Assembly: GCA_028534125.1 (NCBI GenBank)
Contig: CM052816.1
Location: 38,752,001-38,816,000, forward strand
From: Lama glama
Taxonomy: Eukaryota
Length of the DNA stretch: 64,000 bases
Direction of reading: 5' to 3'
The notes beneath the pieces are model-generated. The model ran no database searches. It saw nothing but the letters and a program-made list of their open reading frames with translations, and had not been told where the DNA came from. This document shows, piece after piece, positions 1 to 64,000 of the stretch. The position numbers and the translations under genes were made by a program. Positions within the stretch are counted from its first letter, which is position 1, and the number at the start of each line of letters is the position of its first letter.

Positions 1-254
1 AGAGTTAAGTGGAGGTGAGGGAGGGACCACTTGTGAGCGTCCACCTTCCCCTAGGTGATGCTGTAAGCTCTTCAGAGACTGCTTAGACACCCTCCCGCAA
101 ATCAGAAGTGCTATGTTTTATTCTCCAAATCTGTAGAAAAACCACTGCACTTTTTAAAAGAAAATGTATCTTTTCTTTGAAACTGTATATATAATTTTAA
201 GATCAAAAGGATATTTTAAAAAAAACTAGTAAGGTAAGTAAGGCACTTTTACTC

Positions 255-435
255 AACTGCTGTGTAACCTTACACTGATACTTAACCTGTGTCTGCCTCA
301 GTTTCCTCTTCCCAGAAATGAGGATAGTAATAGTATCTACATTATAGTGTTGCTCTAAACATTAAATAAGATTACGTATGTAAAGATCTTTGCGTGGTGC
401 TTGACACACAGTAAATACTCAGTAAATGTTAGCTT
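255..435 (+). mobile_element. MIR SINE remnant
   Basis: cttaacctgtgtctgcctcagtttcctc...aaatgaggatagtaatagta...cacacagtaaatactcagtaaatgttagct follows the MIR core and 3' end. Confidence 0.8.
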
Positions 436-1423
436 TTCTTAATGTAATGATACTGAAATAATGGCAATAACTTAAGGTAAATTATATATTACAAACTAAT
501 ATAGCAAGCAAATACTTAACGTTGCCTATGGTTCATTGAATTTCAGTGTTACCTTTTTTTTGTATTCTTTTTTTAACATTTGGTTTTATTTATGGTTTAT
601 TACTTTCATTTTTCCAAGCTTAGAACATTGTTATTGCTGTTTATGATTATTTTATCTATTTCAAAATCCTTAGACCAAGTAATGTATTTTAGGGGAGAAC
701 ATGTTTGTTAGGCATTTGAAATGCAGCATTTCTACTCTTACTGCCCCAAATATGATATTTTTGGTCAGGTCATACTAAATCTTTTTTGAAGTATCAGGGT
801 AAAGGCTATAGATAAAGTATATTAGGCATTTTTTTCATAAACAAAGTTAATCAGTAAAGTTGTAAACACAATATTTTTTAAAATATTTTGTATAGTTTCT
901 AGTTGTAAAAGGCTGTGTTCTACAGTGACACACTGGTATTGTCTTAGTCACCAAGGAAAGCAGAGATGAGTTCCTACAGTTTTCTAGTATTGTTTCCTTT
1001 ATAGTCTGAGTCTAAGTTAGGAACTGTCTTTGTAGTGAATTTTTATAAAAGTCACTATTGTAAAGTCACTACTTGTAAAGTCACTATACACTAGAATCAT
1101 GTGGATCCAAAATTTTTAAATCACCTATAATAAAAGCCTAAGCTAATACAGTGTATACTACTATACAGTGCATACTAATGTTAGCACATCTATCTTACAT
1201 GAGAGTTATATTTTATTAGTCCGAATTAAAGGTAAGTCTAATTTTCATTTGTCATCCGTAGAATTAAATCGGATACTTTAAAAGAAAGATACACATCATA
1301 AAAATAGGAATACTAAAACCCTTGATTGCACAGCTGTTCAGAAAGTACAGTGTAATGGCTTTATTATGCCTTAGGAACGTTTTACTTATATATTAATTTC
1401 TTTACAATTTGTCACAGGATTAA

Positions 1424-1663
<240 letters not shown>

Positions 1664-2625
1664 TAAGACATTCTGGAAAGATAAGATTTTGAGTTGCTGA
1701 GGGGTTTACTTTTTATTAGAAGCATGTTTACTTTAACCATTAAGACTATAAGTATTAAAATATTACATACTTTGATGACTTTTAGGTAAAGGACATTCTA
1801 CATAACTAGCCATTTCTAAACTCTGGGCTAATCAGTATGATTTTGATGTGTTGAGATATATGATTTCCAAAGCCTACCATCTGGGTCCACTTAATGGAGA
1901 AAAAGAAGGGAAAAAAGAAAAAACAAAAGCCCCAACAACCCAGTGCCTGTTTGTGGCATCACCAAAGCCAGGACAGCCTAGAGCTGGCTCCTCATTACTG
2001 CTGGTGTCTGCCTGTACCTTCTCTCCCCCTAATTGCTGCTTTGAGTTGGCTGTGGGTTTGGAAGTCTGATAACCCAGCCCTTTAAAACTGTGAAAAAAAA
2101 AGATACTCAGCAACACCTGAGGAAGTCTCCTGGGGGTAAAGTGCATGGCTTAGTGACCTATGTGTTTGCTGCTCAGGATCCTTTCACATTTGATTACTGG
2201 TTCTCAGTCATGATCCAGTGAGGCGGATTCACTGAATTAGCAACTTCTGGAGAGATGAACTATTATTTAAATTAGTTTTCATTTTTTAATGGCTTAAACT
2301 TAATCATAGGGCCACATTAGCTTTTAAAAACATTTTGTTAAGGATTGGAATGGAAGGAGGAGGGTAATTCACTACATTTACTCTGGTAAAATTTGAATTT
2401 TCTCCTTGCCATGTATTACCTACTCAAACTCTTTTCTAATTAAAAAATAAGAATAAGTCTAGCATACCAGAAACACACCATAAATGTTGCTATTGAGATG
2501 AGAAGGAAGACAAAAATGGTCTTTCTGTAGCTTACTGACAGTGTTCTATGCAATTTCCCTCAAAGACTCTGTCTTCAGGCAAAAAGAAACAGTCTCTTGT
2601 GACTAGACAAAACTGTTTCTTATAG

Positions 2626-2886
<261 letters not shown>

Positions 2887-3079
2887 TAATTTATAATTTC
2901 CAAATAAAAATTTTAGACAACATTTGAAAAATAATCTCTGATAAATTATCATGTTATAAAACTAGGGTATCTAAAAGTATTTTCTGTATATTTTAAATGA
3001 TTTTTTTTTGTTTTTACTAGTGGAATAACTTTGTCTGGTTTAAAAATTCAGTATTTGCTCTTTCACACATCTCTCATAT

Positions 3080-3420
3080 ACTGCTCTTACCCGAGGTATC
3101 TGTGTGCTTTACACCTCACTTCCTTCTGTACTAGACTCAACTGTCACCTTTTCAAAGAGGCCTTCCATGCTAGCTGAAAGTATGTTAGTTAGCCTTGTGC
3201 CTTGCATTCACAGTCTCTGTTCTTCAGCTTGATTTTACCCTGCTCATCACCACTTAACCTGTTATATTTATCTATTTATTTACTTACTATTTCCTAGTAC
3301 CAGAGAGTAAGTTCCATAAAGGCAAGGACTTTGTTTTATTTATTGCTGTATCCCAAACCCTTAGAGCATATGTCTCACATGTAGTAGGAGTTCAGTAAGT
3401 ATTTGTGGAATAAATGAACA
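3080..3420 (+). mobile_element. L2 LINE 3' end remnant
   Basis: gtaagttccataaaggcaaggactttgttt...tgctgtatccc...gtaggagttcagtaagtatttgtggaataaatgaa, a typical L2 terminus. Confidence 0.75.
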
Positions 3421-3474
3421 AATATGTCTAATTAACACATTTAATCTCAACTTCCAATATTAATCCATATTAAT

Positions 3475-3737
3475 AGGTAGTAATAGTACTAAACATCTGT
3501 AGTGCCACACTCTGTTGTGAATGCTTTCTGTATATTAAATTATATGGTCCCCATACAACCTTATAAAGTAGATATAACCTTATAAAGTACTATTTCAGCA
3601 GCTTTACAGATGGGGCACTAAAGTACAGGAGCTGGATAACTTGCCCAAGATCAAAGAGCCAGTAGGTGATAGGGCAGGGACTCAAACCTGGGCAGTTTGG
3701 CTCTGAGTCCAGACTCTTAATTAGCATGCTGCCTCTA
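3475..3737 (-). mobile_element. MIR SINE remnant
   Basis: tttacagatggggcactaaag...aacttgcccaagatc...ggactcaaacctgggcagtttggctctgagtcc, the reverse MIR core. Confidence 0.8.
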
Positions 3738-3749
3738 GTAGCTCTAGGT

Positions 3750-4430
3750 CATTTTTTTCAACTGCTGTGTAGCATTCCGTTTATGAATATTCTGCAATTC
3801 ATTTATCCATTCTGCTACTGGACATTTAGTTTATTTCAGAGCTCTTGCTATTACAAACAACACTGCAGTGAACATTCTTAAAGAATTTCTTGTACACATT
3901 TGCAAGGAGTAGCAAAAGCCTCCATAGGATATATATCTGAGAGATGAATTGCTAGCTCATAGAATATGAGCATCTTAACCTTTTCCACATGTTGCCAAGT
4001 TAGTCTCTGAAATGTTCCTGCCAATTTACACTCCCTGTGGAAGTACATGAAATATACTGTATCTGAAATGTTCTGTATCTTCACCAAGTTAGGAATTTCA
4101 GAATTTTTATTTGCCATTTTGAGGAGAATGAAATGGTATATCATTGTATTTTTAATTTAGATTTCTCTCCTGATGGAGCATCTTTTTCAAATGTCTATTA
4201 GGCATTCAATTTCTTTTTCTCTGAGTTTTACATGTTTATATTCTTTGCCTATTTTTGTTTTATTTTTATCCTTTTTCCTTACTGATTTTAGGGTTTTTAA
4301 AATATGTATTATATGCTAGTCTTTAGTTATAGTCTTGTAAATATCTTACGCTACTCCATGAGTTATTTTTCACTATATTTTATATTTTAACTTATGTTCA
4401 TAAGTTAATTTTAATATAGGAAATTTACCA
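3750..4430 (-). mobile_element. Ancient L1 (L1M-type) remnant
   Basis: catttatccattctgctactggacatttagttt...gctattacaaacaacactgcagtgaacattct...gaaatggtatatcattgtattttt, antisense L1 ORF2 3' region. Confidence 0.75.
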
Positions 4431-5073
4431 ATCTATTTGAAATAAAAAACTATTTAATAGCAAAATATTTCTAAACCTCCAGAAACACTTAACTTAGAAA
4501 CTATTCCCTCTATTCTAATTCTCAGTTTCAACAAATCAGAAATACAAAGTACATTTAGAGGCATTACATTATCATAGCTGTGTCTACAACTATCAAGAAA
4601 ATAATAAATTAGAAAGAAAAAATATTGAGTTTCATCTTATGCTGTTTTTAAACTTAGTCATTTTTTTAACTCTTTAGAAAAAGACTTATCTGCAGTAACT
4701 TTGAAACATAAGAAAAAAAGTTTCAAGATTTTACTGAGGAAAAGCCTAGATACATTAAACAAGAAAATATTTAATGTGTTTGCATAGTGTTTAGCCAATA
4801 GTTGGTGCTGGACAGTTGTAGATGTTAATAATTTTTTAAATGTAACAAATTTAGACCTTTAAAGAATGAAAAGTTTCTTGGGATTTTGATTCTGTATGTG
4901 GTCATATGCTTTACGAAATAATGTTTTCTTGAATTCCAGTCTAGTTTTAGGTTTCTGCTGTCTGATTCTTTGAACTGAGCTTCTGTCCAAAGTGATTTCC
5001 AAATGTTTGAACCATTCAGAGCACAAATGTCCAGGGCATGTTCCTCAGCTCCTTGTTCTTTTGCCCCATTTGA

Positions 5074-5307
<234 letters not shown>

Positions 5308-6218
5308 TGATTGTTCTCTGACTGTACTGGTTTGGGCGTGCAGCAAGGATACATGTTATCAACAAGTTGAATGAATAGCTATGGCCTTCTCATCATTCAT
5401 GAGTTACAATGTAATTGATGTGTCCTATGCTAGCATCCTGTAAAATTCTTCTAGTAATGATGATTCTGTGCCATTTTCTCATTTCAAATGCCGTTCCTTG
5501 AAATTAATGATGCCTTTCAATGGCCTTAAAATGGGTAAACATTATTTCAGAGATGAGAAGCAGGAATATTATTATTACACATTTAACATTTTAGTTTATA
5601 GCACTGAAACAAGTTAACTCAAAAAATACCAGTAAAAGTGCTTTGAAAAGTTCTTATTCATTTTAAATGTACTTGACAAGACTGACGAAATTGTGTAACA
5701 AAGAACTTTTTAAAACTCATACTTAAGTAATATAATGAAAGTAAATTACTTGTCTGTGTTTTGCATGACCCAAAGTCTTTGTGCAGAAAACAGATTGATA
5801 CACTACAGTAGTGAAGACCTGAAATCCTTTGTGACTTTGTGTACATAAAATTAATTTTATTTTATGCTCAATCTCAAGAAGTAGAAATTAGGCTTTTCTC
5901 AGAATTTTATAGAAGGGAATCTGTTCTAAAAGCTAACTTCACTTTGAAAATAAGTTTATAGCATATACTTTGCTTTTTCATGACATTATTTTCGTAAGGG
6001 AAAATGTCTTTCTGGAATATTTAAAAAATTGAGTCACTAACTCATTGAAGCAGCTAAAAATACTAAACTAAATTTTGCAGGTTGAATATGGATGTTGTTA
6101 CTTTCTACTGTTGTTATTCACTGTAAAGGTCATTACATTTTAGTTGAATTACATAAGCATAGAAATTTAAGTATGACAGTTTTGAAATCCTAATACATTT
6201 TATTATGGTGTATTTTAG

Positions 6219-6329
<111 letters not shown>

Positions 6330-8288
6330 ATCAAATAACTGGACTTTGACTATGTCTAATTGATTTCTAATCCCATTTATTCCTCAAGTGAGATTAGAAA
6401 TGTTCAGTGCTTTTTAGAATGTCACAGTTCACAATATCATACTGGGTTTTTGAAGTATTTTCAAAGGGTACCTTCCATGTTAACCACAAAATTCACATTT
6501 TTATAAATTACAACACTGCCTCAGCTTTTGTTAAATCTTAGTTATCTTTGAAATTTGTTTCACAATTTTATCTCACAAAAACATATTTCTATTAAGAGAA
6601 ATCATGTTGTAAAGAAGTATATTCTAAAAATGTAAATAAACCATTCACTAAAGGTCTTTTCTGAGAAATGAGACAGAATTATTTTATGAATTTTGAGCTT
6701 GATTTTTAATGCTTTCATTGTCATAAAGGTCCTTTTGGTGGTCAGTAGCTGATTTTTGCTCTTCGTCCCATTTTAATCCACTTTTTCTCCTGGTTCCATT
6801 GTTCTAGCAGTGGCACTCTTTCAGTTTTGCTACTAGTCTTGTTTTGATCAGTGTTAAATAATTTTTTATTTTAACAACTCTACTAGTGATCAGTATACCA
6901 TGCCCTTGGGGAAGGAGAACTTAAGTGAAAATGTATCATTATGTCTGGGACCCCCTTCTTAAATGTAAAATTAATTAACGTATCTATTTGTTAGCTATAC
7001 TTAAAGTTGTTCTTCGGGCAAATCAAGATCCTCTACTTTTTCACTCAACTTAAACATATTTGAAAGGAATTCTCCTCAAAGGTCAGATATTATATAAAAT
7101 CCAAGATAGATATACATATGTGATAAAAACATTGGTTTATGTCATTTTGTGATAAGGGATGTATCTTCATTAGCAAAAATTATATAACCATTATTAATAA
7201 TATTTCTTAAATACGTCCTGGCTTTTTACCTTACTTCAACACAATCTAAAAAGCATTTATACAATAAGTATGTCTTAGAACTGAAACAGTAACACTCTAG
7301 AGAAAGTTAATTATAGTAGTTCACAATTTCACAACAGAGAACTGTCATATTTTATAAGGCTGTTTTGAAATTGTTTTAAAAGATACTGTATAAATGTATA
7401 TAATTTGGCTCTTTACTACTGTATGTTAGAACTGGAAGAGACCTTAAAGACAATATATGTAGTCCATTGCCCTTTTTTTTTTTAATAGATAAAAGGAAAT
7501 CCTGAAAGGTGAATTTAATTAACTTACCCATTAAAGGTGAATCAATTAATTAATTAATTGGAGAAAGTTACACAATTACAACTACTTACAATTGTTAATA
7601 CAATTAATCATAATTAAGTAACTTAATTACAACAATCTAATACTATATAACCTAGTGCAGGATTCTCCCTCTAACAGAAAGTAGAAACTATTACTAAAAG
7701 TATTTAGTGAATAAAGTAAAATAGAGGATGATAAGAAGAATAAATTTAATTTACCAAATACTGTTAATTAAACTTTAAGATACTAAAATTCATTTAAATT
7801 ACTTTCTTAGACAAAACTTTACCAATGAACAATGATTTTCTTAGTAATCGATGAAGGCTTATTGGTATCAGGACTTTAGACAAAATTAAGACTTACATAG
7901 GACATTTAGATACATAATAAAATTTGAACTACCTAAGTATATAGAAAAGAATGTGCCTTGATTATTATGAAATATAATGACTCTATGTTCAGTATTACCC
8001 CAAATGTACTTTTAATACTTACAGATTCTAAGATTACATCATAAAATTCCAAGTTTCCATAATGTTAGGATAGCCAGTATTTTAGGATAAAATATAAAGT
8101 ATCAACAAAATGTAGTTATAGATTTAGCTTTGGATATTTAATCCAGTACTCAGGGAAAATCAGTATCTAAGTAAATTATTGTTTTAATAATCATCCTTAA
8201 ATTGCTAACCTCTGAGAGGTGGATAGCTACATGTATGTAGAAGGAATAACCAAGAAATGGTAGAGGTTCAAGTGCCATGATTGTATCT

Positions 8289-8358
8289 AATAAAACTGAA
8301 GGTAACATTAAAATATTTATCGTATATTTTCTGTTGTGTGTGTTATGTGTGGTTTTTT
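8289..8358 (+). terminator. Likely distal NUDT12 polyadenylation signal
   Basis: AATAAA at 8289-8294 and ATTAAA at 8307-8312, preceded by TGTA and followed by a GT-rich element (ctgttgtgtgtgttatgtgtggtttttt). About 2 kb after the stop codon. Confidence 0.65.
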
Positions 8359-11300
8359 AATATGTTTTGATAAATGTCTTCCGAAAAATGGAAAAAGCCA
8401 AATTTCAGTCATCTTCTCCTGTTTAGAATTAATAATACTGTAAACAAAAAATACAAAAGCCTTTTTAAAAGTTGTCACATTTGGAAGGCTTAAGTTTTTT
8501 TATTTAAATCTTTTTAATCTTTCTAATCTTGTAGCTTGGGGTCATACATATGTGTATACATACATAACACATGGACATATATATACTATATATACATATA
8601 CACACACATATATAGGGCAGTAATTTTTCATCTTCAGATTTAAAGTTATGTATTAGTCTAATATCTGTTTTTTTATTTGTCTAATACTACCAATCCTTGC
8701 ATTTTTAATTTTTCACTACTTTACTATTTACTATATTCATCTAGCTGGAAAAATGATTTGAGTAACTCTTTCAAAGATAAGGTTAGGGACATAGATGCAG
8801 ACAGAAAAGAATGGAACAACAGAATGAGACTATGAGATGGAAGGAGAAAGTATAAGTTTGTTAATAGGTCAAATAATAGGTCAAATATGTCAAATTAAGT
8901 CTCATATAACAACAGTAGACAGCTGCTCTTAGAACTGTGTTGCTATAGTGTATAACAAAATACTAGATGAAACTATTCTATAAAACAAATCAATTAATTA
9001 TTTAGAATAAAATTTCCACAATGTAAATTTAATTAGGGATGAGAACAAGTTGTCTGGTTCTGAATGTGTGTGCACATGCTGCGACTAGTGGATGATGGGT
9101 GAAATTTATGTGCTGTGCTTAAAAGAGACAGTTTTCTGTAGCAGAAAAAAAATATCTAGGAATCCAAAGTAAAGTAATGCAAAGTGTAAAACTAGGAGTG
9201 TCTGTCTACAAATGTAAAAGATCTAAAGATCTAAAGAAATTTAACACCTCTTAGCCAACTGGAGATACGCACTTCATAGGGTTGTTTAAGGATAAAATGA
9301 AATAATAATTGTTAATACTCTATATATCAAGTCCTGTATAAGCATTATTAGTATTATGAGAAAAGCTAACCAAAGAGTTGTTTTCTTAGGAGTTTGTAAA
9401 TAGGGATCCATAAATAATTCTTAGAAATATATTGGAAATAACAGGCAAAAAATAACTTTTACAGAGTTCTGAAATTTGAATTTTAATTAAATTTATCATT
9501 TATTAGTACAAATGTTAGATGTACTAAATAAGGAGAATTATGTGCCCTTCTCATGTATAAAACAAAACAAAGCATTTATGTGATTAAATATATCATAAGA
9601 GAGTGAAAACTATGCTTATTATTCATGAAGATTTATGAAAAGGCTGGGAAATAAAGAGGTCAGTATGACAAACCTAGTAATTTGTATAAAATAAGAGTAT
9701 TTTTCAAAAAATAGTCATTATTAGATACCTCTACAGCCATGAAAAGTTTGAGGTTCACACAGATATAGCCGTATTTTCTCCTGTCATCCTTCACAGTGCC
9801 TCCCAGAACACACAGAGTTCCTACTGGCTTCCCCCTCATGGCTAGATTCCCCCGAAGACCTCACTATGACAACGCAGAGCGGGTAACAGTCAAGGCCAGC
9901 ATGGCTCCTGAGATTTGAATTTGCACACTTTGCTGGGGCATCTTTTCTTTGGAGTTCCAAACCCTCCAAACTATCTGGCACTAGAGCACTCAGACTTGTT
10001 TCATAAACACAAGTAAACTCAGCAAAAAACGCAAAGTAACTCTTAGCAGCAAAGCTTGAATAAATGGCATTTTAAATCGTTTTTACCCCCACTGATGGAG
10101 ATGACTTGCACTCACTGCTATCTGAAAGCAGTAATAAATATTTATAAGGTACTCCTCTGAGATGTTCAAAACATCACACTGCTCCAAATACGAGTGCCAT
10201 TTCAGGCTAGAGTAAAATGAGCAGGATAAAAAGTAAACAAAAATAAACTTCAGACTAGATCACTTGTCCACTAAGTCTGTTCTAAAATAGATACGAGTAC
10301 CACTTTCAATTTCTCCTGCTGGGTGGAACTTCCACATTACTAAAAATGAAACTACCTCACAAGTTAAGTGGTTAAAAGAAAGCTCCTAATCCATTAGGGG
10401 TGAGACAAGGGGCTGGTCTGGTACAGTTCGCATGAGCCTAGGAATGGAAAGCCAGGCATGTTTTCATTCTTTATGCTGTAGTTTGTCTCTTATCAGACTT
10501 GTAGTTAGAAAGAAAAATGTATCCATTGCGAACAAGGCTTAAAAAAAGAAAAAAAAAAGATCTGTTTTAAAATTCCACAGCCACCTCCCCAACTCTTCTG
10601 TAGAGCATCATTATAATGGGAGTTGTGAAAAGGAGAAATACCTGTTGTCCAATGGATAGCACTGTCTGCTTAGCAATAAAAGAAATGTAGTATTCTTGAA
10701 GGAATAAAGATTAGTTAAAAGTGCTGCTTCTACCAGCGAGTAGCATTGTATGTGGATATCCTTCAGTGAAGATAGAATTTCCCTCTTAGCCCCATCAACA
10801 TGACTAAATGTTCATTTAATAGTTGAAAAAATTTTCCCAAATAAAAGAATTCAGGCTGATTACCCATTTTCCCCATGCCATCTTATTACTCAAGTAACTT
10901 TCCTTTGGGCAAATTATTTGAAAATTTATGGGATATAATAATAAAATGCACACCTTTTTTCAGAAGCTGTTTTGAATTCTACTTGAGTGTCCTGGGAAGG
11001 AGAAGGATACAGCGTAGGGGAAAAAATCATTTTCAGTACTAAGTGTATGTTCACAAACAACTCCTTTCTAGATCTCTTCTGACTGATGAGACTCTTTTTG
11101 AAGATTCAAGCTCTTGGCAACATTGGTATTCCTGTCTCCTCAAAACACGCTGTGTCTCTGTGCCTCTCTTCAGCCCCTGTGGTGTCAAAGCTCCAAAGCT
11201 TTTGGCCCCCTTATCGAGCACCCCTCATTTGCACTAAAGTCTTCTGCCCTCCTTTTCTAACCCCTTTGCAGCTGCTTCTGGTTTGCCTCAAGCCAAAGCT

Positions 11301-11379
11301 TGAGTCCAAGTATTTCACCCCAAATCCTTTAATTTGTCCACTTACTAGAGCTATCTTACAGAACTTTCCTATAATGCTG

Positions 11380-11990
11380 CATTGTCAAAAGCACATCCAG
11401 TCCTGTTTTTTTTCTTTCAATTTTTTAAGTTTTGGTCATTTTTCAGATGGGCCTTCTACTCTTGTTACCCTGCACATTTCTGCAGGACCTTCACTACTTA
11501 TCTGGTTCCCAAATTTCTATCTTCAGCTGTCTATCAGACATACCTACGTGGATGCCTCAGAGCCTCCCAAATGTATAAAATTAAATTATCTTTTCTCCCA
11601 AGCATGTTCCTGCTTCTGTATACCTATTTCAATAGTCTTGCAATTACCCAACATGGAACTTTGGATATTGTTATCCTTAATGTGTCTACTTTATCCCTCA
11701 CCCTATCCTACCCCTCAGTCAATCTCCAAACTCTGTCCCTTTTATTTCCCTTCCTATTTTAGATTTTATTCCCAATCCATTCTTTACATTATAGCCAAGG
11801 AGATTTTGCTAAGAGGCAATCTTTTCTAGTCTTTCCCTTCTTTAAAATTCCTGTGAAAGACTCTCCTTTGGACAAAGGATAAAGTCCTATTTTCTTAGCA
11901 TAGTAATTTACCTCTGCAGTTTCAACTCTCATCACTTCCCTTTCTTCCAGCCCTTTATATACACCATAATTTACGTTCTTGCAAAAAACC
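11380..11990 (+). mobile_element. L2 LINE remnant
   Basis: Pyrimidine-rich L2-like text (ccctcaccctatcc...cagtcaatctccaaactctgtcc...ggataaagtcc). Confidence 0.55.
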
Positions 11991-12169
11991 ACAAGACAAA
12001 CCTTCTAAATTTTTATCAGGTATTAATATTTATTAAGGATCACCTGAAGAATTATGATCACTATCATACACTACTAGTTTAAGTAGAAATGTTTCATTTA
12101 TTTAAAGATTCTAAACTATGTTTTCATTGATATATTTCATAGAATTTCAAAAATTCTAAGTCAGGGCCT

Positions 12170-12300
12170 GTATTATTTCCCCAGTTTTACAAATGAGCAC
12201 ACTGTGCCTAAGAGAAGTCAGGTGACTTCCCCAAGGTCAACACAGGATATGAAAATGGGATTCAAATTTAAATCTTAATCAAAGTCTACAGCCTCCCCCA
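12170..12300 (-). mobile_element. MIR remnant
   Basis: cccagttttacaaatgagcacactgtgcctaagagaagtcaggtgacttccccaaggtca. Confidence 0.7.
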
Positions 12301-15300
12301 TACCATGTACCAAACTGCTTCTGCCCCTGTACCTACCACACAAAGATAAATGAATTACCTGATAATTAATCCCACCCATGTAACAAGCCCAATTAGCGCA
12401 TTTAAGTTTTCATTTTTGTTTGGGTTTCTTCCACTTCATCTGCACCGTGAGAACATCATAGCTGTGTTTCATAATGCTCCTATCCAGGCTCCTAAGCCAC
12501 AAAAGCACACAGTGCAGCACTGTTCACTAAAACTATATTTGAAAATAAACAGACTGTTAGGAATGGTTAAGACAGATAATAATAGACTAGATTAAAGGAT
12601 AGCAGATCACTCCTGACACTGCATAAGATTAAGTATGCTAATCAGATTTTAGATTTAGACAACTCAGATATATCCCAAGTAGAACAAGACAAGGTACTCG
12701 GATCTTTACTTCACTTTCTTGCCTTTCAAAATACATATTTGAATTTTATCCATGTCTCCTTTAGAGTTGAAGGATTTATGAAGGCTTTATCCAGGTGAGC
12801 TGATTATACGTTCTTTTTACTTTTTTTGTTTTTTTTTCCATTTTGAATGAAATGTTCCCTATTTTAATTCTTGCTGTAGTAAATTAGTTGCTTGAGAAAC
12901 GATAAAGGCAAAGGGAAAACTATTTGAATGTTATACATAAAGATAATTTAACACCATATTTCTTTCGTCACAAAAAATCCAACAGCTGTTTGTAATTTGC
13001 TTTGTTACCAAATAGAGAGGATGGATATACCCCCCCCAAAAAAATTCTAAATAGTCAGTATGTTTAGGACTCTTTTGTTTATGCTAAGAAAGACATCATA
13101 TGCACATTTCAATAGCCACTATCGATATCCTAATTTGGTAATTTGAAATAAATTGTTCATTTGGAAAGCAAGGAAAATGTAACTGAACAGCCAGGCTGTT
13201 AAACATAATTGAAATTCATTCTGAATTCAGTGAGGGTCAGTTTCATTTCAAAGCAGCAGTCCTTGTTTTGAATTCCTATATTCTGCTTTGTTTCAGCTGC
13301 AGCATTAAATGTACTAATCACCAAAACGATTTTCTCATCTGGTTTGGTTAGTAGAATTTTTCTTGATTAATTTTATACTTAATTTTTCTATTATATAAAT
13401 GTTTATATTTAATTGTTGGGGAATACATTGATCACCCAGAATATTGTGATCTGATCTCAAGAAAGAAGACATTAAGGGTTAAAAATTTTCCTGTAACAAC
13501 AACTGCATCTACTCTGAGATTTAGACCAATTTCATAGGCAAATTATTCCGGCTTATATCTTTGGTATAAATAATCTCAAATTAAACTTTGCAAAATAAAG
13601 TATTTGCAACTTCACTGTCAGTTGACCTTTAAGTAAAATGTTCCAAGATTTTATGGCAATGTATATTTATAATCAAAGATTCCTCTGTGGAACAAGAATT
13701 CAGCCTGTCCTCCTTAACCTCCTCACTCTCAGAATGTAAATATTAGACAGTTTTTTTATCTCCTTTTCTTCTCTAGAATTTAAACATTAGTTCTTTTATT
13801 CAAGTATCAGATTACCATAATGTTGACTAAAATTACTCATTTGGAAAGTAAACTGAAAAGTAAGCTTCTATTTTCTACTTTTTTTTAAAGATACTGTATT
13901 CCCTCCCTGTTATGTGAAGTTATTTAACTTTTCAAAGAAATCTGTAGTAAACACGTGATGAAATTACAGTCAGGATGTTCATAAAATAGTCTTATTATCC
14001 TCTCTTCAGGGGAAAATCATCGAACAACCAAGTTTTCAAATGTCTTTAAAATGACACACCAGGAATTTAACTCTGATGGGTCAAATTCTCAACTGTCTCA
14101 TTATCTATGATGGCTCTTTCACAGAGTGTTCCTGATTATTTTTGTAAAAATACAAAAAAAAATTTTCAGAAAAAAATTCTGTATGTGATCTGACCTGTGA
14201 AGATAAAAACTCAGTACCTAAAATGCAGTTACTCTTATCTCATTAGACTGCCCAGAACCTCAGTGAATTTGAGAGATGGGATGGAATGTTAGCACTGATT
14301 ATCTGCCCAATATAAACCCAATCATAAAGTGATTAAATTAACCTGGCAGATTAATTCTAAACATAATTTTGCATTCCCTCACCACTGGCCAGACTGCCAG
14401 TTATACACTTTTTTACGACAGTGGGCAAAACCTCAGCTTAATCAGTAGCTCAAGCTATGTAAAAGGAAGGTCATCAAAAAATGTCACGCATAGGACATTT
14501 TAAAATAAAAGCCTTTTTACTGCTTGAAAAACATGCATTAGTTTGTATTAAGCTACAAAAATTTATTTATTTTAGTGAGTAAGTAAAGTGAGCATAGAAA
14601 ATGTTTTAAAATGCTGATTCTAAAATTTTTGGAGAAGATATATCCTCTAAATATTTTGATTAAAGTCTTTTTAAAGTCCATATATCTTATTTACAGTAAT
14701 ATTCTTAATCAAATTATTTTTTCAGAGATAATACAAGTAATTTCAAGGTAATTCAAGTTATCTTGAATTACGAATTCTAAACCAGTAATAAGGTTTAACA
14801 TTGCCCAAAATATCCTAAATATAGCTAAAAATAACAGTTGGCTCTTAATTTTTCTCACTCTTTAGAATTTCAAAGTGTGGTTATATATGAGTTTTCCTTG
14901 GCTCTTCAAAAGGAATGAAGATGTTACACATTTTCTGTTTTGAGCAATCAAAAACTCCCTGGTGTCACAGACTTGATGACATTTGCCCCTGAGGAATAAG
15001 ATGCAACTTCACTGAAAGAATCACAGGGATTTCATGTTTAGGGGGAACTACACACAAAGGTTTCTGTATGGAGATCAAGACATACATTCAAACACTACTT
15101 TAAATTGAGTTTTCAGGTTGAATGCTTCAAAATTAAGAGAGTGTCACTTAAACCCATCAAGAGTTGGTAAATCAGCAATTACTAAGTCTTCAGAAAACCA
15201 TAGCTCTTCTGGAACAGTCATTGAAATAGTGTGGCTGCACTTCAGTAAGTCAAAAGGGACACAACACTTCTCTTTAGAAAACTCAAAGGCATTTTTCATT

Positions 15301-17194
15301 TAATTAGTAAGTAAGGGAAAGTCTTCAGCAGAAAAAAATAGTCCCTGAGATTTATTCAGTTAGCCTTCGGTGCCTATTCTTTTGCTAAGTTTTTCAAAGT
15401 GTCTAATGATATATTTAAATGCACATGTGCTTTATTTTCACTCTTTCTTCATCTTAATGGAAGTACACCTCTTTAGTAAACTTTTTATTATTTGAAATAT
15501 AATATAATGCAGACAGTATAAATAATTAGACAAAAGAGGAATAATGTGAATTGTCACATGGGACTGAGTACATGGAAATGGGTTTCTTAAGATAGATTCT
15601 GAAAGTTCCTATGCTGGTCAAGGTCAGAGTAGGAGAAAACCATAATTATAGATTTCTCAGATCTATAACTGAAAAAATTTAGAGCAGGGAGGGTTCTAAT
15701 TGTGGTTGAATAGGGCAATATTTAATTAATGCATCATTCTGCACATGGGATTAGCTAAACTTATCCTCTAATAGTAATTCTAAAACCAAAGAGGAGATGA
15801 AGCAAAGCAAAGTACACTTCTTCAGGGATTTCTGGTCTAATACTGTCATGATAACAGCACATAGAACATGACTACACCTTCTAAAGTGAGAGACACATAC
15901 CATTGCTGATATGCAAAATGGTTTTGGGTGGTGCAAGATGAAAATATCTTCTTTTTATTAGTTATTTGTTTCTGTTTTACTGTGTGTTAAGTACAACCCA
16001 CAATTTCACATATACTGTTGTCTAATATGAAGCTAAAGTTAAAAATTTAATAGATCAAAAATTATTACACAAATAATAGCACATATTCCATGAAAGCAGT
16101 AAAAATCATAAAGGTAGTATACAAATTACTGAAGTTGGGAAACAATAGAGCAAGTGGTACTCGTTCGTTCATCCAACAAATATTTATTACCTTCAGTGTT
16201 TTCCCACACACATGTAATAGGGACACAGTGAAGTGTAAGACAAATAAGATCATTGCCCTTGTGGATCTTAACATTTTGGCTCACATCTCTAGTGATTCCT
16301 CAGCAGACTGGAGTAACCGAAGGCTGCCTACACTGGGGTATTTTATTTACCTTTGCTGGACCCAAAAGTATATTTCCTCTGAAGCTCTGTTGGCTCAAGT
16401 CAAAAGCAGCCAAGGATGTGGTTAATTCCCTCTCACTAGTGGTGCTTCATAAAGAACCATGCCCTACAAATACTGAGCTCTGAGGAAGATGAGCTGATGG
16501 GTGTGCCGTCATAAATAGGAAGACCAGGGTCTAGGTGCCTCATCCACCCTGCCAAGTACCCTCCTTCTGAACACTTCCACTTCACAGTAACCCCCTGTGT
16601 ACTCACCAACCACTTTACTTCTTACAGGCAAAGTCAAACCCAAAATATAGAACACCTTTGACTCTGAGAAACCAAATGTGAACGCAGGGGAGATAAGCAA
16701 TTAAAAATGCGTAACATTGTCTTAACCCTGGTAGCCCTGGCCTGCTAATTTGACTAATTAGATTTTTATCACAAGTCATAGTTAGTGAAAGATGAAAGAA
16801 GGATATTAGGGAGTTAACACCTATAATTGATTTGGGACACAATTTGGGTAGAGCCTCTTTATACCAGGCTGAGAAAAATTAAAAAGTGATCTCTCAAGGA
16901 GTTTTCTTCCTAGAACGCTTACTGATACAGAAGAAAGGAAAAGAATCTGTGCTTAAACCAAAACAAAAAAAAAAAAAAAACTGAAAAATTAAGCCTTAAT
17001 GTGTACCAACTGGGAGAGGAGGAGAATGAGGTGGAATGAAATGAAACTGAATTCATTGCAAATTTCCTCAGGACTGCCCTAATCTAAAATCCTAAGGTTA
17101 TTAAAGATTTTCTGAATTAGGTTCCATTCTACCTATTCAGTTGTATCTCATTCAGTGGGGTTTCTGAGTCAGGTGTGTGTGTGTAAGGGGGTGG

Positions 17195-17332
17195 GAGTGT
17201 GGGTGACTGCTTATTAAAAATACATATTCCTGAGCCCCACGTCAGAATCTGAATTTCTAAAGGGGCCCAAAATCTACATTTTTAGCAAGTTGCTCAGGGA
17301 TTCTTAAGCACTCTTAAGTCTGAGAATTCTTG
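17195..17332. mobile_element. MER5-like hAT DNA transposon remnant
   Basis: cttattaaaaatacatattcctgagccccac...cagaatctgaatttct...aatctacatttttagcaagttgctcagggattct...aagtctgagaa. Confidence 0.7.
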
Positions 17333-19817
17333 TGTTAAACTGTAAACTTCTTAAAGTTTACATTATATGTACTTTTTTACATTAAGTCCAGCTCAGAACC
17401 TTGAGCCCATTGGACAGAGTGCCAAATTCTTCAGTCTGTCTCTGTGGACTGGGCTTTCTCAGTCATAATCTAACTCCTTTCACCAGGCTCATTCCATAAG
17501 GAAGTGAGAGGGAAAAAGTTCCTGACGCATGTCAGGAAGATCCTCTACCTTGAACACAGTAAAGCAATAAAAATCTTTCAAAAATTTTAAGTAAAAAAAT
17601 TCTTCACTTTCAGCCTTTTGCCATGTGAAGACAGAAGTGAAGCAGCATCTCAACACTGTTTCCTCGGGCAGTTTACTGCATCTCTTCACTTCTGACGAGA
17701 ACGAGGGAGTTGAGTAGATGATCTCGCACTTACCTCTTTTCAAAGGGTAGATACTTTTGAAAGTGTAAGGGATTTTCATTTTTAATTCATCCTTCCCTTC
17801 CTTTACTGGTATTACTTAATGGATCAAGCTTTATTCAATACTGAGCTCAATTTTCTTTTGGTTTACTAAGATAAATATTTCCTTACCCAGTTTTTAAAAC
17901 ATCAATAATACTAGTAATAATAATAATTCCACTGTGCTGTTTTCTGTCTACATCTCATTTCTGCAGAGATTGTGATTTCATTTGTATAGGGTGAGCTTCT
18001 TGCTCTCCAAAGAGTACCCTCATCCATTAGTTATGTTATGTTTGCCCAATTATGCATCAAATAGGGTGATGGCATTCTGACAAAGCTTATCCTTAAAGAC
18101 AATTATTTTAATATTGGGGCTTTTTAAAAAAAATCTCTTCTTCTGAACTCAAGACCTTAACAGCTTTATGCTCCAATGATCACCAAGAGTCTCTTTTGCA
18201 GACAGACATGAATATTCCCTGTGAGCTTCAACAACCTACTCAATGTATGGTGCTTGGGGAAAGGCAAAATTGGTTTCACTGGATATAAGATTTGGCTATT
18301 TCTATTTTAAAATTTTAACCCAATAAGTTCTAGTATTTTATCTAATATAATATCCCAATAGATTCAAATATTCAATGTATATAAATATAGATCCAAATAC
18401 ATTTACTCCATCAACCCTTTCTGCAGTGGTAAGAAAGTAAAGGTGTGAAGAACAACTATCACTCAACAATAGCACTGAGAGACACCCATAAATGATCTTA
18501 GCTAAAACTGTTTAGTTTCAAGACACTAGGAAACCATAGTATTTATTAAGAATTACTGGCCAACAACGAAGTTTATAAAATTTCATTTTTGCAGACCCAT
18601 AGAAATTGACTGCAAGTCTGAATTTGTTTATAGGCATTATTGAAGCAGCTGTTTTCCAATATTATTCTTTTTATGCTCACACATAATTTTTAAAAATTTA
18701 AGGACAAAAGAATATAGTTTAAAATCCATGCTGTTCAAAATCAACAATGACAGTAGAAGACAAGTTTGCATACTTCCAACATACTTGCAAAAGTAAATGC
18801 AAATTTTGGAATCTTCTTTTCTGTAAGTATTTTTAACATGAACTTCTCATAATTTGTTTTATATATATAAATTTCCTTTAAATACTTAGTACAGATAACA
18901 TAGGCTTTCTGTTAAAATCAAGAAAATGAAGTTATAAGAAATACACTAAGATTTCTTTCAAATTCTACAGACAACTGGTGCCAATGGGCATTAAAAAGAA
19001 TATTAGATGATATGCGCCACTGGAAGTTAAGACTTTAACCCCCTGAATTTATTTCATTGTCTCCTAGAATTTTAATAGTGATCATAATCTACCTTTTTAT
19101 GAATCTTTCTCTTCTTACTGGCAATAGAACATTCCCTTTGTATGTTACAAGGAAAACGTTTCAGCTTTAGTAATGTAATAGAGAATTTTTAAGTAATTTG
19201 CCAAAAAAAATGGCACCAGTAAAAAATTTTTTAACAATACCTTTTAAAAAAATCTTTACTGTCTTAAAAGTTTTCTCAGAATAATGGTCTCACTGTGTAA
19301 TTCTGCAGTAGAAAGATACTGTTCGTATTTCCTGTTCACATTTTTCCTCATTCTTTTGTGAATTACAGTAATGAGTCAAAGCCCAGTTAAAAAAAGACCT
19401 ACAAAATCCAATATAAAGGTCTCAAATGTGATAGGATTCAGTTGATATATAATAGCAATCACGGTAACTTTCCTGAGCTTTATTGCAATTTTGCACAGAA
19501 CAAATAAACATTTATGAAAAATATAAGCCCTGGAAATCTGCAGTGGAATGAAAACCTTAATGTAAATCCAGGGTCTAGTGGTGATATATTTTATTTGTGG
19601 GTAAAATTATACTTCATATTTATGTGTAAAAAAAATACTAAACTGCTTAGAATTTTTTCAAAGTAGAATGAGAGGCCATTAGAGTGTTTTAAACAAGGGG
19701 GATAACATGATTTAATTTATATATTTTTAAAATCAGGCTGCTATGTAAATAATCAAAGAATATAAATAGAGGAGGAAGAAAGGCAATTAGGAAGCTATTG
19801 CAATTGTCCATATTTTT

Positions 19818-19945
19818 AAAATATATATCTCTTTATATACATTTATAACATATATTATATACACATTTAAAATCTGGAATATATATATATGCACACACAT
19901 ATACATATAAAATAGAATATATATGTGTATACCTATATATAAAAT
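19818..19945. repeat. Degenerate (TA)n-rich low-complexity tract
   Basis: Runs of atatatat/acatatat visible directly. Confidence 0.8.
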
Positions 19946-20904
19946 AGAACTTTTATTAACTATCAACAAATTAATACAGAGTAAAAGGAAAGAATACATT
20001 TAGAAATAGAAGAGGGCCCATTATTAACAACATAATTAGATACAGATTGGGGCTGCCCATCAATTCACTCCTTCTTGCATGTTTATTAGGTACTGATTAT
20101 GTGCCAAACACTGAGCTAGATACTAGGCATGTATTAACAGTTCTTTCAATTTCCTGAAACAAAGTTGTTGTGCCATTTCAGAGCTGAAGTACAAACTGAT
20201 TATAAAATTTGCTCTTTATGATCAGAAATAATTCCAGGACATCTACACCATATGTCACTCAAAGAAAGAGTCTGCCAAATTCCCAAAAGCCTAGGTTCTA
20301 GTCATGAACTTGCCGTTATTATCGTGATACAAGAAGCAAGAACTCTCTGGGTATCAGTTTTTCTCCTATAAAATGAGAACTTTGGATGAGGTAATCTTGA
20401 AAACTTCTTTTAGATATTCTAGCTCAAAAAGAGTTTATGGTTTGATCAGCTTTGTCTAAGCACTCCTGTGATAGTCTCCCAATGTCAGGCATTGCTCAAG
20501 TCTAATTACATGTATATTCTAATAGATGTGTACATACACTCTAATAGAAGGTAAAGAATAATAGACGCCATTTACCGGAAGCATGTGTGAAATACTTTCA
20601 GTTGTGTTTCTTCAGGACAACTCTGCAAGGTGAAATTTGTTATCATTTTCGTCTTAGACTTGAGGGAAACTCAGCCTCATGGAAATTACATAACCTGCCA
20701 AGCACACAGCGGAGCCAGACCACATCCCAGATCTTCCACTAAACACAGTGCAGCAGGCTGCATCCTGCTGTTCAAACTACAGGGGATCATAGAGTAAATG
20801 TCAATACCCTAGTCAAGTGCTTTTGAAGCATTTTTTTTTAATTAGAAAATCCAATGTGTGTAAGACAGGGGTTAAAAAAAAGGCAGATATTAATTACGTG
20901 TTTG

Positions 20905-20990
20905 TAATCCTCTCCCCAATCCCATCTCCACATTGGCCTTCTGAGAAGAAAGGATTATTACTTGCTTAGTCAGCCAGAGAAACTTAATTG
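20905..20990 (+). promoter_or_regulatory. Putative photoreceptor-type proximal promoter of PDZPH1 (CRX/OTX2, NRL/Maf and RAX-like sites)
   Basis: TAATCC at 20905-20910, GGATTA at 20952-20957, MARE/NRE-like TGCTTAGTCAGCC at 20963-20975, CTTAATTG at 20983-20990. Lies directly upstream of the exon-like segments. Motif-based only. Confidence 0.5.
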
Positions 20991-21021
20991 TGCCTATTGG
21001 GGGAGAGAATAGAAAGGATAA

Positions 21022-21250
21022 TTGGAAGACAGAAAACGAGCGTCAATTGCTCTATGTAAGAAAGGTAGCCTAAGGAAAAAGAATCTTCATAATGTGGTAA
21101 GACTTCAAGAGTTTCTGGAAGAAAAAGGATTTGAAATCAATACATATTGTGATGTAGTGGATTTTCAGGAGAGAGATGAGTTAAGAGGAATTTAAATAAA
21201 TTTTTTGCCAAAACTGGCCACAGAGCAGCCAGATTTTATACGAGTTACAG
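21022..21250 (+). other. Putative PDZPH1 upstream exon A (5' UTR / decayed coding exon); true 5' boundary unknown
   Basis: 57 open codons from TTG at 21022 (LEDRKRASIALCKKGSLRKKNLHNVVRLQEFLEEKGFEINTYCDVVDFQERDELRGI), TAA at 21193, then INFLPKLATEQPDFIRVT. Donor CAG|GTAAAA at 21250/21251, phase 1. Confidence 0.4.
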
Positions 21251-21364
21251 GTAAAACAGATAAAAGTTGAGCTTCTCTGCTGAGGTGTCCAAAAGCACAG
21301 CTGCCCAAATACACTGAAAACAAACTGCTTCAGTGGGAAGCTGTTTCTCTTTGCATCTTTGCAG

Positions 21365-21534
21365 ACAGTTTAATCCTCTGAAAGTAAAGCAATCGAATCC
21401 AGCTTAGCTCCAGGCTGGTGCCTGCTTGAGGTGGTACCTGGAAAGTTAGCAGGCTGCCATTTGCCCAGATATCTCCCCAATACTTTCTATTAAATACATC
21501 GCCAGGTAAAATAATCCTTTATTTCATAATCAAG
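21365..21534 (+). other. Putative PDZPH1 upstream exon B (5' UTR / decayed coding exon)
   Basis: Strong acceptor ctgtttctctttgcatctttgcAG ending at 21364. Donor AAG|GTAAAT at 21534, with an alternative CAG|GTAAAA at 21505. 170 nt, phase 1-0. Confidence 0.35.
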
Positions 21535-22642
21535 GTAAATAATAAATTTGATCTTCAAATAATTGATTCTTCTACAAAGACTGTATAGAGTATATTAAAT
21601 CTTATAATATTTACATATAGTGTATATAATGAAAATGTAATAAAAGGCAAACCATCTCTCTACCCCACTTAATTTAGCAGGACCATAAATTTGATGATAT
21701 TGAATTAGGGTCAACTTTACCAAAATAATTAGGTATTTCTATTAGGCTAAGAAAAATTGGTATATAAAAATGATCAATTAAACAGAACATGACTTTATAA
21801 CTTGCATCCTAAATGTCTATACATTTGAAAAGAATATACATTTGAATGTTCACACAGTATATAACAATGCACCAAATAGTTTCCTGTGTGCACCAAACAA
21901 TGCACACAGGAAAGGAGAATATGATTATGATAATAAAATGTATTCAAAGTAGAATACTATGGGATACCAGAGAATGATACCATGCTATCAAGTTGGCCAA
22001 TGAGTTGAGTTAGTCAATAATTTTACTAAACCTAAATTCTGAGTGGAAAATAATTTCAAATTTGATGCTTTCAAAGGACAGTGAAAGCTGAAGACCCTCT
22101 GCTCCCCCAAATGAGGAGGAAAAGAAGAAAAGTCTATAAAAAATGGAAAATCTTGAATTCCACAGAATGTAAGTCCAATTTATTGGTTTTACAAGTACAT
22201 GTAAAATGAACTACTCAGCTTATGTATCTTGTCCTTTATCACAGGGATATCTGTGAAAGAAGGAAGATAAATGCATATAAATGTTATAAAATGATTTAGA
22301 AATTTGTTCAATTGTTATTATGTACACACTTCTGCATTATTAATTATGTGAACTGTGAATAGTAAAAATCTAAATAAAAATATTTACATAATCAAAGGTT
22401 ATTAAAACCCATAGTCTTAGAATCTGTTATCAATGCATCAATATATAACTGTCTCAATTCTATCTTCCTGCTTGCAGAAATTGAAAAGTAGTCAGTTGAA
22501 AGAGGCTATAAGCTGTAAAATTACAAAATTGAAAATGGCTATAAACTGAAATGTTCTTGGCATGAGGGTGTTATTTTAAGAATAAGTTGTAATCTACAAT
22601 TCTGGAAGGCAGGCTATCAGTCTATATATTGCTGTTGTGTAC

Positions 22643-22673
22643 ATGCTGTATCAAACAGGAAAGGAGAACATAA
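22643..22673 (+). CDS. PDZPH1: PDZPH1 putative start-codon exon, coding part (exon likely begins at 22478)
   Basis: Acceptor tatcttcctgcttgcAG ending at 22477. ATG at 22643 gives MLYQTGKENI, then A|GTATGT, a phase-1 donor that joins in frame to the giant exon (A+GT=Ser). In-frame stop upstream at 22583. Kozak context is weak. Confidence 0.5.
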
Positions 22674-24117
22674 GTATGTAAATGGGCTTTAGGGAACTAT
22701 GTCTCCACGTCCTTTCTCCCATGAGTTCCACTTTACAGCTCTCAGGTTGTTACCAGGCCCGCTGGAAACTGTGTCAGTACTTGCTGTGAGAAAAGCCATT
22801 TTCTCAGACTCAAAGAGAGACAATTGGGAATAATTAGTCTCTCCAAAGAACTTCAGTATGCTTGAGAACCTGTATGTCAAATCAGAAGTCTGTATACCTC
22901 CCCTGAAGTTCAAAAGTAGTAATTCCTAAACGTATGATTCTTTATTTGATTCTGAAACAGCAAATATATTTCTGTACTCCATACTTCTATGCCACCTCTA
23001 GCCAAGTTTTGGTGAGATATTTTTCTTTTTCTGATTGAATAGAATTTATTTCTTCACTCTTTTAAGTATTTGTGTAAGTATTTTATATTAAGAATATATG
23101 AATATATAAATCATATCCAATTAAGAATATTTAAAATAATTATAAGTAATCCTTTTTCAACTTTAGCTTAATCAATTTATTAAAAATATCCATGTGGACA
23201 TCTGGTGTATAACTTCATAATTTATTTGTTGCCCATTCTTCCTTCTTTTCCTTTTGAAATACTCTCTTTCAGACATAGTTTAAAACATAATTTGAAATCT
23301 TTGTATTTTGTCCACTGTTTTTCACACAAGATCTGGTACCTTATACTCAGGTTCACAAATTTCTAAAGCAAAATATTCTAATATATAAAGCAGAGGAGTA
23401 AAGGTTACACGCTGCCATTCTTGGGTCAAAGCTAGTTTCTAAATGTATTGGCCTCTATCTATAGAGGGTTTTTGAAAATGTGAGCCAATCTCTAGAAACT
23501 AGGAAATTTTACGATATAGTAAATCCAGAGCATAGTTTTCTCCTGAAAAATGAGAGGATCTGGCAATGTTAGGACACCTTTTCTGTCCTATAAAAAGCTC
23601 CTGCCCCAAGCAAAGGAAACTACTGGGCCTGTTTAAAGGGCTGTCTAGAAGTTATTCTCAGGTCTCTTCCATCCTCTTTGGCAACATCTTTATTAGTTGT
23701 ACCATCTCAAATTAGATCAAGCTTGATTTAACCAATAGCCTTATAATGCCATGCTCAAATACCTGATCATGGCAACTTGCTCTTTATCAAGAAGTCTCTT
23801 AAAATGTATTCGTATAAATTCACTCTGAAATTTCTATTTCACTCATTTTGGAAGTCTCTGTTTTAGAGTAAAACTTAATTAGGTTCTTACTTCCTAAAAC
23901 TACCAGGTGATATTCTGCATTCTAAGATAATTGATTTAAAATAAGATGCTAGAAATAGATTTTTTGTGGAAAATACCTTGCCATACTGGAAATGAACAAA
24001 AAACGTTACTCAAATTACTTAAAAAGGATATGCATTGAATTTCATCCTAGAATTTGGAACACCTGCTGTCTAAATGGACACAGAAAGCTTTTTTTTTTTT
24101 TTTCGCTCCTTCTTTAG

Positions 24118-26358
24118 GTGAACCTCAGCCTGCTAAGGAGAATGGAGATAATAAGCATACAACTCCTTCTGTGACAAAGCAGAAGTCCCCTTTTCTCCCT
24201 GAAGATAAGAAACAACCTCCATCTGACAGCAAAACAAGTAGGGAGAGGGAAAATGATGATCCTCCTTCGTCCATTTCTCATCAGCCAGTGAAAGTCTTAC
24301 CAGCTGTCATGTTTAATGACTGTGAAGAATCATTATCAGGAAAGATTACACTTCAGGATTTCCCAGACACATTAGACTTTAAACCAGCAAAAGGCAAAAT
24401 TATTTCAGAAGTGAAATGTGGAGCTTTCAACGTACAAGTAGAAATCAAGAACAGACTTTTCTATAAAACAGGAACACAGATCCCCACAAAAAAGAGATGT
24501 TCAAAATGTCACCAGTATTACTCTGTCAGACACATTCAGAGATGCTACACTTCTAGAAGTCACTCTTCTAAATCCAAGAATATATCAGTAGAAGAACTAA
24601 AACGTGAGACGCCATCTAAATCTGAAGGCAAAATTGCCAAAGTGGAGAGCCCTTCACTGAAAGTGAGCATTATAGGGAAAGGAATTAAAGTCAAATACAT
24701 GAGTAAGAAACAGAATGTATTAATAAATATAACTCATCCTAAAAGAAGTGGGAAAATAGCTAAGTACAGAAACATTTCCTCCAATCAAACTACTAAAGGA
24801 TGTCCCAAGTCATCGTCAGAGTCTGATACCAGGTGCTCTGAAAAGCAGCAGCTTGAAAACAAGCATCAGAGTTCAGATTGTCTGCATGTCTCTCCTATTG
24901 TGTCTTCTGCCCAGAAGGAGGAGAATTTTGATACAGTTGTGGCTTCTCTGTGTTCACCCCCTGAGAGGGAGAAGAATAAGCCTGACACACTATCTTCAGT
25001 CTTAGATGACTGTGAGGTAGAAGCTGCCCTATTTCAGCAGAAGGACTTTATAATTAGTAAGAATACCCCCCGAAAGAAACACTTCTCTGAGGCTGAGACT
25101 CTTCTCAAAAACATTCTTCCTACTTTGCGTGATACGCTGAAGACCACAAGTTTAAGTGATACAGACCTAAGTAAAATGCCTTTTGAGGATACCAAAGATG
25201 TGGCTAGAGAAAGAAAAATCATCTTTGATAAGCCAGAAAATATCACATCAGACTCATATATACAGCACAGCACAGAAGGAATAAATTATATGCCAAGTAC
25301 CACTGCTGACATCTTTCTAGTTCAAGATGGCCAAGACTCTGACTTTTGTTCTTCATCATCTCTGAGCATGCAACTCGAAGGAGAAAGGGCAGCCAACATT
25401 TATTGCAGAGGCAGCAAAATTCCACTTGCAGATTGCTACAAGAAGTCAAATTCTTTATCTTTCCCTTCCATTCAAAATGCTCTGAAGTCTTCCATCTCTT
25501 TCGGCCCATCACACTGGGCCACCAGACACTCAGAACCTAAAGAAACCCCTGAGGATACATTTTCCTTTGATCACTGTGCTGTATTTTTGAAAGACTGTGA
25601 GGAAGAGCATGTTAATGTGATTGATAGAAACTTTACCAAAACCACTTTGCAAAGTGACTCTCATTCAAAAGCACAGCAACTGTTGGAAATGAGGAGTCCA
25701 CAGCATCCAGCTCTCAGCCCTGCATCCTCCAACAGCCTCTCTGCTGGCAGCCCACTTAACAGTAGTAGCCACAGCACAATAGAATGGGATCACACGGAGT
25801 CCCAGGCAAGTCATCCAGAGACAGAAGTCTCCAGCAAAACAAAAGCACCAGTAATGACCTTAGTAACTGGCGAGTTAGACCAAAGATTAATTATTCAGAA
25901 TGATAAAGAAGGCACAGTGTATTCTAATCATCCCATGGGAATTACAACCCCTAACGAGTCACCCAGCTCTCTGGGAAATGTTGAGAAAGACACATTTCAG
26001 ATAATTACGTCTGTGGTAAAGAATGCATACCACAGAGATTTTGAAGACCTATCAAAAGAGAATCAGGAGGAAGTCTGTTTTCAAATGGATTTTCCTAACA
26101 GTGCTGAGTTCAACTGTGCAGTGTGTGCTACAGATAATCTGTTTCTCATTGAGAAAACACTGACCAATGATGCAGATCAACATGGTAACCAAGATGAAAA
26201 CAACTTTGGACTAACCAGTTTTAAACAGGAACCAGCAGAGTGCCAAAGGACTGAATCAACAAAGCCATATTCTGAAGGAGATAAAAATGACCCAAAGGAA
26301 ACTTACTATCACCAAATAGACATAATGCTCTCCCCTCAGAAGCAGAAAGCTTTGAAAG
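24118..26358 (+). CDS. PDZPH1: PDZPH1 giant coding exon (2241 nt; Ser/Glu/Lys-rich, probably largely disordered)
   Basis: Lies inside the 814-codon ORF 24054-26498. Poly-T tract plus tctttAG acceptor at 24116-24117, donor AAG|GTACAG at 26358/26359. Phase 1-1 and in frame with the downstream PDZ exons. Named from the PDZ domain plus adjacency to NUDT12. Confidence 0.88.
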
Positions 26359-27859
26359 GTACAGAGGGCTATACAGAACCTTTAACTTTCATTGTTTTTA
26401 CAGGTTTGAGCTTTGGGGAGTCTTTTTTATTGCTTGGGATTTTTTTCTTTATTGCTGAAGATATATTGAGTATTTTAGAATTAGATGAATATGGGTAAGC
26501 ATATATCAGCCTGCTTCTTTCCATTATCACCTACTCCACCCATAAATAGTGCATAACAAAATCACCAAGGCTGCAGTTTGATATAAAGTAAAAAAAAAAA
26601 AATCAATTCCTCTTTAAAAGGTTGATGTATTGCCAAAGCAATTTTGTAGGAAATGTTACCCTTTTGCCACTCTTAAATAATCCACCATTTCTTTCCTTCT
26701 TGCAAGCTCAGCATGTTTAGAAGAATAGGAAGAGTATGTTTGTGATAAAAATGTGTTTTTAAACCTTGCTGTGTTGGTTTGGCATACATGGCATACATGT
26801 GTTGGAGGCCATGTGGAATAGTAATTAAACAAAGGACAGAAAACAGAAACAGCCATGGCTAACCCTGACTGAGCTGTCCATGGGGACTCTGACCTCAAGC
26901 AGACCTTTGACCTCCCTTGTGGATTGGCTGGCCCTGGTCAGACCACTGATAGAACCCAGACACTCTCTAGACCTGGAGAGGGCTAAGATAGAAGCCCTTT
27001 CCCTACGTACATAATACTGCTCATCTGCTTTCAACCTTGGATCCACGAAGTATCATTTTTGGCATTTCATAATGCCAAAAAAAACAAGGCCCTTCTTGTT
27101 TTTCTCCAGTAAGCCCCCAATATTTGATGTTTCAGGTTAGCATTATTCCACACTGTATATTAAAATACATCTTGAACAAGTAAAAACTTCCTCCCAAACT
27201 ACCAGTAACATTCCTAACATGTTCAGAAATGATATTTGGAGTGATGAAATTTAGTCGAGATGCTATCTTTTTCTTGTTGTTATTCTATGCCTGATTTTTT
27301 AATAGAATTAGTAAAATATAGAAGTGGATATAAAACACAAAAGCATATAAGTGTTGGCATGAAATATGAAATTTACTTTATAGAGAACTAAGTGCCCTAA
27401 GGCAACACCACAGCTATACAGTCAGCTGCTTAGCATGAACGCTCTAAGGCAAGGATCCACCAGTCATGACGACTATTTCCCAGTCATATCCCTAGATACC
27501 CCTAGATACCCCTAGACACCAGGATCAATGGCATTTCTCCTAACATTTGCCTCAGCCCATAAAGTCTGCAAGAGGCAGACCTGCAGTAAGAGCACTTGTG
27601 TCTCCCAGAGCAGACGCATGCTTGCCTGGATGGATATCCCTCCCAGGTTGGCTCTGCATCCCCCGTGGACATGCTCCACCCTGGACTGCCTCTCCTAGCA
27701 AGAATATTTCCTTAAGAAGATCAATAATTCAAGTCAGAACCCTCCCAAAGCTGATATTACCCTTCAGGAGACCGTGAAATTGTTCCACTTGGTGGACAAT
27801 TCTGGTTCCCTGTGTTACTGTGTTTCATCAAAAGTCTGTTCCTACAACTTTCTCCTCCC

Positions 27860-28335
27860 CCTTTTACTCCTCTTCCCCCAGATCGTCCTGTTCCAGACAA
27901 ACTGACTTCTTTGAGTTGCTAGAACACGCCAAGCAAGAGCTCACTCGGGTCCTTTGCTTGGGCTGCTCCCAATACCTGGACTACTCTTCCCCCAAAAGTC
28001 CACGTTTCACTCCCATCCCATTAGAGTTTTGCTCACATTGCACCTTCTCAGGGAGGCCTCCTCAGACCGTTCAATTTTAAATTGCTGTCTGAGCTGTCCA
28101 TTCCAGCCTAGGCATACGCTATTCCCTTTCCATGTCTTACTGTTACACATAGCATTTTCACCTTCTAATGTGCTGTATATTTTACTAGTTTACTTATTCT
28201 GTCTTCTCCCAACAAAATATAGTCATGAGGGCATGGGTTTTTTCCTATTTTGATCATTGCTGTACCGAGAGCACCTGAACAGTGCCTGCCTGTAGAGTAG
28301 GCACTCGATGAACATTTGTTAAATGAAAGAATGAA
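27860..28335 (+). mobile_element. L2 LINE 3' remnant
   Basis: caccttctcagggaggcctcct...catgagggcatggg...cattgctgtaccgagagcacctgaacagtgcctg...gtaggcactcgatgaacatttgttaaatgaaagaatgaa. Confidence 0.8.
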
Positions 28336-31300
28336 TTCTGGAAGTTTTATCAGGTTTCTTTGTGTAAAACTCTATGTTCACATATAAAAACAAAAACACA
28401 CACAAAAAAAGGAAAACAATTCAGAAATTAAAATGTTGGTATTAGAAGATATTTGAATCTATAAATCTTTGCATGGATTTGACGCTCCTAGAGCTATGAG
28501 TATTTTTATACTTTATTCAATACTGTTGTTATTATAGTACTGATATCTCAGACCAGGATTTTGTAATTTTTTTTTCAGGATATACATTGCTTTGAGGAAC
28601 TGGGACATCTTTGAACTGTTTCACCAGAAAATCTTAAATTTGATATAAGCAAAAACTTATGCCTCTGTTTTTTCAAAAGGATCCTTCAGCTTCTCAAAGT
28701 CTACCCATGTACCTCAGATTAAGGGTCCCTGACATGAGTGCTCAGTGTATTTACGTAGTTCCTTCCACCATGTCTGTGCTGGGGAATTAACCAGACTAGA
28801 GGTCACGCTCTGGAGGGGCCAGGCAGCTAATGTAAATGAGTAAAGCAGGCCCCATGTGAGAAATAATGGAGTGTTGGTGGACTAGAGGGAGCATGCTCTT
28901 GGAGGAATGAGAACGCAGGCCCTGTACAGCCACGCCTTCTAGTTTTTCAAGATAGCTGGAGACCTGGGGTTTTTATCTATATAAATCTCTAGAGTATATG
29001 ACTTTTAAGGCACGGTACAGCCCGAACTGTCTACCACCTCTGAACTAGATAAATGAGAGGGAGCAGGGATGGGCATGTGGAAAGAGTTACAAAGCCAGGG
29101 GTATAAAGGAAAGCATACCTACCTGAACCTCTTAAGCCTAAATTCCGGGTTCTGGCCTGCACATTCTCAGGGAAAGGGGTTTCTCAGGCCTCAATTCTTC
29201 AGCTATAAACTGACTAAAGTATATCTTTAGGATCTCTGCCAAAGAATCAGAAATTCTATATCATAAAACATTTTAATGAGGAAACCAAATCTAGGCTACT
29301 CTGAGGGAATGACAGATAATGAGAAGGACTAAATGATACTTTACATGGCATAGAAATACTCATAATTAAGCAGCCCTTTATATGCAATATGATACAAAAC
29401 TTACACGCCGTATGTGAGATATTTTATTTCCCTGTGTCCCTAAGGAAGGAGTGATTATGAAAGCTCACACGGAGGCAAAAGATGTAGAGGACTGCAGCTC
29501 TGACAAAGTTTGTGGTCCTAAGGTCTGTGCCAAGCACCAGGAATAAAAAGATGAATAAAAAAGTTATTCCATTTTTTGTAGCAGAATATAACTCTTGGGA
29601 TAAGAAATGCCTTCTTATGAAATTGGGAACTTTCCACATTCATGCCCATTTCAACATCTCTCAGTAAATTAGCAAGTCCAGGGTCCAGGGTCCAGGGTCC
29701 AGCTGCAATGTTCCTGCTATGTGCCAGCAGGGCTCCACCCAGAGCTTCCTCTCCTTGGTCTCTATTTCACTTCCCAGGCTTCCTCCTGGCTTTCAAGGTG
29801 GTTGTTTTCTACTCGCACACTCTTGTTTGATAAAACATTAGTGTGTTTTTTAAATGGAATAACATACCGTCTCTACAAATGTACAGTGTGTATTTTAACA
29901 GAGTTTTTCAAGATGCTTGAGTGTCATCATTCCCGCACCAAGCAAACTGCCTGATGTTCAATAAACATCCATTGGGTATTTATGGAATGAGGAAGAGGCA
30001 TACATGTGAATGAAGCTTACTGAGATATACAGGTTCAATTCACCAAATAAAAACATTCTATCAGCTTGAAGTGTTCAAGGATTATGCTGATTCAGGTAGT
30101 AAACAAGCAGTCAATTTGAGTCTCAGAAGTGTTCAAGCTGAGACTGAACGACTGCTTGGTAGAAATCTTGTAGAATTGTTTTAAGCATATAGAACATGTT
30201 TGGACAAAATTACCTTCTACATTTTTGCAAACCTGAGATTCTACAAATACCAGGCAGGGCAAATGGGAGTGATGCTTTGCTTTCAGTGGACATTACAGTG
30301 GTTCGCAAATCACATTACGAAACATACCGTAGGACATATATTTTCTCATTTGAGTATTTAAGATTCTAGAGGAAAACTTTTCTTGCCATCTCATAGGGGT
30401 ATATTTCCATCACACCCACTTTCCTAGGTTCATAGGACTTCTTTTTCCTCCAACAATTTCAGAAAACAATTGCTTCAAATGTAAAATATTTGACAATAGA
30501 ATATTTTCCTTCTCAAGGATGCCTTCAGAGTCAACCTAGACGCTTAATCTCAACAAATAGTAAAACCAGAGTGAGCATTGAAGAAACTAGCTAGAGGCCA
30601 ACTCTGTAGCATTTTCAAAAGCTCTACCACTCTATAAAATTTCAGAGGGCAAAAAACTCATCTTGCTCATAGCTATCATCTTAGCAACCAGCACAATGGA
30701 AATTAGTATATGGAAAGTTAACAGTAAATATTATAGAATGCATATCATTTTTCTGTCACCCTCTTAAACCCTAGAGAAGAGATAGGAGTCAACAGCACAG
30801 TTATGGAAAATACAAGGGAATTAGATGATGACTCTTCTCCCTTCCCATATCTTTAGCCCTGACAAGCAAGGTTTAAATTGTTATGTAAACAGATTAATAA
30901 TAAGTATATATAAAAATAAAGAGGATAATTTATTCATGGATATATCCCATCTATTATTTAAATAGTTTGAGAACCAATGGTGATACTGATAAATTAGATT
31001 TTAATTTGCAAAGGACAAATCTTAAAAACTTATTTGCTCCTGGGAATCGAATAAAAATAAAGGATAAAATTTGGTTTCTTTTTAAGTGATGTTGCTTGCC
31101 TATTGTATAGTATCAAAAAGTGAAAGCAAAAAGAATCCTAACTGATTCTAGCCTATCAAATTACTTTCTAGGTATTACGTGCTCTGTTCTTTGAGTTTTC
31201 TTTTATTTCACTTTATCAGTTATTTTTTTAACGTTTACTGTATTTCAACTAGTTTCTCTGTAATTTTCTTAATTCTAATTAATATATAGTCTCATGGCTT

Positions 31301-31916
31301 GTGATGACAGAAAGCAGCAGTTTGGAAGTATATTAAGTATTTCAAGTTGTTATTTATTCAAATGTAAAATTATCAAAGCCTTTAGGCAATTTGGCTTTTT
31401 TTCCCCTTTTCCTCATTTTGAACCAACACATGCAGCAAGAAAAGTATCATGAAATTTGTATTCTCATGATAGAAGTCAAACTGTAAAGAACCTGAGTTTA
31501 ATAGTAAACTTATCATAGATTGTAATTAACCAATTCAGGTAACAATATCTTGTCTTCTTATTGAAATTTCAGGGGACATAATTAACAGTTTATTTGCACT
31601 GTGCCTCTCCAGAACAACTAATATAATGTATCAAGCATACTGCTGGTGCCCAAGGAATGTCTAGTGAATTGAAATCCAGTTGAGGCAATGCACAGTGATT
31701 CCCCCCTATATAAATCTATTTTCAATCCATATGGCTCTTTCCTGCTTTTTTTCTTTCTTTCTTTCTTTTGATTAATATAACTTTAGAAAGTGAATCATAA
31801 AAGTTGAATGAAATCATTCTACTTGTAGTCTATAATGACTGTTTCAAAAACTGCAATATTTGAAATTCTATCTTGAAATGTTGTCTCACTTTCATACTTA
31901 ACATGGTTTAATCTAG

Positions 31917-32108
31917 ATTGGAATTTGGAAATAAACAGCCTCCGAAAGTTATCCCAAGAATTGGCTCCCAGAGGTGCAAGGGCCAGTGATGGTTCCCAGG
32001 AAGAAGCGGTAGACCAGTGGGCCAGGAGGGGGCAGCAGTTCAAAGACGGCAAAAGGTGCAGCTCAGCAGGCGGAAGTTCATTTACCAGCAACATCACTGA
32101 AGGATCCA
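31917..32108 (+). CDS. PDZPH1: PDZPH1 coding exon (pre-PDZ linker)
   Basis: ctAG acceptor, CCA|GTGAGT donor. 192 nt, phase 1-1. (D)WNLEINSLRKLSQELAPRGARASDGSQEEAVDQWARRGQQFKDGKRCSSAGGSSFTSNITEGS. Confidence 0.88.
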
Positions 32109-32614
32109 GTGAGTAGACAATTGCCTTCTTTCCCAAAACCGGAGCAAAGGCAACAACTTACTGAAGCTTAACCAAGTCCCCTCCTTCTTATCTTCATAAT
32201 ATAAACCCTATTGTTTGACCATGGCAATGTGGTGATTATATGCTTTTATATGAAAGATATTTTTAGAATAATCAACTCTTTACTACCCACTAAGGAATCT
32301 CAATGTGGTAAATTACCTCCTTCAAAACACACAACTGCCTACTAAAGCTAGTTTTTTCTTCAGAAACTGAGATAACCAATCATAGGGTTCTTTACTGAAT
32401 TAAATGTCTCTTATTTCAAAGAATTTTGAGTTGTTTACAGAAACACATTTAGTGCCAAAAGATAAGATTAATATGTTTGATCGTAAGAAACAATTTTCTT
32501 CTTGATTTAACATTTCTGAAACAAGGAATCGTCTTTAAGAAGATGCATACTTTAGTGAGATAGTGATACTTCTCCTGCTGTTGAAAAGATGTCATTGAAT
32601 CAGCACCATACCTC

Positions 32615-33120
32615 TGTCAGGGAGGGAAAAACCTTCCTCTACCCTTCTAGGTTCTTTTGGCTCACCTAAGAATTAAATTGACATAAGATAGATTAATAGG
32701 AGAAAAATTTAATTTCATAGGTATGGGAACTCCACATACATGAGAGGGTCAGAGGCCTCACATACATGAGAAGTTTAAAGGCAGAAAGGTAAAATCAGGT
32801 ACATATGCCATCCTGAGCTAAGTTGGAATGAGGTGGGAGCCTGGGGCTTTCAAGGACAGAAAGGTCATTCACGGGATGATAAGGAGAGCAGGTATTTGGT
32901 AATTAGATGTTTGTCCTGCAGTATAGATGAAGCCACTTAGATAATATTTACCTCTGGCATTAACTCCTTTTCTGGGAAAAATCCCCAATCTAAGCTCTTC
33001 TAGGTGGTTGAGGGAGGGGCAGTATTCTCCTGAGTCCAGAGGGCTTCACTGCCTTTAGCTGAAAATAATCCACAAGCCAAAGAGGCACATCTTGGGGAGG
33101 CCTGTTCTAAACTCCCATAC
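32615..33120 (-). mobile_element. ERV1-class solo LTR
   Basis: Begins tgtcagggaggg; contains aattaaattgacataagatagattaatagg and ends ...gccaaagaggcacatcttggggaggcctgttctaaactccca, resembling antisense ERV1 LTRs. Family not resolved. Confidence 0.6.
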
Positions 33121-33239
33121 CGTAGTCCCACAATCAATGGTAAACTGAAAATGGAAGGCTGAAGGGAAATATGGGTTAAAAGCAAGTGGGAGAGGCATCA
33201 GTACATAGCACACTTAGTATGAGGACTGAGATTTTTAGA

Positions 33240-33690
33240 ACACATGATGTTAGAGCTGTGAGTTCATTTTATTGGAAGCCCTTACTGAGAACTACAGCCT
33301 GGGAGACAGCCTGTCAGATAGCTCTGGGGAACTGCTCCAAAGAGGTAGGGAAGGAGCCAGTATATATATATGATTTTTTTTTTTTTACCTAAGAAATACA
33401 TGTAGTCAAGCACACATCTTGGTAAGAGATTACTGCTAGTCACAAGGAACAGATATCTCACGTTAATGATTTTACTACTTACCTATGAGAAGATAACAAG
33501 ACTCTTGGGTCATTGAAATTATTCCTTAGATATTCATCTTAACTATTTCAGGGCCCATTTATCTAAAACACAGAATGTGTCATCCCGTTTTTCATACTGA
33601 ATTCCTTTCAGGGTGTAACTGAAGGTCAGTGACCGTAGTGGCTAGTGACCTGATCCTTGTAGAACTAGATGGCTTATTTTGCAACTAGAT
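33240..33690 (-). mobile_element. MER41-like ERV1 solo LTR
   Basis: tttattgg...gagaactacagcctgggagacagcctgtcagatagctctggggaactgctccaaagaggtaggg...gaattcctttcagggtg, resembling antisense MER41-family LTRs. Confidence 0.6.
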
Positions 33691-33719
33691 GTTTGTGCTT
33701 CTTAATCTTCTTCACCGAT

Positions 33720-34950
33720 TTCTTAAATTTTTGCTTGCACATATACTATTGTATAGGGTTGCTTTACTATCACTCTCTTGTTCACAGACTCTTGAAATAC
33801 CATCCTGGAGAATATTTTTCTTATATCAGACTTCTAATAAAATATTTCCACTGCTACACATTTTGTTGTAATGTTCATTTTTTTCCACTCCCATTTCTTC
33901 TTCCCCTTATCAATTACTATATTGATATAGTCTAGAATTTGATTTGGATTTTTTAGAATCAATACTTTTAAAAATCAGCACAATATAGTTCATTAATGTT
34001 TCTTCACACTGCTTTTGCACCAATTACTTCCAATGGGATTTGTCTTCTTTTTCTTCTTACTATAGTAATCCCCTTATAACTTTTTCAGAGAGATTCTTTG
34101 GGAAGTAAAAACTAAGTAATTATATATCTGAAAAGGTATTCACTTGCCTCTTAGTTCTGAAAGATAGTTTGGTATATAATTCTAGGTTCAAATTACTACA
34201 GAAATTGGCTATCTTCCAGTAACCAGTGGTGCTGGAGAGAAGTCTGAATTTGATCTCATTCTCACAACTTTTGTCATTAATTCAACTTTTGTCTCTATTA
34301 GCTCTTACAGTGTTTTCTCTTTACCCTTGGCATTCTAAATTTTTTTCTAGTACATATCTCAGTGTGTATACTTTAAATATATTTTCACATTTGGCATCCC
34401 ATAAGCTATGACATGCTGGTGACTCATATCTTTCTTCAGGTCTCATTAATTCTCAGATACAATTTCTCTAAATACTGCTTTTCTTTTTCCTCTATTGTCT
34501 CATAACAGCATCCCTTTAAAAGAAACATTTAAAATTCTGGATCTATCCTCCAGATGTCTCAGTTTTTCTTTTGTACTTTGCATCTCTTCGTCAATTTGTG
34601 CTCCATTCTGAGAAAATTCCTTAGCTCCATCTTTCAACTCAAGAATTCACCCTGCATTCAAATCCTTCCTCTCTTTAGCCTTTTTAAAAATGTTATTATT
34701 TCAACAACTCTGTTTTTAATTTCAAAGGATCTCTAGATGGTTCTTTTTTACTGAACATTTTTATCTCTTGTATTTCTGAGAACATTAAAGGTATTGTATA
34801 AAGTTTTAATCTAATTGCTCTATCAACTATCTCCTTAGTACCTATTTCACACTTGCTGAATTTGTTATCTTTCTTTGATAATGTTGGCATTTCTCAAATG
34901 CTTTGTGATTTTCGACTAGGTGCTTATTCTTTGGTTCAAATTCTCTGTTC
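33720..34950 (-). mobile_element. Ancient L1 remnant (antisense, T-rich)
   Basis: tatatatctgaaaaggtattcacttgcctc...aaagatagtttggtatataattctaggtt...gagaagtctga, resembling antisense L1 ORF1/ORF2 region. Confidence 0.55.
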
Positions 34951-35338
34951 ACTTGAGGCCTCCAACTGAGCACCTGGGCAGGTAGCAAAGGATCCATTAC
35001 GGTTTTTGCTGTATTCAATATAAGAAAGAATGCTTCAGGTTGCAATAAATGACTTACCCCTGCACAAGATATTCTATATCCCATCTGGGTGTCCTCTGTC
35101 CTCAATCTTTAACTTTTTGATACATCCTTTTTTTCTTCTGGAGGTAGGTAAAATCATTGCTGCTACTTGACTCATAGTGGAGTTTCTAAGTGAGGAATGT
35201 GTAGACATCAAACTACTTGCCGTTTCTGCTGTACTGCTCCAACTGATTGTCCTGTTTTTTGCACCTGGGGCCTCTCTAGCTCCTGGGTTCTCACTCTCTG
35301 TCATGCTCCCCACCATTCTGCATCAAAACGTTCTCATA

Positions 35339-35763
35339 GATAAGCCAGACAGAGAAAGACAAGTACTGTATGATATCATTTATATGCAGAATCTAAAAAA
35401 GCCAAATTCATCAAAACAGAGTAATATGGTGGTTACCAGGGAATGGGGGGTAGGGGGATAGAACAGATGCTGTTTAAGGGTACAAACTTGCAATGAGTAG
35501 TAAATAAATCCTAGAGATAAAATGCACAGTACAGTACATATAGACAACAGTATTGTATTATAACCATCACATTTGCTAGGAGACTAGAATTTAATTATTA
35601 CCACCACTAAAAAGAAAGGATAATCATGTAATGTGATAGAGGCCCTGGCTGTCACTACAATGACAATCATTTTACAATGTATAAATGTATCAAATTAACA
35701 TGGTATACCTGAAATTTACATAATGTTATATGTCAAATGTATTTCAATAGGAAAAAAAAAAAA
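35339..35763 (+). mobile_element. 5'-truncated L1 (L1MA-like 3' end) with poly(A) tail
   Basis: ataagccagacagagaaagacaagtactgtatgatatcattt...gtggttaccaggg...aagggtacaaactt...atgttatatgtcaaatgtatttcaatagg(A)12. Possible decayed TSD aaaacgttctcata / aaaagctgtctcaca. Confidence 0.85.
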
Positions 35764-36129
35764 GCTGTCTCACAAACATCCTCTGCTGTGATTTCACTCT
35801 GTGATTCTGGATTTCAGGTATTTCCCAGTTACTGGTGTACTGAGAATTCCCTTCTTGCTTTCAAACACAGCTATAGATCGTAAGATACATACCATACTAC
35901 ACATATACACACATCCCCCATTTCCTTCCTGATTTTCCTCTGGATTTTGAAACACCTCTCTCCTTATGATGAAGAAAAATTCACCTGCAATCCCTGCTTC
36001 TACATATGGGCAATTGAACCCATCACATAGTTCATAAAACAGAAGACCTTGCAGAAATTTGGACCTATCCATAAACATGTTTTCTAGCATTCCTATCAAA
36101 ATAGCATACTGGGTCTGTGTTTCGTCCAA

Positions 36130-36590
36130 TAGTGGACTTGAATCCACATCTGCAGTAGCTTCCATTTGCCCCTGACTTCCTTTCTCACCCTTCTCTACCT
36201 TACTGTCTGCCCCAGTAGTCTCACCTCTGTGGACTATTATTTGCGCACTGGCTTCCTGTGGCCAAGAGGTAAGATCAGCAGAAGCCTGGAGGGAGTGAGG
36301 AGAATGAAATCCTGGTATTAGTGCCTCAGATCTGTCCCTATGGTTGTGAGGGCTGCTTGTGTCCCTAAAGCCACACTCTTACAATGTGGTCCTTTCCACA
36401 TTGCCTGCTATGGCTCTGGGGTCTGGTAACTGGCACCTGCTTCCCCACTTAACTATTTCAGTCTTAGATGGACTGGTCTATCACACCTGATTTCCTTAAG
36501 TCCTGTCCACAGTTTGTAAACAGGATTTTTATTAAACTCTCCTCAAATTACTCATTTGAGTATGTCATCAATTCATGCCACAACCTATGA
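36130..36590 (+). mobile_element. ERVL-class LTR remnant (LTR33/LTR16-like)
   Basis: ctggcttcctgtggccaag...cagaagcctggagggagtgaggagaatga...tttgtaaacagg...ttattaaactctcctcaaattactcatttgagt. Confidence 0.5.
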
Positions 36591-36609
36591 CATACCAGTG
36601 CTCTGTTCT

Positions 36610-37085
36610 GATATTACAGCAACGATCAAGTACCACTTTTACTACATGTTGGTAAGATGGAGCTGTTTATTGCTTACAGAGATAAGGGAGGGTATTCCCG
36701 GACAGAGGCTTGGTAATGCCTCACAGGGAGAAAGGTAAAGCCTGATTTTACTGAGCATTAGAAATTTGATTTAAGGCAGGTCTTTCAATGCAAGAGCTTG
36801 ATTAGGACTGGGTAACAATCATGATTTAAAAGCTTAGGACTTAGGGAAATGGCAAGGTGAGGATTTTGAGGGTTTCAAAGAGATTGTTTCAAATAAACTA
36901 TCTGTTGGTGCATTCTGTTGAAAAGCTGATGGTTGCAGGAGAAGTTCCTGTAATGAACCATAAAGGTATCTATCTGCCTGATCAGGAGTCTTCTGGAGAG
37001 TAAAATGTGTTACTTAAGACTGTGGAATAAGGTCATGTTAATTTAGACAGTAAGATGTGTGGGAGTGGATGGTTTTGGTCCTCAC
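36610..37085 (-). mobile_element. ERV1-class LTR remnant
   Basis: agctgtttattgcttacagagataaggg...tttaaggcaggtctttcaatg...ggatggttttggtcctca. Family not resolved. Confidence 0.5.
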
Positions 37086-37403
37086 TGCCCAAACTGTAAA
37101 AGAGGATGGAGGTTTTGTTCTCAATGTTCTCACACCTTTCCTAATCTTGAGGCAAATAAACAGGCAAAAATTCACCAAAGTTGATTTCCCCAAACTGGAT
37201 TTCTTAGACAGCAATATTCTGGGACTGCCATTCATGTTTTTCTTTGTCTTTTGTTTGATTAACTTGCAGGCTTTGAAATTTTTATTTCTTTTCATCTAAG
37301 AATACAAAGTTTGTGTTACATATGTAAATCAGATACAACTGCCACTTGCCCTACTCTTCCAGGTCCCCCAAAGAATGCACTCACACAAAAGCAGTACAGT
37401 TTG

Positions 37404-37505
37404 CAGACAGCCCTCTGTATCCTCGGGGAACGGTTTCCAGGACCCTTCCCTTGTGGATACCAAAATCCCAGAATGCTCAAGTCTCTTATATAAAAGGGCA
37501 TAGTA
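37404..37505 (+). mobile_element. MER2-like (TcMar-Tigger) terminal fragment
   Basis: cagccctctgtatcctcgggg...ttccaggaccc...ggataccaaaatcc...atgctcaagtctcttatataaaagggcatagta. Confidence 0.8.
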
Positions 37506-39199
37506 CCAGTGAGACAGAGTCCTCTGAAGGCATCAAAGGAGAGACAGAGGGGAGGGCTTCCATCACATACTCCACAGCATACAGCCTGAAATCTCCTCTA
37601 GATACTCTACTTTGAAGACCCCTGTGCTGTCCTGTAGTCACCCAATGAGGACCTTCTATCCCTCACATAATACACATAGTCACTAAGTTCTGTTTTCTCC
37701 TCTTTGGGTTTTCCCTTGGACCCTTGAAATTTCTCTCTTTTATACTGCAGAAAATTCAACTGCAGTTCATACCTCTAAAGCCATGTAACCAAAATTATCA
37801 AGGTGTTCAACAATCAGAAGCCACTCATCTTAAAGGCTAAGAAGGAGGAAGCTGAGGGAAGAACAATTTGGTAATAAATAAATAGAAATAAAATTTTACA
37901 TATAATAACAAAAATCTGTTACATACAGCAATACTGCTGTTTCCACTGCTACCTGGAACAACTTACGCTTACTAAAAAATCAGATTGAATGGAAACTTTG
38001 TTTAGTTTGACTAACTACAGATGATCTTCATTTGCCATAGAGAAAGGGACCATTTTCTCTAGTCTTCAGTTCTTTCTGATACAGGAGGATCAGATTCTTC
38101 TAGTAGTTCACTGTGTCTTTTAGTTCCCTAGACTCCTTCAGGCCAACTCTATTTCATCCTTTGTTTTGTGGACAAATCCTCCACTACCAGTGCTCTTTCA
38201 CATTCATGTCTGCTCTGCATTTCTTGAGAAAAAGGAGCAACTATAGGCATGTCGGAATTAGCTCACTGTGATTTACCATAGCCAACTGCGCACATTTTTT
38301 TCTAACACAGCAATTCAGTAACATCAGGTTAGTAGCTTAAAACTGGCCATGGTGGGGTTATTTATACAATGGAAGCTGGCAAGCACTACAAATCAGGGTT
38401 TTTTGGTTTGTATTTTTTTTTCAATTTGGAGAGTCATTTGTTAAACATTTAGCAGTACCTACTTGAAACAACACAGGAATCAGTTGTATAACTTACACAA
38501 ATTCAAATTCAGGCCAAAATAACATAATCATTTTAATTAAAACAATGATTATTTCCTTTGGGTTGAATTCCGTTTTGAATGAAAACTTACACTAACAATT
38601 TGTTTCGGATTAGACATGAGGGAATTGAACTACCATTTTATTTTTCAGTTTATCCAAGTCAGAGACATTCAGAAGGCATGTTGTATTTCTTCAGAAACTT
38701 TTCAGTAGGGACTGCAATTCAGTAAGAGCTGCTGGAGCTAGCATTGTTTAATGTGTGGTTTAAATTTTATCTCATTTATAGAGTCAGGATATGCTACTAA
38801 TCCATGACTTAAAATCTGACAGCTTTATTGAGCATCATTACAGCTGGTGTTTCTCAGCCTGTTAATCTCACTCATCTCTGACTTCCTACATAATAACTGG
38901 AAAAGACATTAGGAATGACATATTTATGTGTGTGGACACAGTTGATCAATCCATCTAGGCTGTGGGGAATGCTGACTAAGGCATACCAGGTAAATAACTT
39001 GGAGGCTGTAAGCTGAAGTCAGAACGGGCTGCAAAATGGAGCTCTGATTTTTATAATCTCGAATGGCTTCTGTATTACAAACAGATGTTGTAAGAATTTG
39101 GGTCTAATTGTGTGAGGATACTTGATAGCATTTCTCTTATTTCATTCAGCTATAAGAATTATTATGGAAATGTATTTCCGTAAGAAAAGAGCTCCGATG

Positions 39200-39432
39200 G
39201 CTAATAACAAGAGCCAACAATCACGTTGTGCTTATTATGCCAGGCTTTACAATATAAATGAGTTTAAGTACTGTATTTTCACCCTGACTTTACTAAATGA
39301 GGAATCTGAGTCATGGAGAGGATAAGTGACTTACCCAGTGTCACTCAGCTCTAATTAGTGGTAGAGCTGGGTTTCAAACCCAGACAGCCAGAGCAGGAGT
39401 CCATGCTCTTGAACACTGCAACACACTGCCTC
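39200..39432 (-). mobile_element. MIR remnant
   Basis: tttactaaatgaggaatctgagtcatggagaggataagtgacttacccagtgtcactcagct...gagctgggtttcaaacccagacag. Confidence 0.8.
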
Positions 39433-42276
39433 TGGTTGCACTAGTCATGTCTGACCCTGATCTCTCTCTGGAAATGTCTAAACAGGGTCTCACTTCATTA
39501 GATAGCACTTTTCTGTTATCTTCGAATAATACAGTAGAATGAAAGAGATATGAGAATATCTAAAGACGCTTGGAACTGAGCTGCATATTTTATTTTTTTG
39601 ATTCTCAAGTCAACAAAAGGGAAGTATTTAAAATTTCAAAGCAACTATATATCAATTTAAAAACAAATAGATAAATTGTTTTTCATTTAAAAAATTTTCA
39701 AGAGCAAAGAAGTGAGCATGCAATTTCTGTCACACCAAGCATATTTAAGGGCTCATTCTCTTCTAAAGTTTCATTTTATTAAAAGGCTCATCTAGCAAGC
39801 CAAATTTTGGTGACCAAATTTTGGTGACAGAATCATTTGGATTTGTTTTCTCTTTGGCTCAAAGTACCAAAAGGGCAGCTATTGAAAAGTCTAGCAGCTC
39901 AAAGCTGCAGCAGGTGTGTGGCTTGCTGCTTCATTGGATTTTAACACAAATTTATGTCTCAGTTTATATAAGAATATGTTGATTAGCTCTGTCTTAGTAA
40001 CTGAATGAACAGAGAACTGCTCATCCACATAATCAAATCTGTTTATAAATAAGTGAGCTGTTTTAACAGTCTCATGCAGGCTGATAAAAACAGAGATGAC
40101 TATAATTTAAAAGCCAACCTTCATATCTTTACATGATAAGGCATGATTACATATCCTACATGGACAGCTACTGCTCAGGAATAAACAAAATAAAGATAAA
40201 TCTTTGGGCCCAGGAATATGTATATGTTACATTTATAAATATTAAAGTATAACTGAATATTTAAGGCCAAGGATATATAGGAAATCAATGAATTATTCTA
40301 ATTTTTATGGTTAGCTTTTCCTCCATTCAAAGTCAAATGTCACACAAATTTATTCAAAAAATGAATGCAAACATACTTAAGGGATTTTGAAATATGACAT
40401 GTGAAAGAAGGTATTCTATATCCTGAGTTAATCTATTCTATTCTAAAGTTTTCATCATTTTTATTTCAAAAAACAAGATGTCCTGTAATTTTCTCATATC
40501 ATTTACATTCCAATTTTATCATTACATAATATTCCCACATTATCATCCCCTTTATTTTCACACACGAAAATTGTAGTTATTCAATCAACATGATCTGTCT
40601 TTCTAGTACCTCCTTCCCTACTGTGGGCCACTTGTCCATGTCACATTTGCCCACCTATCCACAACTCCATCCTTTAGAAATTCTGCCCACCCTACAAGGT
40701 ACAGTCTGATAACCTTCCTTTAATCCTTCCCTTCCCTACAGCCAGAATCACTCTCCTTCCTCTGAACTATCTTCTTTCATCATGAGTCCCATATCTTATT
40801 CATCTTTCTATCCCCATTATGTCTAAAATTGGATCTTGCTCACGACAGAGGAACAATTATTTTAAATTAATCCAACTCAATAAGTGAGTAATAAATGGAT
40901 AAATGCATCTGAAACTATTTAAGTAATGTGAATTTATATTGAGTGACTAACAAAATTATATTTGGTACATAAACTAAAAACTACAAAAACAGGCTTTAAA
41001 TATATTTGAGGTTTGTTCTTGACTATCTGCAAGAGACTATGGTGTCGCATGCTTTGTCAGTATACCACCCCTGACCATTTCTACACAAGTTAAACAAATA
41101 CTGGAGCTAGAAATCTATTGTTGCATTTGTCTGTGTCTCAGCTAACATTTATGCTCTTCCAGTACCAAGAGAGCAGAGGTGGGAATGGAGGGCCAAGGGC
41201 AAGAACCATTAGGAATGAGTCTCCAGAGAAAATCAGTGAAAGCAAAAGAATCCTTCTTCTTAGGAGCTTTGTATAACTGACCTTCAGCAGCAGTCCAGGT
41301 GGTTACTGCTGGACATGAGGCGGGCAGTACAAAAGAGGTTTCACTTAAAATTTTTTAAGAGAAATACATTGGGAGCAACTGTAGTATATGAGAAGAAATT
41401 AAGAGAGGTGCCTTGTTGTTGTTGTTGAAGGATGATTTGGTGATCTTCAAACCCTACCCTCTTCATGATACTTGAGAAAGGCAAATAAAGGACTTATGCT
41501 TTTCTAGAAAGTACATTTTGGTTTTCAAATGGTGCTGCTTAACTCTGCACCCTTTAAAGACTGAACGACTGAAAGACTTGGGTATGACTTTATTCAGGTT
41601 TCAATTACCTAAACAGGGCCATAAAGAAATACTTGGAAGCTAATACAGAAATATACTCTCGTTTCTTTTACTGGCACAGACTTCCATACAATCCAAGAGA
41701 CCCCCCAAATACATAGAAAACCCTAAAATGCTATGAATGAAACTGTCATATGAAATTTTACTTGCCCCCCTATAAGTTTGATTCCACATGTAACAGCATA
41801 GAGAGTTTTCTAGGAATGTATGTTTTGAAGCAACTTCTTTGAGGCACAGAGAGACAACAGTGATTTTGCTCCCGTGCTTGGAATTTTGAAATCCCTTGAA
41901 GAGGATTCTAAAGCTAATTTCAACCTTATGTGGCTTCATCTTGACCCCTAAAAACCAATACATAAGTCTCAAAAACAATGATTTTTTTCTGTACTTCTCA
42001 ACAGAAGGATTCATAGTGCTCTCTCTAGTATACAGACCCCCACAGCATAGGCCCTCACGCAATGCCTATTTTGTTTATGATACTTCAGGACTATATAAAT
42101 TCTTCCTAAGAGAACTGTCCAACAAACTTAGTTACTTGTTTTCAAGGAAGACACTCTGCTTTACAGTACAGCTTTCAGCCCTGAGCACATTTGGTTGCTT
42201 TCTCACCTTGGCATCAGCATGCGCACAGCTTTCCTGACAGAACATAATGCATATTATCACCATTTCTACTCCTCAG

Positions 42277-42444
42277 TCACCTCTGAAGATGGCTGTTCTA
42301 TGGATCTTGGCTTTCGAGTTGGTGTTGAAGAAAAAGGATTCTACACAGAGAATTTCCACTCAGCAGCATGGGTTTTCCGAGGGGATGATGGGAATCCTGA
42401 GGACAGTCCCAGATGTCTTAGTAAAAAACCCCGACCAGTAACTG
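42277..42444 (+). CDS. PDZPH1: PDZPH1 coding exon (pre-PDZ linker)
   Basis: tttctactcctcAG acceptor, CTG|GTAAGG donor. 168 nt, phase 1-1. (I)TSEDGCSMDLGFRVGVEEKGFYTENFHSAAWVFRGDDGNPEDSPRCLSKKPRPVT. Confidence 0.9.
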
Positions 42445-44532
42445 GTAAGGACCCTACAATTATGGTAAAATTTCTATGTCTTAGAGAACCTATAACTAGG
42501 CAAGTCTCTGAAGCTGGCAAACTTGCACACTGGGTGGAGTATCTGGAGAGAAGTATGCATATGTGTGTGTATATATATGTGTGTGTGTACATATGTACAT
42601 ATATATACTTCTTAATACCGTGAAAGAATCTGAAACTATTAAAATAAAGCCTGTCTTAAGTGCTCACTCAAAAATAAAATAGTAACTCCAACTTTCGAGT
42701 GAAGATTAACGTATGAAGAGTCAAGAGTCTTTTTCATTCTAAAAGTTAAAATGTACTATTTTTTAAAAATGTACTGGAGAATATACACAAGTAACAAATT
42801 ATCATTTACTGTTCCAACACTGAAATATGACCATCTTATTATTTCTGCGTTGTCTCTTCATTACATACAGGTCCAGTCCTGTTTTTAAACGTATATGGAA
42901 TACACATTTCATATTATCATGTAGTTTGATATAGAAGATTCTATAGCCTGCTTTATATTTGATAATGTAGTTATTTAATAGTTATACTTTCATTTAATAA
43001 AATGTTTTCATGTGTTTTTGCAGATAGCATTAATATTCTAATAACTTCATGATTTTTTAAGAGATTAAAATTTAGTTTACTAAAGATGCATGTTTTTAAC
43101 TATGTGATTTACTTCCCTAATACAACAACAGCATAATGATTAAAAAAAAAAAGTTACACCTGAATTACAACTTTCTTTGCTGCAAAATCTAAGGTGTAGA
43201 GCTTTTGAAAACTTCTGTTTTATTGGTATAAATCAATGACTTTGATGAATAGTAAACAATTTAACTCAAGCAAGCAAAGATTCAGGTTGAAAATAATGTT
43301 TTAAATTAATTATACAACAATTCATTCAACAAACACCATACCTACTATGGCCTAGGCATTGGGGGAAGTTGCTTAAGATACACAGAGAGAAGTGACAGGT
43401 ATGAATATGATAGATTCTACAAAAAAGGTACTTAACATTTCAGTACAGGCATCAAAATGTGCTTAGTTTTATCTAAATCCCACTTATTCAGACAAGATTA
43501 ATTGTTGTTCTATAGAAGATCATCATTTGTTTTATCTGTAGAGCAAAATAGCCTTTCTTAATTTTTTCTTATAAATGTGAAATTTAGCATTGGGGGATTT
43601 TAATGAGGAAAAGCTGTAAATCTAAATGAATTCCTGTACACATGCATAAGACAACATAAGGTTTGTATATTGCATATTTACAATGTTTATGTGTATTTAT
43701 TTCATAATATGAATTAATTGAAGTTAACCATTCATTGAGAAGTAAGCATGAGATCCTGAATCTAAGACTTAAGGAATTCAGAGCGGAATTTTTTAAAATT
43801 AAAATAGATGCTGAGGATCTAGCAATAAACTTTTTGAAAAGAAAATTTTCTATAGTTAACTTTTATTTGAGTAATAGGATGGCATAGGAAAAAGACACCA
43901 GGCTGAAAGCAAGATTTTCAGGATTAGGATCTCTGTTTGTTCATTGATGTATTCAAAGCACCAAGGACACTGCCTGCTCCTGAATGTATGAACAAAGAGG
44001 CATGGATTTCAGTATTCAGTAATTTACCAGCTATGTGACTTTGGGAAAGTTACTTATTACCTCTGCCTACCTTACAGGATTATAAAAAAATGAAATGAGA
44101 CTATAGATGTGAACATTATAATGGTGAAAATTATAACGTGAAAGTTAAAATTACTATTTCTATCCACCTTGACTATTTCTATCTCCTACCCTTATTTTCT
44201 AAATTTTTATGAAAATTTTGACTGAATGTTAAATATATATTAATAAATGTCTGTATATATATATTTATATAAATTATAAACAAGTGCTATTACATAATAT
44301 ACTTACTAAATTGGCCAATATGTATTGACTTTGTGGCAGGCAACTGCAAAGGTAAGATGAATAAAACATCATTCCTCCCTCACAGTATCTTGGCTAACCC
44401 CCAAGAAAGGCAATTATCATTACTTCCACAACTGTTTACGGTCATCCAAGAATAAGCATTTCATTGATTCACTATTATTTGCTTTAGTTTTTTACAAAAT
44501 GAAATTTGTTTAATTTTGCCAAAAATTTTGTA

Positions 44533-44562
44533 TACACACACACACACACACATGCATACACA
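44533..44562. repeat. (CA)n microsatellite
   Basis: tacacacacacacacacacatgcatacaca. Confidence 0.9.
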
Positions 44563-46188
44563 GAAAAAACACAAAGAATGTATGTTTAAATGTGGCAAGT
44601 GAGTTTTATGATACTATTCATTGGACTGAACCTCAGTTCAAGAATGTGCTAGTTGTTCTTTCTTACTGTTACTTAAACTTCAAGCGTTACATATCCCAGA
44701 TGCATGCTTTTAACTATGTGATTTTTGAGAGATCAATAGAAGATGGAGATTGAAAGGAAAGATGAGTTGGAGGAAAATGAATAACTTTAAAACTGAAAAA
44801 TGTCTTTGTTAACCTAATGACATTTTAAATGTATTGCAATACTATTTTATATCTATCTGTATGTATTTTGTGAGAGTAAACTTAACACTTTAAAAAAATT
44901 CAGTCCTTAATCTCCTAGAAAATGCTCTTCTATAATTTGGAGAAATAGATAAACAAAGTCTGGCATCACTACAAAAGTGTATTGCTGGAACTACAAGAAA
45001 ATTTTAGGGCATTTTCATTATATGAGAAGTGTTATAGTATGGAAATAAGTACCCTTCATTTGAACTTTTACATCTAACAGTATGATTCCAAGGAAGTGTT
45101 ATTTGAAGGGATAAATTACTTGAAGATGTGCCCACACGGTCTCTGAAAAGACAATGACATTCAATTGTGGCTTTTCAGCAGCTGTGTAGCACTCATAGAT
45201 TATCCACTAGACAGGAGCAAGGGAAACCAGGACTATAAATCTTAAAATATGAGAAAATTGTCTTCAGAATGGGAGGGGAACAAGTTGCAAAACATTTTGA
45301 TTGTCTCTTCTCCCACAGGAGAGCACTACAGTTGAGCTCACCATTTAAAGACTTTATTGAATTGTTTATACTTTCACATACATTGTTGACATTCAATTTG
45401 CCTGATTGGGAAAACAAAACAAAACAAAAAAACACCATCACCACCACAGCCTTGAAAGCAAGAGCTGTCTTAACAGTCTCATGTAACACGAAAACAAGAT
45501 ACAAACATGATTTGATTTGAATAAACACAGTAAAAATACTCCATTAAACAAATATGTGTTGGGAGATCAACTTGTCAAAAGCAGAAGACAGTATCAAGAG
45601 GGGGACCCATAGGGAGCAAAAAGTTTGGACAAGTGGGGTTGTTAGAAATGATTTCTGCAGAGGTCAGAAACAGGATTTCTGATTTTCTTTTTGCCCTGAT
45701 AAGCTACCAGCCTGTTGCAGACTGCAAAATATTCATTTGCCCTTGAATTTCCCAGTTCTGTCCCTTAAATTATACTGAGATCCAGTAAGTGGCAGTCCAA
45801 ACAGTCATGTAAAACGACTGCCCAAAGGGAATCATATTAACAAATGACAGAGATCCTACCAGGCAGAAAGAATGGAGCAGAGCAGAGAAAATTAGGGCTG
45901 GAATACACTAATGCCTTCACAGCAACTTTGGTGTGCTTTTCCTGATATTGTTTTAACCAGCAGAAAAACAGTGTATTTTCTTCAGGCATTTTGGGATAAC
46001 AAACATTCCTTCAGGAATCTACATGAAGAGACTTTATCCTTTCTTTCTTTGAATGTTTTCCAATTTGGGTAGCCAGTATCTAGGATGTAAGGTCCATGAG
46101 GTAAAGTCTCTTGTCTGTCTTCACCACTACAGTCCTAGTACATAGGAAAACTCTTGGGCACATAGTAGGTACTCAGTAAATGGTTGTT

Positions 46189-46340
46189 TTCTAAAAAAAA
46201 TATTTTATTCATTTATCATCATATTATCTAATTATTTTATTTTGGCAGGGGGTGGGGAAAGTAATCGGGTTTATTTATTTTTGAACCCAGGACCTCATCA
46301 TGCTAAGCATGTACTCTACCACATGAGCTACATCCTCCTC
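46189..46340 (-). mobile_element. tRNA-derived SINE, Vic-1-like (camelid), inserted in an L2 3' end
   Basis: Reverse complement reads GAGGAGGATGTAGCTCATGTGGTAGAGTACATGCTTAGCATGATGAGGTCCTGGGTTCAAAAATAAATAAACCCGATTACTTTCCCC...A-rich tail (A box, truncated B box). Degenerate TSD cagtaaatggttgtt (46174-46188) / cagtaagtgcttatt (46341-46355), 12/15 identical. Confidence 0.8.
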
Positions 46341-48229
46341 CAGTAAGTGCTTATTAATGAATAACTTCTGCTATTAGGCTACAATGGATTTATCAAAGAT
46401 GGATTGCTTGTTTCCTTGTTTTTATCAGATATTTATATTCCTTAGCTGACCAAGGAGATGGTCACATCCAAGAACATCCAGAAAGACCGCCTAGCCTTTT
46501 ATTATCTTTGTCACTTCTTTTAGGAAACTTAATTTAAAAACCACATTGATTTAACTCAGAATATCTGAGAATAAGTTTAATAAAATAATGGCAAATCTTT
46601 TTACAAACTATGCAAAATAGTATGTAAATTTATAATAATAATATCTATCCAAATATCAGGGACTCACACCCAGACCATCTGTCAGCAATGGCAAAGAAAG
46701 AGATTCCTCATCAAGTGGGAAGTGGGCAAAGGTCCTTTCCACTCAAAATACAATTAAGAGTTTCCTCCTAATTGCTTCTAATTTTACCCATATTTTACCT
46801 ACATTAAGCTTTTTTTTTTTTTTTTTGAGTGTGAGCATTTGAACGTGAACCTTGAGGGTGCAACCCTGCAAAGAAGAAATGTCCTTGATCTCCAACCTGG
46901 AGGAAGATCTAAATCTTTCAGAGAATTGAGAACTGAGATATGAAAATATAGAAGGATTGAAAAGAAGCTGCAAAGTACATTACCCATAAGTTCTAATGTA
47001 TTCCTATTTTTAATGAAAGGGAATTATATTAAATTATAATTTTAAGGTGTTAATTTGCCTTTCCCTTATTAATAGATGAGCATTCTTATTTTATAATTAA
47101 TATATCTGACTTTTTACTAATAATTCACTTCTGGATCTCAGGAAGTTTATCATTATACTTTATTATGATTTATTCTTTATCATTTTTAGATACTCATTAG
47201 CATATAGAAGAAAAAATTCCACCCATAAAGTATGCCAATCTAAATGTTGGGGGACAGATTAATTCTCCCCAGTACTGCATTAGTACTTCTCTCTCATGAA
47301 CTTGACCTTTAATACAACCAAATACCCAATATTTTGAAGATTTTATTGTAATTCTTCATTGGATAATGTTGTCAGCACTTAAAAAGTGATCCTTCAGAGA
47401 TAACTTAAGCCTGTGAGATGTTTTATTTCAGTTTTGTACTCTAGCATGATTTTTTTTTCTAAATAACAAGCAAGATATAAATATACCGTAAAAGACAAAA
47501 CATGTACCATGGCCACATCTTCTTTTATGTAAATTGTCCTTCCACAAAAAGAATTCTTGCAGAGATGTGTTTTCTGCCTTGGAATCCTGCTCTTTCCTCA
47601 TCCCTACAGAGTAATAGCCTAAAGAGTTACAAGTTTCGACCTGTGAGGTTCTCTCTTTCAGGAATTCAGCCCGGGAAAATGCCCTTGCTAGTGGGCACAG
47701 AAGTTAAGATGTCTTGAGGTAGAGAAAAGTCAAAAGAACCTGTGAGTTAGCTGAAGTTATGAATAAGCCAAACTTGTTAGCAAGAGGAAGCTGTGAGGAA
47801 GAAATACACACACACTCACACATCTATACATACACATACCGAAAAGACAGTATAAAGGCACCAGGAGGGAAAGAGAGAAGATACGTACAAAAGCAGGCTG
47901 AGAAACAGCTGGGCCACACTAATTAAGGATTATTAGGCAAATGTGAAAATTCTTCAATTTTTACTGTGAAACCTCTAGAACTCCACTTTCAATGCAGCGT
48001 AACCTTACAGTTACAATTTATGCAAAGCCCAGCTACTCCTGTTTTTTCTAGATTTCCTAGATTCTTTTAAGACATAGATGTATGGCTGAGGATTCTGTTT
48101 TCTTACTTCCATGTATATTATAACCTTGTAATAAATGCTCCATTGTTTACGGAGCTGAGTGCCTCAGACCTGTAAGGGTCAGGTATCTTTTGGGAGTCAT
48201 GCTGCCTTGGGGTAGCAAGCACTGCCCTG

Positions 48230-48410
48230 TACTCATAATATAACTCAGATGAGTTATGTAACTTCTCCATGCTTCAATTTTCTCCTCTCCAAAAAAGGAA
48301 TATTAATTATAGGCTGATGTGAAGATTAAAATTAGATAATACTTGCACTTAGAATGTATTTATTAAGCCTGGCATGTAATAAACAAGCAATAAATACTAG
48401 CTACATTTAT
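48230..48410 (+). mobile_element. MIR remnant
   Basis: agttatgtaacttctccatgcttcaattttctcctct...gtgaagattaaa...gcctggcatgtaataaacaagcaataaatactagct. Confidence 0.7.
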
Positions 48411-48471
48411 AATCGTATTTGTAGAATCTAAAGATTAACTCAAAAGAATGTCCTCTTTGCTTCTTCTTTAG

Positions 48472-48573
48472 TTCGTGAGCGAACCGTGAAGCTAGTCAAA
48501 GGAACTGGCGATTATCCCTGGGGATTCCGAATTCAGTTCTCCAAACCAATCGTGGTAACCGAAGTGGATGCTA
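48472..48573 (+). CDS. PDZPH1: PDZPH1 coding exon, N-terminal half of PDZ domain
   Basis: Long pyrimidine tract plus AG, CTA|GTAAGT donor. 102 nt, phase 1-1. (V)RERTVKLVKGTGDYPWGFRIQFSKPIVVTEVDA; PWGF is the GLGF-equivalent loop. Too short to appear in the ORF track. Confidence 0.92.
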
Positions 48574-50319
48574 GTAAGTTATCTCACTATAGCACTTTAA
48601 ATTCAGATGAGAACAACTACCTCAAACCTTGCACAATATGCTAAATAACTTCCAATATTACAGTCCTATAAAACACACATATGCACTAGAAGAATTTTCT
48701 AAATCTCAGTCTTATTAAAAAGTCTTGATGACTAGCAAGTGCCCACATCATGATCAAATATTTTCTAAAGAACTATGCTTTCCTGATGGAAGGCACACTT
48801 CTCTAATCATAGGGTGTCCTACCTGTACTTACAGAAACGGGGCTCAAGCTTGGAGATATGAAGGGTCTTATGAGTGGGCAGCTGTCAATTTATTAGTATT
48901 TAATAGTTTACAGGAAGAGTCCCATTCCCCCTAAATTATTTTCTTTATGGCTTCTCAGATTTCCTGTTTCCTAACAAGCAAATTACGAGTTAGTAGATGC
49001 CTAATGAAAAATAGATGCTTTGCTCCATGATCTACAACATGAGAATAATCTGACAACAATGCTTTGAAAAAACTTAGATCTAGAACACTAAGGTTAGTAG
49101 GAATATAAGATAAATATATCCACACTCAGCATGGTGCATTAGGGGAGGTCTGATGAGGTTGTCACAGAAGGAGGCCCATGGCCACTAAGGGTTTCTGAAT
49201 TACATTGTAGTCCCAACTGGACCGTGAATTCTCCAAGGTCTGAAACTGTATCTTATCCATTATTTTATCCTCAATACTTCATGCAGTGTTCCAAAGGCAG
49301 CAGAGCAGATGCCCCCCAAATGTTTGTTGAATGACTACAAGAGCCCTAGGTACCTGAAGTCTGGAGCAGTGTGGACAGAGAGGAAGTGAGGTGTACCTCT
49401 CAGGAGGATTATACTCCTTCCTGCTTTGCCCTGGTACCCTAATCCCTTCTCTGTCACCGTTATCACCCAGGGTCACATTTCATTTTTCTTTGCTGGTCAG
49501 CACTCAGGTGTCTCCTCTGTTGTACTCGCTGTGATTCCACAGGGAATGTACTCCCTTGTCAGTAAAGAAATAGATGACTACTCCGCTCTGGTGAAGTCCA
49601 GAGGGGTGACAGTGGCAGCCAATGAAATTGTTGCCCCCTAGCCTAGCATTTCACACTCATAGGTGACACCAGTGGGTTGGAAGCGGTGTGCACAGACAAC
49701 CACCTACTTTTTATACAATCAGAATTTTCTAATCAACTCTCAGTGCATGGGAATACAGGAAGTAAGTGTTGAGTATCTAGATAGAATGTGAGATATTCCT
49801 AGTGTAGCATGGAAGTAAGGTTTTTCAGTTTTAGGACCTGTCTTAAGGAAGCAGCTTCTCACAGGTTATCACTTGTGCCAGGTGACTAATGGCACGGACT
49901 CTGAATTGTAGGGGCTCAGCCTACTTTGAATTAAGCATGAGGGGAGTGTCTGAGTGCTAGGTAACCTAGACATCTATTTCACACTCACTGATGTTTGTAA
50001 GGAAAGAAATCTGCTTACTTATTTATAATATCAAAATAGAAACTACATTCACCTTAAGTGTAAAAGCCTGTGATGCTGCAGGAGAGAAAGAAGTGCACAT
50101 TCGCAGTATGAGCAGGTGCTTTATGTGTTCTCCCATGTAATTTATACAACAGAACCTGAAGCTGCATATTATCGTTTTCATTTAACAGATGAATATATTA
50201 AGGCTCAAACTGGCCAAACAACTCACCTAAGTTAATATAGCTGTATCATGGCAACTCCAGGATTCAGATCTTAGAATTTCTACCTCTAGAGCCAGAGTTT
50301 TTTCCCTGTGACTTATATG

Positions 50320-50760
50320 AGTTAGGACTCTGTCACAACTAGTAAGAAATTTGACTCAAAATGGTTTAAGCAATAAAGAGGATTGATTGACTCACAAAAG
50401 CTGAAGGTTCTGAGACAGCACAGGTATTTGATTTGTTTCGTAGGTCAGTATTTAATCAAAGGCACAATTTCTTGCAGCTCCTTGACCCAGACTTCCTTAG
50501 CGTTACCAGCTTTTCATTTGGACCCCAAACAATCTTAGAAGTTCTAGTTTTCCCATCCCACATCAGTGTCATAAAGAGAGAGGGGATTGGTTTCAATCCT
50601 CAAATGTCCTCTTGTTTCTGTGTCCCTCGGGGACCACTGTGAGCTGTTTCACGTAAGCCAGACGGAAGGGGAATGGCAGTATCCTGGCTGAGTTACGAGG
50701 AAACCAGGGTCTACCCTGGATCTTAGGTGGAGTAACGCTTCTTTACCTTCCCAAAGTACC
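50320..50760 (-). mobile_element. MLT1 (ERVL-MaLR) LTR remnant
   Basis: gagttaggactctgtc...gactcaaaatggtttaagcaataaagaggattgattgactcac...ctgaagg. Confidence 0.55.
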
Positions 50761-51599
50761 AATAATAATGGAAAAGAGATGGAGACGTGAGAGGACCTCA
50801 AGGAACTCCACCACCTTGCAGCCTCAAGTGACACTCTGCACCCGGTAGTCACAACAAACAAATAAAACATCACCCAGGGTACACAAAGGTGGTGTTTTGT
50901 CTTTTCTTGATGTACTATTACTTGCATCTTATCTCATTCTTTAGAAATCCTATTATTCTTATCAAAGAATTCCCTTTGAACGTTTCATGACTTGCTTTAA
51001 CTAGTTTATTTTCAACTGTTAAGAAAAATATTCACTACATTAAAAATAACATCAACTCTTCTTAGCTATATAGTTGAATTGACATCGTCTCAGATATTTG
51101 ACTACGACTGAGCAGGATCCAGCTGGTGCATTATATAAAATAACTTTTTCTTAATACCCTCGATTAAGCTTACTTTGAAGACCCATTCTTTCCTGCTCTG
51201 TGTGCATTCTGGGATGGATCCTAATTTCCTGTAGTCTCTCTTAGACAAAAACACTGTTTGTTTTGTCATTAAAAGTTCAGTGTAGTCTAGTAATCACAGA
51301 ACTACAAGTCAGTCTAGTGTAGTAACCAAATTTTCTGAATTCTTATCTTATCTCTCCTTCTTCAGCTTGAGCCCCAGGCTTGCAAGAATGGATTGTCTTC
51401 ACTAGTCCCAACCTCTATTTTTCATTCATTAGAAACCCCACCTTTATACCTTCAAATGCCCTCTAATTTTTACTGTTCCTCCTTTCTTCCTTCTCCAATT
51501 GAAAGCCAATCATTCTACTTTCTCATGACTTAGAAAAATACTAGTAAGTTGATAACAGATGCAAATTTCTCTAAGGTAATAAAAGAAATTCTTTTTTTC

Positions 51600-52060
51600 T
51601 CAGTTCCTGTCGTCTGAGAAATAGAGACCCAATGCAAAAGTAGATGTGCGAAAGATTGGTGGAAATGACTCTGGCAGACTAAAGAGAGCATGAGTAAGCA
51701 GAAGAGCATTCAGCCCACAATGCAGGTGTGGCACCTGTGAAAGGAGAAAGAGCAGGAAGCAGGACTGGGTTGGAAGAACCTCAAACTGCAGTGTAGCTAT
51801 GAGATATTCTGAGACAAACCCAGAGCAAAAAGTGCCCATTAGGGAAGTCCCCCTCCCTGGCCAGAAACAGCTTGGTTCCAGTTACTCCTCCAAATTCAGT
51901 CACTGGCTGGGAGTACTGACTTCTTGGGGACAATGGAGCCTTAGCTTGAGGCAGGATGACCCAAAAGTGTGCCGGTTGAAGGCTTTCACTCAGTTACTAT
52001 CCTCACAGTAGTGTCTCTTAAAGGTATATCGGGCAGTGGAGATCTAAGACCTCCATAGAG
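51600..52060 (-). mobile_element. ERVL-class LTR remnant (LTR16-like)
   Basis: cctgtgaaaggagaaagagcaggaagcaggactgggttggaagaacctcaaactgcagtg...gagcaaaaagtgcccattagggaagtcc. Confidence 0.5.
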
Positions 52061-54329
52061 GGTATGAGATAGAAGGCCTTCAGAAAGGGAAAAAAAAAAG
52101 GCAAATTGATAGGAGTAATTCTAATAAAGGTGTGATGAATACTACTTTGAAAATAGCAAAATACAGAGAGAAATTAAAGAACATCTAAATTAACAGCAGG
52201 AAAAATGTATAGTGTTTGTAAATATTAATATTTAAAGATGTCAGTTCTTCCTTCAACTGATCTATAGCTGTAAATCCAATTAAAATTCTAGCTATTTTTG
52301 TTTTTGCTTTTGTTTTTCTTGATGAAAATTTTTTCAATTAGGTTCTAAAATACTTATAGAAAAGCAAAGGGCCAAGTTATTCACTTTGATGTGACTGAAT
52401 TTCAATTAAAGTTTAATCAGTTAATGAAATATATAAATGACTATTAAGCAGACAATCCCCTTAATTGGGGAAGGGAGGGAGTTTACCCAAATGTTGGTGG
52501 GATTCAGGGATGTAAGAGTGGACCCCAGACAAGTGGGGAAAAAATGGAAGAGGAACATGGTGACAGAATTCAGGTGACAAGATAAACATTGCAAATTCTG
52601 TCCAGGATCAACCTTTGCCCCCTAGTGCCCTTCAAATTAAGAAGAACAAAAAACAGCTTTAATTATTTCAATATAGACACAAAGACACTTTTGACATTTT
52701 ATCATCAAGTGGCTTCTGATTTTTTACAGTATTTTTAAAAGATACCCAATTTTAAGAAGATAAATGTTCATTCATGGGACAGCATTTACCATGTCCTTCC
52801 CCTTCCCACTCCAATTTCTCCCCGGCCACTCCCTTTTCTCTCTTTCCTGTCCTCTTTCCCTTTTTCTCACTCTCCTCTTTCTACCTCTGACTTCATGAGA
52901 CAAGTCTCTAACAAAGAAATAAAATAATTCATAGGGTCAACAAAAGTGACTACCCTTTAAAACTCAAACGGATCTGACTTTGTAAGTTTAGCAGAGTTTT
53001 GCAAAATATCCAAAAAACGTTGACACACTTTATATGTCTGTCTTTCTAGATAAAATAACTAAATGCAGCTTAATAAAATGTATCTTTAATTTCTGATACC
53101 GTTACAACTGTTCAAGTGAGATAGTTAACTATATCTCATCCATTCAGATGTGAAACAAACCACAATGTTTGCATTACAAACGACACTGCATTTACAAGGC
53201 CCTGAGGATTTGTAATAGGAAAAGCTGAAAGCATCTCTATTGTGGCAAAAATGGTACAATACATAGTTAACCCAGGATTGTATTCAACATCAGAAAGTAC
53301 TGCCCTGGCAGGGATTCATGTGTGCTAAGTCTACTTCTGTTTTTTTTTTTTTAAATGTATTCCTCATTGCTGAAGAGCAACCTCTGAAATCCATTGTCTA
53401 GTCAAATCCACTAAATGAAGGGTTGAGGGACTTTAAAATTACACATATTTTCAGCTTTTCTGAGAATCTCATTCACACTACAGAACATTGTCGCTGGATG
53501 CACTAGAGAGGCTTAATTACACACTGAAGATAAAAAGATAAAGCAGGGAGACCTGTAGGTGGGATGGAAATGATTATCCATAAGTATACAGAGAGGGAGC
53601 TAGCTTGTAGCTTACATAACTAATTGCCCACACCCGGCTGGCATTTGCATGAACATTTTCTATGAAAGTCTAAATGCTTGTGAGATCTGTTGGCATAAAC
53701 AAAAGAAGCAGATGTTCCAACTTTGAAACCAAGCAAACTTGAAAGGAAAACTATACATTTAGGGATAGGCAAACCACAGAGGAAATTAGGGACAGGCCCA
53801 TCTTTCTGGAAGCTCTAGAATTTAAAATGCTACTGTGATAGTACAATTTTTTTTTTCTAAATGAAAAGGACAAGCCCCCTTTTTAATTATAAGGTTTTCA
53901 GATTCTACATTATATATAAATATGCATGAAAGGATGGAGTAGCTCAGCATTTAACTCTTTATAATAAATACAGGACTATGCAGTCAAGTATCCGAGTGGG
54001 AAAATAAACTTGGAAATGCATGGTCTTGTTTTCTTACTACCTCAGTCCTTCCTGTGCAATGCAGGATGTATACTTCCATCTGCCCCCAAGACCAGGCTCA
54101 AGCAGGGCAACTGTCTGTGTGGTACGTTACAGAGTCACCTGGAAGTATCTCCCTCCTCCAAGAAGTCCTAATGCCTCAAACTGTCACCATAATCAGTGGA
54201 CAAAGGGAAAATGTGTAAGATGAGTTCACATTGGAGGAACAAAGTAAATACCCTCCATAGAGCTAGAAGCAGTTAAATAAACTATCAAGTAGGGTCACAC
54301 TTCAGAAGTAAGTCCTCTGCAAACAAGAA

Positions 54330-55230
54330 TAATTTTCACTCTCATAACTCAATAATACAAAGATAAGTAACTCAGGTTTTAAATGAGCAAAGGATTTGGG
54401 TAGGGTAGGCATTTCTCCAAAGAAGATAAACAAATAGCCAATAAGCACATACAAGATACTCAACATCAGTAGGCATCAAGGAAAGCAAATGAAAACCACA
54501 ATGAAGTACCACTCCATATACACTAGGATGGTTATTATCAAAAGGTCAAAAATAATAAATATTGGCAAGAAAGTGGAGAAATCCAGGTAGGATTCAACGC
54601 TGATGGGAATATAAAATGGTATAGCCACACTGGAAAACAGTCTGACCATTCCACAAAAAGTTAAATAAACACAGAGTTACCACTTGACCCAGCAATTTCA
54701 CTCCTAGGTGTATACCTAAGACAAATGAAAACATATGTCCACAAAAAAATCTGTACACAAATTTTCTTAGCAGTATTTTTTTATCCAAAAAAGGGAACAT
54801 AAATAATTACCCACTGATGAATGGATAAACAAAATGTGCTATATATCCTTACAATAAAATATTTATTCAGCAAGTGAGAAGAATGTAGTGGATGAATGTG
54901 GATGAATGTTGAAAATATTTTGCTGAGTGAATGATGTTTGTCCAAACACAAAAGACTACATATCGTGTGATTTCATTTATATGAAATGTCCACAATAGGC
55001 AAATTCATGGGGCAGAAAATAGATTAGTGGTTGCCTAGAGCTCAGACAGTGGGGGAAATATAGAGTCACTGCTCTTGGTTATGAGTTTTTTTCCTGGGGT
55101 AACTAAAATTATATTGCAGTGATAGTTGCCAACTCTATGAATATACTAAAAAACATTTAATTATACACTTTAAATGGGTGAAATTATATGGTATATGAAT
55201 TTTAATTCAATAAAGATGTCAAAAAACAAA
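54330..55230 (+). mobile_element. L1 3' fragment (L1MB-like)
   Basis: catttctccaaagaagata...aaaaccacaatgaagtaccact...gacccagcaatttcactcctaggtgtatacc...gatgaatggataaacaaaatgtg...attagtggttgcctag...ttcaataaag. The 54594-54800 ORF is its antisense. Confidence 0.9.
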
Positions 55231-56439
55231 TTACTTCCATACTGGTGGATCCTTTAAGCCAAAAATTGTTGTTTAAAGGCTAAGTATACTTGGGAGAAAA
55301 GACCTGTTATTAAGCACTCATACCTTTGATTATAGTAGTTTATGACTGTTCAGTCATTCAGCATGTGCTGATCCACACAAATAGCTCAAATGTCTGTCTT
55401 TCACTTCCATCATACTCCTTAAAATTCTTTAGTTATCATGTACTTTTCCTACTCCAGATTTAATCACTTTTCCTCCGTCTTTTTCCTTCTTGACTTTTTG
55501 AACAGACTAGGATTTAGGATGCCATTGTTAGGGTTACTTTGTGGTGTCCCTATAGAACTGTTGCCATTTCTCCATCTTGAAATTCATCCTTTGCCTTCTT
55601 CATTGACCTTGCACTCTTGCTCGCATGCTTCTAGGATCTATCTGCTCCTTCTTTATGTTTCATTTGGCTCTCCATTTCTCTTCTTTCCTTAAAAGCAATT
55701 ATTCAAGATTTTGTCTTCAGTGCTCTGTATTTCTCTCCTTATACTTGTCACCTTGGTTATAAATTATGAATCCATTTCTCAGGTCAACTTCATATCATAG
55801 GTTTCAAAGATATTTTTCTATCAGCCCAGTGAGCATTTTCAGTTTTCTCTTTTGTGGTGATTTCAGTACATAAAACAAACAAACAAACACACATATACGT
55901 AGCCAAATTTTTAATACCCCTATCATGTGCCAGAGATTATAGTAGGCATGGAAATATGTAAATTAATAAATAAGAAATTTTACTTACCTATGAGATGCTT
56001 ATAGTCCATTAGGGGTAGAAAGGTAGATATGCAAATAAGTGCAATGAAGTATTTCAGATCCTATGACAACATTTTATAGCCTCCACTCATTTTCAGTTCC
56101 TGTTTCCAGAGCCCACATTGATTATGATAATAATATCTTTGCTGGGATGCTTAACTTAATCTCTCCCTATTCTAAATTGATCTTCTAAAAACCACTGGGT
56201 ATCTATTTTCTGCTCACAAACTTTTAATGGCTCTCTATTACTGAAGGATCAAATATAAATTTATCATCTTCACTTTCAAGACACTTTACACACCATCTTT
56301 CCAGCCTTATCCTCCAGGATCACTGTACCCACCCACAATCTCGCTCCAGTTGATCTGATTCACTAACTTTTGACATGTCTTAAAACTTTTTGCTTGTGCA
56401 CCTTTGCTCAGAAGATTTTCTTTCTTGTCTTGCTGATTG

Positions 56440-56830
56440 TTTGAGGTTATGCTAGTTTTGATAACAGAAATATATTAATGGCTTAACACAATAAAAGCTC
56501 ATTTGTCACTCATGCATATAGTCCAGTGTGGATGTCCTTGATTGGAAGGTGGCTTTGCCCCATGTAATGTTTCAAGATCCAGATTTATTTTTTCTTTAGT
56601 GCATCATCCCATATGGCCTTGAAGTCATCTGTATCTGGTAGGCAGATGGGAAAAGAGTGAGAAGGGTGGTCCACGGGATGTTTTTAAGGGCCAGGCCTGG
56701 AAGTGGAACACAACACTTCTACCCACATTCCAATGGCTAGCACTCAATCATATTGCCTACAAACTGCAAGAGAGTCTGAGAAAATCTGTCCAATTGTGAG
56801 CCCAGATAGAAGAGGAACTGGGCTGTGAAC
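56440..56830 (-). mobile_element. MLT1 (ERVL-MaLR) LTR remnant
   Basis: aatggcttaacacaataaaagctcatttgtcactcatg...gggccaggcctggaagtgg...cacttctacccacattccaatggctagcactca. Confidence 0.7.
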
Positions 56831-58430
56831 ACCCAGTGGTCTTTCTTACCCTGCCTTCCTCATTACTCCGCACTACGGAGAATCTGTTTATTCACCAAAG
56901 TCAGCCCAAATTCCACTTCTCTGGAAAGCATTTCTTAACCACTCCAAACGGGAGTAAGAATTCCGTTTTGTGAACTTTCAGAATATCTACTGTCTTTGTT
57001 ATTTTACACTTGTCACTTAGCTTATTGCAAAGTTACTTTCCTTTTTCAATTGTGCGTGTCTTTTCTTCTGTAGTGGAATTCTAAGCTTTTTGAAGTTATA
57101 ATTTTTAGGTCATTCATTCATTTACATTGTATTTATTGGAAGACTACTACATATAAGACATAATATTTGGTAGCAGAGGGAATACAAAAAAAATTGATAA
57201 GAAGTTGTTTCTTACCATGTTGTCATTTTGGAATTTGATTCAGAAGCATTGCCATAATCAAGTCTTTTGAGTCCTTTAAGACAATGGAGGAAATGTTTTC
57301 AAATGATCAACCATAGCATGAGAATTTAATTCATCACAAGGATGATCTTATGTAAATGAAAAGATATATCAAATATTGCTCTTCACTTAAACTTCCTACA
57401 TTAATTAACCATTGCCTAGCCAAGAGGAGAAGACCTTCCCTACTATCATAAACAAACCTAGACAAACTAGTCATTACTAAAAATATCTACCTCACCAACT
57501 GAGTCATGCTGTAAGATTAAAAGTCTTGGAGAAGGTTTATGACATTCTACATAATGACAGCGTAATATTGCTGTGTAATTACTCTGTAAGTCCATAAACA
57601 CACACCCAGCACTAAGATCTACGAAAGAGGAAACAGGCTTAAACTGATGTGGAAAAGAAAAAAATAGATTTAAACTGCTGCAGAGAGAATCTTGGTCAAA
57701 TATATGGGAAACTTTATTTTAAATGAATTAAACTTGAAATGGCTTATTACATCCTTTTTTACCCCTAGAGAATATTAGGTATGTTACAATAAATGCAGAT
57801 GCCCCAAAACCAAGGATAAAATAAATGCTTCTGGAGAGGTCCTCCCCACCTTCTGAAACCTAAATCCTAAGGCTTAAGGCTATTTTTGGTTTCCTTTCTG
57901 AGATGGCTCAGAAAGGAGCCTATATGATAAAAGTAAAAGCAGCTCTTTATTTCTTTTGTCTCTGACTACTCCAAGATCTGTTTTTGCCACAACTTCGTAA
58001 GTATTTCAATTACTTGTTCCCTCAACAATCCTGCAGAGAAGCTCTGCCCCCACCTCCCTCTTTATAGATGAAGATATTGAGGTTAAGTGATTTTCTCAGG
58101 GTTACAAAGAGACCTAGCAGCAATGTAGGAATGAGAACTAGCAGTTCAACCTTCTGGTGGATGAATAGATTGAGTTTCTGAGCAGCCTTGCTATTATGTT
58201 GCAAAGAGGCCACGCAGATGCCCAGCTGAATGTGCAAAGAAACCGCGTCCTGGAAATGAAAGGGAGGCTGCGAGGACAGCATTTTCCTTCTTATTAATGA
58301 CATTGGCAATTGTCTAAAGTTGGAAAGAAAGGCTCTTTAGAGAAAGAGCCTTTTAAAAAGAGGACAAACAGCAGGGCACTCAATTTGGGACCCCTTCTCA
58401 ATGAGACCCTTGTTGTCTGTCAACTTGCAG

Positions 58431-58541
58431 ACAGCGCCGCTGAGGAAGCCGGGCTCCAGATTGGAGATGTGGTGCTGGCAGTCAACGGCACAGAGGTCAC
58501 CAGTGTGGAGCATGCAGAAGCTGTGCACCTTGCGAGGAAAG
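58431..58541 (+). CDS. PDZPH1: PDZPH1 coding exon, C-terminal half of PDZ domain
   Basis: ttgcAG acceptor, AAG|GTAGGT donor. 111 nt, phase 1-1. (N)SAAEEAGLQIGDVVLAVNGTEVTSVEHAEAVHLARK(G), matching the canonical PDZ pattern SxAxxAGLxxGDxUxxVNG...HxEAV. Confidence 0.93.
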
Positions 58542-60609
58542 GTAGGTGGTCCAGCTACAGAGTCCAGAGATGATCTGAAGAAGCAGAGAGCTGCAGTACA
58601 GCAGGGAGTGCGAACATGAGGTGGCAGCCGCAGAATGGGTATAACTTCACATCTCTCCCGAGGCTCCCGTGTGCGCCTTGTCATCAACATGATTTTTCAT
58701 AGGAGTTAAATCACATCTCTGCCCCAAGTCACAAAAGTGAAACCAGAAAACAGCCGTAAGCAAAATGTGCTGTTTATTAACAAAGTATTTCCTTAAACTT
58801 CTTGCCATGAAAAATATCATTTTAATGATAGCCTCATTACAAGAATTCATTTACTGTGTCTCTTTTTCTCTTCTTCCTTTTCTCTCTCTGGCCTCTTCCT
58901 TCCTTCTGCGCTTCCCCCCTTCCTTTCTTTATTCTTTTCTTTCTTTCCATCAGTTTTTAGAATTAAGAGCCTCTGAGTTGTAATGTTAAAGAAGAGGCAG
59001 AAGGAAATAAAGGAACCACAAACCTCAAGCGTCTATAATTCTCTTAGGGCCACTTGAGGCCTGCCCTTAAAGCAATCGGACACAGATGGAGTCACCAAGA
59101 GAACAATAACAACACAAGCCCCGGACCCCTGTATCCACTCACATTAAACTTCGTGGAAAGGTTAATACCATCTTCCTTTCTGAAAAACAAGTTACTTTCT
59201 TTGGCACTGTGTTCCAAATCCTTATCTCCCCACAGACCAAAAAAGATACAGCTGGTAACTGCTGTGCTCCATCATGGGATTATTGGGTGAGGTGTCCTAT
59301 TCCTGGCTTCCCAAAAGCTGCCTGCATACCTCTGTGCCCCTGAGGTATAGTGTCAGGCAGTGAGGTATTAAAATGTGTGCATTCGGGATGGGCCACAAGT
59401 GCCGTAAGTATGACTTGCTGGGCAATAAATATCGCTTGCCATTTCCCATGAGGCCATCGTGCCTGGGGGTCAGCGACAGTGAGAGACTTCTCTAAGTGCA
59501 GACCAGGACAAGAAAATCACTAGCAAATGCTGTGTCCCAGTAAGCATTCTGGACCTTTTGAGGTAGAATTTAGCTTAGTGTTTGGCTGCGTGTCATGTAC
59601 CTGGTGCACCAGGAATCCAAGGACACTGTCAGCATGTACAGCAACTACTTATAAGTCCTACACTAAGATTTATCCTTGTCCAGTGCAGATTACAAATTGA
59701 GACAATATGTTAAAGTAATGATTATACGATTGAATTGGTAGTATCCCATTCAATAAGGAATATTGCCCCTTGCTATGTGGATTTAGCTGTTCCTAGGTTG
59801 TTTCTCTCAAGTTATTTTTCCAATTTTTGAGTGAAGTAAAACCTGATTTTAGTAATATTTCCACTCCTAGTACTTCTTTAATTTTTCACCAAGAAGCTTA
59901 CTGTTCTTTATAACTGAACCATTCAGCCTCACAAATCAGTTAATGGAAGGTAGAAAACATCTCTAAAACTCGAATGGATGGTTTGGGGATTTTTAAAAGA
60001 TGATGAACTAACACTGATACTGGGAGAAGAGCTAAATTTAACACCCAAGCTTGTGCTGTCCCTGGCAGTTATTTTAGATGGCTTTACCTGCTGCTATTAT
60101 CTGGGTTGCAACACTCCTTCTTTGCCAGCGTGGACTTCTTATCCCAAGACCTTGACCCTCAAGGAACCTTCCTGTATCTTTGCCAGTCCTTCTCAAACCT
60201 AACAGAGGAGATGCCTCAGAAGCAGAAAGGTGAATTATAGACCTGAGATGCTAACATAAGGACGGTAAGAGACTTTCAGGGAAGCAAGGTTGTTTGGTAC
60301 CTGTGTGTTTTTGGAGGACTGGGAACTACAGCCAACAGCAGAAGAAAGCTGAACACCTCATGTAGGGAATGGCTGAGGGACTACTGCTTATTGTTTTTCT
60401 CCCCTGTATGGCCCTGGGTGGCCAATTACCCACCCCACCCCACCCCACCCCACTGAAAGCCAGACAGTTGGCAGCCCTTGTTACGGAGTCACTGGGAAAT
60501 GTGAGGGTGGCCCTTGAACCCAGCTGGATTAGGGAGTTGATCCTTCCTTTCTCAGGCTTAATATCCTGCACATCTCTAAGACTAACTGATTATAGTACAG
60601 CTTTTAATT

Positions 60610-62960
60610 GAGAAACAATAAAAATTAAAAAGATGCAAATAAATAAAATGAGAGTAAAAAAGGAAATAATGAAAAAGGAAAAAGTTAAAGTTTTAAAAAC
60701 AATAAAATACTACCCTTTAATTCTGTATTACAATAAATTTGAAAACCAGATAAATAAGAACATTTCCTCAAAGTATTTAAAGTGTCAAAATTAGTGCAGG
60801 AATAAATAGAAAATCTGTATAGACTATAAAACAATATTTATAGAGCAAGCAAAGAGATCACCCCACCTCGCCCATTTCCACTCCCCATTCAGAAGTCCAG
60901 GACACCAGTCACTTTTATACATGAAACTTACCCAACTTTCAGAGAACAAATAATCCCTATTCTATAGAGTTTTTTCAGAAAATAGCAGAGGGAATGTTTC
61001 TCAACTCATTTTCTGAAGCTACTATATATCTTGACTTCAGAACCAGATTAGTATGAAAAACAAAATAATATGTCTATTTTATGTATGAGAGTGTAGATGC
61101 ATAAATCTTAAGAAAAAATAATAGGTACCTGAATTAAGTTGTTTATTAAATTATGCATAATGCATCATAATCAAATAGGATTTATTCGTAAATAAGGATG
61201 GCTTATAAGATAATATTTTAACACAATTCATCACATTAATGGATTAAAGGAAAAAGTCACATGACTAGACAGAAGAAAAAAATCATGTATTATACGTTTC
61301 TCTAGAAATAGAAGTTTCTTTTCATAACTTGATAAAGGCTATCTACCAAAACTCTAACCATGAAAAGAGAAGAGTATATAAAAGTATATACACAACACAG
61401 CAAAACATTTAGCAGAGAAACCTTGGACACATTTCTTTTGAGACTGAGAAGGGAAATGCCAATTTTAACAACCTATGTTTACGTAACATCAACAGTCCTG
61501 ACTTATCCAATAACACAAGAAAGACAAATAAAGATATATGGTCTGGAAGGAAAGAGACAAAACCATTATTATGTTCAGATTATATGATTATTACAAAATC
61601 AATAGACCAATGCTTAGAAATAATTAGAGAAAGACTGCTCAAACCAAGACTGCTTTATAAAAATCAGCAACATTCCCCTACACCAGCAATAACCAAAGAT
61701 ACTGACAATATCTTATTGGTTAACAATAGCAACAAAACTATAAGGTAGAAAAGAATTACTCTAACAAAGAACACACAAGAACTTCATGAAAAAATGTTTA
61801 CAACTCAACCAAAGTATGTAGAAGAAGACCTAAATTACTGGAGATATGTAGCATCTTTACAGGTAGAAAGACTTTGCAGATCTTAATTCTCCCAAAATTA
61901 ATCTAAAAATTCAATAAGTTTTCAATAAAACTCTATTTTAACCATTTGAGTAGCTTGTTAGACTTTTCCTCAAATGTATGTAGAATAAGAAATGTCTATA
62001 AATAGCTACATCATTCGTAAACAGAGCAAACAACGGCAAAGGATCTTTTCATATGGGACATTAAGGTATGTAACAAAACCACAATAACAATAAATAGAAA
62101 TGTGTTCTGTCACAGAAATAGACCAGTGGAATGGAATGAATCAGAAAGTCATAAGTACATTAAAAATTATTAAAACTTGATATATGATAAAAGTAACACC
62201 ACAAAACAATGGGAAAGAATACAGTTTCTAGTACATCATTTTTATAGAGAGCTATGATTTCGATGGATTCATATTTTCATATAGTATGCCTTATACTTTA
62301 TAACATATACCAAGGTCAGTATCAATGATTCAGATGTATTAATGACCTAAATTTTGAAGTTTAAAAATATAATGTCAATAAAATAAATTATAGGAGAATA
62401 ACTTTGTTAGTAATCAGAGAAATGCAAATGAACAACAAGATGACACTTTAGGTCCACCCAATTAGGGGGGAAAAAGGAGAAATCAGATTATAGCCAGCTT
62501 TGGTAAGGAATCCTCTTGCACTCTTGTTAGGCTGCAGGCTCTCAGAGAGCACTGGAAGCATCTGGTGAGGTACCTATAGATCCTTTGTGCTACCAATTAC
62601 ACTGCTGGGCATACAGCCCAAAGAAACTGCTGAGAGGAGATACACAGGGAGATACACCGAAGTTCACTGCAGCGTGCTGTGTGCTGGGGAGTAGTTGAGG
62701 CAGTCTGGCTGACCGTTACCAACGGGATGGATAAGTAGACCAGTAATGGACGCATACTCTGGACTTCTATGCCTTACTTTTGAAATAATATATGAGATGT
62801 ACATTTAGCCAGCACTGTGGATAGATACTTAAAAACAGAGTTTTGAGTTTTTAAAAAAAAGGATACACAGAATGAGATATTAGCAAAAACCATTTATGTA
62901 AAATAAAAAGACATAAAGAGTATACTTAGAGTCCTATATCAAACATGTTCTGTGAGTGCC
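60610..62960 (+). mobile_element. Ancient L1 (L1ME-like) ORF2/3' remnant
   Basis: A-rich decayed ORF2 text: aaatttgaaaaccagat, ctcaactcattttctgaagc, aattcatcacattaat, aaaatcagcaacattcccctacaccagcaataacc, aatcagagaaatgcaaatgaacaacaagatgacac. Confidence 0.8.
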
Positions 62961-64000
62961 TACTGTGGAGAGCAGAACGTGGGAGGAGAATCAGGAATAC
63001 AAGGAGAAAATAAAGTAAAACCAACCAACAAACAAAAACCAAAAGGGGGCTGCACTCTAAAGACAATTGTGTGCAATGACCTGAGTGTTTCAATGGGCTC
63101 AGCTGAGTTCAACAGACGAATGGCTCCTGAACGGGGATCCACCCCACAGTTTTAGCTCCATCCACACCACGTTCTAAAACTTACAGGCGGTAATGGTGAA
63201 AGAGGGCAAAAACAAAAAACTAACCAGGATTCCTGAGAGGCACTGGGTCTATAAAAATACACATGACCGTGAAACTAAAAGGGAGGAGCAAAAAGAGAAA
63301 GAAATAATAGAAATAATTTAATTTGTATGTAATGCTTGACATGTTTGATTTTGTGAGCACACCTATAAATTGGTCAAGGTATTTCTGGAATGTACAGAAT
63401 TTGAAACAAGCTTTTGGAGGTTCTCTTTTGGAGAGGAAGTCACCAGCTTGTCTGAAGAAAGCAATAATCATGCCTTTTGTTAAGTTCATATGCTATGGAG
63501 CGGTCTTGAAATACATATTTACCAAGTGTCTATTAAGAGCTTGTTTAAAAATCTACATGTTTCCACTCGACTCTTGCATCTGTTTGCATAGAAACTTCTT
63601 AGAAACTTTGGTAAAATCCTATTCTATTACTGACTGCTACATTGCTGATTTAGACATGCAAACTTCAAGTCACTTTTCTCAAAACATTAAATTTTAAATC
63701 TAACTGTATGTCAGACTCATCTTAGAAACTCTTAAATAGAGAATTCACGGTGGTAGCCTGAACATTTGTAATTTTAATCAAGTCTCCCTGGTGGTTCTTT
63801 CCCAGCCAGCCCCGCATCAGCACACAGGCCAGCGTCTTGGAGGCATGGCCAAAAGGTTACAGCTGTAAGATTAAAAGTCTGTTCTGTTAGCTTCCAGTGC
63901 AGGTGCTATCACGTCTCCCTAGACAGGCATTGGACAGGGGATTCACTCTACATTACAAGGTCAAGTTTTCAATACTTCTATTGAAATAATAATTCTATTT

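Follow-up and report, generated by a model that had tools for sequence, protein, structure and literature searches.

A candidate CRX/NRL motif cluster ahead of the first conserved coding exon of PDZPH1 in Lama glama

The window analysed in this study, a stretch of 64,000 nucleotides from contig CM052816.1 of Lama glama, carries exons of NUDT12 and, downstream of them on the same strand, the gene PDZPH1 (Table 1). The identity of this gene, already named in the original prediction, was confirmed by homologues bearing that name, by a Pfam PDZ domain and by an open chain of six exons, which runs from 22111 to 58541 over 957 codons with AG/GT boundaries and no stop, and is 71-80% identical to three homologues. 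When the large exon was used as query, 53 homologues were retrieved, several of them named PDZPH1, with the best identities to whales and pig. A lysine/arginine-rich start at 22111 is common to 26 of 55 homologues. Pfam recognised the PDZ domain in the window, and PDZ together with two PH stretches in both of the two full-length homologues scanned; the gene continues past the window end, and the PH exons lie beyond it. The gene adjoins NUDT12 and shows the PDZPH1 layout, in which a large exon at the N-terminal end precedes PDZ and, as seen in the homologues, two PH stretches.

Two peculiarities of the large exon were observed. At 24118-24140, near its start, PDZPH1 here is without 33 residues, in frame, and a counterpart of this segment is kept in 79 of the 82 homologues with the conserved start, so that the gap is probably a lineage-specific deletion. 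The donor of this 2241-nt exon at 26358 is weak (score 1.0) and the frame stays open to 26498; several homologous records of ~800-870 residues may end near 26358-26498.

Table 1. Features of the window by position
Feature	Position	Strand	Basis
Penultimate NUDT12 exon	5078..5277	+	Pfam NUDIX; in frame here
Rival promoter candidate, homeodomain-rich	12363..12649	.	Motif content; adjoins upstream exon
Conserved upstream exon of PDZPH1, 30 nt	12765..12794	+	Homologue peptides; highest donor score within 8400-24118
Candidate CRX/OTX2 + NRL rod cis-regulatory element (motif cluster)	20891..21024	.	Motifs, shuffles, ad hoc motif score
TAATTA	20891		Sequence
TAATCC, high-affinity K50 (CRX/OTX2) monomer site	20905..20910	+	Sequence; consensus in PMC6169884
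TAATCC on minus strand (GGATTA)	20952..20957	-	Ends 5 bp ahead of NRE-like site
NRE/MARE-like 13-mer TGCTTAGTCAGCC	20963..20975	+	11/13 to rhodopsin NRE
CTTAATTG, Q50-type homeodomain site	20983..20990	+	Sequence
Second TAATTG	21019		Sequence
Candidate splice donor after 21250	21248..21256	+	Scores 3.3 on a simple donor scale (homology-supported donor 22168: 3.6)
Other candidate donors, possibly used by an alternative first exon	after 21096, 21505, 21534		
Two more TAATCC (21371, 21512)	21371..21517	+	Second-ranked 164-bp window on ad hoc score
First conserved coding exon of PDZPH1, start codon 22111	22077..22168	+	AG/GT boundaries; start common to homologues
Large 2241-nt coding exon	24118..26358	+	Homologues, open chain
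Coding exons 31917-32108, 42277-42444, 48472-48573, 58431-58541 (PDZ domain)	31917..58541	+	Open chain, Pfam PDZ

The peptide of the conserved upstream exon was found in 38 of 271 homologous protein records, which by record name belong to carnivores, pangolin, artiodactyls, bats, rabbit and rodents (six mammalian orders), and in 36 of these 38 it is joined to the 22077 exon. These 38 records include many isoforms and close relatives and are therefore not independent, four Molossus records among them were placed by resemblance to other peptides rather than by their own best match, most of the gene models are automatic, and none of the 271 records is named as mouse. One peptide, six residues long, falls on 12778-12794 and stops exactly at the high-scoring donor listed for this exon. 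In Phyllostomus models the exon reaches at least 12619, with an in-frame alignment of 59 codons over 12619-12795 (score 218, against 43 for the runner-up). Of the 82 records that have the conserved start, 36 show no N-terminal extension and are uninformative on the upstream exon. Between 21.0 and 21.55 kb the best match of a homologue N-terminus scored only 33, level with chance matches; protein records are blind to a non-coding first exon.

Since the upstream exon is spliced to 22077 in these models, the motif cluster described below is placed by them within an intron, 1.1 kb ahead of the first coding exon. The description of the cluster as lying upstream of PDZPH1 accordingly holds for the start codon at 22111 and fails for the upstream exon of other mammals' models. 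Ten pangolin and beaver records begin instead with the end of the penultimate NUDT12 exon, 8/8 residues being identical up to donor 5277, which is spliced straight to 22077 as a NUDT12-PDZPH1 read-through. The initiating methionine of these read-through models lies in a frame other than that of NUDT12 and is a threonine here, and the pangolin and loris PDZPH1 records carry the name of NUDT12 isoforms. Because the 30-nt upstream exon has an acceptor, it could itself be a cassette exon of the NUDT12 read-through rather than part of a rod transcript. Within the same intron the N-termini of cattle and fin whale models align at 16549-16692 (scores 50-80), possibly a further alternative exon, and a homologue N-terminus match at 16099-16158 (score 47) was set aside as coming from one model only. 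Between NUDT12 and the 12.8-kb exon, a 95-codon open frame lies on the minus strand at 9784-10071, in a slightly more GC-rich patch.

The motif sites originally predicted (20905, 20952, 20963-20975, 20983, 21371 and 21512) are all exact in the sequence, giving high-affinity K50 sites at 20905 and 20952 and, further on, at 21371 and 21512. TAATTG and CTTAATTG we take to be putative RAX (PCE-1/Ret-1) type sites; the PCE-1 sequence was looked for in PMC5166794 and not found there. TAATCC is the CRX/OTX consensus (PMC6169884), and the claimed match of the 13-mer to the rhodopsin NRE at 11 of 13 positions was upheld against the NRE printed in an EMSA probe of PMC2571102, the two departures falling at inner positions. 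The same 13-mer matches the MAF consensus of PMC5335693 with two mismatches, on the minus strand its 5' half doubles as a CRX-type site of lower affinity, and the PMC8492058 library contains an unrelated element in which the same 10-mer core was treated as a CRX motif and mutated; the 13-mer may be read by CRX instead of NRL. Neither a dimeric K50 site nor a canonical TATA box was found within the cluster, its GC content is 38%, and no similarity below E 0.04 links it to the rest of the 64-kb window.

Whether such a gathering exceeds chance depends on how the rule is drawn. Block-wise dinucleotide shuffles of the 64-kb window were used as the reference, with n=150 for combination rules. TAATCC/GGATTA occurs 30 times in 64 kb (mean 38 in shuffles), NRE matches with up to two mismatches occur four times (mean 1.54; 6 of 100 shuffles reach 4), and TAATTG and TAATTA are found at 50 and 55 sites, respectively; no single motif type is enriched in the window. 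A strict rule, namely two K50 sites with an NRE-like site and TAATTG within 100 bp, has a single match in the 64 kb and none in the 150 shuffles, or one in 150 when TAATTG is dropped, and this rule was framed after seeing the cluster and fitted to it, so that its significance is overstated. A loose rule allowing three mismatches and 200 bp was satisfied in 16 of 150 shuffles, and two K50 sites within 100 bp in 129 of 150; the true significance is somewhere between the strict and loose results. Four of the 30 K50 sites fall inside 607 bp, a crowding that also arose in 6.4% of 20,000 simulations with uniformly placed sites. When 164-bp windows of the 64 kb were ranked by a motif score whose weights were likewise ad hoc, the cluster came first and the 21371 region second; among 300-bp windows the cluster came fourth, after 60951, 21271 and 12361.

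A second element, at 12.36-12.65 kb, adjoins the upstream exon and comprises TAATCC at 12367, TAAGCC at 12493 and, on the minus strand, TAATTG at 12390 and TAATCT at 12589 and 12626. At 12639 it also carries a match, with one mismatch, to the dimeric K50 consensus TAATCNGATTA as given in PMC6169884; the window has three matches of this kind in all. Every NRE-like site in this element has at least three mismatches, and the 20.9-kb cluster has an NRE-like site and no dimeric site. The distance to the large exon is 11.5 kb for the 12.6-kb element and 3.1 kb for the cluster. The mouse start site presumably lies ~16 kb before the large exon, and this spacing would fit the 12.6-kb element better than the cluster. 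It is likely that 12363-12794 constitutes the main PDZPH1 promoter region.

Mouse data, in which the gene appears in part under another name, bear on the cell type. We take 2610034M16Rik to be mouse Pdzph1. In Otx2-deficient retina it falls from 117.8 to 3.4, a change of ~35-fold if the table columns have the meaning assumed here, and the authors suggest its rod expression (PMC3094341); in Nrl-/- retina it falls from 69.6 to 5.1 FPKM (PMC3233386), and Pdzph1 is rod-enriched with a log2 fold change of 2.67 (PMC5335693). The predicted photoreceptor enrichment of the mouse gene is thus borne out, together with dependence on Otx2 and Nrl. Rods show 50-81 counts of Nudt12 and 15,700-19,300 of Pdzph1 (PMC5335693), suggesting that transcription of the gene in rods does not start from the NUDT12 promoter. 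PMC5480877 counts 2610034M16Rik (NM_027001) among new rod genes and gives it a single rod-type start, mm9 chr17:59130798, within 1 kb of which the CRX signals are 814 and 745 and the NRL signal 2386, and the DNase signal rises from 1832 to 42408, with columns assigned from the group header; NRL binding was recorded at only 61% of single-start rod genes in the same source.

Expression is, however, broader than the rod/pineal specificity originally proposed, since Pdzph1 also marks hypothalamic alpha2 tanycytes (10.1101/2020.11.02.359992, PMC9895379), of which Rax is a regulator (PMC9895379), and RNA runs from the reproductive system may contain it as well. Four such runs, all from one study, held 0.37-0.40 of the sampled words of 20500-26400 (unaligned), against 0.38-0.39 expected from the coding exons alone; runs with a share <0.2 or of guessed kind were left out. 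Models without and with a 21-kb exon give expected shares of 0.387 and 0.416 with an SD of 0.02, and cannot be separated by this test. PMC6951830 places the gene among its eye candidates of medium confidence, records no eye phenotype for it and counts 0 human orthologues and 1 zebrafish orthologue, and in the passages covered of 10.64898/2026.01.22.701181 it is mentioned solely as a predictive gene.

We tentatively favour, at somewhat less than an even chance, the reading that the cluster is an intronic CRX/NRL rod enhancer of PDZPH1 and not its main promoter. The candidate enhancer would sit in the intron between the 12765-12794 and 22077 exons, where CRX or OTX2 would bind TAATCC at 20905 and 20952, NRL would sit on the 13-mer 5 bp from the 20952 site, and TAATTG would be occupied by a homeodomain factor of the Q50 type; the resulting complex would boost transcription from the 12.4-12.6 kb promoter in mature rods. 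Binding, conservation and activity of the cluster, as well as the promoter served, are what we infer. In favour of such an enhancer, the cluster is the only strict-rule match and the top 164-bp window, and it stands close to the first coding exon of an Otx2/Nrl-dependent rod gene; moreover, the upstream exon recurs in 38 of 271 records, with the K50 and dimeric sites of 12.4-12.6 kb directly at that exon. Against it count the frequency of the loose rule in shuffles, the three 300-bp windows scoring above the cluster, the imperfect NRE-like site that is also of CRX type, and the missing dimeric K50 site. Neither motif content, GC content nor conservation alone predicts CRX occupancy (PMC6169884). 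NRL peaks overlapped CRX peaks at 65% and 48% on two platforms (PMC3325202), which suggests that co-occupancy by CRX and NRL is a general pattern. The PDZPH1 locus gave 0 matches in the PMC8492058 reporter library, searched at presumed coordinates with a positive control that worked, and that library omits earlier-tested peaks; the locus was likewise not found in the covered files of the PMC6169884 library, for which the search had no positive control, nor in small portions of the supplementary data of PMC6069558 and PMC3325202. In metagenome scans for mammalian host DNA, orthologous DNA was found among 0 of 552 pattern matches, and 0 of 68 loci matching a degenerate cluster pattern showed flanking similarity to the window.

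Alternatively, the cluster may be a chance gathering of short motifs in an AT-rich intron, with rod expression driven from 12.4-12.6 kb or from elements outside the window, which we regard as rather unlikely. The shuffles are consistent with this, as neither NRE-like nor K50 sites stand out on their own, two K50 sites in 100 bp are commonplace and the loose rule is not rare; so is the absence of the locus from the PMC8492058 library, with the omission noted above. Against chance, the highest-ranked cluster in the 64 kb stands 1.1 kb ahead of where coding begins in a gene independently known to depend on Otx2 and Nrl, and four K50 sites are gathered within 607 bp. The original prediction saw a rod promoter in the cluster. 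Both CRX and NRL are bound within 1 kb of the RefSeq start site in mouse, in its favour; the prediction is weakened by the intronic place of the cluster in models of six orders and by the rival element at 12.36-12.65 kb. As a rod-specific alternative promoter, the cluster would give a start near 21.05 kb and a non-coding first exon joined from a donor at 21096, 21250 or 21505 to 22077, and the 12.8-kb exon would then belong to non-retinal or read-through transcripts. This we consider unlikely. Of the two elements, only the cluster has a two-mismatch NRE-like site to go with the NRL signal near the mouse start; its candidate donors score about equal to that at 22168, a non-coding exon would escape protein records, and Nudt12 is low in rods. 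No convincing homologue N-terminus was found at 21.0-21.55 kb, however, a canonical TATA box is missing, the presumed mouse spacing favours the 12.6-kb element, and NRL binding, recorded at only part of the single-start rod genes, may not track the motif.

A role mainly outside rods, for example for RAX or LHX2 in hypothalamic tanycytes through TAATTG and TAATTA, appears very improbable: the marking of alpha2 tanycytes by Pdzph1, the part of Rax there (PMC9895379) and the two TAATTG and one TAATTA of the cluster would suit it, yet both motifs are common in the window, and the distinctive content of the cluster, K50 plus NRE-like sites, points to photoreceptors. These readings might also be combined, with three PDZPH1 entries splicing to 22077 (read-through from NUDT12, a promoter at 12.6 kb and, at the cluster, a rod promoter of its own that is so far undescribed) and the cluster acting as a cell-type switch, read by CRX/NRL in rods and by RAX in tanycytes; this is distinctly doubtful. 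If it were true, the decay of the cluster in humans could be compared with the coding-sequence loss of a conserved PDZ-PH scaffold.

The rod enhancer tentatively favoured here has well-known relatives. In the rhodopsin proximal promoter the NRE is flanked by the CRX sites BAT-1 and Ret-4 (PMC2571102), and in the cluster the NRE-like 13-mer similarly adjoins GGATTA, with more homeodomain sites within 100 bp; unlike that promoter, the cluster differs in order and spacing and at two inner NRE positions, is intronic in mammalian models and has the low GC content given above. Like CRX-bound or NRL-co-bound enhancers (PMC8492058, PMC6169884, PMC5335693, PMC3325202), it combines several K50 monomers with a candidate MAF-type site and Q50-type sites near a rod-enriched gene, and it differs from them in lacking a dimeric K50 site; activity was found to go down with Q50 sites (negative correlation, PMC6169884). 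The rod start sites of PMC5480877 include what would be the same gene under the synonymy assumed above, with both factors bound at most 1 kb from its start in mouse. If real, the cluster would be one more element of the well-known CRX/NRL type, in which its membership is a candidate one. Among the passages covered in papers naming the gene, none describes a regulatory element of PDZPH1, the cluster included.

Few transcripts of mouse retina depend on Nrl as strongly as that of Pdzph1 (PMC3233386). As the element type is thoroughly known, the gain is local, and it concerns a strongly Nrl-dependent, little-studied gene without a human orthologue; whether rods start at 12.6 or 21 kb is a question whose answer would yield a rod element small enough to test and a way into a scaffold gene that humans have lost. 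In the intron following the large exon, at 30079-30097, GGATTA is directly followed by a two-mismatch NRE match.
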